A DNA stretch of 64,000 bases, from the NCBI GenBank assembly GCA_965208575.1, contig CBDBOV010000003.1:512001-576000 (forward strand). Reading direction: 5' to 3'. The translations under genes were made by a program, and so were the position numbers. The DNA comes from Spirochaetia bacterium (GTDB lineage: Bacteria > Spirochaetota > Spirochaetia > SZUA-6 > Bin103). This document shows positions 1 through 64,000 of this stretch, piece by piece (the stretch's first letter is position 1; every line of letters begins with the position of its first letter). Below the pieces are notes generated by a model. It was not told the DNA's origin. It ran no database searches and worked only from the letters and a program-made list of their open reading frames with translations.

Positions 1-212
1 AATTCAACGGCTTCTGAGCCAGGATGCGAGCGGGCGCCGTCCACCCCGAGCCCGCCAACTAGTCACCCCCTCGCATGCTTCGGCGACGCGCGTCACCGCG
101 GATCTGCCGTGCGGCGCCTGCGAGGACGCGCCCCCTGTGCTACGACGTCCCCCGGCGCGGTGGTAGTGCCCGTCCTGCAGGATGGTCTACCGCCGCGGAG
201 CGCTGGCCGCCC

Positions 213-366
213 TGGCGCGCGAGAATACCGCCTCGGCTGGCGGCTCAACTCGGCGGTGCCGGACGACCCGGGCTTCAAGGTCAGCCTTGATGCGACGCGG
301 CGCGAGGCCGCCAACGACAACGCCCCCAAGCACGGGGTGATGCTCAGAAGCCGCATCAGGTGGTGA
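213..366 (+). pseudogene. Orphan C-terminal tail of an autotransporter-like beta-barrel (fragment)
   Basis: AREYRLGWRL...PGFKVSLDATRREAANDNAPKHGVMLRSRIRW* resembles the terminal beta-strands, ending in an aromatic residue, of giant surface proteins. The upstream sequence does not continue the domain. Confidence 0.5.
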
Positions 367-563
367 GGCGCGCCCCGCCCGTGCTGCCGACCAGGCACGG
401 CCCGCGGCTAATAGCTGGAGTGGGCGACCATGCGGGCGGTTTCCAGCCGCCGGCAGCAGCGCTTCTGGGGTGAAGGCGCCGCGCGCGGTCAACTCGCTTG
501 CGAGGCCGACCGCCCGGAGTGCCGGGTATTGAGGTGCGCTTGCGGAGCGGGAGGAGGCGCCGT

Positions 564-641
564 GAGCGACAGCAGCTCCTCGTGGGTCAGCCGGTCGCCC
601 TCCTCCTCGGCTGCCAGCAGCGCGCTGACCAGATCGTCCTC
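564..641 (-). pseudogene. Short cytochrome P450-like fragment
   Basis: EDDLVSALLAAEEEGDRLTHEELLSL matches the bacterial P450 H-helix/I-helix start pattern (DDLLSALxxxxxxGDRLSxxEL). The flanks are unrelated. Confidence 0.45.
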
Positions 642-2153
642 CAGCCCGTCGCCGTCGCCGAAGTCCACCGCCACCGCCACCACGTTCTCCCCCCGCGACG
701 GCAGCACCGCCTGCTCGCCCGGCCCCTCCGCCGGCGCCGTACCCGCCACCCGCCGCCACACCGCCGCCCGCCGACGCGCACCGGCCCGCGATCATCAACC
801 GCCACCCGCTCACTTGTCACGAGACACCACCGCTCCCGCAACCGTAGCCGGGCTGACCGCCGGTATCGCGCAAACCGGACGCATACCGCGGCTGCAGCCC
901 GCCACAGTCAGCAGCACTCCTTCCCAACCGATGGTCGCCCAAAACGTTCCAACCGCACGCCAGAAACACTCGGCTTCATACCATGTGCCGAAACCGCCTG
1001 ACGATGCTTCGGGAGGGGCCGCCGTGTTCGGCTAACTGGCGTACCGCGCTCGTGATATGCGACATCGGTTTCGTAGGTCGCGTAGTAGTAAGCATTGTCA
1101 GCGCCCCGCCCTCATACGATTCGCTGACAGCCTGGCTTCGGTCGTCATCGAGTAGCCAAGTTGCGCGTCAGCGTTTGGGCATTGCGAGCGGCTCTCCGCA
1201 TCCAAGGCGTCACCCGACCCAACGCCTGATACCACGCGCTCCGTGCGCCCGTGCGCTGCCGAAGACGACAGCGCCTACCAACTCGCGCGTGGGGCTTGAC
1301 GCCGCCGGCGTGCACCGGGCCTCGCCACGACCATACTCGCTTGCAGACGAACTGAGCAAGCGTGACCTGTTCGTGGCGCGCCCTGCGCTTCATTGGGATC
1401 TGCAACCGACCTTTCAAGAATCCTGAACCAGTCGGCGGCCGGACGGGTGATCCGGCATTCGAAGTGCCGGTGCGGACGATGGCAATCGGCGTTCGCAGAC
1501 CGCCCCTCGCTGGCATCATCGGAGAATGCTCCTCTCCACGATGCCGACGCCACAGCCTTGGTAAGCCGTTTCGTCGTCGTCCGGTCCCGGCCAAGGCTCC
1601 GAAGCCCCTCTCTGGAAACCGCTCCCCCTCTATGAAGACACCACACGTCCGCTCAGCACCGCCGGGCCTCACGCACTGCCACGCCATGCACCTGCGCGGC
1701 CCGAGACTCCACGCCTCGCCATGCTGGGCTGTCGGCGACGGCGACGCGCTAGGGCGGCCACCGCCCGAATCCTGTTCATACAGTGCGCCCACGACAAGCG
1801 AGTTTGACCGTTTCCTGTTCGAGTTACGATACTTTTTCCACGTTGTCAGGAATGCGACAGAGTTTTTTACGATCCCCGCTATCTGGAACTAGACCACAAC
1901 ACGCCGAGATCGGATGGAGGGTTGAACCACATTTCAAACAGGATTCTTCTGTGCAGCCCATGTAATCGGCTGAAGAGCAACCAGTACACCCTCTCCGGGC
2001 TGAGGAGGGTAAACAAGCGGGAAGGTTACATGAGGACTCCGAAGAAAGGGGAATTTCGTTGAATCTGAGGCCGGGTGAAGAGCCAATTGCGCTGTCGGTA
2101 AGTTCCAAACGGGCAGTGAGTTGGAAGTGGGCGACTTTTTCTTTACCCCGTGA

Positions 2154-3994
2154 CCGAGGCAATTGCGCTTGCTGCAAGCCCGATGCAGGCGATCAGAAAC
2201 CAAGGGGAGGTATTTCTTACCCCACGACCTGCTGATCCCCTGTACGCGCGTCGGGAGCGCCGGTCAAGGCCCCGATGATACATCGCAACTATTTATCTCT
2301 AAAAATAATTCACGGTTCTCCTGTAACTCGCCATAGTGGCCAGTGAATCGCCATTCACAAAAGGAGAACCGCCGATGGCCACTATACCACATCCGTTTCT
2401 GTTCCGCTGGGACAGCGTCGACCAGCTGGGTGATCTCGAACGTCTGAAGCTGGTGCTCGACGCCCTCCCCGACGAGCCGCTGATGCAACTGCTGGAAGCC
2501 GGTCGCGGGCGCGGTCGCAACGATTATCCGGTGCGCCCGATGTGGAACTCGCTGATCGCCGGCTTCGTGTTCCAGCATCCCAGCATCGCCGCCTTGCGGC
2601 GCGAGTTGCTGCGCAACGGTCAGTTGCGAGACCTGTGCGGGTTCGACCCGTTCGACGGCGCACGGGCGGTGCCGAGCGAATACGCCTATACGCGCTTCCA
2701 GCGCCGGCTGCGCAAGTATCCGGGGCAGATCGATGAGCTGTTCCACAGCACCCTCGACGAACTCCGGATCGAGCTGCCGGACCTGGGCCGGGTACGTACA
2801 GGCGCTGGATGGCAAGGAGTTGCACTCCCTGGCCAACGGTCCGAGCAGCTATCCGCTGCCGAAGGACAACCAGGAAGACACCGACGGGCGCCGCGACCGC
2901 GATGCCGATTGGGGCGTCAAGGGTTCCGGCGAGAAGAAGGGCGAGAAGAAAGGCAAGAAGAAACACTACTGGTTCGGCTACCTGTTGCACTTGGTCGTGG
3001 ACGCCACCTACGAGGTGCCGCTGGCGTTCGAGGTCACCAAGGCGTCGACCGGTGAGCAGCCGCAGGCACAGCGACTGCTTGATCAGATGCAGGATCGTCA
3101 TCCCGAGCTGCTGCAACGGTGCGATCGCCTGAGCGCCGACAAGGGCTACGACGACCACAAGCTGATCAATCGGCTGTGGCAACAGCATCAGATCAAGCCG
3201 GTCATCGACATTCGCAACTGCTGGAAGGACGGAGAGGCGGAACAGGATGGCGTCCTCACCAAGCGGGTGAGCGGTCAGGAGAACGTGATCTACACCCACG
3301 ACGGCCAGGTATCCTGCATGTGCCCGCGCACCGGTGAGTTGCACAGCATGGCCTATGGCGGCTTCGAGCAGGATCGCGAGACACTCAAGTATCGTTGTCC
3401 GGCGCGCTACTCGGGGGTCACCTGCAAGGGCATGGATCGGTGCCCGGTGAGCGACGCGGTGCGCATCCCGCTGGCCGAGGATCGGCGCGTGTTCACGCCG
3501 GTGGCGCGGTCCAGCTACCGGTGGCAGGACTTCTACGACCAGCGCGGTGCCGTGGAGCGGGTCAACAGCCGCTTGGCCGGCGGCTTCGGGTTCGAGCGAC
3601 CGGGCATCCGCGGGCTGGCGAAGATGCAGTTGCGCGTCACCATGGCGCTGACGATCATGCTGGCGATGGCCGTGGGGCGCATCCGCGCCGGCCAACCGGA
3701 GAACCTGCGGAGTCTGGTCAAACCCGCCTGACCGGCGACCGCTCGCCGATCACCAAGAGAAACCCAATCCCACCGGCTCCTCAGCGAGACCGGTCTGTCC
3801 CGATCTGTGCATCGAGCCACGGATGAGGCTTGATTCCACCTCGCGGACCCCACTCAGCACACTCGCTATGGCCGTCACTCGGTCACTCGGCGCCGGGCGA
3901 GCGTCAGCGACGCCGTCAACGTCCCGGGCGCGTGCTCTCTCGTGTGACCGGCTGCTCAACGCCCCACAAAACCGCTACAGCGCAATTGCCTCGG
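2154..3994 (+). mobile_element. Insertion sequence, DDE type (IS5/IS1182-like)
   Basis: Perfect 16-bp terminal IRs CCGAGGCAATTGCGCT (2154-2169) and AGCGCAATTGCCTCGG (3979-3994). TGA flanks both ends (2151-2153, 3995-3997), a 3-bp TSD. Confidence 0.85.
2375..3731 (+). pseudogene. DDE transposase, frameshifted
   Basis: N-terminal GRGRNDYP...LRRELLRN...LCGF (DUF772-like), then ALDG, WFGYLLHLVVD, SADKGYD and RGAVERVNSRL. Split by a GTAC tandem duplication at 2792-2799. Confidence 0.85.
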
Positions 3995-4078
3995 TGAAGG
4001 TTGACTCTGTACCGGGACAAGAGGTACATCTATCGTGCTGGCCTGTATGGGTTGGTGAGATTCTCGGAGGATGAAGAC

Positions 4079-4645
4079 GTGACCCAAGAAGATCGTGCGA
4101 TGCTGAAAGAGCTTATTCTACTACAAAGAGTCAGCCTTGGCTTACAGTGTGATCAGATCATTGCGGATGAGGAAGCGGACGAGTACGTCAAGGAATCGGC
4201 GCAGTTCATAAGTGATGCATTGGCTGAAGGCCACATGTGGGCTTTCGAATGGCACGGGTATCGCTTTGAGACAATTCCTGAGAAAATCGCTGAAGCGGTA
4301 GGCAACATTCTTACGATGTGGCGCGTCATTGGGAATAGCTATCAACGGCTTTCCGAAGATGACCAGAAGGATGTTGTCAATCAGACAAGAGCCCGATTCA
4401 GAGAAGACGGAGAGTTGAAATTTCCTGGTTTTGATGGAAACGAAGAAGCCTCGCACCTATTAGTTGCAATGTTCCTGGTGGAGAAGATGAATCGGTTTCA
4501 GGAACTGAACGCACGCGATCTCAATAGTCACTGGCCGATGCTTGATGAGTATTGGAAAATGCTTTCTGTTTTTCGCTCCATCAAGGAGCACTTCGGCGGT
4601 TTGAATAAGGAGAACCTAATTCGGGTTTTGAACGCTGACAATTAG
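4079..4645 (+). CDS. YfbU-family (UPF0304) protein
   Basis: Motifs ILTMW, FPGFDGNEE and LNSHWPMLDEYWKML are typical of YfbU. GTG start follows GGAGG; an alternative ATG lies at 4100. Confidence 0.75.
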   Translation: MTQEDRAMLKELILLQRVSLGLQCDQIIADEEADEYVKESAQFISDALAEGHMWAFEWHGYRFETIPEKIAEAVGNILTMWRVIGNSYQRLSEDDQKDVVNQTRARFREDGELKFPGFDGNEEASHLLVAMFLVEKMNRFQELNARDLNSHWPMLDEYWKMLSVFRSIKEHFGGLNKENLIRVLNADN

Positions 4646-4657
4646 AGAGGCAAAAGA

Positions 4658-5029
4658 ATGAGCGTAGTTCAATCAAGATATACCGTCGGGATGTCTGACA
4701 ACCCACGTCCAATAAGATTGGCGTGGCCTACCGAGCCAGTATTGGTGTTGCTAACGGACAACACCTTGTGGAAGTATAGTAACGACAATTGGGACGAGTT
4801 ACCAAAGCCGCCTCAGCGAGGACTTGGTCGCCCACAGCTTAAATCAGGCGGTGAAATGATGACATCGGTGGATCGATCACTAGTTTCCATTGTCTGTGCC
4901 AACCCGCCAACCTGTATGTACGCGGATGGCGCCGTATTTGAACTGGTCGATAGTAGGTGGGAGAAACGAACTTCCCTTCCTAACTCGTGGGATGAATCAT
5001 TAGTAGAGCCGAGTCGGGAAAGAGGGTAA
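4658..5029 (+). CDS. Hypothetical protein (123 aa) with a weak internal duplication
   Basis: Starts 12 nt after the yfbU-like stop with a GAGG RBS and has similar AT-richer composition. Two similar segments: LLTDNTLWKYSNDNWDELP and MYADGAVFELVDSRWEKRTSLP. Confidence 0.6.
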   Translation: MSVVQSRYTVGMSDNPRPIRLAWPTEPVLVLLTDNTLWKYSNDNWDELPKPPQRGLGRPQLKSGGEMMTSVDRSLVSIVCANPPTCMYADGAVFELVDSRWEKRTSLPNSWDESLVEPSRERG

Positions 5030-5094
5030 AAAAAAGGAATTATATACGATAGTGCCTTGACGGGTTGGCGGACCTGTGGCACTATTCTGTAGCC

Positions 5095-6102
5095 ATGGAA
5101 ACCAGCACCGCCACCACCGGCCCGGGCAAGGCGTTCCGCCAGGGTGTGCCCCTGCCCGAGCTGTTCCGCACCTTCCCTGACGACGCCACCGCCGAGGCTT
5201 GGTTCGCCGCACAGCGGTGGGGCGGGACGCCAGCCTGTCCGTACTGCGGCACCGAGGACGTGCTGATGGGAGCGGCCCACAAGACCATGCCGTACCGCTG
5301 CCGCAACCACGGCTGCCGCAAGCGGTGCTCGGTCAAGACCGGCACTGTCATGCAGTCCAGCAACCTGGGATACCAGACCTGGGCGGTCGCCATCTACCTG
5401 ATCCTCACCTCCGTCAAAGGCGTGTCCTCGATGAAGCTGCACCGCGACCTGGGCATCACTCAGAAGTCCGCCTGGCACCTTGCCCACCGGATCAGGCAGG
5501 CGTGGGGCGGGGACGACGAGATGTTCGACGGCCCGGCCGAGGTCGACGAGGCGTACTTCGGCGGCAAGGAGATGAACAAGCACGCCGACAAGAAGCTCAA
5601 CGCCGGCCGCGGCACGGTCGGCAAGACCGTGGTGGCGGGGGTGAAGGACCGGGAGACCAACCGGATCAGCGCCGCCGTGGTGGACACCACCACGAAGCGA
5701 GAGCTGCACAGCTTTGTCGCCCACCGGGTAGAGCTCGGCGCCGACCTGTACACGGACGAGCTGGCTTCCTACCAGGGCCTCCCCACCACCGCGCCGTGAA
5801 ACATGGGTCGGTCAGTACGTGGACGGCCAAGCGCATTGTCAACGGGATGGAGAGCTTCTGGGCGCTGATGAAGCGCGGGTACTACGGCATCTACCACCGG
5901 ATGAGCCCGAAGCACCTGGACCGCTACGTGGACGAGTTCAGCGGCCGCCACAACATCCGCTGCCAGGACACGATCGACCAGATGGAGTTCGTCGCCCGCG
6001 GCCTGCTCGGCAAGTTTCTCCGCTACCGGGATCTCATCAAGCCGAACGGGCGGGCCGTCCGGCGCTCGGGCGCTTGTTCCGTCGAGACGCGCCGTGCGAT
6101 AG
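5095..6102 (+). pseudogene. IS1595-family transposase (frameshifted as assembled)
   Basis: Zn ribbon CPYC/CRNHGC, KGVSSMKLHRDLGITQKSAW, EVDEAY, YTDE, NGMESFW and YVDEF. Several single-base indels in short homopolymers at ~5783, ~5806, ~5836 and ~6053. Confidence 0.85.
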
Positions 6103-6367
6103 TAGCCCCCAGACGCGGCGAGAGCCCGCGAGTTAGCCGCTCGCGAGTTCTCAATCATGCCGCTGACGGGAGCAGCGACAAAGATGACTGCCGCGAACAT
6201 TGCAACTGATGGCCGCGCTCCTGTCAACAGGAGCCGTCCATGCAACGCTCCCGCCCTCGGCCTCTCAGCCGAGAGGATGCCGAACTACGGCGCCGTCTCG
6301 TCCGTGTTCAGGTATTCCCGAACGTGTCCCGTCTGGTACTAGTGCCTGACGACGTACCCGGCGGACC

Positions 6368-6714
6368 CTATCCTCCCCTCGTAAAGCACACCTCCTCGTT
6401 CTCTTGCGCCCAGCACAGCCGCGTCAGACTGCTGGGCTGAATCTCCACCACCACGGGTGGGTCAAGATCAGTGGTTGTGCCAGACGCCACGACACGCGTG
6501 AGCGTCATCGTGAGGGTGGGTTCGTTCCATACCCAGGTCCCGTGAGTCACGTGGCGCCGTCCTTTGTCGTCCATCAGCATTGATCCATCGTCGTGGTACC
6601 GCAGGACGATTCCTCCGGCGGGTCAGATACCCATCGCCCGACGATCGGGTGAACCAGATCCTCGTCGCACGCCGTAAGCAGTAGTACCACGGCCCCAATC
6701 AGCAGCACCTTCAT
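6368..6714 (-). CDS. Putative lipoprotein (IS passenger), one frameshift near 6580
   Basis: GGAGG RBS, then MKVLLIGAVVLLLTAC (lipobox) and IVGRW. Continues in the 6368..6580 frame (HGTWVW...). Confidence 0.55.
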
Positions 6715-7056
6715 GCCGCACCTCCACCGCGGGCGAGGTGCAGAAGCCGTGCTGTAGATGTCGTCAGGCCCGCTTGATGTCGCCACGGCTCAAGGAGCCG
6801 GGCCGTTTGCAAGCGACCTGTGGCACACGGTGTGTGTAGCTGAGGAACGTCCCGAGCTGTTCACCCCGGGCCAGGGGAGCTACCCCTTGCCCACACGAGG
6901 CTGTTGTATTCGCCCGGTGACCCGGCGTGACGCCGGTGCCACAGGGTCGCTTGCTATGCACAGTATCGCGCAGGAATCACGGGGAGCGCAACTAACTGTC
7001 ATTTTGGCATTGACAGTTTTCGTCTCCCGGGGGTACACCTACGGAGGAGGCTCCAA

Positions 7057-7302
7057 ATGACCGATCGGGAACGGGATGATCTACTGCTCGAACTACGGGA
7101 CGGGTTCGGCCGCCTTGAGTCCCGGATGGACGCCATCGAGCATAGGATGGGTGCAATGGAGCACCGGATGGATGCCGTGGAACGCCGGGTCGGAGCAAGC
7201 GAGCATCGGCTGCTGGACGCCATCAACGTGGTGGACAACCGCGTGAGCGATCTGCGTCGTGATCTATCGGATCACGGGATGCTGCCCGCTGCGGCAGGCT
7301 GA
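7057..7302 (+). CDS. Small coiled-coil protein (IS passenger)
   Basis: GGAGGAGG RBS; heptad repeats MDAIEHR/MGAMEHR/MDAVERR. Confidence 0.7.
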   Translation: MTDRERDDLLLELRDGFGRLESRMDAIEHRMGAMEHRMDAVERRVGASEHRLLDAINVVDNRVSDLRRDLSDHGMLPAAAG

Positions 7303-7313
7303 GGGAGAGACCC

Positions 7314-7505
7314 ATGGGAAGAACGAAGGGGAGGCGCCGGACCATCGTGGTGTCGGCCAAGGACTACCAGCCGACGAAGGCGGAGCTGGAGGAGCCGATC
7401 CGGGTGGATGTGGGCGACATGACCGTCGAGGAGGCGATGCGGCGGTTGCTCCGGCCTGTCAAGGTGCGGGAGGTCAGCTCTGCGAAGCGCCGAGAGCAGA
7501 GGTAG
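7314..7505 (+). CDS. Small hypothetical protein (IS passenger)
   Basis: GGAGA RBS, operon-like spacing, YQPTKAELEE motif. Confidence 0.6.
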   Translation: MGRTKGRRRTIVVSAKDYQPTKAELEEPIRVDVGDMTVEEAMRRLLRPVKVREVSSAKRREQR

Positions 7506-7508
7506 CGG

Positions 7509-7727
7509 ATGAGGATGGACAAGGGAGAACCCTACGCCAAGGAGATCCACACCATTGACGGTTACACCGACCGTCTCATGGATCGATCCGAGAATCTCAG
7601 GAGTGAGTTGAGCGAGGCAGAGAGAAATGGCAGCGACCGAGACATAGCGATCGCGCACGCTCAACTCCAAATGCTTACGGTAGACTATCTTAGCTTGGTG
7701 GTGGGAATCCTAACCGAAAGAAACTGA
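7509..7727 (+). CDS. Small helical hypothetical protein (IS passenger)
   Basis: Starts 3 nt after the previous stop and ends just inside the right IR. Confidence 0.5.
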   Translation: MRMDKGEPYAKEIHTIDGYTDRLMDRSENLRSELSEAERNGSDRDIAIAHAQLQMLTVDYLSLVVGILTERN

Positions 7728-8007
7728 GCAGATCGTAGCGGGCCGCAGGGCACTATCGTATATAATTCCCTTTCGGTTTGCTGTACACATACTCGTGCAA
7801 CGGCGACATCTCCCAAAGCCCTGATATCGGATCAACTCCCGCGTCAATCGAATCCCGTCCCCACTCACCCACCTGCTCACAAGGGGCTTTCGAAGCAAAG
7901 CACATCCAACGAGCCACCAATCTGTTCGGGCCACCAAGTTCCCAGCACTGTCGATCACTACCATCCAAAACCGCTTCGCGTGACCACTCCAGACACCAAG
8001 GACTCGA

Positions 8008-8826
8008 ATGAACGACCTCGAACTCGATATCGACCGAGTACGCAACTGGTTTAACCAAGACCAGAACACCCCCTATGTGATTGTGCACGTGAATCACTCG
8101 CACGCCCAGCATCTTCCCAACGAGCTTGGCACTGCGGTGCGGCGTTGCTACATCACCGACCGTCGCCTAGTCTATCACTCGGCACATAAGAGCGTACCAC
8201 AGACAGACATTATTTCGGCGAAATTACCTGACCCTGGATCCACTATGGCAGGCGACTTCGGAGAGATTCTTGTATATCTATACCAAGTTACGAGAGAGCA
8301 CATCAATACTCCTATTGGGCCAATAAAATGGCGTCTAAAGGAAGATCGCACGAAGCCAGCTCCGTATTCTGATGTCGTCCAATTTGTGCTTCCAGATTGG
8401 CCTCGCGCTAGCGCCAACGACCTCATTATATGTGCGGAAGTCAAGACAAAGTCAACCAATAGTAGCTTCGAACCCATACGAACAGCAGTTGTCGGCATAA
8501 ATAAAGATCGTACTAGCCGCTTAGCTAAGACGCTGGTCTGGCTCCGTGAACGTGCGCTAACCGAAGATCTCGGCGACATTCGGATCGCCCAACTAGAGCG
8601 TTTTATCGATACAACCAAGCATCCTCCTACGCGGAAAGAGTTTCAAGCGGTAGCTGTCTTATCAAGTGAACTGGTGCAATCGGAAATTGCAGATATATCA
8701 CACGCATTATCGGACGATTATACGATTGTCGTAATCTCGGTTCCACAGCTACGGTCGGTCTATAGTTCTGTCTTTGATGCCGCTTCTGCAGCAATCGTGC
8801 ACGCTCAATCTGCCATGACGGTTTAG
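8008..8826 (+). CDS. hamA: Hachiman HamA-like (DUF1837-type) PD-(D/E)xK nuclease
   Basis: GDFGEIL...SDVV...AEVKTK motif series; lies 9 nt upstream of a Ski2-like helicase. Confidence 0.75.
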   Translation: MNDLELDIDRVRNWFNQDQNTPYVIVHVNHSHAQHLPNELGTAVRRCYITDRRLVYHSAHKSVPQTDIISAKLPDPGSTMAGDFGEILVYLYQVTREHINTPIGPIKWRLKEDRTKPAPYSDVVQFVLPDWPRASANDLIICAEVKTKSTNSSFEPIRTAVVGINKDRTSRLAKTLVWLRERALTEDLGDIRIAQLERFIDTTKHPPTRKEFQAVAVLSSELVQSEIADISHALSDDYTIVVISVPQLRSVYSSVFDAASAAIVHAQSAMTV

Positions 8827-8835
8827 GAGCTAATT

Positions 8836-11800
8836 ATGCAGGAATCACTGGCTCGTTGGATCCGCGACGCAGACTCTACCATACACATGGACCATTTCCA
8901 GGTCTCTGAACCGTCATTGGACATTTCAGACGTTCTTAGACGGACTGATGACTACTATGTATCACTCGTCGGCACGCTGTTCGAGTACATGCGCACGGGG
9001 CTTGGAATAGGGGCAGACTGGGCGCGGCTGGGGAACGCCTTTGCTGCATTTGCTGTGGATGACTCGTCGAGATTATTCCCATCAGCATTCGTTTCGCGGT
9101 CGGAGGCAGCGTTGTACGCGGCTACGGCTTTCTATTGCGGAGGTTACCCGGCTTCGGCGTATCTGACTGCTCGAGACCACGGAGATTCTGAAGAAGGTTC
9201 AGAAGATACCACAACAATCTGTTTCGACTTGCTATCGCGGCCGGCTGAAATGCGTTCGCGTTTCGCTGGAGAGTTACGCGACGCGCTCGTCCGCGGTGAC
9301 GCACGGCTGCTGAGTGAACTCAGCGAGGCCTCGGCACGGGGTGCGTCGTCGGCGATGCTTGCGGGTCCCGATGAATGGATTCCCGCTCGGCTATCGGAGA
9401 AGTTGCTAGATAGACTCCGGCGGACTAATCTTCGAGCGGTGCTCCCCGGAGGTTTTGGTGAACTGTGGACACCGCTGGTGGAGTCTCTCGTAGCGCGCTT
9501 TTCTTGGGAGTTCTTTCCATCCCAGATCGAGGCGATCGAAGGCGGTCTCCTCAGCAGCGCAGAGACGTTTTCGCTCCAGATGCCAACCGGAGCCGGGAAG
9601 ACCGCGCTATGTGAGACCCTATTGTACCAATTCGCTCGTACGACCCGAGATTCGGTCGCAGTATTGCTTGTTCCCTATCGTTCACTCGCGTCCGAGCTAA
9701 GGGGCTCGTTGGTGAGACGGCTTAATTCAATGCATATTTCCGCTCGGTGCGCTTACGGCGGCACCGTTCCTACGGGCGCTGAAGTTCAACGCCTTCAAGA
9801 AGCACGTGTGATGGTGGCCACGCCCGAAGCGCTCTCCGGGCTCTTGAGTGCGGAGCCGACTTTTTTCAGCCGCATTGGGTTAGTGATCTGTGACGAGGGC
9901 CATCTATTGGATAGCCTCGGTCGCGGCGTGAGCTTGGAACTTCTGCTCGCACGCATGCGTGCGCGAGAGCACGGCCCGCCGCGCTTCGTCTTTCTGTCTG
10001 CTATCGTGCCGAACATCGAACAGGTGAATGCATGGTTAGGTGGTAACGACGCCACCGTAATCCGCAGCGATTACCGACCCGCCTTTGCTGAATTCTCCGT
10101 CTTGCGGACACCCACGAACCGGGTGAGCCATTCTATCGCGCTTGTCATGCATCCTCATGAAGACGAGCACATTCGTTTCCGCATTCCGGAGTTTCTCAAA
10201 CGTGCCGATTTTGCATGGACAAACCCCCACACGAACCGTCTCAACACATACGCTCCAACGACGATCAAGACCCAAGCCATCGCCGCAGCCAGAAAGTGTT
10301 TACCGATGGGCACGGTAGCGGTGTTTGCCGCAAATAAGAGAGGCACTCAGGGTGCTATTGGCCTTGTCGATGAGCTTCTCTCCCAGCTAAGATTAACACT
10401 TTCGCTTCCAAGCCCAATTTCGTACTCGGATGCTGATAGCGTCGCTCCGACGCTCGACTATCTAGAGCGGGAGTATGGAGCCGGCTGGACGGGCACACGA
10501 GCGCTGCGCGCCGCCGCGATTCTCCACCATGGAGATGTACCGCAGGAGACACGCGAGGTCTTCGAGTCCCTTGTTCGCAGGGGTGAGGTTCGTTTCGCGA
10601 TATGCACGTCCACTCTCGCCGAGGGTGTCAACCTGCCGATCAGAACGTTGGTGCTATACTCCGTTCAAAGACGGCGCAGAGGCGGCGCAGCTCAAAACCT
10701 GCTAGCCCGCGATATCAAGAACCTCGTTGGCAGAGCAGGTCGTGCCGGGGCCGCTACGAAAGGGCTTGTCATCTGCGCTAATCCCACCCAGTGGGCATTG
10801 GTGGAGCCGGCTGCAAAGAATCTTCCCGGCGAGGCTGTCACCGGTGCTCTTCGAGCTCTAACAGAACGCCTCGTCCGACGCCTCGCGGTCGGGGACGTGG
10901 TACTGTCGAATGACGTTTTGGAGGCTACGCCGGCTGTACACGCCCTGATTGATGGGGTGGACGCCACGTTGATCGATTTGGCTACGGAGGAAATCGGCGA
11001 GGATGAATTGATTAGGCTTGCAATAGAGGTGGCAGACGACACATTCGCCGCGCGGCAGGCGACGCGTGATGCATCGAAGAGATTGTTGCGCGACGTGTTT
11101 AGGTTCCGAGCACGCCGCGTTGTCTATACTAGGTCGATTGGTCGCCTCGGATGGATTCGCGAGACCGGGGCACGTGTAAGGATGCTGGATTCCGTAGAGT
11201 CCGGGTTGCTTCCTCTTCGTGATTCGTGGGAGGACTTGACAGATCCTATCGAGCCTGGGCTTGTGCGCGTGATGCTAGATTGGGCGTGGAATCAACCGGA
11301 CTTTGATCCGGCAGTGAGGACTGGTTTTCGACTCGGCGACGAGGTTGCCACGGATTCGGTACGTGGTCTGTTGGACGACATCGTTGCGGGGTGGTTGGCA
11401 GGCCACACGTTCGGTGTGATCGGGGAGTCGGTTAGGCTTTCGGTAGATGACATACTCGGCGTCCATACATCAGTTGTTGCGTTCGTACTTCAGACTCTTG
11501 TCGAACAAGCAACAGCACTACTCGAGCGATTTGTTGGCTCTCAAGGACGTGAGATGGCGGACGCTGTGAGGCGGTTTCCTGACCACCTTCGATTTGGAGT
11601 TCCTAGTGCCGGAGCACGAATACTCGCTGGTTACGGGATTCGGCACCGCCGCGCGGCCATCGAGTTGGGCGTCCTCGTCTCAGACCGGCGACCTCTCTCG
11701 CTTTCAGAGGACCGTACTACTCTTTTTGGGTTACTGAGAGATCAACTTGAACAAAATCGCGATGAATGGAACGAGCGATTGGGCGCCTTGGTCTTCGACC

Positions 11801-11841
11801 GCACACTCCAGGACCTGAGTTTGCCACAAAGGGGCGCGTAG
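8836..11841 (+). CDS. hamB: Hachiman HamB-like SF2 (Ski2-like DEAD/DEAH) helicase
   Basis: PSQ, MPTGAGKT, DEGH, LSA, HHG, TSTLAEGVNLP and NLVGRAGR, preceded by an N-terminal helical region. Confidence 0.8.
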   Translation: MQESLARWIRDADSTIHMDHFQVSEPSLDISDVLRRTDDYYVSLVGTLFEYMRTGLGIGADWARLGNAFAAFAVDDSSRLFPSAFVSRSEAALYAATAFYCGGYPASAYLTARDHGDSEEGSEDTTTICFDLLSRPAEMRSRFAGELRDALVRGDARLLSELSEASARGASSAMLAGPDEWIPARLSEKLLDRLRRTNLRAVLPGGFGELWTPLVESLVARFSWEFFPSQIEAIEGGLLSSAETFSLQMPTGAGKTALCETLLYQFARTTRDSVAVLLVPYRSLASELRGSLVRRLNSMHISARCAYGGTVPTGAEVQRLQEARVMVATPEALSGLLSAEPTFFSRIGLVICDEGHLLDSLGRGVSLELLLARMRAREHGPPRFVFLSAIVPNIEQVNAWLGGNDATVIRSDYRPAFAEFSVLRTPTNRVSHSIALVMHPHEDEHIRFRIPEFLKRADFAWTNPHTNRLNTYAPTTIKTQAIAAARKCLPMGTVAVFAANKRGTQGAIGLVDELLSQLRLTLSLPSPISYSDADSVAPTLDYLEREYGAGWTGTRALRAAAILHHGDVPQETREVFESLVRRGEVRFAICTSTLAEGVNLPIRTLVLYSVQRRRRGGAAQNLLARDIKNLVGRAGRAGAATKGLVICANPTQWALVEPAAKNLPGEAVTGALRALTERLVRRLAVGDVVLSNDVLEATPAVHALIDGVDATLIDLATEEIGEDELIRLAIEVADDTFAARQATRDASKRLLRDVFRFRARRVVYTRSIGRLGWIRETGARVRMLDSVESGLLPLRDSWEDLTDPIEPGLVRVMLDWAWNQPDFDPAVRTGFRLGDEVATDSVRGLLDDIVAGWLAGHTFGVIGESVRLSVDDILGVHTSVVAFVLQTLVEQATALLERFVGSQGREMADAVRRFPDHLRFGVPSAGARILAGYGIRHRRAAIELGVLVSDRRPLSLSEDRTTLFGLLRDQLEQNRDEWNERLGALVFDRTLQDLSLPQRGA

Positions 11842-11993
11842 GTGTAAACTCAGATGGGTATGGGTGAAGTCCGGTTGGTGGTTCGGCTGGCCGGTGAAGA
11901 CAAACGCCGCCGCCTACGAGCCGGGGAGCGGACTTTGTGGTGAACGGCTGCAGGTTGCCCGTCGGGCGGGTCGAGCGGACCCCGCAGGCGCTA

Positions 11994-13152
11994 GTGTCAT
12001 GTGTCGTAAGTGATTGACCAGTAAATCATGCTTGTGGTACGGTCTGCCTTAGACAGGAGGCAGGCTATGGCAAACCACTACACGAGAGAGCTTCCCGAGT
12101 TGTCGCAAGAACAGGAGCGGGAATTGCAGCGCTGGCTGCGGCGCAAGAAGACAGCGCAGGCGTTGGCCCTACGGGCGCAGATCGTGCTGGAGAGCGCCAG
12201 CGGCAAGAGCGACCAAGCGGTGGCGAGCACGCTGGGCACGACACGCGCCACGGTCGGCAAGTGGAGGAAGCGGTTCCTGAGTGACGGCTGCGAGGGGTTA
12301 CTGGACGAGCCACGACCGGGAGCGCCGCGCACGGTCGCGGACGAGGATGTGGAGCGGGTGGTGACGCGCACCCTGGAGACGCTGCCACGGGGGGCAACGC
12401 AGTGGAGCACGCGGTCGATGGCCAAGGAGTGCGGGCTGAGCTTTGCGACAGTGGGGCGCATCTGGCGTGCGTTCGGCTTGAAGCCGCACCGCAGCGAGAC
12501 GTTCAAGCTGTCGGCCGACCCGTTGTTCATCGAGAAAGTGCGCGACATCGTGGGGCTGTATCTGCATCCGCCGGAGCGAGCGGTGGTGTTGTGCGTGGAC
12601 GAGAAATCGCAGATCCAGGCGCTGGAGCGGAGCCAGCCGGAGCTGCCGATGCGACCGGGTGTGCCGCGGCGGCAGACGCACGACTACCGGCGCAACGGGA
12701 CGACCTCGCTGTTCGCGGCCTTGAACGCCGCCACCGGAGAGGTGATTGGCAAGTGCTACCGGCGGCACCGCTCGGTGGAGTTCAAGAAGTTCCTGGCGAT
12801 CATCGACCAGGCGGTGCCGGCGGAACTGGATGTGCACTTGGTGCTGGACAATTACGGGACCCACAAGACGGCGATGATCCACAACTGGCTGCTCCGCCGA
12901 CCGCGCTATCACTTGCACTTCACGCCGACAAGTGCGTCGTGGATCAATCAGGTGGAGCGGTGGTTCGCGGAGCTCACGCAGAAGCGGATTCGGCGTGGCT
13001 CGTTTGCCAGCACGCAGGCACTTGAGCAGGCGATCAGGGAGTATCTGGCAGTGTATAATGAGGATCCGAATCCGTTCGTATGGACGAAACGTGCAGACCA
13101 GATACTGGAGTCACTGAAAATCTACTGTAAAGACGTTTCTGACACAGGACAC
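11994..13152 (+). mobile_element. IS630-family element
   Basis: Ends GTGTCATGTGTC... and ...GACACAGGACAC, each flanked by TA within CTAG. Confidence 0.85.
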
Positions 13153-13155
13153 TAG
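12067..13155 (+). CDS. IS630-family transposase (intact)
   Basis: GGAGG RBS; HTH region, [20 protein letters not shown] and [10 protein letters not shown]. Confidence 0.92.
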
Positions 13156-13741
13156 AATTGGCCGGCCCCGATGCGGCGCAGGGCCATCGTCAGCGTGATC
13201 GGCATCGTGACGCGCGTAGCGCGATTGTGGCCAACCCGCGGATGGCCGGACGCTCGAACCCTAGGCAGCCGGTCGATCGGCCGTGCGCCAAGGCGCTGTC
13301 AAGGCGTAGTAGTCTTGCCACTGGTAGCTGGATTGCATTGCTGGCATGAACACGTCGGTCCTTGGCTTCCGGTGAGTGTGGGGCGACGCGGTGCGTATCC
13401 GGCTGGCCGATCCATGTCTCTGAAATTGCGCCTATAGAAGCGCGGCGGACCGCGGTACCTCAGCGTCCCGCGATCCCGCGGGCATCAGCTTGGTACACCC
13501 ATGCTATTTCGATTGGCGATCATCGCGTGGCTATATGCCGTTGCCCGAGCCAATCGATCAGCTTCGTAACCCTAGTCGGAGCTCAGTCGACTGCACCGTT
13601 GCAGCAGCTCGGACTGACGATTCTCCGTCTGATCAAGCAGCCCCCGCCTGCGGTTGTTCGGCGCTTGATGCCTTCTTTCTCAAGTGGAGTTGCCCCACTT
13701 TCGTGGACACATTAGGAGTGAGGCGGAATGAGGAGGCAACG

Positions 13742-14056
13742 ATGCCGAAGACACATCGACCATACGCGCCTGAGTTTCGCCAGCAGATGGTCGAGCTGGT
13801 GCAGTCTGGGCGCACGCCCGAGGAGTTGGCGCTGGAGTACGAGCCGTCCGCGGGCGCGATCCGCAACTGGGTGGCGCAGCAGGAGCGGGACGCTGGACGC
13901 CGCGAGGACGGGTTGAGCAGCGATGAACGCCAGGAGCTGCGCCGACTGCGGCGAGAGAACAAGCAACTGCGGATCGAGCGCGACATCCTAAAAAAAGCAG
14001 CGGCCTGGTTCGCACGGGAGAGCGACTCGATCCCCGAGCGGGGTTCGAGTTCGTGA
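13742..14056 (+). CDS. IS3 OrfA (HTH)
   Basis: YAPEFRQQMVELV...ELRRLRRENKQLRIERDILKKAAAWF. A7G slippery site at 13990-13997 fits a -1 programmed frameshift. Confidence 0.88.
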   Translation: MPKTHRPYAPEFRQQMVELVQSGRTPEELALEYEPSAGAIRNWVAQQERDAGRREDGLSSDERQELRRLRRENKQLRIERDILKKAAAWFARESDSIPERGSSS

Positions 14057-14904
14057 AAGCCAACCAGGCGCGCTGGCCGGTACGCACGATATGTCGAGTG
14101 CTGGGTCTCTCCGCCAGCGGCTACTATGCGTGGGTGCACCGCGAGCCGTCGGCGCGAGAGCGGCGCGACAAACAGTTGCGGGAACGTATCACGACGATAT
14201 GGAGAGCCAACCGCGAGGTGTATGGTCGGCCGCGCATCCACGCCGAGTTGCAGGCTGAGAACGAGCGAGTCGGGCACAAGCGGGTGGCGCGGCTGATGAA
14301 GCAGGCCGGCATCGAAGGGGCCAGTCGCCGCCGCGGGCCCAGGACCACAACGCGTGGCGCGGCGACCCGACCGGCGCCAGACTTGGTGGATCGGAACTTC
14401 ACCGCGGCCGGGGCCGACCAATTGTGGGTGGCCGACATTACGTACGTGCCGACGTGGGCGGGGTTTCTGTACTTGGCGGTGGTGCTGGATACCTGGAGCC
14501 GCCGGGTAGTGGGCTGGTCGATGGCCGGTCATCTGCGCACGGAACTGGTGCTGGAGGCGCTGGACATGGCGCTCTGGCAGCGGCGACCCGAGCAGGTGAT
14601 CCACCACAGCGACCAGGGCTCTCAGTACACCTCGATTGCGTTCGGGATGCGCTGCAAAGAGGCCGGCGTGCGTCCCTCGATGGGCTCGGTGGGCGATGCA
14701 TACGACAACGCGATGTGCGAAAGTTTCTTCGCGACCCTGGAGTGCGAGTTGCTTGATCGGAGCCGATTTCGCAGCCGTGCCGAGGCGCGCTTGGCAATAT
14801 TCGAGTTCATCGAGGGGTTCTACAACCGTCGCCGGCGTCACTCGGCGCTGGGCTACCAGTCGCCGGTCGCGTTCGAGGCCACTCGGACAGGAGCGGCAGC
14901 ATGA
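14053..14904 (+). CDS. IS3 OrfB (DDE integrase core)
   Basis: YGRPRI, WVADITY, HHSDQGSQY and DNAMCESFFATLECE. Confidence 0.92.
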   Translation: MKANQARWPVRTICRVLGLSASGYYAWVHREPSARERRDKQLRERITTIWRANREVYGRPRIHAELQAENERVGHKRVARLMKQAGIEGASRRRGPRTTTRGAATRPAPDLVDRNFTAAGADQLWVADITYVPTWAGFLYLAVVLDTWSRRVVGWSMAGHLRTELVLEALDMALWQRRPEQVIHHSDQGSQYTSIAFGMRCKEAGVRPSMGSVGDAYDNAMCESFFATLECELLDRSRFRSRAEARLAIFEFIEGFYNRRRRHSALGYQSPVAFEATRTGAAA

Positions 14905-15074
14905 GCATCGTCGTGGTGCCGATGCTGGCGCTCGGCCCCCTCCAGGGACAATATTCGTCGGCAATTGGCCCTCTCCGGACCGCTTGGCGTCCGAGTCGGC
15001 TGCGCGCGCCGACCGGCGTCGCGGTGAGCACGCAGCGCAGCGGGGATGCAGCGTCTGAGGTGCTGGACCAGGAG

Positions 15075-15088
15075 CCGTTACGTAACGG
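15075..15088. promoter_or_regulatory. Perfect 14-bp palindrome, candidate operator
   Basis: CCGTTACGTAACGG, 12 nt upstream of the passenger ATG at 15101. Confidence 0.45.
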
Positions 15089-15100
15089 TGATCAGTGCCC

Positions 15101-15388
15101 ATGGCGTTGACCAATGCGCAACGCCAACGGCGCTATCGAGCGCGGCGCAAGGCGCAGCAGCCGCGAGCGCAGTACCGCCGACCGCACGACCGGCGCTCCC
15201 GACCGCAGCGCTGGCAGGATGCGGTGCGCACCCTGCTCGACCTCCAGGGAGAGTATCAAGCGTGGCTCGACAACCTGCCCGAGGCGCTCCAGGAGACCGC
15301 GCTCGGCGACAAGCTGAAGGCGATTTGCGCGCTTGATCTTGGTGCTCTGGAGAGCGTCGAGCCGCCACGCGGGTATGGGCGCGACTGA
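15101..15388 (+). CDS. IS3 passenger: small basic protein, possibly DNA-binding
   Basis: MALTNAQRQRRYRARRK basic helix, then RWQDAV...WLDNLPEAL...PPRGYGRD. Lies inside the IS IRs. Confidence 0.7.
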   Translation: MALTNAQRQRRYRARRKAQQPRAQYRRPHDRRSRPQRWQDAVRTLLDLQGEYQAWLDNLPEALQETALGDKLKAICALDLGALESVEPPRGYGRD

Positions 15389-16324
15389 GGCAACCTGCTG
15401 CCGACCCGTTGCGACGGCTGCATAGTTTCCAAGCGGCGCACCGCTCGCGGGTCCGTCCCCACACGGGCGCCCCGGACCGGCTCGACCGCGCCGCTCCCGG
15501 CGGCTGCAGCCCCACCCGGGCCGACATCTTGCCGGTGCGGCGCGAACTGGCGCTCTCAGCGGCCCTGTAAGGCCGCTCCTCGCGAGCAGGTGGTCCCGGA
15601 TACCCTTGCTGAACCCCGAATCGTCCCTCAGGCGCTCCGTTTCGACTCCCGGCACCCGCTGTCCATGCCGCCAGCACTGATCACGGTCGTGCGATCTCCT
15701 GACCGCGCACACCGGCGCCGCTCACGGCCATCCACACCGCCACCACCCCCAGCTTGATGCGGACTTGTCCACATATCCACAGGCAAATCCCACCCCTCCC
15801 CCGGACCCCCACCCCCTTTACCGCCACCGTTTATTTGCCGTGGAATCTCGGGAGGCGTCGTGTCGTGGGGGTCGTGGAGGCGCGGGTTGACAACCAACCG
15901 AATACACCTCAACCTACCATGCACTACCCCGCCACCTCAGTAGTTACCTGTCCACCGAAACGGGGCACCCTCACAAGCGCCAGGGACACGTGGATGCTGA
16001 GCAGTCACGCACGGTGCCTTTTTGGAGTGTGACCCAGCACCGCGCGCATTCAGCCGTGGCAATTCACGACCTCGGAGCATCGACTGATCACCAATGTAGT
16101 ATCGGCGGTGATAGCCGAACGGATAAGGAACAATCTATTCTTTATAGAACTAAACCGCTCCGCGGTAGGGGCGCCTGCCGTCGCGATGCGGGAGCCCCTT
16201 TCCAAACGCAACGCTCATATGGTGTCTGAACGCTACTAACCGGGAGACAGGTGGTTGCCCCCGGAGCGAAGCGCCGCCCCGGGGGCTGATGGTCCACGTG
16301 TCTCGACACGAGGAGGAGTCCATC

Positions 16325-17170
16325 ATGACACCACTGCGCCAGAGAATGATCGAAGACATGCAGGTGCGCAACCCTGTCGCCGCACACCATCGAATACTAC
16401 GTCCGCCAGGTCGCGTTGTTTTGCTCGCTACTTCAACCGCTCTCCGGAACTTCTCGGGCTCGACGACATACGGGTCTATCAACTGCACTTGGTGCAGGAG
16501 CGAAATCTGGGCTGGGGTAGCTTCAATCAGGCGGTCTGCGCGCTCCGCTTCCTGTACCTCAAGACCCTCGGCACAGGACTGGCACATCGAGTCCATCCCG
16601 TTCGCCAAGCAGCCCAAGAAGCTGCCGCTGGTGTTGAGCCAGGACCAGGTGCGCGCCGTACTCGAAGCGATCACCAACCCGCAGAACCGCGTCATCGCCA
16701 TGACCCTGTATGCGGCCGGGCTGCGCGTTTCCGAGGCGGTCTCCCTGAGGGTCGCAGACATCGACAGCAAGCGGATGCTGCTGCATGTCGTGCAAGGCAA
16801 GGGCCGCAAGGATCGTTTGGTGACCTTGTCGCCGGCCCTGCTGCACCACTTGCGCTGCCACTACCAACGCTATCGGCCGCGCTCCTGGCTGTTTCCCAGC
16901 AGGACCTATCCCGACCGCCACGTCACCAGGGATGCGGTGGCGCAGGCCATCGCCAAGGTGCGCCACGTCGTCGCCGGCAAGCCTGTATCCCCGCACACCA
17001 TGCGCCACTGTTTCGCCACCCATCTGCTCGAATCCGGCACCGATCTGCGCACCGTTCAGGCGCTGCTCGGGCACGCCTCGATCAGGAGTACCGTGATCTA
17101 CACCCACGTCACCCGCAAGCGCATCACCGCGGTCGAGAGCCCACTGGAGTCGTTGCCGCCGCTGCGCTGA
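16325..17170 (+). CDS. Tyrosine recombinase/integrase (three +1 indels as assembled)
   Basis: MTPLRQRMIEDMQVRN N-terminus, YAAGLRVSE, GKGRKDR, HTMRHCFATHLLE and LLGH...TVIY. The SAM-like N-domain is scrambled by extra bases near 16372, 16421 and 16573. Confidence 0.85.
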   Translation: MTPLRQRMIEDMQVRNPVAAHHRILRPPGRVVLLATSTALRNFSGSTTYGSINCTWCRSEIWAGVASIRRSARSASCTSRPSAQDWHIESIPFAKQPKKLPLVLSQDQVRAVLEAITNPQNRVIAMTLYAAGLRVSEAVSLRVADIDSKRMLLHVVQGKGRKDRLVTLSPALLHHLRCHYQRYRPRSWLFPSRTYPDRHVTRDAVAQAIAKVRHVVAGKPVSPHTMRHCFATHLLESGTDLRTVQALLGHASIRSTVIYTHVTRKRITAVESPLESLPPLR

Positions 17171-17177
17171 GCGAGCC

Positions 17178-18371
17178 GTGCCCCAGCCACCCTTCGAGGT
17201 GGCCGACGTCATCCGTACCCTGGCAGCTGCCGATGGCCGCGTGCCCGGCTTGCGGGTGTCGCAGGCCCAGCAGCGCGTCATGCGCGACCTCGCAGCCTGC
17301 CGTACCGCCAAGCTCGGCGGCCACGTCGATGCCTGCGATGCCTGTGGCGAGGTACGCGTGTCGTACAACTCCTGCCGCAATCGCCACTGTCCGAAGTGCC
17401 AGGCGCAGCAGCGCGCCACCTGGCTGGAGAATCGCTGCCAGGATCTGCTGCCGGTGCCCTATTTCCACCTCGTCTTCACCCTGCCGACCGAACTTGCCCC
17501 GCTGGCACTGCAGAACCAACGCGCAATCTACGGCGCTTTGTTCGCTGCCACCGCAGCTACCCTCAAGACCATCGCCGCCGATCCCAAACATCTGGGCGCC
17601 GACATCGGCTTCATCGCCGTACTGCACACCTGGGGCCAGACGCTCGTGCACCATCCCCATCTCCACTGCGTCATCCCCGGCGGCGGGCTGTCACCCGACG
17701 GCGCCGACTGGATATCCTGCCGCAACGGCTTCTTCCTCCCGGTCCGGGTTCTCTCGAAACTGTTTCGCGGCAAGATGCTGGCGGCGCTGCAGGAACACTT
17801 CGCTGCCGACCGCCTCCAGTTCCACGGTGCCCTTGCCGAGTTGGCTGATCCCGGTCGCTTCCGAGCACTCTGCGAGCAACTGCGCGCCAAGCAGTGGGTG
17901 GTGTATTGCAAGCCACCCTTCGGCGGCCCCGAGCAGGTGCTGAAATATCTCGCCCGCTACACCCATCGCGTCGCCATCGCCAACAGCAGGATCACGGCGG
18001 CTGACGCGGACTCGGTGCGCTTCCGCTACCAGGACTATGCTGGTGGCCACCGGCACCGCATGATGCAACTCGATGCGGTCGAATTTCTGCGTCGTTTCCT
18101 GCAGCACGTCCTGCCCGATCGCTTCGTCCGCATTCGTCACTACGGATTTCTCGCCAATCGTGCCCGCAAGGAGAAACTGCCGCTGTGCCGCCGCCTGATC
18201 GCGCGCACCACCGGCAACGAAATGATTGCTGCACCTGCTCTCGAAACTTCCACCGATGATGGCGAGCGCTGTCCTGCGTGTCAGCAAACCATGCGGCGTA
18301 TCCAGGAATTCCGCTCCCAAACCACCTGGGAATACCGGCCGCTTCGCCGTGGTCCACCCGACACCGCATGA
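17178..18371 (+). CDS. IS91-family transposase (Zn-binding + Y2 HUH)
   Basis: CDAC...SCRNRHCPKC, HLVFTLP, LHTWG..HPHLHC, YLARYTHR and RHYGFL. Confidence 0.92.
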   Translation: MPQPPFEVADVIRTLAAADGRVPGLRVSQAQQRVMRDLAACRTAKLGGHVDACDACGEVRVSYNSCRNRHCPKCQAQQRATWLENRCQDLLPVPYFHLVFTLPTELAPLALQNQRAIYGALFAATAATLKTIAADPKHLGADIGFIAVLHTWGQTLVHHPHLHCVIPGGGLSPDGADWISCRNGFFLPVRVLSKLFRGKMLAALQEHFAADRLQFHGALAELADPGRFRALCEQLRAKQWVVYCKPPFGGPEQVLKYLARYTHRVAIANSRITAADADSVRFRYQDYAGGHRHRMMQLDAVEFLRRFLQHVLPDRFVRIRHYGFLANRARKEKLPLCRRLIARTTGNEMIAAPALETSTDDGERCPACQQTMRRIQEFRSQTTWEYRPLRRGPPDTA

Positions 18372-18738
18372 AGCAATCGCCACCACGCCGTCGGCTCGAC
18401 TCCAGCACTCGCCTCTCTGGCAGCCCTTTTGTCGCTGCCCGAGCGCATCCGTGCCCGTCGGGAACCCGAGATCTGCCCGCCAACCGCGCGCCGCCGCCGC
18501 ATCGCACGGCAACATCACCGCTTCCCGGTCTTTCTTCGTCAGCCTGGGCGTTCCCCACCACGCTCAGCACTCCGCCGGCACGCGATACCGGCATTCCAAG
18601 CCCCATAGATAGGCCCGCGGTTTAGTTCAATCAACCCTATCCGAACTGTGCCCGGCGACGCCGGCTATGGCTAGCGCACGCTGCTCTCGGGCACAGCTCG
18701 GATAGACTCCTTCTCATAATGTATTGAATTACTGAGTA

Positions 18739-19341
18739 GTGATGATGGTGGTGGACAACACCACCGACGTGCGCCGCGGCAAGCTGGCGCTGTACGAGTC
18801 GTGGGGCTTCCCGGAGGTGTGGGTGGAGGTGCCCGAGCAGTCCTCCCCGAGCCGCCCGGCGGGGCTGCGCCCCGGCCTGACGATCTACCTGCTCGAGGAA
18901 GGCCGCTTTCGCACCGCGCCGGCCAGCCGCGCCTTTGCGGGCTGGACGGCGGCGGAGATCCACCGCGCGCTGAACGAGCCGGAGCTGTCGGACGCCACCA
19001 TGGCCGTGTTGCGCAGGATCGGACAAGCGCTCGGTGTGCCCCTCGGCACCGGGCCGGACGACGACCCGCTGCTGCGCACCGAGCGCCGGGAGAGTCGCGC
19101 CGAGGGCCTTGTCGCAGGCCGGACAGCGGGACACGCGGAAGGCCGGACCGAGGCGCGCGCGGCGACGCAACGGGATGCCGTCCTGCAGGTGTTGCAGTCG
19201 CGCGGCCTGCCGGTGTCCGCGGCGTTTCCCCGCCACCTGGCGCAGTTGCGGGGCGCCTCCACCGCAACGCTGGTAGAGGCCGCGCTGCACTGCCGCGACG
19301 AGGACGACTTCCTGCGGCGGACTCGCACCAAACAACGCTGA
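18739..19341 (+). pseudogene. 5'-truncated Uma2/DUF820-like endonuclease
   Basis: VDNTTDVRRGKLALYESWGFPEVWVEVP is the C-terminal half of a Uma2-like PD-(D/E)xK fold, followed by a G-x-x-E-G tail. The N-terminal half is missing. Confidence 0.6.
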
Positions 19342-19405
19342 AGCGCCCGACGTTCAAGTGACCCGCTCGCGGCAGGCGCTGCGCTGAGTTCTCAGCACCG
19401 GCCCG

Positions 19406-19531
19406 CAGTCGAGCATCGTGGCAGAAGATGCCGCCACCCGAACGGCGGTACTGGAGCGGTTGCCGCCGTTGCAGGGCGAGGACTTCGCCGGCATCTGCCG
19501 GGCGATGGACGGCTTCCCGGTCACCGTGCGC
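19406..19531 (+). pseudogene. Pyruvate phosphate dikinase internal fragment
   Basis: IVAEDAATRTAVLERLPPLQGEDFAGICRAMDGFPVTVR resembles PPDK (ILA...ALxKLLPxQRxDFxGIFRAMDGLPVTIR). Confidence 0.6.
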
Positions 19532-19537
19532 CGTGAC

Positions 19538-22500
19538 TCAGTAGCGGTACGTGGTCTTGAAATTGGCGGCGTGTTCGGGCAGGGAGTGCGCGCGCTCGCG
19601 CCGTTCTCCGGACAACTCGACGTCCAGGGCGGCTGACGACGCCCTGAAACGGGTGCCGAGCCGCACGTGGCTCGCGCCGTCGGCGAGCCCTGCCTCGGTG
19701 AAGGGCGTGAACACCCCCCACGGCGAGGCGAAACCATAGCCGATGCTCGCATCGAGCGAACCGGTCTCGGCACCCGTGCTCCCCGTAATCTTCGGCATCT
19801 CGTCACGCCACAGTGCCTCCGCGCCGCCGGTCTGACCGCCCCAGCGCGACGTGACCGAGAGGGACATTCCGGAACCGTCCGCCCCTGGGGTGCGCCGCGC
19901 GGTCAGGCTCAACCCCCGCTCCTGTACGCCCGCTTCCGTGTGGGCCGCCAACAGCCGGCCCCTCGCCTCGATCTGCACGCGCGTCCCCGTGTAGCGCACG
20001 CCGCCGGCAACTTCCAGCCCCGTCCCGGTCAGCCCGTCGCCACCGTCGCGGCGGCCGGCCACCTCTCCAAACGGCGCCAGCGTCGCCCCATCGCCGAGTC
20101 CGATCGGCAGCGACGCCTCCAGCCCCAGCCGCGCCCGCCACGTATCGGCCTGCAGACCGTCGATACCCTGGTCGACGTCCGGCTCGTCAGTGGCCTGCAA
20201 CCGCGCAACGCTCGTGTCGGCGCGCACCGCAAGGTCGACCACCGCCACCGTGGGCAGGTCGTGCCGCATACCGAACGAGGCCATCCACATCGACAACTTG
20301 CTCCGCTCCCGCGCAACGCCGGGCGGAGCGTGGCGCAGGTCTCCGACGCCCACGCCCAGAATTGCGCGCAGATCGAACCCGTTCACCGGCGCCCATCGTC
20401 CGTAGGGGTAGAACGTGGTCAGCGTAGCTTCCAGTCGACCGTGCTCGCCGGGCGCGTCTCCGTAGCGGTAGTCGGCCTCGGTGACGCCGTGCGAAACCGC
20501 AGCGCCGAGCATCCACTCACCCATGCGTGCGTCGGCGCCGAGCCATCCGGTCCAGGTCTGCCCCTGGTAGCTGGAACCGCTCTTGGGACGTCCCGCGAAC
20601 GACGCCACATCGCCCCGCCCCCATATCGACACGCGCGGCGGGCGCGGCTGCGTCGTGTCGGCAGCCGCAGGCGTCCACGAGAAGTCGCTGGAGTGCAGCA
20701 ACTCGTCGACCTCCATGCGCCGGCCCTGCGGCATGGAGCCGCCGACCGGATCGCCGCAGCTCTCCACCGTGGCGCAGGTTGTTCCCGTGCCGGCGGTGAC
20801 GCTGCTCGGCGAGGTAGTCGTGGCGGGCACGTCGAACGGCAGCCGCTCGTCGGCGACCGTGACGCTCGTGGCCGGGGTCCCGTCCGCGAAGCGGGCTCCG
20901 ATCACTTCGAGCGCGCTCGCCAGCGTCCGTGCCCCCACCGCCGCCAGCGTGCGGGTCAGGGCCTCCTTGCGCTCGGCGGTCGCCGCATCGACCGTGACCG
21001 CGAACGTGAGCACGGCGGCGTCCGCGGCGGTACGGTTGTCGTCGGCATCGTCCGCACGGTAGGTGAAGACGTGGGGCCCGACCGTCGCGGGCGTGCCCGA
21101 GAGCGTACGGGTCGCCGCGTCGAAGGCGAGGCCGGCCAAGCCGGCCGGCTCGGAGGTCAGGCGGTAGGTCAGAGCGCCGTTGCCGCCCGTCGCCGCCGGC
21201 AGGACGACCGGCTCGACCGGCCGGCCGGGCTTCACGGTCATCGCCGCGACCGTCGCGCCGCCGAAACTCGGCGCGGTGTCGCGCACGGTGACCGTCACGG
21301 TGTCGGAGGCGGTCAGGCCGCCGGGGTCGGTGACCGTGAGCCGGAAGGTCAGCACGCCCGGCGGCTGCGGACCGATGAAGGAGGGCGTCGCCGTGGCGGC
21401 GCCTTGCAGCGTCACCTCCGTTCCCGAGGTCTGCGTCCAGGCGAAGGTCAGCGGATCGTTCTCCGCATCGCTGCTGCCGGAGCCGTCGAGCGTTACGGTC
21501 GCGCCCGGATCGACGGTGAGGCCGGTGCCGGCGTTCGCCTCCGGCGGGTCGTTTACCGGCGCTACGATGACCGTCACGGTCGCGACCGAAGCCGACTCTT
21601 CGGCCGATGTGTCGGTCACCTTGTAGGAGAAGCGGGCCGTGCCGTGCCAGTTCGCCGCGGGCTTGAACGAGATGGTGCCGAGGTTGGCGGCCACCACGGT
21701 CTGACCGGCGGTCGCCACCGCCGGGCCAACCTGCAGTGTGCCGTGCGTACTGTCCGGCAGCGTGACGATCGTCACCGACTTCAGCGTGTGCCCGTCCGGG
21801 TCGCTGAACGCTCGCGTGAAGTCACTCGCCGCGAACGTCAGCGTCGTGTCCTCGTTGACGGTCTTGGTGAAGTCCGACGCCGCCGGACGGGCGTCGACCG
21901 CTCTCACCCTAATGGAAACGGTCGCGGCGTCAGCCGACTCCTCGTCATCGGAAGCAGTCACCTTGTAGGAGAAGCGGGCCGTGCCGTGCCAGTTCGCCGC
22001 GGGCTTGAACGAGATGGTGCCGAGGTTGGCCGCCAGCACGGTCTGGCCGGCCGTTGCCTCCGCCGTGCCAACCTTCAGTGTGCAGTGCGCACTGTTCGGC
22101 AGCGTGACGATCTTCACCGACTTCAGCGTATCGCCGCCCGGATCGCTGAACGCGCCCGCGAAGTCGGTCGCCGCAAACGTCAGCGTCGTACCCTCGACGA
22201 CGGTCTTGGTGATGTCCGACGCCGTCGGCCGGTCGTCCACCGCGCTGACCGTGATCGTCACCGTCGCCGCGGCAGCGGATTCGGCGTCGGAGGAGTCGGT
22301 CACCTGGTACGTGAAGCTCGCCGTGCCGTTCCAGTTCGCCACCGGCACGAAGGTGATCGTCCCCAGGCTCGCCGCCAGCACGGTCTGATTGGCGCTCGCC
22401 GCCGCCGTGCCCACCTTCAGCGTCCCGCCCGTGCTGGCCGGCAGCGTCACGATCTTCACCGACTTCAGCGTGTGCCCGTCCGCGTCGCTGAACGCGCCGG

Positions 22501-25500
22501 TGAAGTCACTCGCCGCAAACGTCAGCGTCGTGCTCTCCGCGGTGCTCTTGCTGATGTCCGACGCCGCCGGCAGGTCGTCCACCGCGCTCACCGTGATCGT
22601 CACCGTCGCCGCCGCCACCGACTCCTCGTCGGCGGAGTCGGTCACCTTGTACGTGAAGCTCGCCTTCCCGTTCCAGTCCGCCGCAGGCTCGAACGTGATC
22701 GTCCCCAGGCTCGCCGCCAGCACGCTCTGTCCCGCGCTCGCCGCCGCCGTGCCCACCTTCAGCGTCCCGTGCGTGCCGGTCGGCAGCGTCACGATCTTCA
22801 CCGACTTCAGCGTGTGCCCGTTCGGATCGCTGAACGCCCCCGTGAAGTCACTCGCCGCAAACGTCAGCGTCGTGTCCTCCGCGGTGCTCTTGCTGATGTC
22901 CGACGCCGTCGGCGCGTCGTCGGTCACCGTGATGCTCACCGTCGCCGCGGCAACGGATTCGGCGTCGGACGAATCGGTCACCTTGTATGTGAAGCTCGCC
23001 GTGCCGCTCCAGTCCGTAACCGGCTCGAACACCAGCGTCCCCAGGCTGGTGGCCGCTACCGCGTCGCCGGCGCTCACCGCAGTCAGCGGATTGCCTGCCT
23101 TCAGCGTCCCGTGCGTGGCGGTCGGCAGCGTCACGATCTTCACCGACTTCAACGTGTGCCCGTCCGCGTCGCTGAACGCTCCCCTGAAGTCACTCGCCGC
23201 AAACATCAGCGTCGTGTCCTCCGCGGTGCTCTTCCTGATGTCCGACGCCGTCGGCAGGTCGTCCACCGCGCTCACCGTGATCGTCACCGTCCCCGCCGCC
23301 GCAGACTCCTTGTCGTCGGAATCGGTCACCTTGTACGTGAAGCTCGCCTTCCCGTTCCAGTCCGCCACCGGCTCGAACACCAGCGTCCCCAGGTCGGCGG
23401 CCGCTACCGAGGCCCCGGCGATCACCGCAGCCAGCGGATCGCCTGCCCTCAGCGTCCCGTGCGTGGCGTCCGGCAGCGTCACGATCTTCACCGACTTCAG
23501 CGTGTGCCCGTTCGGGTCGCTGAACGCTCCCGTGAAGTCACTCGCCGCGAACGCCAGCGTCGTGTCCTCGTTGACCGTCTTGCCGAAGTCCGACGCGGTC
23601 GGCCGCTCGCCCACGGCGATGGTAACGGTCGCTGCCGCCGCCGACTCGGCGTCGGAGGAGTCGGTCACCTGGTACGTGAAGCTCGCCGTGCCGTTCCAGT
23701 TCGCCACCGGCACGAAGGTGATCGTCCCCAGGCTCGCCGCCAGCACGGTCTGATTGGCGCTCGCCGCCGCCGTGCCCACCTTCAGCGTCCCGCCCGTGCC
23801 GGTCGGCAGCGTCACGATCTTCACCGACTTCAGCGTGTGCCCGTCCGCGTCGCTGAACGCGCCGGTGAAGTCATTCGCCGCAAACGTCAGCGTCGTGCTC
23901 TCCGCGGTGCTCTTGCTGATGTCCGACGCCGCCGGCAGGTCGTCCACCGCGCTCACCGTGATCGTCACCGTCGCCGCCGCCACCGACTCCTCGTCGTCGG
24001 AGTCGGTCACCTTGTACGTGAAGCTCGCCTTCCCGTTCCAGTCCGCCGCAGGCTCGAACGTGATCGTCCCCAGGCTCGCCGCCAGCACGCTCTGTCCCGC
24101 GCTCGCGTCCGCCGTGCCCACCTTCAGCGTCCCGTGCGCGGCGGTCGGCAGCGTCACGATCTTCACCGACTTCAGCGTGTGCCCGTCCGGGTCGCTGAAC
24201 GCGCCGGTGAAGTCGGACGCCGCGAACGTCAGCGTCGTGTCCTCGTTGACCGTCTTGCTGATGTCCGACGCCGTCGGCGCGTCGTCCACCGCGCTCACCG
24301 TGATGCTCACGGTCGCCGCGGCAGCGGATTCGGCGTCGGACGAATCGGTCACCTTGTATGTGAAGCTCGCCGTGCCGCTCCAGTCCGTAACCGGCTCGAA
24401 CACCAGCGTCCCCAGGCTGGTGGCCGCTACCGCGTCGCCGGCGCTCACCGCAGTCAGCGGATTGCCTGCCTTCAGCGTCCCGTGCGTGGCGGTCGGCAGC
24501 GTCACGATCTTCACCGACTTCAACGTGTGCCCGTCCGCGTCGCTGAACGCTCCCCTGAAGTCACTCGCCGCAAACATCAGCGTCGTGTCCTCCGCGGTGC
24601 TCTTCCTGATGTCCGACGCCGTCGGCAGGTCGTCCACCGCGCTCACCGTGATCGTCACCGTCCCCGCCGCCGCAGACTCCTTGTCGTCGGAATCGGTCAC
24701 CTTGTACGTGAAGCTCGCCTTCCCGTTCCAGTCCGCCACCGGCTCGAACACCAGCGTCCCCAGGTCGGCGGCCGCTACCGAGGCCCCGGCGATCACCGCA
24801 GCCAGCGGATCGCCTGCCCTCAGCGTCCCGTGCGTGGCGTCCGGCAGCGTCACGATCTTCACCGACTTCAGCGTGTGCCCGTTCGGGTCGCTGAACGCCC
24901 CCGTGAAGTCACTCGCCGCGAACATCAGCGTCGTGTCCTCGGCCACGCTCTTGCCGATGTCCGACCCCGTCGGCCGCTCGCCCACGGCGATGGTGACGGT
25001 CGCTGCCGCCGCCGACTCGGCGTCGGAGGAGTCGGTCACCTGGTACGTGAAGCTCGCCGTGCCGTTCCAGTTCGCCACCGGCACGAAGGTGATCGTCCCC
25101 AGGCTCGCCGCCAGCACGGTCTGATTGGCGCTCGCCGCCGCCGTGCCCACCTTCAGCGTCCCGCCCGTGCCGGTCGGCAGCGTCACGATCTTCACCGACT
25201 TCAGCGTGTGCCCGTCCGCGTCGCTGAACGCGCCGGTGAAGTCATTCGCCGCAAACGTCAGCGTCGTGCTCTCCGCGGTGCTCTTGCTGATGTCCGACGC
25301 CGCCGGCAGGTCGTCCACCGCGCTCACCGTGATCGTCACCGTCGCCGCCGCCACCGACTCCTCGTCGTCGGAGTCGGTCACCTTGTACGTGAAGCTCGCC
25401 TTCCCGTTCCAGTCCGCCGCAGGCTCGAACGTGATCGTCCCCAGGCTCGCCGCCAGCACGCTCTGTCCCGCGCTCGCGTCCGCCGTGCCCACCTTCAGCG

Positions 25501-28500
25501 TCCCGTGCGCGGCGGTCGGCAGCGTCACGATCTTCACCGACTTCAGCGTGTGCCCGTCCGGGTCGCTGAACGCGCCGGTGAAGTCGGACGCCGCGAACGT
25601 CAGCGTCGTGTCCTCGTTGACCGTCTTGCTGATGTCCGACGCCGTCGGCAGGTCGTCCACCCCGCTCACCGTGATGCCCACCGTCGCCGCGGCAGCGGAT
25701 TCGGCGTCGGACGAATCGGTCACCTTGTATGTGAAGCTCGCCGTGCCGCTCCAGTCCGTAACCGGCTCGAACACCAGCGTCCCCAGGCTGGTGGCCGCTA
25801 CCGCGTCGCCGGCGCTCACCGCAGTCAGCGGATTGCCTGCCTTCAGCGTCCCGTGCGTGGCGGTCGGCAGCGTCACGATCTTCACCGACTTCAACGTGTG
25901 CCCGTCCGCGTCGCTGAACGCTCCCCTGAAGTCACTCGCCGCAAACATCAGCGTCGTGTCCTCCGCGGTGCTCTTCCTGATGTCCGACGCCGTCGGCAGG
26001 TCGTCCACCGCGCTCACCGTGATCGTCACCGTCCCCGCCGCCGCAGACTCCTTGTCGTCGGAATCGGTCACCTTGTACGTGAAGCTCGCCTTCCCGTTCC
26101 AGTCCGCCACCGGCTCGAACACCAGCGTCCCCAGGTCGGCGGCCGCTACCGAGGCCCCGGCGATCACCGCAGCCAGCGGATCGCCTGCCCTCAGCGTCCC
26201 GTGCGTGGCGTCCGGCAGCGTCACGATCTTCACCGACTTCAGCGTGTGCCCGTTCGGGTCGCTGAACGCCCCCGTGAAGTCACTCGCCGCGAACATCAGC
26301 GTCGTGTCCTCGGCCACGCTCTTGCCGATGTCCGACCCCGTCGGCCGCTCGCCCACGGCGATGGTGACGGTCGCTGCCGCCGCCGACTCGGCGTCGGAGG
26401 AGTCGGTCACCTTGTACGTGAAGCTCGCCGTGCCGTTCCAGTTCGCCACCGGCACGAAGGTGATCGTCCCCAGGCTCGCCGCCACCACGGTCTGATTGGC
26501 GCTCGCCGCCGCCGTGCCCACCTTCAGCGTCCCGCCCGTGCCGGCCGGCAGCGTCACGATCTTCACCGACTTCAGCGCGTGCCCGTCCGCGTCGCTGAAC
26601 GCTCCCGTGAAGTCATTCGCCGCAAACGTCAGCGTCGTGCTCTCCGCGGTGCTCTTGCTGATGTCCGACGCCGCCGGCAGGTCGTCCACCGCGCTCACCG
26701 TGATCGTCACCGTCGCCGCCGCCACCGACTCCTCGTCGTCGGAGTCGGTCACCTTGTACGTGAAGCTCGCCTTCCCGTTCCAGTCCGCCGCAGGCTCGAA
26801 CGTGATCGTCCCCAGGCTCGCCGCCAGCACGCTCTGTCCCGCGCTCGCGTCCGCCGTGCCCACCTTCAGCGTCCCGTGCGCGGCGGTCGGCAGCGTCACG
26901 ATCTTCACCGACTTCAGCGTGTGCCCGTCCGGGTCGCTGAACGCGCCGGTGAAGTCGGACGCCGCGAACGTCAGCGTCGTGTCCTCGTTGACCGTCTTGC
27001 TGATGTCCGACGCCGTCGGCGCGTCGTCCACCGCGCTCACCGTGATGCTCACGGTCGCGGTGGCCACCGACTCCTCGTCGTCGGAGTCGGTCACCTTGTA
27101 GGTGTAGCTCGCAGACCCGTTCCAGTCCGCCGCCGGCTCGAACGTGAGGGTGCCCAGGTTGGCGGCGGTGATCGAGTCCCCGGCGCTCACCACAGTCAGC
27201 GGATTGCCTGCCTTCAGCGTCCCGTGCGTGGCGGTCGGCAGCGTCACGATCTTCACCGACTTCAACGTGTGCCCGTCGGGGTCGCTGAACGCGCCGGTGA
27301 AGTCACTCGCCGCAAACATCAGCGTCGTGTCCTCCGCGGTGCTCTTCCTGATGTCCGACGCCGTCGGCAGGTCGTCCACCGCGCTCACCGTGATCGTCAC
27401 CGTCCCCGCCGCCGCAGACTCCTTGTCGTCGGAATCGGTCACCTTGTACGTGAAGCTCGCCTTCCCGTTCCAGTCCGCCACCGGCTCGAACACCAGCGTC
27501 CCCAGGTCGGCGGCCGCTACCGAGGCCCCGGCGATCACCGCAGCCAGCGGATCGCCTGCCCTCAGCGTCCCGTGCGTGGCGTCCGGCAGCGTCACGATCT
27601 TCACCGACTTCAGCGTGTGCCCGTTCGGGTCGCTGAACGCCCCCGTGAAGTCACTCGCCGCGAACATCAGCGTCGTGTCCTCGGCCACGCTCTTGCCGAT
27701 GTTCGACCCCGTCGGCCGCTCGCCCACGGCGATGGTGACGGTCGCTGCCGCCGCCGACTCGGCGTCGGAGGAGTCGGTCACCTTGTACGTGAAGCTCGCC
27801 GTGCCGTTCCAGTTCGCCACCGGCACGAAGGTGATCGTCCCCAGGCTCGCCGCCACCACGGTCTGATTGGCGCTCGCCGCCGCCGTGCCCACCTTCAGCG
27901 TCCCGCCCGTGCCGGCCGGCAGCGTCACGATCTTCACCGACTTCAGCGCGTGCCCGTCCGGGTCGCTGAACGCTCCCGTGAAGTCATTCGCCGCAAACGT
28001 CAGCGTCGTGCTCTCCGCGGTGCTCTTGCTGATGTCCGACGCCGTCGGCAGGTCGTCCACCGCGCTCACCGTGATCGTCACCGTCGCCGCCGCCACCGAC
28101 TCCTCGTCGTCGGAGTCGGTCACCTTGTACGTGAAGCTCGCCTTCCCGTTCCAGTCCGCCGCAGGCTCGAACGTGATCGTCCCCAGGCTCGCCGCCAGCA
28201 CGCTCTGTCCCGCGCTCGCGTCCGCCGTGCCCACCTTCAGCGTCCCGTGCGCGGCGGTCGGCAGCGTCACGATCTTCACCGACTTCAGCGTGTGCCCGTC
28301 GGGGTCGCTGAACGCGCCGGTGAAATCGCTGGCCGCGAACGTCAGCGTCGTGTCCTCGTTGACCGTCTTGCTGATGTCCGACGCGGTCGGGGCGTCGTCC
28401 ACCGCGCTCACCGTGATGCTCACGGTCGCGGCGTCCGCCGACTCCTCGTCGTCGGAGTCGGTCACCTTGTACGTGAAGCTCGCAGACCCGTTCCAGTCCG

Positions 28501-28757
28501 CCGCCGGCTCGAACGTGAGGGTGCCCAGGTTGGCGGCGGTGATCGAGTCCCCGGCGCTCACCACAGTCAGCGGATTGCCTGCCTTCAGCGTCCCGTGCGT
28601 GGCGGTCGGCAGCGTCACGATCTTCACCGACTTCAACGTGTGCCCGTCCGCGTCGCTGAACGCTCCCCTGAAGTCACTCGCCGCAAACATCAGCGTCGTG
28701 TCCTCCGCGGTGCTCTTCCTGATGTCCGACGCCGTCGGCAGGTCGTCCACCGCGCTC
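19538..28757 (-). pseudogene. Giant adhesin/autotransporter, C-terminal part: 21 cadherin-like repeats, PKD, He_PIG Ig, beta-barrel
   Basis: NDPPEANAG...VTLDGSGSSD (PKD/K319-like), LPAATGGNGALTY...FDAATRTLSGTP (He_PIG), and WGRG...FKTTYRY barrel with a terminal aromatic. In frame with the 46630 ORF once the transposon is removed. Confidence 0.88.
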
Positions 28758-28918
28758 ACCGTTGTCGGCTCTCAGATTGATCTGAGCGGAATGGGGGCGG
28801 ACGTCTCACGATCGACTGGAGTGGAGGACGGGAGAGTCGAGGTAAACTGACCAGAAAAACAGGGTAGCTGCCCCAGGTGATGAGAACCGGACAGCTACCC
28901 TGAACTAAGGACAGCCGA

Positions 28919-29530
28919 TTGGTACTCCATCTGGCGGTTGATTTCAAGAGACTTCAGGAACAGGGCAAGGAGTATCGGTGGCCGCGGCCGGAGCGCTGCC
29001 TGGAGTGCGGTCGGAGGCGGCCGTGGGGCCATGGCTATGTCGGACGGTGCTTCGATGGCTGCGGCGAGCCGCTGTGGATGAAGCGCTACCGGTGTCCGGA
29101 CTGCGGGACCGTGTACACGCTGCGACCGGACAGCCACTACCGCGGGTTCTGGGCGCCGTGGCGAGTGATTCTGGTAGCCCTGCTGGGCAAGCTGAAGGGT
29201 GGTCGCTGGATCGCGCGGGTGAGCCGACAGCGGCAGCAGTACTGGCGCCAGGGGTTGCGCCGGCAGTTGTTGCTGGAGGGGGTGACCGCGGTGAGCCGGC
29301 CGGGCCAGGTTGCGGCCAGTGCGCTGAAGGCGCTGGTGGTGCGGTTGATCATCGTCAGTACGCATTCGGTGAGCTACCGCCAGATACGGCGAGTGGATGC
29401 CGCCCCCGAGTTGGTGCTGGCGGTGCCGGTGGTGGGCTTTGCGGGACACCTTGATGGCGTCGGGAGCACAGCAGACAGCGCCCTGAAGGAGCCAGGGAAT
29501 GAGCCGACACCCAGTCACGGGGCACGATGA
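28919..29530 (+). CDS. Zn-finger protein (DUF6431-like)
   Basis: WPRPERCLECG..WGHGY...RYRCPDCG two-CxxC pattern; TTG start after AAGGA. Confidence 0.7.
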   Translation: MVLHLAVDFKRLQEQGKEYRWPRPERCLECGRRRPWGHGYVGRCFDGCGEPLWMKRYRCPDCGTVYTLRPDSHYRGFWAPWRVILVALLGKLKGGRWIARVSRQRQQYWRQGLRRQLLLEGVTAVSRPGQVAASALKALVVRLIIVSTHSVSYRQIRRVDAAPELVLAVPVVGFAGHLDGVGSTADSALKEPGNEPTPSHGAR

Positions 29531-29811
29531 GCACGGTGCTGGTCGCGGGGTGCCGGCTCAGACCGGGCAAGTGGCTGGTGAGCAGTGCAGGAGGACGCCG
29601 CCGCGGTGCTGGCGAGCGCCTTTGGCGCTTGGGTGGCTGTCCGGGCGACGCTGCGGGCAGGGCGCTGGTGGCGCGGCTGATCATGATCGGAGCGGAGAAA
29701 ATAACGCGAACTGGCGCCTGGGTGACCCCAAGCCTACCGGATCTTTGCGGTGATCGGCGAACCAATGGGGAGCAAATTGATGCCACCAACACCCCAGGAG
29801 GTTCCTCGATC

Positions 29812-31128
29812 ATGGAGGAAGAGAAGAAAAAGCGGATCGCGTTGTTCCGGTTCGGTGTGATCGCCGGCCTGATCGGGTATGCGAAGCTCGACCAGGGCAA
29901 GCGCGAGGCGCGCATCAAGGACCTGGCGGAGCAGGAATGGAAGATCCCATTCTCGCTGCGCAGTTCGATCAGCCGGTCGACGATCCGCGACTGGCTGCGG
30001 CGTTACGAGCACAGCGGCAAGAAACTGGAGAGCCTGTTCCCGAAGGACCGCGCGGACGCCGGCGTGGGGCGCAGCATCGATCCCGAGACCGAGTTGGCAC
30101 TGGTCAATCTCCGGCGTGAACTGGCACAGGCGTCGTTGTCAGTGGTGCTGCAGGTGGCGCGCCGCCGCAATCTCCTGCCGCCCGACTTCGCAGCCTCACG
30201 GCAAAGCATCTACCGATTGTTCCGGCGCCATGGTCTGCACCGGCAGCGGCCCGCGACGCAGGACCGGCGGCGCTTCGAAGCGGAACTGCCGAACGACTTG
30301 TGGCAAGCGGATTGCATGCACGGCCCGCGCGTGAAAAGCGACGGCAAGCTGCGCAAGACGTTTCTGTTCGCCTGCATCGATGATCACTCGCGGCTCATCA
30401 CCGGCGCCCGCTTCTATCTGCGTGAAAACATCGACTGTTTCCAGGACTGCCTGCTGCGGGCGCTCGAAACGCGCGGTCTGCCACGCAAACTGTATGTCGA
30501 TAACGGCCCCAGCTTTCGCTCCCAACGACTCAGTTACGCCTGTGCATCGCTGGGCATAGCGCTCCTCTTCGCGACCCCATACACGCCCCAGGGAAAGGGT
30601 AAAATCGAGCGCTATTTCCGCACCATACGCACCCAGATGCTGCCTCTGGTCAGCGATCACGATACCCTCGAGCAGCTCAACGCCCAGCTTGCCGAGTGGC
30701 TCGACCACAGCTACCATCAGCGGCTTCACTCCAGCACCGGGGAGCAGCCCCTGCAGCGCTATCTGCGCCACCTGGAACTGCTGCGGCCTGCGCCCCAGAA
30801 TGTGCGTGACCACTTCCGCACCATGGTGCGCCGCAAGGTCGACAAGGATCGTGCCGTCGCCCTCTACGGCAAGCTCTACGAAGCGCCGGTGGGGCTCATC
30901 GGGAACACCGTCAACCTGCTCTATCATGAGGCTGATCCGTCCCGCATCGAGGTGTTCTTCGAAGATCGCTCTTACGGCTTCCTCAGTGAGTTGAACCCCC
31001 ACGTCAACAGCCGCGTGCGCCGCATCAGCGGCCATGAGACCGAGCTCGAGCCGGCGCCGGAGCCGCCCGCTGATGACCCCCAGCCCGGCCCCCGCGGCGG
31101 CCAGCTGTTCGAGGAGTCCGACCGATGA
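29812..31128 (+). CDS. DDE transposase/integrase with Mu-transposase-like C-terminus
   Basis: AGGAGG RBS; IALFRFGVI, HTH, WQADCMHG, YVDNGP, KGKIERYF and RKVDKD. Confidence 0.9.
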   Translation: MEEEKKKRIALFRFGVIAGLIGYAKLDQGKREARIKDLAEQEWKIPFSLRSSISRSTIRDWLRRYEHSGKKLESLFPKDRADAGVGRSIDPETELALVNLRRELAQASLSVVLQVARRRNLLPPDFAASRQSIYRLFRRHGLHRQRPATQDRRRFEAELPNDLWQADCMHGPRVKSDGKLRKTFLFACIDDHSRLITGARFYLRENIDCFQDCLLRALETRGLPRKLYVDNGPSFRSQRLSYACASLGIALLFATPYTPQGKGKIERYFRTIRTQMLPLVSDHDTLEQLNAQLAEWLDHSYHQRLHSSTGEQPLQRYLRHLELLRPAPQNVRDHFRTMVRRKVDKDRAVALYGKLYEAPVGLIGNTVNLLYHEADPSRIEVFFEDRSYGFLSELNPHVNSRVRRISGHETELEPAPEPPADDPQPGPRGGQLFEESDR

Positions 31129-31955
31129 TCGACCTCAGACATGCCTTCGGTTTCCAACGCGATCCGTTCCCCCAGGACGTCCCGATCAACGGTCTGTACC
31201 CGATCCCGGGCCTGAAAGCGCTCACCGAGCGCTTTCAGTATGCCCTCGGGCTCGGCCTCATCACCGTCATCACCGGCGAGGTGGGAGCGGGAAAATCCAC
31301 TTCCCTGCGCCATGTCACGAGCACCCTGCACCCCGCCGAATACCGTCTCCTGGCGGTCATCGCCACCACCGGCACGCTGCTCGACCTGCTGCGCCAGATC
31401 TGCCTGGAGATGGGCACCCCCCCGCGCTCCTCACTGGCCGTCCTCAGCCGCACCGTGCGCGACCTGCTGACCGACATCAGGCGCAAGAAGCAGACCCCGT
31501 TGCTGGTCGTCGACGAGGCACATCTGCTCCGCTTCGAGGTGTTCGCACAGCTCCACACTCTCACTCAGTTCGCCTTCGATTCGCAGACCTTGATGCCGAT
31601 GGTGCTGGCCGGCCAGAGCAGCCTGCTTGACCGCCTGTTGTTCCATACCTCGCGCCCGCTCGCCTCACGGGTCGTGGGCCGCAGCCACCTCGATGCTCTC
31701 TCCCTTGATGACATGCGCGGCTACCTCGACCACCATCTGCAGCTCGCCGCCGGGCGGGACACCCAGTCCGCCACAGCGCGGCGCAGCGCCGACCTGCTCA
31801 GCGACGAAGCCGCCGTCGCCATCCATCAGGGCTCCGGCGGGCTCCTGCGGCGCGCCAATCATCTCGCCCGCGGCGCCCTCATGGCGGCCGCTCGCGAGCA
31901 TTGCTCGGTGGTCGCCGCCGAGCATGTCCGGCTCGCTGCCACCGAGATTCTGTAG
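31125..31955 (+). CDS. ExeA/TnsC-like AAA+ ATPase
   Basis: Walker A GEVGAGKS, Walker B VVDEAH, LAGQ and SGGLLR; ATGA overlap with the transposase. Confidence 0.9.
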   Translation: MIDLRHAFGFQRDPFPQDVPINGLYPIPGLKALTERFQYALGLGLITVITGEVGAGKSTSLRHVTSTLHPAEYRLLAVIATTGTLLDLLRQICLEMGTPPRSSLAVLSRTVRDLLTDIRRKKQTPLLVVDEAHLLRFEVFAQLHTLTQFAFDSQTLMPMVLAGQSSLLDRLLFHTSRPLASRVVGRSHLDALSLDDMRGYLDHHLQLAAGRDTQSATARRSADLLSDEAAVAIHQGSGGLLRRANHLARGALMAAAREHCSVVAAEHVRLAATEIL

Positions 31956-31964
31956 GTCGGTTCC

Positions 31965-32279
31965 GTGATCAACGTCGCTATCAGAAAAATCGCCGGCAGC
32001 GACCGCGAATACTTCGCCTACGCCAGGACGTTCGCCGGTCGCGCCACCTACTTCGTGTATTTCCGTGATGACATCTGGGGCGCCATGGTGCTGCACAACT
32101 TCACCGACATGCTGCGCGCCGTGTTCCAGAACTCACCCGTCAAGCTGACTCTCGTCGAACAGGAACTCTCTCTCAAACATCCTGCCGTTCTCGGCTTCCT
32201 GAGACAATCTCCTGAGGACCCCTCAGCACCACCGACAGGAGATCTCGCCCGCGGCCACCGGCAACCCGGTGCAGAATAA
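31965..32279 (+). CDS. Small hypothetical protein, fourth gene of the transposon
   Basis: Starts 9 nt after the ATPase stop and ends inside the right end. Globular alpha/beta-like composition (REYFAYARTFAGRATYFVYFRDDIWG). Confidence 0.65.
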   Translation: MINVAIRKIAGSDREYFAYARTFAGRATYFVYFRDDIWGAMVLHNFTDMLRAVFQNSPVKLTLVEQELSLKHPAVLGFLRQSPEDPSAPPTGDLARGHRQPGAE

Positions 32280-35200
32280 TATGGTGTCCAGATTACCGTG
32301 CGAAAAAACAGCAGAATTACGTGAGACCCAACAACCGTGATCGTCACCGTCCCCGCCGCCGCAGACTCCTTGTCGTCGGAATCGGTCACCTTGTACGTGA
32401 AGCTCGCCTTCCCGTTCCAGTCCGCCACCGGCTCGAACACCAGCGTCCCCAGGTCGGCGGCCGCTACCGAGGCCCCGGCGATCACCGCAGCCAGCGGATC
32501 GCCTGCCCTCAGCGTCCCGTGCGTGGCGTCCGGCAGCGTCACGATCTTCACCGACTTCAGCGTGTGCCCGTTCGGGTCGCTGAACGCCCCCGTGAAGTCA
32601 CTCGCCGCGAACATCAGCGTCGTGTCCTCGGCCACGCTCTTGCCGATGTTCGACCCCGTCGGCCGCTCGCCCACGGCGATGGTGACGGTCGCTGCCGCCG
32701 CCGACTCGGCGTCGGAGGAGTCGGTCACCTTGTACGTGAAGCTCGCCGTGCCGTTCCAGTTCGCCACCGGCACGAAGGTGATCGTCCCCAGGCTCGCCGC
32801 CACCACGGTCTGATTGGCGCTCGCCGCCGCCGTGCCCACCTTCAGCGTCCCGCCCGTGCCGGCCGGCAGCGTCACGATCTTCACCGACTTCAGCGCGTGC
32901 CCGTCCGCGTCGCTGAACGCTCCCGTGAAGTCATTCGCCGCAAACGTCAGCGTCGTGCTCTCCGCGGTGCTCTTGCTGATGTCCGACGCCGCCGGCAGGT
33001 CGTCCACCGCGCTCACCGTGATCGTCACCGTCGCCGCCGCCACCGACTCCTCGTCGTCGGAGTCGGTCACCTTGTACGTGAAGCTCGCCTTCCCGTTCCA
33101 GTCCGCCGCAGGCTCGAACGTGATCGTCCCCAGGCTCGCCGCCAGCACGCTCTGTCCCGCGCTCGCGTCCGCCGTGCCCACCTTCAGCGTCCCGTGCGCG
33201 GCGGTCGGCAGCGTCACGATCTTCACCGACTTCAGCGTGTGCCCGTCCGGGTCGCTGAACGCGCCGGTGAAGTCGGACGCCGCGAACGTCAGCGTCGTGT
33301 CCTCGTTGACCGTCTTGCTGATGTCCGACGCCGTCGGCGCGTCGTCCACCGCGCTCACCGTGATGCTCACGGTCGCGGTGGCCACCGACTCCTCGTCGTC
33401 GGAGTCGGTCACCTTGTAGGTGTAGCTCGCAGACCCGTTCCAGTCCGCCGCCGGCTCGAACGTGAGGGTGCCCAGGTTGGCGGCGGTGATCGAGTCCCCG
33501 GCGCTCACCGCAGTCAGCGGATTGCCTGCCTTCAGCGTCCCGTGCGTGGCGGTCGGCAGCGTCACGATCTTCACCGACTTCAACGTGTGCCCGTCCGCGT
33601 CGCTGAACGCGCCGGTGAAATCGCTGGCCGCGAACGTCAGCGTCGTGTCCTCGTTGACCGTCTTGCTGATGTCCGACGCGGTCGGGGCGTCGTCCACCGC
33701 GCTCACCGTGATGCTCACGGTCGCGGCGTCCGCCGACTCCTCGTCGTCGGAGTCGGTCACCTTGTAGGTGAAGCTCGCAGACCCGTTCCAGTCCGCCGCC
33801 GGCTCGAACGTGAGGGTGCCCAGGTTGGCGGCCGCTACCGAGGCGCCCGCGCTCACCGCAGCCAGCGGATTGCCTGCCTTGAGGGTGCCGTGCGCGGCGG
33901 CCGGCAGGGTGACGATCTTCACCGACTTCAGCGTGTGCCCGTTCGGGTCGCTGAACGCCCCCGTGAAGTCACTCGCCGCGAACGTCAGCGTCGTGTCCTC
34001 CGCAGTGCTCTTGCTGATGTCCGACCCGGTCGGCCGTTCGCCCACGGCGATGGTCACGGTGGCTGCCGCCGCCGATTCGGCGTCGGAGGAGTCGGTCACC
34101 TTGTACGTGAAGCTCGCCGTGCCGTTCCAGTTCGCCACCGGCACGAAGGTGATCGTCCCCAGGCTCGCCGCCACCACGGTCTGATTGGCGCTCGCCGCCG
34201 CCGTGCCCACCTTCAGCGTCCCGCCCGTGCCGGCCGGCAGCGTCACGATCTTCACCGACTTCAGCGCGTGCCCGTCCGCGTCGCTGAACGCTCCCGTGAA
34301 GTCATTCGCCGCAAACGTCAGCGTCGTGCTCTCCGCGGTGCTCTTGCTGATGTCCGACGCCGCCGGCAGGTCGTCCACCGCGCTCACCGTGATCGTCACC
34401 GTCGCCGCCGCCACCGACTCCTCGTCGGCGGAGTCGGTCACCTTGTACGTGAAGCTCGCCTTCCCGTTCCAGTCCGCCGCAGGCTCGAACGTGATCGTCC
34501 CCAGGCTCGCCGCCAGCACGCTCTGTCCCGCGCTCGCGTCCGCCGTGCCCACCTTCAGCGTCCCGTGCGCGGCGGTCGGCAGCGTCACGATCTTCACCGA
34601 CTTCAGCGTGTGCCCGTCCGGGTCGCTGAACGCGCCGGTGAAGTCGGACGCCGCGAACGTCAGCGTCGTGTCCTCGTTGACCGTCTTGCTGATGTCCGAC
34701 GCCGTCGGCGCGTCGTCCACCGCGCTCACCGTGATGCTCACGGTCGCGGTGGCCACCGACTCCTCGTCGTCGGAGTCGGTCACCTTGTAGGTGTAGCTCG
34801 CAGACCCGTTCCAGTCCGCCGCCGGCTCGAACGTGAGGGTGCCCAGGTTGGCGGCGGTGATCGAGTCCCCGGCGCTCACCACAGTCAGCGGATTGCCTGC
34901 CTTCAGCGTCCCGTGCGTGGCGGTCGGCAGCGTCACGATCTTCACCGACTTCAACGTGTGCCCGTCGGGGTCGCTGAACGCGCCGGTGAAGTCACTCGCC
35001 GCAAACATCAGCGTCGTGTCCTCCGCGGTGCTCTTCCTGATGTCCGACGCCGTCGGCAGGTCGTCCACCGCGCTCACCGTGATCGTCACCGTCCCCGCCG
35101 CCGCAGACTCCTTGTCGTCGGAATCGGTCACCTTGTACGTGAAGCTCGCCTTCCCGTTCCAGTCCGCCACCGGCTCGAACACCAGCGTCCCCAGGTCGGC

Positions 35201-37129
35201 GGCCGCTACCGAGGCCCCGGCGATCACCGCAGCCAGCGGATCGCCTGCCCTCAGCGTCCCGTGCGTGGCGTCCGGCAGCGTCACGATCTTCACCGACTTC
35301 AGCGTGTGCCCGTTCGGGTCGCTGAACGCCCCCGTGAAGTCACTCGCCGCGAACGTCAGCGTCGTGTCCTCGGCCACGCTCTTGCCGATGTCCGACCCCG
35401 TCGGCCGCTCGCCCACGGCGATGGTGACGGTCGCTGCCGCCGCCGACTCGGCGTCGGAGGAGTCGGTCACCTTGTACGTGAAGCTCGCCGTGCCGTTCCA
35501 GTTCGCCACCGGCACGAAGGTGATCGTCCCCAGGCTCGCCGCCACCACGGTCTGATTGGCGCTCGCCGCCGCCGTGCCCACCTTCAGCGTCCCGCCCGTG
35601 CCGGCCGGCAGCGTCACGATCTTCACCGACTTCAGCGCGTGCCCGTCCGCGTCGCTGAACGCTCCCGTGAAGTCATTCGCCGCAAACGTCAGCGTCGTGC
35701 TCTCCGCGGTGCTCTTGCTGATGTCCGACGCCGTCGGCAGGTCATCCACCGCGCTCACCGTGATCGTCACCGTCGCCGCCGCCACCGACTCCTCGTCGTC
35801 GGAGTCGGTCACCTTGTACGTGAAGCTCGCCTTCCCGTTCCAGTCCGCCGCAGGCTCGAACGTGATCGTCCCCAGGCTCGCCGCCAGCACGCTCTGTCCC
35901 GCGCTCGCGTCCGCCGTGCCCACCTTCAGCGTCCCGTGCGCGGCGGTCGGCAGCGTCACGATCTTCACCGACTTCAGCGTGTGCCCGTCCGGGTCGCTGA
36001 ACGCGCCGGTGAAGTCGGACGCCGCGAACGTCAGCGTCGTGTCCTCGTTGACCGTCTTGCTGATGTCCGACGCCGTCGGCGCGTCGTCCACCGCGCTCAC
36101 CGTGATGCTCACGGTCGCGGTGGCCACCGACTCCTCGTCGTCGGAGTCGGTCACCTTGTAGGTGTAGCTCGCAGACCCGTTCCAGTCCGCCGCCGGCTCG
36201 AACGTGAGGGTGCCCAGGTTGGCGGCCGCCACCGAGGCGCCGGCGCTCACTGCAGCCAGCGGATTGCCTGCCTTCAACGTCCCGTGCCCGCCATCCGGCA
36301 GCGTCACGATCTTCACCGACTTCAGCGTGTGCCCGTCGGGGTCGCTGAACGCGCCGGTGAAATCGCTGGCCGCGAACGTCAGCGTCGTGTCCTCGTTGAC
36401 CGTCTTGCTGATGTCCGACGCGGTCGGGGCGTCGTCCACCGCGCTCACCGTGATGCTCACGGTCGCGGCGTCCGCCGACTCCTCGTCGTCGGAGTCGGTC
36501 ACCTTGTACGTGAAGCTCGCCTTCCCGTTCCAGTCCGCCGCCGGCTCGAACTTGAGGGTGCCCAGGTTGGCGGCCGTGATCGAGGCGCCGGCGCTCACCG
36601 CAGCCAGCGGATCGCCTGCCTTCAACGTCCCGTGCGCGGCGGTCGGCAGCGTCACGATCTTCACCGACTTCAGCGTGTGGCCGTCCGGGTCGCTGAACGC
36701 GCCGGTGAAGTCCGCCGCCGCGAACGTCAGCGTCGTGTCCTCGTTGACCGTCTTGCTGATGTCCGACGCCGTCGGCTTGTCGTCTACCGCGCTCACCGTG
36801 ATGCTCACGGTCGCGGCGTCCGCGGACTCATCGTCGTCGGAGTCGGTCACCTTGTACGTGAAGCTCGCCTTCCCGTTCCAGTCCGCCGCCGGCTCGAACT
36901 TGAGCGTCCCCAGGCTGCCGGCCAGCACGACCTGACTGGTGGTCGCGTCCGTCGTGCCGACCTTCAGCTTCCCGTGCTCGGCGTCCGGCAGCGTCACCAC
37001 CTTCACCGACTTCAGCGTGTGCCCGTCCGCGTCGCTGAACGCTCCCGTGAAGTCAGACGCCGCGAACGTCAGCGTCGTGTCCTCGTCCACGGTCTTGCTG
37101 ATGCCGGACGCCGTCGGCGCCGTCGCCCA

Positions 37130-40100
37130 GGCCGCCTTCGCGGTCTCGGCCTCCGCGGGACCCGCGTTCGCCCCGTCGCTCGCCGCGTTGGCCCTCACCG
37201 CCACGACCACGTCGGACCCGGACGTGGGCATCACCGCCAGCGTGTAGGTCCTGGCGTCGGTGGCGGCGAACGTCCCCGTCGTTCCGCCGGTTACCGCCAC
37301 GTCGCCGGCCGCGAACTCCCTCACGTCCTCCGACCACGTGAACGTGGCCGTGAATGCCGTCGTCGAGTTGATCTTGGCCGGCACCCCGGTGATCGCCACC
37401 GTCGGAGCCGTCGCGTCCCACGTCGCCTTCGCGGTCTCGGTCGCCGCCGGACCCGTGTTGACCCCGTCGGTGGCCGCGTCATTCGCCACCGTCACGACCA
37501 CGCTGGCCCCGGACGTCGGCGTCACCGCCAGCGTGTAGGTTCTGGCGTCGGTGGCGGCGAACGTCCCCGTCGTTCCGCCGGTTACCGTCACGTCCCCGGT
37601 CGCGAAACCCCTCACGTCCTCCGACCACGTGAACGTGGCCGTGAACGCCGCCGTCGAGTTGATCTTGCCCGGCACCCTGGTGATCGCCACCGTCGGCGCC
37701 GCCGCGTCCCAGGTCGCCGTCGCGGTCTCGGTCGCCGCCGGACCCGTGTTGACCCCGTCGGTCGCCGAGTTCGCCGCCACCGTCACGACCACGCTGGCCC
37801 CGGACGTCGGCGTCACCGCCAGCGTGTAGGTTCTGGCGTCGGTGGCGGCGAACGTCCCCGTCGTTCCGCCGGTTACCGTCACGTCCCCGGCCGCGAAGTC
37901 CGTCACGTCCTCCGACCAGGTGAACGTCACGGTGCGATCGCTCGTCGAGTTGATCCTGGCCGGCACTCCGGTGATCGCCACCGTCGGCGCCGCCGCGTCC
38001 CAGGTCGCCGTCTCGGTCACCGCCGCCGCCGGACCCGTGTTGACCCCGTCGGTGGCCGCGTCATTCGCCACCGTCACGACTACGCCGGCCCCGGACGTCG
38101 GCGTCACCAACAGCGTGTAGGTCCTGGCGTCGGTGGCGGCGAACGTCCCCTTCGTCCCGCCGGTCACCGTCACGTCCCCGGCCGCGAAGTCCGTCACGTC
38201 CTCCGACCACCTGAACGTCACGCTCAGCGCAGTCGTCGCGTTGATCTTGGCCGGCACACCGGTGATCGCCACCGTCGGCGCCGCCGCGTCCCAGGCCGCC
38301 GTCTCGGTCACCGCCGCCGCCGGACCCGTGTTGACCCCGTCGGTGGCCGCGTCATTCGCCACCGTCACGACCACGCCGGCCCCGGACGTCGGCGTGACCA
38401 ACAGCGTGTAGGTCCTGGCGTCGGTGGCGGCGAACGTCCCCTTCGTCCCGCCGGTCACCGTCACGTCCCCGGTCGCGAATCCCGTCACGTCCTCCGACCA
38501 GGTGAACGTCACGGTGCGATCGCTCGTCGCGTTGATCTTGGCCGGCACACCGGTGATCGCCACCGTCGGCGCCGCCGCGTCCCAGGTCGCCGTCTCGGTC
38601 ACCGCCGCCGCCGGACCCGTGTTGACCCCGTCGGTGGCCGCGTCATTCGCCACCGTCACGACCACGCCGGCCCCGGACATCGGCGTCACCAACAGCGTGT
38701 AGGTCCCGGCGTCGGTGGCGACGAACGTCCCCTTCGTTCCGCCGGTCACCGTCACGTCCCCGGCCGCGAAGTCCGTCACGTCCTCCGACCACGTGAACGT
38801 CACGCTCAGCGCAGTCGTCGCGTTGATCTTCGAAGGCACACCGCTGATCCCCACCGTCGGCGCCGTCGCGTCCCAGGTCGCCGTCTCGGTCACCGCCGCC
38901 GCCGGACCCGTGTTGACCCCGTCGGTGGCCGCGACATTCGCCACCGTCACCACCACGTCGGCATTCCCCGACGGCGTCACCGCCAGCGTGTACTCCTTGC
39001 CGCTGGTGGCCGTGAACGTCCCTTTCGTCCCGCCGGTCACCGTCACGTCCCCGGCCGCGAAGTCCGTCACGTCCTCCGACCACGTGAACGTCACGTCCAG
39101 CGCCGTCCTCGCGTTGATCTTCGAAGGTACACCGCTGATCCCGACCGTCGGCGCCGTCGCGTCCCAGGTCGCCGTCGCGGTCTCGGCCGCCGCCGGACCC
39201 GTGTTGACCCCGTCGGTGGCCGCGACATTCGCCACCGTCACCACCACGTCGGCATTCCCCGACGGCGTCACCAACAGCGTGTAGGTCCTGGCGTCGGTGG
39301 CGGCGAACGTCCCCTTCGTTCCGCCGGTCACCGTCACGTCGCCGGTCTCGAACCCCGTCACGTCCTCCGACCACGTGAACGTCACGTCCAGCGCCGTCGT
39401 CGCGTTGATCTTCGAAGGCACACCGCTGATCCCGACCGTCGGCGCCGTCGCGTCCCAGGTCGCTGTCGCGGTCACCGCCGAGGCCGGACCCGTGTTCGCC
39501 CCGTCGGTCGCCGCGTCATTCGCCACCGTCACCACCACGTCCGCAGAGGCGGTCGGGGTGACGATCAGCGTGTACTCCGTGGCGCTCGTCGCCTCGAGCG
39601 TTCCCTTCGCACCCCCCGTCACCGTCACGTCTCCGGTCTCGAATCCCGTCACGTCCTCCGAGAACGTGAACGTGACCGTGAACGCCGTCGTCGCGTTGAT
39701 CTTCGAAGGCACACCGCCGATCCCCACCGTCGGCGCCGTCGCGTCCCAGGTCGCCGTCGCGGTCTCGGCCGCCGCCGGACCCGTGTTGACCCCGTCGGTG
39801 GCCGCGACATTCGCCACCGTCACCACCACGTCGGCATTCCCCGATGGCGTCACCGCCAGCGTGTACTCCTTGCCGCTGGTGGCCGTGAACGTCCCCTTCG
39901 TCCCGCCGGTCACCGTCACGTCCCCGGCCGCGAAGTCCGTCACGTCCTCCGACCACGTGAACGTCACGTCCAGCGCCGTCGTCGCGTTGATCTTCGAAGG
40001 CACGCCGCTGATCCCGACCGTCGGCGCCGTCGCGTCCCAGGTCGCCGTCTCGGTCTCGGCCGCCGCCGGACCCGTGTTGACCCCGTCGGTGGCCGCGACA

Positions 40101-40610
40101 TTCGCCACCGTCACCACCACGTCGGCATTCCCGGACGGCGTCACCACCAGCGTGTACTTCTTGGCGCTGGTGGCCGTGAACGCCCCCTTCGTTCCGCCGG
40201 TCACCGTCACGTCGCCGGTCTCGAACCCCGTCACGTCCTCCGACCACGTGAACGTCACGTCCAGCGCCGTCGTCGCGTTGATCTTCGAAGGCACACCGCT
40301 GATCCCGACCGTCGGCGCCGTCGCGTCCCAGGTCGCCGTCGCGGTCACCGCCGCCGCCGGACCCGTGTTGACCCCGTCGGTCGCCGCGTCATTCGCCACC
40401 GTCACGACCACGCTCGACCCGGACGCGGGCGTCACGACGAGAGTGTAGGTGCGGGCGTCGGTGACGGCGAACGTCCCCTTCGTCCCGCCGGTCACCGTCA
40501 CGTCGCCGGTCTCGAACCCCGTCACGTCCTCCGACCAGGTGAACGTCACGGTGAGATCGCTCGTCGCGTTGATCCGGGCCGGCACCCCGGTGATCCCCAC
40601 CGTTGGCGTT
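37130..40610 (-). repeat. 12 tandem 97-aa (291-bp) bacterial Ig-like repeats
   Basis: PTVxIxGVP..IN...VTFTWSEDVTGF..GDVTVTGGTKGTF recurs with a 291-bp period. Confidence 0.92.
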
Positions 40611-40964
40611 TCGCTGTCGAACAGCGTCAGCGGCAGGTCGTCCGCGGCGGCGTAGCTGATTCCACGGAAGCAGGGTGACTCACTCCTCGGGCAGCCGGCA
40701 ACGCTCGGCGACGGCAGCGTCCCGACGTTCACCTGCGCCGGCTGTCCGTCGGTCGACTGCGTCACCGTGAAGGTCGAACTCGCCAGCCCCCCGGCGCCGA
40801 CCGACGCCGATGCTGGCGCCGTAGCGCCCGTCACGCTCAGCGGAACCTCCAGGCTCTCGGGCGCGCCCTCGCGAACCGTCACCTTCACCGTCGCCGGACT
40901 CCCCGCGTGCGGCGCCCCGTCGGTCCGCTCCAGACCCACCGTCAGCGCAAACGGCGCACCCGGA

Positions 40965-41735
40965 TTGCCGGTCAGGTCCAGCTCCCCCAGCACGGTCAAC
41001 CCGTTGAACACGCCCGGCGGCAAACTGCTCAGACCGGTGTTTTGCAAATACAGATAATGCAGCCTGGTCAGCCCGTCGAACACGTCCGGCGGCAAACTGC
41101 TCAGATTGTTGCCATCCAGGTCCAGCCGCGTCAGCCAGGTCAGGTCGTCGAACACGTCCGGCGGCAAACTGCTCAGATTGTTGTCGGACAGATTCAGATG
41201 ACTCAGCCAGGTCAGGTCGTCGAACACGTCCGGCGGCAAACTGCTCAGATTGTTGTCGGACAGATACAGACTACTCAGCCAGGTCAGGTCGTCGAACACG
41301 TCCGGCGGCAAACTGCTCAGATTGTTGTCGGACAGATTCAGACTATTCAGCCGGGTCAGGTCGTCGAACGCGTCCGGCGGTAAACTGCTCAGACTGTTGC
41401 CGCCCAGCCGCAACGTCCTCAGCGCGGTCAGGTCGTCGAACACGCCCAGCGGCCAACTGCTCAGATTGTTGTCGGACAGATCCAGTGTCCTCAGCCTGGG
41501 CAGATCGTCGAACACGCCCGGCGGTAAACTGCTTATATCGTTGCCAATCAGCCACAGCGACGTCAGCCCGGTCAGCCCGGCAAAGTCGCCGGTCCGCAGC
41601 GACTCGATGCCGAGGCCAGGCAACAACCAAAGCGTGATGCCCGCCAGGTCCGCCAGGGTGACGGCCTGGCAGTCCGTCTTCGAGACCGTTCTCAGAATAC
41701 TGTTTTGCAACTGCCGGGTGCGGCCGCAGATGCCC
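40965..41735 (-). repeat. LRR head 2: Cys N-cap + 8 full 24-aa LRRs
   Basis: GICGRT...DCQAVT N-cap; LTxLxxLxLxxNxLSSLPPDVFDD units with a 72-bp period. Confidence 0.92.
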
Positions 41736-42054
41736 GTGAAGGGGGTGCTGTTGGTCACCGCCCGGTCCGTCAGGTAGCCCGCGTCGTTGCCCGCGATGTC
41801 CTGGACCGGGTTCGCCAACGGCGCCATGTAGCTCATCGTCACCATGTCGCCGTACGCCACCGCCGAGGCCAGCGTCAGCGTCACCGCCGAGCCGGTGATG
41901 GATACCGCGCCGCTGGCCGCCAAACTCACCTCGGTCCCGCCCACGTTCACCGTGAACGCGCTCGACGCCGGCTTCGAAGCCTCGTCCAACGCCTCGTTGT
42001 ACGTCAGGGTCAGCGTCGCCCCGTCCACCGCCGCGGTGGAGAGCGTCGGCGCCG

Positions 42055-44670
42055 CCGCGTCCCAGGCCGCCGTCTCGGTCACCGCCGTCGCCGGCCCCGT
42101 CTGCAGCCCGTCCGTCGCCGAGTTCGCAGCCACCGTCACGACCACGCCGGCCCCCGACGTGGGCGTCACCAACAGCGTGTAGGTCCTGGCGTCGGTGGCG
42201 GCGAACGTCCCCTTCGTCCCGCCGGTCACCGTCACGTCGCCGGTCTCGAATCCCGTCACGTCCTCCGACCAGGTGAACGTCACGGTGAGATCGCTCGTCG
42301 CGTTGATCCGGGCCGGCACCCCGGTGATCGCCACCGCCGGCGCCGCCGCGTCCCAGGCCGCCGTCTCGGTCACCGCCGCCGCCGGCCCCGTGTTGACCCC
42401 GTCGGTGGCCGCGTCGTTCGCCACCGTCACGACCACGTCGGCGTTCCCGGACGGTGTCACCGCCAGCGTGTACTCCCTGGCGCTGGTGGCCGTGAACGTC
42501 CCCTTCGTCCCGCCGGTCACCGTCACGTCCCCGGCCGCGAAGTCCGTCACGTCCTCCGACCACGTGAACGTGACCGTGCGCGCCGTCGCCGAGTCGATCC
42601 TGGGCGGCACCCCGGTGATCGCCACCTTCGGCGCCGCCGCGTCCCAGGCGGCCGTCGCCTCGACCGTCGCCGCCGGACCCGTCTGCAGCCCGTCCGTCAC
42701 CGAGTTCGCCGCCACCGTCACCACCACGTCCGCCGAGCCCGTCGGCGTTACCGCCAGCGAGTACTCCCTGTCGCTGGTCGCCGTGACCGTCCCCTTCGTA
42801 CCACCTGTCACCGTCACGTCACCCGTCTCGAACTCCGTCACGTCCTCCGACCACGTGAACGTCACGCTCAGCGCCGTCTTCGCGTTGATCTTCGAAGGCA
42901 CACCGCTGATCCCGACCTTCGGCGCCGCCGCGTCCCAGGCCGCCGTCTCGGTCACCGCCGCCGCCGGACCCGTGTTGACCCCGTCGGTGGCCGCGTCATT
43001 CGCCACCGTCACGACCACGCCGGCCCCGGACGTCGGCGTCACCAACAGCGTGTAGGTCCTGGCGTCGGTGGCGGCGAACGTCCCCTTCGTCCCGCCGGTC
43101 ACCGTCACGTCGCCGGTCTCGAATCCCGTCACGTCCTCCGACCACGTGAACGTCACGTTCAGCGCCGTCGTCGCGTTGATCTTCGAAGGCACACCGCTGA
43201 TCCCGACCTTCGGCGCCGCCGCGTCCCAGGCCGCCGTCTCGGTCACCGCCGCCGCCGGACCCGTGTTGACCCCGTCGGTCGCCGCGTTCGCCCCGACCGT
43301 CACGACCACGTCGGCACTCCCGGACGGCGTCACCGCCAGCGTGTACTCCCTGGCGCTGGTCGCCTTGAACGTCCCCTTCGTACCACCCGTCACCGTCACG
43401 TCACCCGTCTCGAACTCCGTCACGTCCTCCGACCACGTGAACGTGACCGTGAGCGCCGTCGCCGAGTCGATCTTGGCCGGCACCCCCGTGATCGCCACTG
43501 TCGGCGCCGCCGCGTCCCAGGCCGCCGTCTCGGTCACCGCCGCCGCCGGCCCCGTGTTGACCCCGTCGGTGGCCGCGTCGTTCGCCACCGTCACGACCAC
43601 GTCGGCGTTCCCGGACGGCGTCACCGCCAGCGTGTACTCCCTGGCGCTGGTGGCCGTGAACGTCCCCTTCGTACCACCTGTCACCGTCACGTCACCCGTC
43701 TCGAACTCCGTCACGTCTTCCGACCACGTGAACGTCACGGTGAGATCGCTCTTCGCGTTGATCTTGGCCGGCACCCCGGTGATCGCCATCGTCGGCGCCG
43801 CCACGTCCCAGGCCGCCGTCTCGGTCACCGCCGCCGCCGGACCCGTGTTCGCCCCGTCGGTCGCCGCGTTCGCCACGACCGTCACGACCACGTCGGCGTT
43901 CCCGGACGGCGTCACCACCAGCGTGTACTCCTTGGCGCTGGTGGCCGCGAACGTCCCCTTCGCCCCGCCGGTCACCGTCACGTCGTGAGTCTCGAACCCC
44001 GTCACGTCTTCCGACCACGTGAACGTCACGCTCAGCGCCGTCGTCGAGTTGACCGCCGAAGGCACCCCGGTGATCGCCATCGTCGGCGCCGCCACGTCCC
44101 AGGCCGCCGTTTCGGTCACCGCCGCCGCCGGCCCCGTGTTGACCCCGTCGGTCGCCGCGTTCGCCACGACCGTCACGACCACGTCGGCGTTCCCGGACGG
44201 CGTCACCACCAGCGTGTAGGTCTTGGCGTCCGTGGCGGCGAACGTTCCCTTCGTCCCGCCGGTCACCGTCACGTCGCCGGTCTCGAACCCCGTCACGTCC
44301 TCCGACCACGTGAACGTCACGAAGAAATCGCTCGCCGAGTTGATCCGGGCCGGCACCCCGGTGATCGCCACCGTCGGCGCCGCCGCGTCCCAGGCCGCCG
44401 TCTCGGTCACCGCCGCCGCCGGCCCCGTGTTGACCCCGTCGGTGGCCACGTCATTCGCCACCGTCACGACCACGTTGGACCCGGAGGTGGGCGTCACCGT
44501 CAGCGTGTAGGTCTTGGCGTCCGTGGCGGCGAACGTTCCCTTCGTCCCGCCGGTCACCGTCACGTCGCCGGTCTCGAACCCCGTCACGTCCTCCGACCAC
44601 GTGAACGTCACGCTCAGCGCCGTCGTCGAGTTGATCGCCGAAGGCACCCCGGTGATCGCCACCCTCGGCG
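42055..44670 (-). repeat. 9 tandem 97-aa bacterial Ig-like repeats
   Basis: Same 291-bp unit as 37130-40610. Confidence 0.92.
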
Positions 44671-45029
44671 TTTCGCTGCCGAACAGCGTCAGCGGCAGGT
44701 CGTCCGCGGCGGCGTAGCTGATTCCACGGAAGCAGGGTGGCCGCCACCCCCAGCAGCCGCCACGGTTCGGCGACGGCAGCGTCCCGACGTTCACCTGCGC
44801 CGGCTGTCCGTCGGTCGACTGCGTCACCGTGAAGGTCGAACTCGCCAGCCCCCCGGCGCCCACCGACGCCGATGCTGGCGCGGTAGCGCCCGTCACGCTC
44901 AGCGGAACCTCCAGGCTCTCGGGCGCGCCCTCGCGAACCGTCACCTTCACCGTCGCCGGACTCCCCGCGTGCGGCGCCCCGTCGGTCCGCTCCAGACCCA
45001 CCGTCAGCGCAAACGGCGCACCCGGATTG

Positions 45030-46030
45030 CGGGTCAGGTCCAGCTCCCCCAGCGCGGTCAACCCGTTGAACAACCCCGGCGGCAAACTGGTCAGCCTGTT
45101 GTCCTGCAGGTCCAGCGTCGTCAGCGCGGTCAGGTCGTCGAACACGCCCGGCGGTAAACTGCTCAGACTGTTGTAGCCCAGCCACAGCGACCTCAGCGCG
45201 GTCAACCCGTTGAACAACCCCGGCGGCAAACTGGTCAGCCTGTTGTCCTGCAGGTCCAGCGACGTCAGCGCGGTCAGGTCGTCGAACACGCCCGGCGGTA
45301 AACTGCTCAGACTGTTGCCGCTCAGCCTCAGCGACGTCAGCGCGGTCAGGTCGTCGAACACGCCCGGCGGCAAACTGCTCATATTGTTGCCGCTCAGGCC
45401 CAGCGACGTCAGCGCGGTCAGGTCGTCGAACACGCCCGGCGGCAAACTGGTCAGACTACTGTTGTCATACAGGTCCAGCTCCGTCAGCGCGGTCAGGTCG
45501 TCGAACACGCCCGGCGGTAAACTGCTCATATCGTTGCGAAACAGCCAAAGCTTCCGCAGCGCGGTCAGGTCGTCGAACACGCCCGGCGGTAAACTGCTCA
45601 GACTGTTGCCGCCCAGCCCCAGCTCCGTCAGCGCGGTCAGGTCGTCGAACACGCCCGGCGGTAAACTGCTCATATCGTTGTTAAACAGCCGCAGCTTCCG
45701 CAGCGCGGTCAGGTCGTCGAACACGCCCGGCGGCAAACTGGTCAGCCTGTTGCCGCTCAGCCTCAGCGACGTCAGCGCGGTCAGGTCGTCGAACACGCCC
45801 GGCGGCAAACTGGTCAGCCTGTTGCCATACAGGTCCAGCGTCGTCAGCGCCGTCAGCCCGGCAAAGTCACCGGCCTGCAACGATGGAGACGATCCGGAGA
45901 AGAGCTTTTCGGCCAGATTCAGCGACGTGATGCCCGCCAGGTCCGCCGCGGTGACGGCGCCGCATTTCGCCTTCGAGACCGCCTTCGCAAGGGCGTCACG
46001 CACCTCCGGGGTGCGGCTGCAGATGCCCGG
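45030..46030 (-). repeat. LRR head 1: Cys N-cap + 11 full 24-aa LRRs
   Basis: GICSRT...KCGAVT N-cap; LTALxxLxLxxNxLxSLPPGVFDD units. Confidence 0.92.
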
Positions 46031-46923
46031 ATCGTTGTCCGTCACCGTCACCATTGCCGTCGACGCGCTGCCGCGCGTGTAGCCGTCGCCCGCCCGCAAC
46101 GCAAAGGTGATCACGCTGTCGACCTCGTCCAGGGCATCGTCCAGCGTGGCCACCGCCAGCGTGAACGACGCGGAACCGGCCGCGATCGTCATGCTCGTCG
46201 GCCTCGTGCTGCCCGAAAACGTCGTCATCGCCCCCGTCTCGGTCGCCACCCCGACCACCGTCAGCGTGGCGGCCGTCGAACCCGTGCGCGTCACCGTGAA
46301 CTCGGCGTTCGCCCCCTCCGTCACCGGACTCGAGACCGCCGCAACGGTCACCACCGGTTTGGTTTGAGACCAGGCTGGCGCGTCCACGAACAGAATCAGC
46401 AAGGCTGGCAGCAGGATCCTGCCGCCAGCCTTGCTATTGCTACATCGCTGTTGGGCTGTCCCGTTTTTCAGCCTACCCTGGCCGGCGCGCGTCACTGCGT
46501 CGCTACCGTCCACGGCGACCTGCAGCGTGAACGGCACGCCCATCTCCGTCTCGGCGGCGAGGCGGGAGAAGCCGCCCCGGCCCGCACCCGACCTGTCGGC
46601 TGTAGGCCACATGCCGTGCTTCCGAAACATTCACCGCATCCAAGCGAGGAGAGGCGTCCTGAACGGAGTCGGGAGCCCACTGGCGCCCGTGCTCATTCAG
46701 CGGACCTACGAGATTAGCGGGAAAGAGAGCGCCTAGTCGATATTTTTACGATGTACTATTCATTATAATTCGTACTCTTTTCATATCTTTCCAAGGAAAA
46801 GAACGCTACTCCGTCACTGTGGAGAGACAGCGAGTTGCGGCGCCACTCCGCTTGCAACTGGGGGAAGCACGAAGCGACGGCGACGACGCGGTAGCCCAGC
46901 TCCCGCGTACCGCATACTTTGTC

Positions 46924-47067
46924 GGCGCGCGTGAAGCGGATCGACTGCGCGGCCAGCCGGTCGATGTTGGGTGTCCGCATGGCGCCGTTGCCGTAGCAGC
47001 CGAGGGAGGCCGGACGCAAGGTGTCGGCGGCGATGACCACGATGGGCGGGCGCTGCGGTTCGGTCAT
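46924..47067 (-). pseudogene. Sulfatase N-terminal fragment
   Basis: MTEPQRPPIVVIAADTLRPASLGCYGNGAMRTPNIDRLAAQSIRFTRA; homology stops just before the CxPxR motif. Confidence 0.75.
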
Positions 47068-47140
47068 GCGCCAGAGCATCTCCTTGCGTCGCGATCCGGC
47101 AACCCGGTTTCCTGATAGGATGGATTCGGACGGAGAGTAC

Positions 47141-50100
47141 ATGATGCAGTCGAGTCCCCACAATCGGAGCCCGCGCGCCGGAGTTGCCGAGCCTGTCGCG
47201 ATCGTCGGCATGGCGTGCCGGTTTCCGGGCGCCGACGGCCCGGCCGAATTCTGGCGCCGGCTCGCCGCCGGCGCGGACCTGATCAGCGAGGGCGAGCCTG
47301 GATCCGGGGTCGGGCGCGTGGGCCGGCTATTCCCGGACACCGCCGAGCGCCGGCCGGCGTGCCGGTTCGGCGCCTACCTCGATGACCTGGAGCTGTTCGA
47401 CGCCCCATTCTTTCGCATCTCGCCGGTCGAGGCACAGATGCTCGATCCGCAGCAGCGCCTGATGCTGGAGACGAGCTGGCGCGCGCTGGAAGACGCCGCG
47501 ATCGACCCGGAGCGCCTGGCCGGCAGCCGCACCGGGGTGTACGCCGGGATCAGCAACAACGAGTACCGCAGCCTGATCATGGAGGCCAGCGACACCTCCG
47601 AGCCGGCCGCGAGCCTGTACACGGTCACCGGCACCTCCTACAACACCGCGATCGGGCGGGTGGCATTCGCGCTGGGGCTGGAAGGACCGGCTATCGCGGT
47701 GGACACTGCCTGCTCATCGTCGCTGGTCGCGTTGCACCAGGCGGTGTCAGGCCTGCAGGGCGGCGAGTCTGACCTGGCGCTGGCCGGCGGCGTGCACACC
47801 ATCCTGTCGGGGCGGCTACTGGAGTTGCGCGCCAACGCCGGCATGCTGTCGCCGGACGGCCGCTGCAAGACGTTCGACGCGGCGGCCAACGGCTACGTTC
47901 GCGGCGAGGGCTGCGGCATCCTGGTGCTGAAGCGGCTGGCCGATGCCGAGGCCGACGGCGACCGCATCTGGGCGGTGGTGCGCGCCACCGCACTGAACCA
48001 GGATGGGGCAAGCCCGGGCCTGACGGTGCCGAGCGGACCGGCTCAGGAGCGGGTGATCGAGGCGGCGCTACGGCGCGCCGGCATCGCGCCGGCGGACGTG
48101 GACTACGTGGAGGCGCACGGCACCGGGACCGAGGTGGGCGACCCGATCGAGGCCAACGCCACCGGGGCGGTCTACGGCCGCGGCCGCGATCCCGACCGGC
48201 CGCTCCTGATCGGCTCGGTGAAGACCAACATCGGCCACCTGGAGTCGGCGGCGGGGGTCGCCGGGGTGATGAAGGTGGTGCTCGCAATGCAGCAGGGAGT
48301 GATCCCGCCGCACCTGCACTTCCGCAACCCGAGTCCGCAAATGGATTGGGAGCGGCTCCCGCTGCGCGTTACCGCGGAGGCCACGGCGTGGCCGGTGCAC
48401 GCCGGGCATCCACCGCTCGCCGGGGTGAGCGGCTTCGGGTGGTCGGGCACCAACGCGCACGTGGTGCTGGAAGGGGCGGCGGCCGCGAACGGCCGCGCCG
48501 CGGTGGAACAGGCCTACTGGGCGTGCGGGCCGGCTCGGCCCATCGCCGTGACGATGCCGGAGCCGGTCGCGGAGGTGCCTGGGGTCAGCGACCGGATCGC
48601 GGCGCGCGCGGCGCGCTTGTTGCCGCTGTCGGGCAAGTCGGAAGGAGCGCTGCGCGACTTGGCGCGCGGGTACCTGGGCTGGCTCGACGACCATGGCGAG
48701 GAGGTGGCCGCGCGCGGGAGCGCGGCCGATGCGCCGTTGTCCGACCTGGCGTGGACGGCGAGCGTGGGGCGCGGCCGCTTCGCCTGCCGTGCCGGTGTCG
48801 TGTTTCGAGATGCCGCCACACTGCGCGACGGGTTGCGCGCGCTCGCCGACCCGGAGGCGGGCGCGCCGCCGCGCACGCCGGTGGGCGCGCCGCCGAAGGT
48901 GGCGTTCGCGTTCACGGGGCAGGCGAGTCAGTGGCCCGGCATGGGCGAGACGCTGTACGCGAGCGAACCCGTGGTGCGCGCTGTCCTGGATCGGTGCGAC
49001 GCGCTGCTGCGCGCCGAGCGCGGCGCCTCGCTGCTCGACGTGATGTTCGGTCGCCCTGACGCGGCGGGCGGGCTGGACGAGCCGGCGTGGAAGCAACCGG
49101 CGATCTACGCACTGGAGTGTGCGCTCGCCGCCCTCTGGCGGAGCCTGGGCATCGTGCCGGAGGTGGTAGTCGGGCACAGTCTCGGTGAGATCGCGGCGGC
49201 GCAGACGGCGGGCGTATTCAGCCTGGAGGATGGGCTGCGTTTCGCCGCGGCGCGCGGCGCGCTGATCGGGGCCCTGCCGGAGGCGGGCGCCATGGCGGTG
49301 GTGTTTGCACCGGCAGACCGGGTTGCGGCGGCCGTGGCGGAGCACAACGCCTCGGCCGCCGGGATCGGGTTGTGCGTGGCCGTCGACAACGGCTCGAACC
49401 AGGTGGTGAGCGGGCCGGCGGCCGATGTCGCGGCGCTGCTGGAGCGGTTCGAGGCGCAGCAGGTGCGGGTACGGCTGCTGCGCAACAGCCCCGCCTACCA
49501 CAGCGCGCTGGTGGAGCCGGCTCTCGATGGCCTGGAGGCGGCGCTGCGGCAGTTCGCGTTCGCGGCGCCGTCGATTCCCCTGGTGAGCAACCTGAGCGGC
49601 CGCCTGCTGGAGCCCGGCAGCGTCCCCGGCGCCGCCTACTGGCGCCGCCACGCGCGCGAGAAGGTGCAGTTTCGCCAGGCCGTCGAGACGCTGGCCGAAC
49701 TGGGCACCGAGGCGTTGGTGGAGATCGGCCCGCACGCGGTGCTCGGGCCAATGGCCGCGCTGGCGTGGCCGCCGGTGGCAGGCGGCCCGCCGGCCGTGCT
49801 GGCCAGCCTGCGCCGGCCGTCCCGCGATACCCCGCCCGCGGAGGTGGAGGACGCGTTCACGGCGGCGGTCGCGGGCGCCTACGAGGCGGGGCTGCCGGTG
49901 CGGTTCGATGCGCTGTTCGCGGGTGAGGAGCGGCGCCGGATCTCGCTGCCGGGCTACCCGTTCCAGCGCCAGCGGCACTGGATCCCCACGGCGCGGCGGC
50001 GCCGTGCCGGCGCCGGCGACCCGTTGCTGGGCGAGCGCCACGAGTCGGCGCGCGGCGAGGTGGCGTTCGACACCGAACTGCTGGCCGGCGACCCGGCGTG

Positions 50101-53100
50101 GCTGAGCGACCACCGGGTATTCGGGCGGCTGCTGGTGCCGGGAGCGTGGTACGGAGCGATGGCGGCGTCCGCCGCGGTCGCCGAGGGCGGCGGCGCGGCG
50201 ACGGTGACGGAGATGCAGTTGCACAACCCGCTGCTGCTCCCGGAAGCGGACGCGGCGGACGGCTCGGAGGCGGTGTCCGGTCGCAGGGTGCAGGTGTTGC
50301 TCGACCCACCCGGAGACGGGGCGCCGCGCCGCGCGCAGATTCTCAGCAAAGGGGTGGACGAGGAAGGCTGGACGCTGCACGCGGAGGCGCAACTCCCCTC
50401 CGCGGCGGCTGCGCGCCCGCCTGACGGCGGGCGGCGCGTCGACCTGGACGCACTCAGGGCGAGCATGGCAGCGGTCGATGTCTCCTCCCTGTACCGCGCC
50501 AAGGCGGGTGCCGGTATCGACCTCGGGCCGGCGTTTCGCACGCTGGAGGCGGTGTGGTCGCGGCCGGGCGAAGCAGTGGCCGAGGTGGTGCTGCCTGCCG
50601 CATTTGCCGGCAGCGGTCTGGACGTGCATCCGCTGCTGCTGGACGGTTGCTTTCAGGTGATGGCCGCCGCGCGCAGCCAGGAGGGCGCGGCCGGCCGCGC
50701 CACCTATCTGCCGTTCGGCTTTCAGCGCCTGTGGCTCGCCGGCACGCTCCCGGAACGGCTGATCTGCCACCTACGCATGGCGGGGCAGGCGGGCGAGCCG
50801 AACCAAGCCGACGGCGAGCCGAACGGCTCATCGACGGAATTGCACCGGGGACGCCGCCGGAGGTCTTGACGGCCGATGTGCGCATCCATGACCCGAGTGG
50901 GACCCTGATCGGCGAGTTGACCGGCTACCTGGTGAAGCGGGCGACGCGAGCGGCATTGCTGTCCGCGGTGGAAGGCGTGCAGGACCTGCTGTACGAGGTG
51001 GTGTGGCGCGACCGCGCCCTGCCGCCCGGAATGCAGCCCGCCGGTTTTCTCACCGCGCCGTCCGCCATCGCTGCCGGCGCCGGGCCGTTCACCACCTACC
51101 TGGCGGCGGAACAGGTGAGTGCCGAGGGCCGGGCGGCGCTGTTGTCCGACCTGGAGCGGTTGGCGCGCCGCTATGCCCTGGCCGCCCTGGACAAGTTGGG
51201 CTGGCGACGATCGGCGGGTGAATCGGTCGACGCCGATGGTTTGCGGCAGCGCCTGCAGGTGAGCGCCGAACATGCGCGCCTGTTCCGGCGCATGCTGGAG
51301 ATGGTGGCGCGCGCCGGAGTGCTGGACGTGCTGGACGAGCAGGACGCCCGCTTCGTCGTCACGGTCGGCTCCGGCGAGCCGCTGCCGGACGACCTGCCGC
51401 CCGATCCGGAGCAGTTCGCCGCCGCGATGGCCGGGCGCTACGCGCATGGGGCCAACGAGATCGGACTGTTCCGGCGCAGCGGCGGCGCCCTGCCGGACGT
51501 GCTGCGGGGGAATGCGGATCCGTTGACCCTGCTGTTCAGCAGCGGCGAGCCGAGCGCGGCCGACCTGTACCGCAAGGCGCCGGTGGCGCGCGCCGCCAAC
51601 CGGATGCTCGCCGACGCGGTCGCGGCGCTGCTGCGCCGCCTGCCGGAGGGCCGCCGGCTGCGGGTGATCGAGGTCGGGGCGGGGACCGGTTCGGCTACCG
51701 CCGCGGTGCTGCCGGAACTGCCCGCCGGCCGCTACGACTACACCTACACCTACATATCGGCGGGCTTCTTCGCGGAGGCGGAGGCCAGTTTCGGCGGCGG
51801 CGAGGCTGCGATCGAGTACCGGGTACTGGACGTCGAACACGACCCGGTGGCGCAGGGGTTCGACGCCCACGGCTACGACCTGGTGATCGCCTCCAACGTG
51901 CTGCACGCCACCCGCTACCTGCACGAGACGCTGGCCCATTGCCTGGCGCTGCTGGCGCCGTCGGGGCAGTTGGTGGCACTGGAGAACCTGCGCGGCCAGG
52001 GCTGGCTGGACCTGACCTTCGGGCAGTTGGACGGCTGGTGGCGGTTTGCCGACCACTACCGTCCCCACCACGCCCTGGCCAGCCCGGAGGTGTGGCGGCG
52101 GGCGCTCGGCGACAGCGGGTTCATCGACGCCGCGGTGCTGGGCGTGCCGCGGTCGGATGCGGTCGAGCAGCGCGAGCACGGCAGCGGGAAACCGGACCGC
52201 GGCGTGATCGTGGCGCAGGGACCCGCCGAGGTGGCGGAGCCGCCCGGCGCGTGGGTGCTGGCAGCCGACCGCAACGGGGTTGCCGCGCGCCTGGCGGGCG
52301 AGCTGGCGGCGCGTAACCAGACCGTGGTGCTGGCGACCGCCGCGGCCGCCGGCGGTGCGCCGGACGGCGGCGGGGTGCCCGCGGTGGCCGTGGCGATGGA
52401 GCGGCGCGATGCGTGGCGGGAGCTGCTGGAAGCGCTGCCGGGCGACGTGCCGCTGGCCGGCGTGGTCCATCTCGCTGCGCTGGACGGTCACGGCGTGCGG
52501 GCGACGACCGACCAGATGGCACAGGACGCTCAGCGAGCGGCGGCGAGCGCCCTGGCGCTGGTGCAGGGGCTGGCCGACGCCGACCTCACGCCGTCGAACG
52601 GCGTGTGGTTCATCACGCGCGGCGCCCAGGTGCTGGAGAAGGAGCGCGCCGGGGAGCTGGCCGGCGCCACGCTGTGGGGCGTCGGCAAGGTGATCGCCCG
52701 CGAGGCGGCGCAACTGCAGGCGCGCATGATCGATCTCGACCCGGAACCGGTGGCGGGCCGCGCGGACCTCGCCGACGAGCTGCTCTACCCGGATTGCGAG
52801 ACGCACGTCGCCTACCGCGCCGGGCGCCGGCAGGCGGCCCGCCTGGTTCGCGCGGCGGCCGCATCGCGGCTGCCGCACCCCGAGCAGGGTGCCTGGCTGC
52901 TGGAGCCGGACTCCGCGGGCGTGCTGGAGGGCCTGCGCATCGATCCGTTGCCCGCCTGTGCGCTGCAGCCGCGCGAGGTGCGCCTGGCGGTGGAGGCGGC
53001 GGGACTCAACTTCTGGGACGTGTTCCGGGCGATCGGGCTGGTCGACGCCGGACTGCTCGGCGGCGAGGCCTGCGGGCGCGTCCTGGAGGTGGGCTCCGAG

Positions 53101-56100
53101 GTGACCGAGGTCGAGCCGGGCGACCTGGTGGTCGCGCTGGCGTTCGGCACGTTCGGCTCGGAGGTCGTGACCAGGGTCGAGATGGTGGCGCACGCACCGG
53201 CGGGCGTTCCGGTTGCCGAGCTGGCGACCATGCCGACGGCGTTCGTGTCGGCGCTGCTCTCGTACGACGAGGCGGAGCTGCAGGCCGGCGAGCGGGTACT
53301 GATTCATGCCGGAGCCGGTGGCGTCGGACTGGCGGCGATCCAGTTGGCGCAGGCCGCCGGCGCGGAGGTGTTCGCCACCGCGAGCGCTCCGAAGCAGGCG
53401 TACTTGCGTTCGCTCGGCGTGCGGCACGTGTTCGACAGCCGCTCCACCGCGTTCGGGCGCGAAGTTCTCGATGCCACCGGTGGCGCCGGCGTCGACGTGG
53501 TGCTCAACAGCCTCACCGGCGAGGGATTCATCGACGCCAGCCTCTCCTGCCTGGCCCGCGGCGGGCGCTTTGTGGAGTTGGCGCGCGTGGACATCCTGAG
53601 CGAGGAGGAAATGGCGGCGGCGCGGCCCGACGCCGCCTACACCATCCTGAAGCTCGACGTGCTCAAGGAGCACCACCCGGCGGTGCCCGGCGACGCGCTG
53701 CGACGGGTGATGGCGCGGCTGGCGGCGGGCGAGGTGCGCCCGCTGGTGTACAGTCGCTGGCCGCTGACCGAGGCGGGGCCGGCGATGGACTTCATGCGCG
53801 CCGCGCGCCACCTGGGCAAGATTGTCCTCGCCGCGTCGCCGCTGGAGCGCGGCCGGCTGCGGGCGGGCCGAACCTTCCTGGTGACCGGCGGCCTGGGCGG
53901 CATCGGCTGCGCGGTGGCGGGCTGGCTCGCCGACCGCGGCGCCGAGGCGATCGTGCTGAACGGACGGCGCGCGCCCACTCCCGACGCCGAGGAGACGATC
54001 GCGGCGCTGCGCGACCGCGGGGTCACGGTACGGGTCGAGCTTGCCGACGTCACCGACGCCGAGGCGGTGGACGCCATGCTGGCGCGGATCGACCGTGATC
54101 TGCCGCCGCTCGGAGGCGTGATTCACAGCGTCGGCGTGCTGGCCGACGCGGCCCTCGGCAACCAGAACTGGGAGACGTTCGCGCAGGTGCTGTGGCCGAA
54201 GATGCTCGGAGCGTGGCACCTGCACCGCGCCACCGAGCAGCGTGAGTTGGAGCTGTTCCTGCTGTTTTCGAGCATCGTCGGCACCATGGGCAACGCCGGG
54301 CAGGCCAACCACGCCGCGGCCAATGCGTTCCTGGACCAGCTCGCGGCCCACCGGCGTGCGCGCGGCCTGCCGGGCCAGGCGATCGCCTGGGGGGCGTGGT
54401 CGGGACTCGGTGAAGCGGAGGAGCAGCGCGAGCGCATCGCCCGGCAGCGATCGGCGTTCGGCGGCGGCTGGTTCACCCCGCAGCAGGGCCTGCGCGCCCT
54501 GGACCGGCTGGTGCGCGACGATCCCGCCACCGCGGCGGTAATGGCGATGGACTGGCCGGTGTTCGCGGAAGCGGTCGAGGGGCGGCCGCCGTTGCTGGAC
54601 GAACTGCTGGCGACCGCCGCCGACCCCGAGGACGACACCGCGAGCGAGGCTGACGACCTGCCCGGCCGCGTGCGCGCGGCGCCGGCGGCGGAACGCGAGG
54701 GGCTGCTGGTGTCGTTTCTGCAGCGCGAGGTGCAGGCGGTACTGCGGCTGCCGTCGACTCCGGCCCCGGAGGTCGGCTTCTTCGAACTGGGCATGGACTC
54801 GCTGATGGCGGTCGAACTGCGCAACCGGCTCAACCGGGCATGCGCGGACGCCTACACGGCGCCCAACACGCTGGTGTTCGACTACCCCGACATCGCCACG
54901 CTGGCGCGCCACCTGGCGGCCGCGCTCGGTGACGGAGCGGCCGCCGGCAGCGCAGCCACCGGCAGCGATCCCGCCGGCAGCGCAGCCACCGGCAGCGATC
55001 CGGCCGCCAGCGATGCCGCCGCCGGCGCCGCGACCGATGGCTTCGCGCCGCCTGTCCCGGCCGTGGCAGCCGACCCGGGCCCGCCGCCGGCGGCAAGGCC
55101 GGCCGCGGAGCCGGCATCATCACCACCTGCGTCCCCGCCCCCAACACGCGCGGCGGCAGCACCGACACGGGCAGCACCGACGCGTGCGGCGGCGGAGTCG
55201 ATGCCGCAGGTGGACGCCGCGGTTGACGCGATCGCCATCGTGGGCATGGCGTGCCGCTTCCCGGGCGCGCCCGATCTTGATGCCTTCGCCCGCCAGCTCG
55301 AGGAGGGCCGCGACGCGGTAACGGACGGGCGGCCCGACGCGGATCCGGGGAGTGATGCTCCCGGACTGCCCGTCATTCGCCGTGCGGCGTTCCGGCGGGG
55401 CGGATTCGTCACCGAAATCGACCGTTTCGACGCCCGCTTCTTCGGAGTCAGCCCGATCGAGGCCCGGATGATGGATCCGCGCCAGCGCATGCTCCTGGAG
55501 GCCGGCTGGCTGGCGCTGGAGGATGCCGCGCTCGACCCGGAGGCGTTGCGCGGCAGCCGAACCGGGGTATATGTCGGTGTATCCGCCAGCGAATACCGCG
55601 ACCTGATGACCGCCGGCAACGACATTGTCAGCTACCTCGGCACGGCCGGCAGCATGACCGTCGGGCGCCTGTCGTTTCTGCTTGGCCTGGCGGGGCCGAC
55701 CATGCCGGTCGAGCTCAACTGCGCCTCGTCCCTGGTAGCGGTGCATCAAGCCGCCGCGGGTCTGCACGCGGGCGAGGTTGACCTGGCCCTGGTCGGCGGC
55801 GTGCACGCGAACCTGTCTCCCGCCATTACCCTGGAGATGGCGGAGTTGGGCCTGTTGTCGCCGACCGGGCACTGCGCCCCCTTCTCGGCTGCCGCGGACG
55901 GCTTCGTGCGCGGTGAGGGGTGCGGGCTGGTGGTGCTGAAGCGGCTGGCCGACGCGCGGGCGGACGGCGACCGCGTCTGGGCCGTGATCCGCGGCTCGTC
56001 GGTGAACCAGAACGGCGCCAGCGCCGGCCCCACGGTCCCCAACGGACCCGCGCAGGAGCGGGTCATCGCGGAGGCGCTGGCGCGCGCCGGAGTGGAACCC

Positions 56101-57738
56101 GCCGACGTGGACTACCTGGAGGCGCACGGCGCCGGTTCGAGTATGGGTGACGCCATCGAGGTGCAGGCCGCCGCGGCGGTATACGGGCGCGACCGCGCGG
56201 TCGAACGCCCGCTGCTGATCGGCTCGGTCAAGACCAGCATCGGCCACCTGGAGCCCGCGGCCGGTATCGCGGGCCTGATCAGGGCGGTGCTGGCGATCAA
56301 CCGGGGCGTGATCGGGCCGCACCTGCACTTTCACGACCCCAGCCCGAGTCTCGACTGGGACCGGCTGCCGGTCCGGATCACCACCGAGTCGACGTCGTGG
56401 CCAGCGAGCCCGGGGCGCCCGCGGCGGGCGGGGGTGAGCGCTCTGGGCATCTCCGGCGCCAACGCACACGTCGTGGTGGAGGGGCACGATGGAGCCGACG
56501 CCGACACTGCCGCCGGCCGGGGCGCGGCGTTTGTGCCCGCCGGAAGCGCGCAGCCGGTCGCCGCTTCGTTGCCGGACTGGGCGCCCGGCGAACCCCCGGG
56601 GGGAAGTGACCTCGTGCCGCGCCGCACCCGCCTGCTGCCGCTGTCCGGCAAGTCCGGTGCGGCGCTGCGGGCGCTCGCCGAACGCTACCTGGGGTGGCTG
56701 GACGAGCGCGCCGACGAGCTTGCTGACGGCGGCGCCGCGCAGGCGCTGCTCGCCGACGCGGCGTGGACCGCCGGTGTCGGGCGCAGCCACTTCCCGCACC
56801 GGGCAGCGGTCCTGTTCCAGGACCTCGGATCGCTGCACGCCGGCCTGCAGGCACTGGCCGGCGCGGTCGCCGAGACGGATGCCGAGCCGCGCACCGCGGC
56901 CCGGGCAGCCTTCGCATACTCGGGACAGGCCGGGCCGTGGCTGGCGGCGGCGCGGGTGCTGTACGACAGCGAGCCGGTGGTGCGCGCCGTGCTCGACCGC
57001 TGCGAGGAGGCGCTGTGGGAGGAGCGCGGCGCCTCCCTGCTGGAGGCGATGTTCGAGCGGCCTGGAGCGACCGGGCACCTTGACCGTGGAACGTGGACGC
57101 CGCCGGCGGTGTTTGCGCTGCAGTGCGCCCTGACGGCGCTGTGGTCGAGCGTGGGAATCCGGCCCGCCGCCGTGCTCGGTGAGCGGGTCGGGGAACTCGC
57201 GGCGGCGCAGGCGGCCGGCATGTTGGCCGGCCTGGAGGAGGGACTGCGTCTGGCGGCGTCCACGGCGTCTGGCGGCACCGCGGCTGACGACGCCGCCGTG
57301 GCGCCGGCGGAGTTCGTCCTGGTGGGAGGGGCGCTTCCCCTGGTCAGTGCCGCCACGGGCCGCATCGTGGAGTCGGGGAGCAGTGTCAACAGCGAGCGGT
57401 GGCACCGGCAGGCGGGCGAGCCGGTCGCCGCAGGCGCGTGTCTGCGGACCCTCGCCGACCTGCGGATCGACGCCGTCGTGGAGATTGCCCCGCAGGCGCT
57501 GCCGGGGGTGCCGGCAGACGGCGGCGCAGTTCCGGTAGTCCGGGCGGGCGCCGCCGACACGGCCGGCAGCGGCGCTTCCGGTGAGCCCGATGGCGCATTC
57601 GCGGCAGCGGTCGCGGCCGCCTACGAGGCGGGACTCCCGGTTTCGTTCGCCGGGCTGTTCGCCGGCGAAGCGCGCCGCCGGATCTCGCTGCCGACCTATC
57701 CGTTCCAGCGCCGGCGCCATTGGATCCGGATGCGGTAG
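47141..57738 (+). CDS. supA: SupA-like type I PKS, KS-AT-DH-MT-ER-KR-ACP-KS-AT(inactive), ~3,530 aa; one frameshift at ~50840
   Basis: KS1 DTACSS/EAHGTG/NIGH; AT GHSLG and PAYH; DH HRVFGRLLVP; MT EVGAGTG; ER HAGAGGVG; KR TGGLGGIG; ACP GMDSL; KS2 LNCASS; AT2 GERVG. The domain order matches the sponge-symbiont sup PKS. Confidence 0.85.
54941..55000 (+). repeat. Perfect 30-bp tandem duplication in the Pro/Ala-rich ACP-KS2 linker
   Basis: CCGCCGGCAGCGCAGCCACCGGCAGCGATC x2. Confidence 0.9.
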
Positions 57739-57777
57739 CAATGCACTTCGCATCGCTGCCGGGAGCCTGACCGCACC

Positions 57778-59547
57778 ATGGCCCACGCCGGCGCCGGCGC
57801 GCATTCGGGCATTCGCTACCAGCCGGACGACCGGCCTCCGGCGCTGCTCGCCATCGGGGTCGGAGTGCAGCTCGCGATACTCAATATCGCGGCGATCATG
57901 CTGATCCCGGCGGTGGTGATGCGGACCGCCGGCGCGAGCGACGCGTACGCTTCATGGGCGGTGTTCGCCACCGTCGCGGTATCCGGCCTTACCACGGCGC
58001 TGCAGGCGTTTCGCTTCGGGAGGTTGGGCGGCGGACACGTGCTGCTGATGGGCGCCTCCGCGGCGTTCATCTCGGTCAGCATCACGGCCGTGGCCGAGGG
58101 CGGGCCGGCGTTGCTGGCCACGCTGGTGATCATCACCGCCGTGGTCCCGCTGCTGCTCTCCTGGCGGCTCGCGCAGGTGCAACGCATCGTGACTCCCGCG
58201 GTCGCCGGCACCGTGATCATGCTGATCCCGCTCACGGTACTCCCCGCGGTCGGCAACCTGCTGACCAGCGTGCCGGCCGGCAGCCCGGCCGCCGGCGCCC
58301 CGCTCAGTGCGTTGGCCACGGTCGCGGTGATCACCACCCTGACGTTGAAGGCACCGGGGGCGTGGCGGCTGTGGGCGCCGGTCATCGGGGTGGGCGCCGG
58401 TGCGCTCGTGGGCGGCTGGTTCGGTCTGTACGATACCGGCCGGGTCGCCGCGGCGGCGTGGGTCGATCTCCCGCAGAGCCGGTGGCCTGGCTTCGATCTC
58501 TCCTTCGGGGCCTCGTTCTGGGCACTGCTGCCGGCGTTCCTGCTGGTGGCGGTGATCGCCGCCGTTCGCACCATGAGCAGCGCCGTCGCCGTCCAGCGCG
58601 TGTCGTGGCGCGGCTCGCGGGCAATCGACTACCGCGCCGTGCAGGGCGCGGTGACCCTCGACGGCGTGGGCAACCTGCTGTCGGGTCTCGCCGGCACCCT
58701 GCCCAATACCACCTACTCGGTCAGCGCACCGCTGATCTCGCTCACCGGAGTGGCGGCGCGCGGCGTCGGTATTGCCACCGGCGCGGTGTTCGTCGTCGTG
58801 GTGTTTCTGCCGAAGACGCTGGCGGTGATCCTGGCGGTCCCCGACCCGGTCCTTGCCGGCTACCTGCTCGTGCTGCTCGGGCTGCTGTTCCTGGTCGGCA
58901 TCAACATCGTCGTGCAGGATGGCCTCGATGCACGCAAGGGAATGATCGTGGGGCTGGCGCTGCTGATCGGCGTGAGCGCGCACTACGGCTTCATATTTCC
59001 CGGCCTGCTCGCCGAGTTCGCCGGTGGTCTGTTGCGCAACGGCATGAACGCCGGCGGCTACTCGGCGATCCTGATGACGCTGTTCGTGGCGCTCACCGAG
59101 TCGCGCCGCAGCCGCTTCCGGGCGGCGCGCTTCGATCGCTCGGTACTGCCAGACGTGGCCACGTTCGTTCGCGCATTTGCCGCCCGCAATGGTTGGGACG
59201 AGGCGACGGCGCGGCGACTCGACGCCGCCGGCGAAGAAACGCTGCTGGCGCTGCTCGGCGATGATGCAGGCCGCCGGGACGGACACGGCCGGCACCTGCA
59301 CCTGGCAGCGTACCGCGAGGAAGGCGGGGCGGTGCTCGAATTCGCGGTCGGTCCCGCCGGGCAGAACCTGCAGGACCGGATCGCGCTACTCCGCGAGCAT
59401 ACCGATGAGGAAGCGGTGGAGCGGGAAGTCAGCCTGCGCCTGCTGCGCCATCTCGCCTCCTCGGTGCACCACCGGCAGTATCACGGCACCGACATCGTGA
59501 CCGTCCGGGTGCAGGCGCCGGTGCCCGCCCGCGGCACACGGACGTAA
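57778..59547 (+). CDS. Xanthine/uracil (NCS2)-family permease with an extra soluble C-terminal domain (SupE-like)
   Basis: YQPDDRPP, LLMGASAAF, DGVGNLLSGLAGTLPNTTYS and many TM segments; lies 39 nt after the PKS stop. Confidence 0.85.
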   Translation: MAHAGAGAHSGIRYQPDDRPPALLAIGVGVQLAILNIAAIMLIPAVVMRTAGASDAYASWAVFATVAVSGLTTALQAFRFGRLGGGHVLLMGASAAFISVSITAVAEGGPALLATLVIITAVVPLLLSWRLAQVQRIVTPAVAGTVIMLIPLTVLPAVGNLLTSVPAGSPAAGAPLSALATVAVITTLTLKAPGAWRLWAPVIGVGAGALVGGWFGLYDTGRVAAAAWVDLPQSRWPGFDLSFGASFWALLPAFLLVAVIAAVRTMSSAVAVQRVSWRGSRAIDYRAVQGAVTLDGVGNLLSGLAGTLPNTTYSVSAPLISLTGVAARGVGIATGAVFVVVVFLPKTLAVILAVPDPVLAGYLLVLLGLLFLVGINIVVQDGLDARKGMIVGLALLIGVSAHYGFIFPGLLAEFAGGLLRNGMNAGGYSAILMTLFVALTESRRSRFRAARFDRSVLPDVATFVRAFAARNGWDEATARRLDAAGEETLLALLGDDAGRRDGHGRHLHLAAYREEGGAVLEFAVGPAGQNLQDRIALLREHTDEEAVEREVSLRLLRHLASSVHHRQYHGTDIVTVRVQAPVPARGTRT

Positions 59548-59570
59548 GGCCTGCGCTCAGCCGCGGGACG

Positions 59571-60497
59571 CTACGGCAGACCGTTCGACTCCAGGAAGTC
59601 CCGGATCAACGCGGCGCACTCGGCCGGTTTCTCCAGTGGAAACAGGTGCGTGGACTCCGGCAGGAAGTCGTAGTCAACGTCTGCCATGTCGGCGAGGTCG
59701 AGCGTCGGCAGGTAGGCATAGGGCAGGGTGGGGTCGGACCCGATCACCTTGGTGGGGCAGGCGAGCTGGCCGAGGTCCACGAGCACGCAGTAGATGCGGG
59801 TGTATTGCATGACCTGTGCCTCGTATTCGCGCGGGCAGCGCAGTTCGTAGTCCTGCCCGTTGGACGATCGGCGCAGCGTGGTTCGTGCCATCAGTTCGCG
59901 AACCCCCGGAACGACGCGCGCGAAGGCGGGAAAGAAGCTCAGCAGTTCGACGAAGGCGTCTCGGGACGGGAACCGGTACCCGCGCCGCCGGATCGCTTCC
60001 GCGGCGCGCGTGGCAGCCACCTCGAACTCCAACTGGCTGGTCCCCGGCTTGCAGAGCGTCGGATCCAGCAGCACCTGAGCGGCCAGCGGACGGCGGTCGT
60101 CGATTGCCCGGATCTGCGTCGTCGCCGACGACAGGAGCGCAATGAGAGCGGAAACGGAGTGATAGACGCCGATCTTGGGCTTGTCGCCGAAGTGCCGGTC
60201 GATCGCCTGCAGAATGTGCTCGTGGTCGTGGATCAGGGTCGGAATGTTGTGCCGGGCGCGCGGGCCCACGGTGTTCCAGCCGTGGTTCCTGAGGTCATAC
60301 AGGATCAGGTCGAACTCGTCGGCCAGCAGCGACCAGAACGGGTAGTAGAGGTCGATCGCCAGGCCGTTGCCGTGTCCGAGCACGAGCCGCGTACCGTGCG
60401 GGTTGCCATATCTGCGCAGCGCAATGACGGTGTCGTGGTCGAGGCGCACTTCGCGCACGGCGAGCGGATCGGGTATCTCCCACACGGGTTCCAACAT
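59571..60497 (-). CDS. Alpha/beta-fold hydrolase (SupD-like)
   Basis: GHGNGL, YDLRNHG, GVYHSVS nucleophile elbow, and THLFPLEKP. Confidence 0.85.
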   Translation of the reverse strand: MLEPVWEIPDPLAVREVRLDHDTVIALRRYGNPHGTRLVLGHGNGLAIDLYYPFWSLLADEFDLILYDLRNHGWNTVGPRARHNIPTLIHDHEHILQAIDRHFGDKPKIGVYHSVSALIALLSSATTQIRAIDDRRPLAAQVLLDPTLCKPGTSQLEFEVAATRAAEAIRRRGYRFPSRDAFVELLSFFPAFARVVPGVRELMARTTLRRSSNGQDYELRCPREYEAQVMQYTRIYCVLVDLGQLACPTKVIGSDPTLPYAYLPTLDLADMADVDYDFLPESTHLFPLEKPAECAALIRDFLESNGLP

Positions 60498-60708
60498 GGC
60501 GGCGGTATCAGCGCCCAGGCGACGGAGGGCTCTGGATATCGGAAGGGTATTGGCGCACGGACGTGTCGTCAACTTCCGAACTGCCCGTCGATTCCCTGCC
60601 GGCGCCGGCAAGCGCAAGCGGGATGATGACGCAACGTCCCGGAACGACCTACCATGCACGCACGGGCCGAACGCCGGCTGCCAGGCGGCGGCGCATGAGG
60701 AGGAACCG

Positions 60709-61815
60709 ATGAGGGACGCGTATCTGGTCGAGGGCGAGCGGCGGGCCGGTGAGCTGGGCAACCGCGGACCGCTTCGGTTCGACCGCGACGGCAACCTGGC
60801 GCCGGACATCCTCAAGGCCTACCGCCGCACCGGCTTCTACGTGTTCGAGGGACTGCTGCGCAATACGGAACTGGGCGAATTGCGGGCCGACTTCGAGCGC
60901 GTGCTGCAGCAGGCGCCGCGTTCGGGAGCGGCCGTAGTCGATGCGCGCGGACGGCCGGCGCTCGGGGTCGATCTCAAGCTGCCGCAATTCCACTTCGCCA
61001 AGCCTCTGAGCGATCCGATCGGCGGCACCAAGCTCCTCGACGGACGCCACCCGGTGAAAATGGCCGAACCGCCCGCGCCGGGCGATGCGCCGGACAGGAT
61101 CCTGTATTACATCGGCAACGGTGCGCTGCAGCTCATGGATACCTATCTGCGGCTGTACGGCAACCCGGATCTGCTGCGCGTGGCCGAGCAGATCGCCGGA
61201 CCCGATTTCGTTCCGTGGTACGAGGCGGTGTTCGTGAAGCATGCCGGACTCGGTCCATCGACGGCATGGCATCAGGACGGTACCACCCATTGGGACAACC
61301 CGGCGCTCGGCGCGGGCGCGCACGGGTTCAACGTGATGACCCAGCTCTATCTGACCACCCCGGCGAATGCGCTCTGGGTGGTTCCCGGCACCCATCTGGC
61401 CAAGGTCGACATCGTGGCGCGCGTTGCCGCCAACGGCGGTTCCGATCGCCTGCCCGGCGCGGTGCCGATGCTGTGCCACCCCGGCGACGTGGCGGTCAAC
61501 GACCGCCAGGTCCTGCACGGGGCATTCGCGAACGCATCCGACCGGCGGCGGGTGACGCTGGTGTTCGGGTTCTACCCGCGCGCTTCGGTGCTCGGGGTGA
61601 TGCGCGGCAATCCGCCCCGGCTCTATGACGCCGCACGCATCCACGAGCGCTCGCGTATCGTCGCGTTGGCCATCGATGCCCGCCGCCAGCACTATCCGCA
61701 CGAGGTCCCCTACGTGTACCAGCCGCTGGCCGGCGAGCCCGAGGCCAACCGCTGGAACGAGGACGCGCGCGAGTCGATCCTGAAGAACTACGACATCAAC
61801 ACCATGTTCCTGTGA
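60709..61815 (+). CDS. Phytanoyl-CoA dioxygenase (PhyH)-family Fe/2OG enzyme
   Basis: GAGGAGGA RBS; AWHQDG, LWVVPGTH, PGDV and LHGAFAN..RR. Confidence 0.88.
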   Translation: MRDAYLVEGERRAGELGNRGPLRFDRDGNLAPDILKAYRRTGFYVFEGLLRNTELGELRADFERVLQQAPRSGAAVVDARGRPALGVDLKLPQFHFAKPLSDPIGGTKLLDGRHPVKMAEPPAPGDAPDRILYYIGNGALQLMDTYLRLYGNPDLLRVAEQIAGPDFVPWYEAVFVKHAGLGPSTAWHQDGTTHWDNPALGAGAHGFNVMTQLYLTTPANALWVVPGTHLAKVDIVARVAANGGSDRLPGAVPMLCHPGDVAVNDRQVLHGAFANASDRRRVTLVFGFYPRASVLGVMRGNPPRLYDAARIHERSRIVALAIDARRQHYPHEVPYVYQPLAGEPEANRWNEDARESILKNYDINTMFL

Positions 61816-61851
61816 CCGCCCGGGTTTCGGGGTACGAGTGCGACAGGCTGC

Positions 61852-62541
61852 TCAGTCGCGGTAGAGCAGTCGGTAGAGGAGCCAACCGAGAATCGCACCC
61901 ACAATCGGACCGACGATGAAGATCCACACGTTCGCCAGCGCCGCGCCGCCCTGGACCAGCGCCGGGCCGAGGCTGCGCGCCGGGTTGAGGGAGGCATCGC
62001 CGAGTTGCGCGCCCACCAGGTGAGCCACGAACAGGTAGCCGCCGATGGCGATGCCGGCGACGCCGGGGGCGGCGTCGTCGCGGGTTGCGCCCAGAATCAC
62101 CACCAGGAACAGGGCCGTCATCACCAATTCGAGCAGCAGCAGCGAGAAGGCGCCCATCTGCCGCGGATTGCCGTTGGCGCCCAGGCCGTTGCTGCCCAGT
62201 TCGTACCCTGGGATGCCGCCGACGATGACCAGCAACACCAGGCTGGCGACGAGTGCCCCCACTACCTGTGCGATGATGTACGCGGCTGCCTTGCCGCCTT
62301 CGATCTTGCGGGCGATCAACATGGCAATGGTCACCGCGGGGTTGATGTGGCACCCGGATACCGGCCCGATCACCCAGACCAGCACCATCAGCGTACAACC
62401 GAAGGCGAACGAGATTCCGAGCCAGCCGGTGTCTCCGTAGCCGGGCAGGAACCCTTGCAGGGTGGCGACGCCGGTTCCGATGAAGACCAGCGCGAAGGTA
62501 CCCACCAACTCTCCAAGAAAACTGCGTGCATTCGCTGGCAT
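61852..62541 (-). CDS. aqpZ: Aquaporin Z-like MIP channel
   Basis: ELVGTFALVF, SGCHINPAV and SLNPARS; GGAGGA RBS. Confidence 0.9.
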   Translation of the reverse strand: MPANARSFLGELVGTFALVFIGTGVATLQGFLPGYGDTGWLGISFAFGCTLMVLVWVIGPVSGCHINPAVTIAMLIARKIEGGKAAAYIIAQVVGALVASLVLLVIVGGIPGYELGSNGLGANGNPRQMGAFSLLLLELVMTALFLVVILGATRDDAAPGVAGIAIGGYLFVAHLVGAQLGDASLNPARSLGPALVQGGAALANVWIFIVGPIVGAILGWLLYRLLYRD

Positions 62542-62759
62542 CTCTCTACGTCCTCCTGCGAGGGGCCACCCGGCTGCCGGCCCTCAACGCTACGCCCGGC
62601 AACCGTCCCGGTATTAGTCCCTCAATGATCAACCTGTGGTATCTGCTTCCCATATTAGGGAGTGGTCAAGATAAATATCTGTTGATTTGTATATTGTACC
62701 ACTGATGCGGCTTTGTGCGAAGCGGCTGCCGAGGGCGTCGGTGGCGGCGGGGGAGACCG

Positions 62760-62792
62760 ACGTGCCGGCCGCGGGCCGGGCGGCCGGCACGT
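62760..62792. terminator. GC-rich hairpin downstream of the sulfatase (no U-tract)
   Basis: ACGTGCCGGCCGC-7nt-GCGGCCGGCACGT, a perfect 13-bp stem. Confidence 0.35.
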
Positions 62793-62816
62793 GCGGTCCC
62801 GCGCCGGGGGCCGGCG

Positions 62817-64000
62817 TCAGCGCCGGTCAGTGACGCGTGGCACCACGTCGCAGGTTTCCTGGTACCAGCGCAGCATCCGGAGGCGCAGTTCGGCCAGCAC
62901 ATCGCGGTAGGCCGGCTCGTCGACCACGTTGCGCTGCTCGCCGGGATCAAGCGCCAGGTCGTACAACTCGTCGCTCTCGTACAGGCGCTGCACGTACTTG
63001 TGGGTCGCCGTACGGCACATGGCCGCCTTGCCGTGGTACGGCTCGTCGAGTTGCACCTGGAGCGCGATGCGCGGCGCGTACAGGCCGAGCGGGCCGCCGC
63101 CGCTGGTGCTCTCCAGTTCCGAGGCCTGCACCTCGCCGAGCCGCCGCCCGCCCTCGCAGAACACCGCGTCACGGCCCTCCCGGTCGCCCCTGCCGCTCAG
63201 CAGCGGCAACAGGCTGCGCCCGAAGTGGTCGTAGCCCGGATCGATGCCGGTCAGCTCGTATACCGTCGCCGAGAAGTCCGCCAGCTCCACCAGGGCGTCG
63301 CAGACGCGCGGCGTCACCGCCACGCCGGACGGCGGCTTGACCACCAGCGGCACCCGGGTCAGGCAGTCCTCGAACGTGTTCTGGGCCTTCTCCACCAGCC
63401 CGTAGTCGCCGGTGAAGTCGCCGTGGTCCGAGAACAGGAACACCGCCGCGTCGTCGTAGCGTCCGCACTCGCGCAGGGCGTCGCAGAGCTGGCCGAACTG
63501 GTGGTCGACGCGCGCACACATGCCGTAGTAGGTGGCGCGCAACTCGGTCCAGCGTTCCTCGCTCCAGCGCTGCAGGCGCTGGCCGCGGCGAATGCCGCCG
63601 AGCAGCGACGGCTTGCCGGTCTCGTCCGCGGGCGCCGGAATGCGCGGCGGCAGCGCGGCGCGGTCGGTGACGCCGTACCACGGCTCCTCCACGCAGTAGG
63701 GCGGATGGGGGTAGGTGAGCGGCAGGTAGATGCACAGCGGCTGGTCGCCGCGGTACTCGCGCAGGCAGTCGATGGCGCCGAGCACGTTGGCCCAGTCGCG
63801 GTCGCAGTAGCACGGGTCGTCGCCGCGCTCCAGCCGGCCCTTGAAGAAGCTGTAGAAGTTGTCGCCCTCCGGGTCGCCGCGCCAGGCCAGGTCGCCGGCG
63901 TGGGCGCCCTCGCGCGGCGTGCAACCCCAGCGCCGGTAGTCGGCAGCGGTCGGCTCGAACTTCACGTCGCAGTAGGGCGACAGGTCGGCCCCGCCGGGCA
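62817..64000 (-). CDS. Sulfatase-family hydrolase (5' end beyond the window)
   Basis: YPHPPY, YYGMCARVDHQFG, FSDHGD, RVPLVVK and ELYDLALDPGE. Confidence 0.88.
   Translation of the reverse strand, partial: PGGADLSPYCDVKFEPTAADYRRWGCTPREGAHAGDLAWRGDPEGDNFYSFFKGRLERGDDPCYCDRDWANVLGAIDCLREYRGDQPLCIYLPLTYPHPPYCVEEPWYGVTDRAALPPRIPAPADETGKPSLLGGIRRGQRLQRWSEERWTELRATYYGMCARVDHQFGQLCDALRECGRYDDAAVFLFSDHGDFTGDYGLVEKAQNTFEDCLTRVPLVVKPPSGVAVTPRVCDALVELADFSATVYELTGIDPGYDHFGRSLLPLLSGRGDREGRDAVFCEGGRRLGEVQASELESTSGGGPLGLYAPRIALQVQLDEPYHGKAAMCRTATHKYVQRLYESDELYDLALDPGEQRNVVDEPAYRDVLAELRLRMLRWYQETCDVVPRVTDRR

Follow-up and report, generated by a model that had tools for sequence, protein, structure and literature searches.

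Organization of the locus

Both LRR arrays in the window (by which we mean the whole 64-kb stretch of DNA that was analysed) are contained in a minus-strand ORF, 46630-32048, and both heads lie near the N-terminus of an autotransporter-type gene. Once a transposon is removed, this gene comprises 7,838 codons, stop-free and with the flanks in frame. No promoter-like site was found upstream of the gene. We assigned the following features, listed from the N-terminus onward.

46364..46420, minus: hydrophobic signal-peptide-like stretch with AWSQ at its end, proposed by inspection of the sequence; putative start codon
46031..46360, minus: N-terminal beta-rich domain with nothing above cut-off in Pfam, which we take by eye to be Calx-beta-like
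45857..46030, minus: head 1 N-cap, C-x-R-T-x-x-V...C-x-x-V-T, two helices, probable disulfide; no Pfam match
45059..45853, minus: head 1 LRR array, 11 full 24-aa typical-class repeats with homogenised scaffold and variable concave face
44681..45028, minus: head 1 Ig-like C-domain, a conserved family domain without a Pfam model
44733..44767, minus: head 1 Cys-bounded variable loop
42047..44668, minus: stalk, 9 Big_12 Ig-like repeats of 97 aa
41741..42046, minus: SWM_repeat / Big_5 domain (Pfam)
41576..41737, minus: head 2 N-cap, predicted helices at model residues 8-17 and 28-32
40997..41572, minus: head 2 LRR array, 8 full 24-aa repeats
40619..40966, minus: head 2 Ig-like C-domain, almost the same as its counterpart in head 1 apart from the loop
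40671..40705, minus: head 2 Cys-bounded variable loop
37115..40606, minus: stalk, 12 Big_12 repeats
32334..37114, minus: stalk, 14 cadherin-like (tandem-95) repeats
28763..32333, plus: gene-splitting transposon of 3,571 bp, TG...CA ends, 5-bp target duplication
21554..28757, minus: detached 3' part, 21 more cadherin-like repeats
20978..21553, minus: PKD-like and He_PIG domains
19538..20977, minus: linker and autotransporter-like beta-barrel (Atlas), final residue Tyr

The interval 40965..46030, which had been described simply as two LRR heads, is mostly Ig-like stalk separating them.

The transposon, whose cargo is an unknown ORF, an rve transposase and an AAA ATPase, sits between passenger and barrel, and there is no single reading frame in this assembly. 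The first-pass annotation had placed the LRR heads on the very long stalk of a bacterial surface protein. We agree as to the gene but not, for this assembly, as to its display: the transposon cuts the heads off from the barrel, and this copy is therefore probably not displayed on the cell surface. The barrel region was recognised through the Atlas, in which 28 of 30 matches were autotransporter clusters (score 0.96, 182 shared features); it was unmatched by Pfam PF03797 and had no match in a PDB sequence search. A relative, P0124, carries an unbroken gene with a head, a stalk and a similar C-terminal region.

Architecture and distribution of the heads

The AF2 model of the head (pLDDT 95.7, pTM 0.92) has three parts: a helical Cys cap composed of two helices, "typical" LRRs, and an Ig-like domain modelled as a beta-sandwich; a single-sequence model left the C-domain unresolved. 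Neither the cap alone nor the C-domain alone had a Pfam match at E<=0.1. The C-domains of the two heads differ at only 2 of ~263 nt, but at 11 of ~27 nt inside the Cys loop, so that the Cys-bounded loop is a second variable element, one overlooked in the first-pass annotation. LRRTM2, LRRC15, the Nogo receptor and designed LRRs gave the best sequence and fold matches, VLRA ranking below them; the fold searches used the whole head, and the LRR part dominated the matches. The effector families XopAC, XopL and SlrP were matched through their LRRs alone, far below cut-offs, and were rejected. In a tree of C-domains the window heads group only with unnamed proteins.

The head family to which they belong is apparently unnamed, and its cap and C-domain have no Pfam model. 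It comprises ~1,600 clusters at 50% identity, with up to 13 heads in one protein, and was found in 64 MAGs from at least 10 phyla of sponge-type lineages. Because the family genomes fall in lineages reported as sponge symbionts, the source bacterium is probably a sponge symbiont as well, to judge from its relatives alone. When GTDB representatives were scanned with both aligned heads and C-domain patterns, 0 of 196 stretches were confirmed, and therefore no close relative was found among them. We likewise found no ortholog from a close strain and no conspecific allele, and a query with the cap against annotated phages and plasmids gave no match.

A uniform scaffold and a variable concave face

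Head 1 contains 11 full repeats (45853-45059), one of them of 25 aa, and head 2 contains 8 (41572-40997). These counts agree with those made at first reading, with partial repeats at the ends of both arrays in addition, and the concave residue sets then listed are present exactly as given. The reported conservation of the scaffold at the DNA level extends to uncommon codons: the scaffold Ser is AGT in 19 of 19 repeats, compared with an AGT usage of 11% in the whole gene. A 21-nt scaffold pattern has 16 matches in the 64-kb window against 0.05 expected by chance, all within the heads. Variation is concentrated on the concave face, as had been proposed, with the five concave positions ranking 3rd of the 3003 five-position sets that can be drawn from 15 non-core positions, in each head. 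Position x12 is additionally variable, as are x2 and x19 in head 2. Modules do recur non-adjacently, H1.9 and H1.11 being 1 nt apart, H1.2 and H1.8 3 nt, and H1.3 and H1.5 4 nt. Mean pairwise repeat identity is 0.73 in head 1 and 0.66 in head 2 (borderline against ~0.7 for HIC repeats, and a different statistic from the Psim of the HIC literature).

Substitution patterns and selection

It had been suggested that concave positions be examined for excess non-synonymous change, and the excess is present: across 18 of the 19 window repeats, concave pN is 60/183=0.33 and overall pS is 32/300=0.11. Exposed convex positions have a pN of 0.06. Within the variable tract, pS is lowest at the Leu and Asn codons (3/69), a result that is hard to reconcile with a local mutator. 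Among 178 protein arrays, concave variability exceeds convex in 173, and scaffolds differ from array to array. The stalk repeats also have variable codons (pN 0.39 vs pS 0.16 for the top 20 of 97, a post-hoc choice).

These values may be read as neutral: recent tandem expansion would have left the uniform scaffold, the concave residues would be no more than those on which an LRR places least constraint, and the gene might be decaying. Passages of one study (PMC3138743) describe a variable concave face as general among LRRs, and this gene is indeed broken by a transposon. GC-driven codon bias lowers pS, and for the concave codons alone pN/pS is only ~1.4 (0.33/0.23). The ratio stands at 0.87 for 31 older arrays, which lack the signature, and pN exceeds pS in only 35 of the 56 non-window arrays. 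Neutrality, however, predicts a concave pN of about pS, whereas the value is 2.6-3.7 times the module-wide one. At variable sites, moreover, the changes fall in first and second codon positions, third positions being almost invariant, and the Cys loop has its 11 changes between near-identical flanks. The signal is repeated in intact genes: in 12 other genomes, 25 young arrays give pN 0.36 and pS 0.16, a ratio inflated by the choice of young arrays for their low pS. We therefore regard a purely neutral origin as rather improbable.

Selection could also be real and yet serve escape, the exposed face changing so as to evade binding by phages, by immune receptors of the sponge or by competitors, not to gain ligands. 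An equal pN excess is predicted in that case, and a surface target that is costly to keep could well turn over often and be lost to a transposon; the convex side, which is exposed to the same degree, and the long stalk should then change as well, and the convex pN given above is low. The cap and C-domain, too, are conserved across at least 10 phyla, and escape as the principal cause seems to us unlikely.

Duplication and recombination

Exact duplications of 144 nt and 72 nt are present. The stalk repeats carry a recombination signal (0 of 500 permutations were as low), and a PHI-like test on the LRR modules was negative (p 0.25-0.52), with low power at 19-29 informative sites. The first-pass annotation had attributed diversification to module shuffling or gene conversion and had proposed a search for silent cassettes. 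We saw no silent cassettes or extra scaffold copies outside the heads in the 64-kb window, no reverse transcriptase motif in the window or in 122 loci, and no within-module recombination signal in that test; on these points its reading gained no support. A diversity-generating retroelement was rejected: besides the missing reverse transcriptase motif, there is no template copy in the 64-kb window, and the base spectrum of the variable sites is not adenine-specific.

The same observations weigh on any programmed system in the manner of VLRs or DGRs, whether assembly from silent cassettes or a dedicated mutagenic enzyme acting within the population. The concave blocks of head 1 do look mosaic, and some modules from distant loci of the same genome are near-identical (4 of 3452 pairs), as are some from different heads of the same gene (12 of 5394 pairs). 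Modules in short reading segments, on the other hand, number just 3 of 745, all from one truncated gene, and the closest homolog pairs are near-identical, with 0/140 and 4/160 concave differences. We consider such a system very improbable. The first reading had named identical arrays among relatives, with no concave excess and no shared modules elsewhere, as evidence against its own inference; near-identity is what the closest pairs have, and the concave non-synonymous excess exists nonetheless. Turnover of repeat number and of the concave face is seen in the arrays of relatives.

Proposed explanation and significance

We believe, with a probability of about 0.6, that the gene encodes, or encoded before the transposon entered it, a giant autotransporter-type adhesin with binding heads, diversified by repeat duplication and diversifying selection as in fungal HNWD receptors, and not by VLR-like assembly. 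In an intact copy, the barrel would anchor ~60 Ig- and cadherin-like domains that hold two heads off the cell. By analogy with other LRR proteins, the rigid cap-LRR-Ig head would bind a host or microbial ligand through its concave sheet, possibly together with the disulfide-bounded loop, and a role in host or partner recognition is plausible. New faces could arise without a dedicated machine, with unequal recombination or slippage copying a single repeat, a pair of repeats or an entire head. Such copying, of which the duplications would be the visible trace, would maintain the uniform scaffold, and selection would then promote amino-acid changes at concave codons, where the excess is observed. 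Turnover appears to be episodic, with a signal in young arrays and none in old ones, which are often conserved among relatives.

A bolder extension is a cross-phylum, natural "repebody" repertoire in sponge microbiomes, in which a shared cap-LRR-Ig head would be re-faced in living populations by repeat shuffling and by conversion across heads, genes and genomes, and the Cys loop would match, by convergence, the LRRCT insert of VLRs. We hold this to be doubtful; if true, an adaptive-like library of binders would set host or partner specificity.

The LRR "eukaryotic-like proteins" of sponge symbionts have long been tallied without a defined structure or ligand. The present analysis defines a bounded, confidently modelled head of ~370 aa, with the Cys cap as a family marker, and provides a map of the head residues apparently under selection; attachment and recognition between symbiont and sponge are thus testable by pull-down. 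The heads may show how sponge-type bacteria recognise their host or neighbours. Our preferred reading, duplication with selection, would also bring bacterial surface adhesins under the HIC mode of diversifying receptors, and natural VLR-like scaffolds for binders are available from the family by the thousand. The broken copy in the window contributes no mechanism of its own.

Comparison with known systems

Parts of three reports (PMC8163846, PMC11706023, PMC3909097) describe an enrichment of sponge symbionts in LRR proteins that carry signal peptides and cadherin, fn3 and Ig domains, and the lateral transfer of such proteins. The likeness to these LRR eukaryotic-like proteins (PF00560/PF12799/PF13855) lies in the combination of LRRs with cadherin- and Ig-type domains. 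In the parts that bear on them, that literature gives Pfam counts, without the cap-LRR-Ig head, multi-head giants, homogenised scaffold or concave selection.

In the Listeria internalins InlA, InlC and InlF, an N-cap, LRRs and an Ig-like domain are joined and the concave sheet binds, according to passages of PMC3930863. The predicted fold has the same helical cap, LRR and Ig-like layout, here with animal-type repeats, and for InlF the alignment spans model residues 1-371 (Z 23.4, rmsd 4.1, 271 aligned). The NCBIfam InlA score, at 73 bits, is far below the cut-off of 1600. As regards Internalin_N and LRR_adjacent, cap and C-domain drew no Pfam match; among the Atlas matches to cap plus LRR, a single Internalin_N cluster ranked 8th (0.93). 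Internalin repeats are 22 aa long, whereas the present family has 24-aa typical repeats, a cap with a probable disulfide, many-headed members and a diderm barrel anchor.

The variable lymphocyte receptors (VLRs) of lampreys and hagfish combine an LRRNT cap with beta-strands, an LRRCT cap, a variable concave face, a stalk and a C-terminal variable loop (PMC3900441, in part). The first-pass annotation had likened the heads to them, and the resemblance stands as regards the 24-aa repeats, the similar consensus, the variable concave face, the stalk and the C-terminal variable loop; VLRA aligns over 244 residues (Z 25.1, rmsd 2.4). It is not specific to VLRs, since many non-VLR LRRs share LRRV repeats of 24 aa in which the concave residues vary, and other typical-class LRRs match as well or better, LRRTM2, LRRC15 and the Nogo receptor among the better. 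We do not class the heads as VLRs: they lack LRRNT and LRRCT, and we saw no incomplete gene with cassettes in the window and no deaminase. Engineered repebodies and DLRR designs join an InlB cap to VLR-consensus repeats. DLRR_E is among the top fold matches with the cap included (Z 29.6, model range 1-365), and the matches 3rfs and 3rfj are named as internalin B-repeat module-VLR fusions; the present family differs in being natural and in ending with an Ig-like domain instead of LRRCT.

The HIC repeats of fungal HNWD/NLR receptors, as sections of PMC13449251 and PMC10197012 describe them, are near-identical with few hypervariable sites and evolve by diversifying selection and by gain, loss and shuffling. 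Unlike HNWD, the protein described here is an extracellular LRR adhesin with neither NTPase nor effector domain. For the manner of diversification, the HNWD/NLR HIC receptors are the closest known match.

LRR arrays and the interrupted gene

The two LRR heads that the first-pass annotation had placed at 40965-46030 lie in the 5' part of a long minus-strand ORF, and their arrays were confirmed to contain 11 and 8 full 24-aa repeats. The gene to which they belong is laid out as follows.

46630-32048, minus strand: ORF of 4,860 aa carrying both heads
28763-32333: transposon of 3,571 bp, with TG...CA ends, a 5-bp target duplication and three genes
28759-19538: detached 3' part of the gene (21 cadherin-like repeats followed by PKD and He_PIG domains and the C-terminal region)

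Variation is focused on the concave positions, as had been proposed: the set x4, x5, x7, x9 and x10 ranks third among 3003 possible five-position sets in each head. Entropy over the 19 repeats is 1.8-2.5 bits at these positions and 2.1 at x12, and is 0-0.9 at most of the remainder (the value of 1.5 at x2 is due to head 2). Conservation of the scaffold extends to the DNA, with serine encoded by AGT in 19/19 repeats, compared with 11% AGT use gene-wide. We also found the near-copies of modules reported at a distance within arrays; exact matches at offsets of 72 and 144 nt show duplication by one or two repeats.

The gene flanks of the transposon are in frame, and removal of the element leaves 7,838 codons without a stop. 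The transposon encodes a 203-aa first ORF without a family, an rve transposase whose score against the IS481 model, 208.6, falls short of the cut-off of 224, and an AAA ATPase (AAA_22). The gap between the two arrays holds nine Big_12 domains plus a single SWM domain, and the stalk totals 21 Big_12 and 35 cadherin-like repeats. At 4-5 nm for each Ig- or cadherin-like domain, its approximately 60 domains would span roughly 250 nm. The Atlas protein-cluster neighbors of the C-terminal region are autotransporter barrels in 28 of 30 hits (score 0.96); Pfam PF03797 did not match this barrel-like region. In this assembly the transposon severs the barrel from the heads, and intact alleles would be expected to display the heads on the cell surface. 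Separately, an 18-pair hairpin lies at 46397-46436, within the signal-peptide-coding stretch, where 0.7 such sites are expected by chance.

Neighboring features in the window are the following.

47021-57738: type I PKS, order KS-AT-DH / MT-ER-KR-ACP-KS-AT, in two frames split near 50.55-50.87 kb; we take this order to resemble sponge SupA
8008-11841: HamA and DEAD helicase, presumably a Hachiman-like defense pair
2733-18371: transposase cluster (DDE_Tnp_1, IS1595-like, DDE_3/HTH, and IS91-like with an integrase-like neighbor)

Predicted fold of the head

Each array is preceded by a Cys-containing cap and followed by a domain of ~115 aa (C-domain); queried alone, neither gave a Pfam match. From an alignment of 37 sequences (both window heads and 35 of 69 complete heads, picked by length), AlphaFold2 predicted two cap helices, a solenoid and a beta-sandwich, in that order (pLDDT 95.7, pTM 0.92). 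The model matched designed DLRR_E (Z 29.6, rmsd 2.3, 275 aligned), engineered LRRTM2 (29.4, 3.5, 266), Nogo receptor 2 (26.9, 2.7, 266), hagfish VLRA (25.1, 2.4, 244) and InlF (23.4, 4.1, 271, over residues 1-371), and the best natural sequence matches were LRRC15 and IGFALS. Because these matches favor other LRR proteins, the repeats belong to the "typical" class and are not specific to VLRs.

The first-pass annotation had overlooked a variable loop bounded by cysteines in the C-domain. The C-domains of heads 1 and 2 differ at 2 of ~263 nt, then at 11 of ~27 nt within this loop, and are identical afterwards. Of 691 C-domains, 46 (from 15 proteins) contain the loop. It differs among the heads of proteins P0118, P0173, P0198 and P0218 and is almost constant among those of P0082 and P0095.

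Probable selection on the concave face

We counted substitutions on the edges of minimum spanning trees, along paths picked to favor synonymous steps, for 18 of the 19 window repeats (a 25-aa repeat was omitted). Concave pN was 60/183 against an overall pS of 32/300, a ratio of 3.1 (Fisher p 4e-9, treating edges as independent); convex pN was 19/334, and pS for Leu/Asn codons within the variable tract was 3/69. Across 25 arrays with pS <0.25, from 12 other genomes, concave pN was 587/1640 and overall pS 433/2746, and at the protein level concave variability exceeded convex variability in 173 of 178 arrays. Several observations temper a reading of selection, however: pN/pS inside concave codons is only ~1.4, the ratio is biased upward by choosing low-pS arrays and is 0.87 in 31 older arrays, pN exceeds pS in 35 of 56 arrays, and the stalk's most variable codons, picked post hoc, reach a pN of 0.39 against a pS of 0.16. 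The most extreme young array, L071:8789-10033 (10 repeats, non-concave pS 0.04, concave pN 0.50, complete reading frame), would be a good model for experiments.

Turnover of the arrays

From 252 similar protein pairs we aligned 48 non-overlapping ones, 47 of which offered sufficient LRR positions. Among these 47, concave positions had diverged more than the non-LRR sequence in 37 pairs and more than convex positions in 34. The closest pairs are almost identical (0/140 and 4/160 concave differences); in several pairs with 14-29% non-LRR divergence, 60-80% of concave positions differ because arrays have been replaced or re-registered. Repeat number was unequal in 41 of 48 pairs, in part from truncation and pattern misses.

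Modules differing by at most 3 nt made up 22 of 1,832 pairs within an array and 12 of 5,394 pairs drawn from different heads of the same gene. For modules from neighboring genes the count was 0 of 2,265, for those from distant loci in the same genome 4 of 3,452, and for those from different genomes 16 of 264,197. The 64-kb window holds no further scaffold copies outside the heads, and 3 of 745 modules lay in short reading segments; the cassette search at relatives' loci reached their 10-kb flanks, and cassettes may lie elsewhere in a genome. A motif scan found no RT motif in the window or the 122 listed loci, and no adenine bias was found at variable sites. A PHI-like recombination test was negative on the LRR modules and positive on the stalk. 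Diversification likely follows the pattern of high internal conservation (HIC) repeats rather than VLR assembly: unequal recombination would homogenize the repeats, selection would diversify the concave face, and the head would bind through that face.

Family size and spread

Of 8,000 candidates scored against head 1, 3,322 reached E<=1e-10, and many of these may match through the LRR only. A 69-aa query (the cap and the start of the first repeat) gave 1,625 clusters at 50% identity, 481 of them at 1e-10. Among 267 gathered proteins, a set chosen for many heads, 206 have the cap (811 copies), 148 have the C-domain, and up to 13 heads occur per protein. The closest homolog, P0129, matches the window gene in its C-domain and stalk, at 74% identity across 1,285 aa; its array is different.

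The cap DNA pattern matched at least 122 stretches in at least 66 genomes (counted from titles), all MAGs. A cap-plus-LRR check was passed by 112 of the 122 listed stretches, leaving at least 64 genomes; two failures were chance-like matches and eight were truncated or contained insertions. Genomes among the listed matches include Poribacteria, Latescibacterota, Acidobacteriota, Nitrospirota, Gemmatimonadota, Dehalococcoidia, Rhodothermales, Actinomycetota and Pseudomonadota (including Ca. Spongiihabitans), among others. Lineages of the matched MAGs have been reported from sponges (PMC4245539, PMC8163846); the association rests on lineage, as record titles give no habitat, and suggests a sponge habitat for the window organism.

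LRR genes of a Thermodesulfobacteriota MAG (L035:5740-13573) and a Nitrospirales MAG (L070:341-13015) are 72-81% identical in DNA across 1.3-2.1 kb and have modules that differ by just 1-3 nt, and the C-domain tree mixes phyla (14 changes against a minimum of 7). These observations are compatible with, and do not prove, lateral transfer of the head family. The nearly identical C-domains of L002 (Gammaproteobacteria MAG) and L078 (Gemmatimonadetes MAG) may reflect transfer or mis-binning. Four Nitrospirales loci (L056, L057, L062, L068) have reading frames open across their full 20 kb, with 5-9 caps; the Nitrospirales genome OZ242177 has such heads at several distant loci; and a subtype (L001, L044, L055) carries a long Cys-containing insertion between the cap and the first repeat.

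Comparison with known systems

We found no description of this head type, or of selection on it, among the listed hits of searches in a mainly open-access literature; subscription papers or supplements may cover it. That sponge symbionts are enriched in LRR proteins is well known (PMC8163846, PMC11706023, PMC3909097; for further comparison, PMC6306507, PMC4209131, PMC3138743, PMC8546597). The feature is real, and it combines known kinds. To the sponge LRR proteins it adds the layout of internalins, in which a cap, LRRs and an Ig-like domain follow one another (PMC3930863). The heads are not a VLR system when set against VLR assembly (PMC3900441); the way in which they appear to diversify matches instead the HIC pattern of the fungal HNWD receptors (PMC10197012, PMC13449251).
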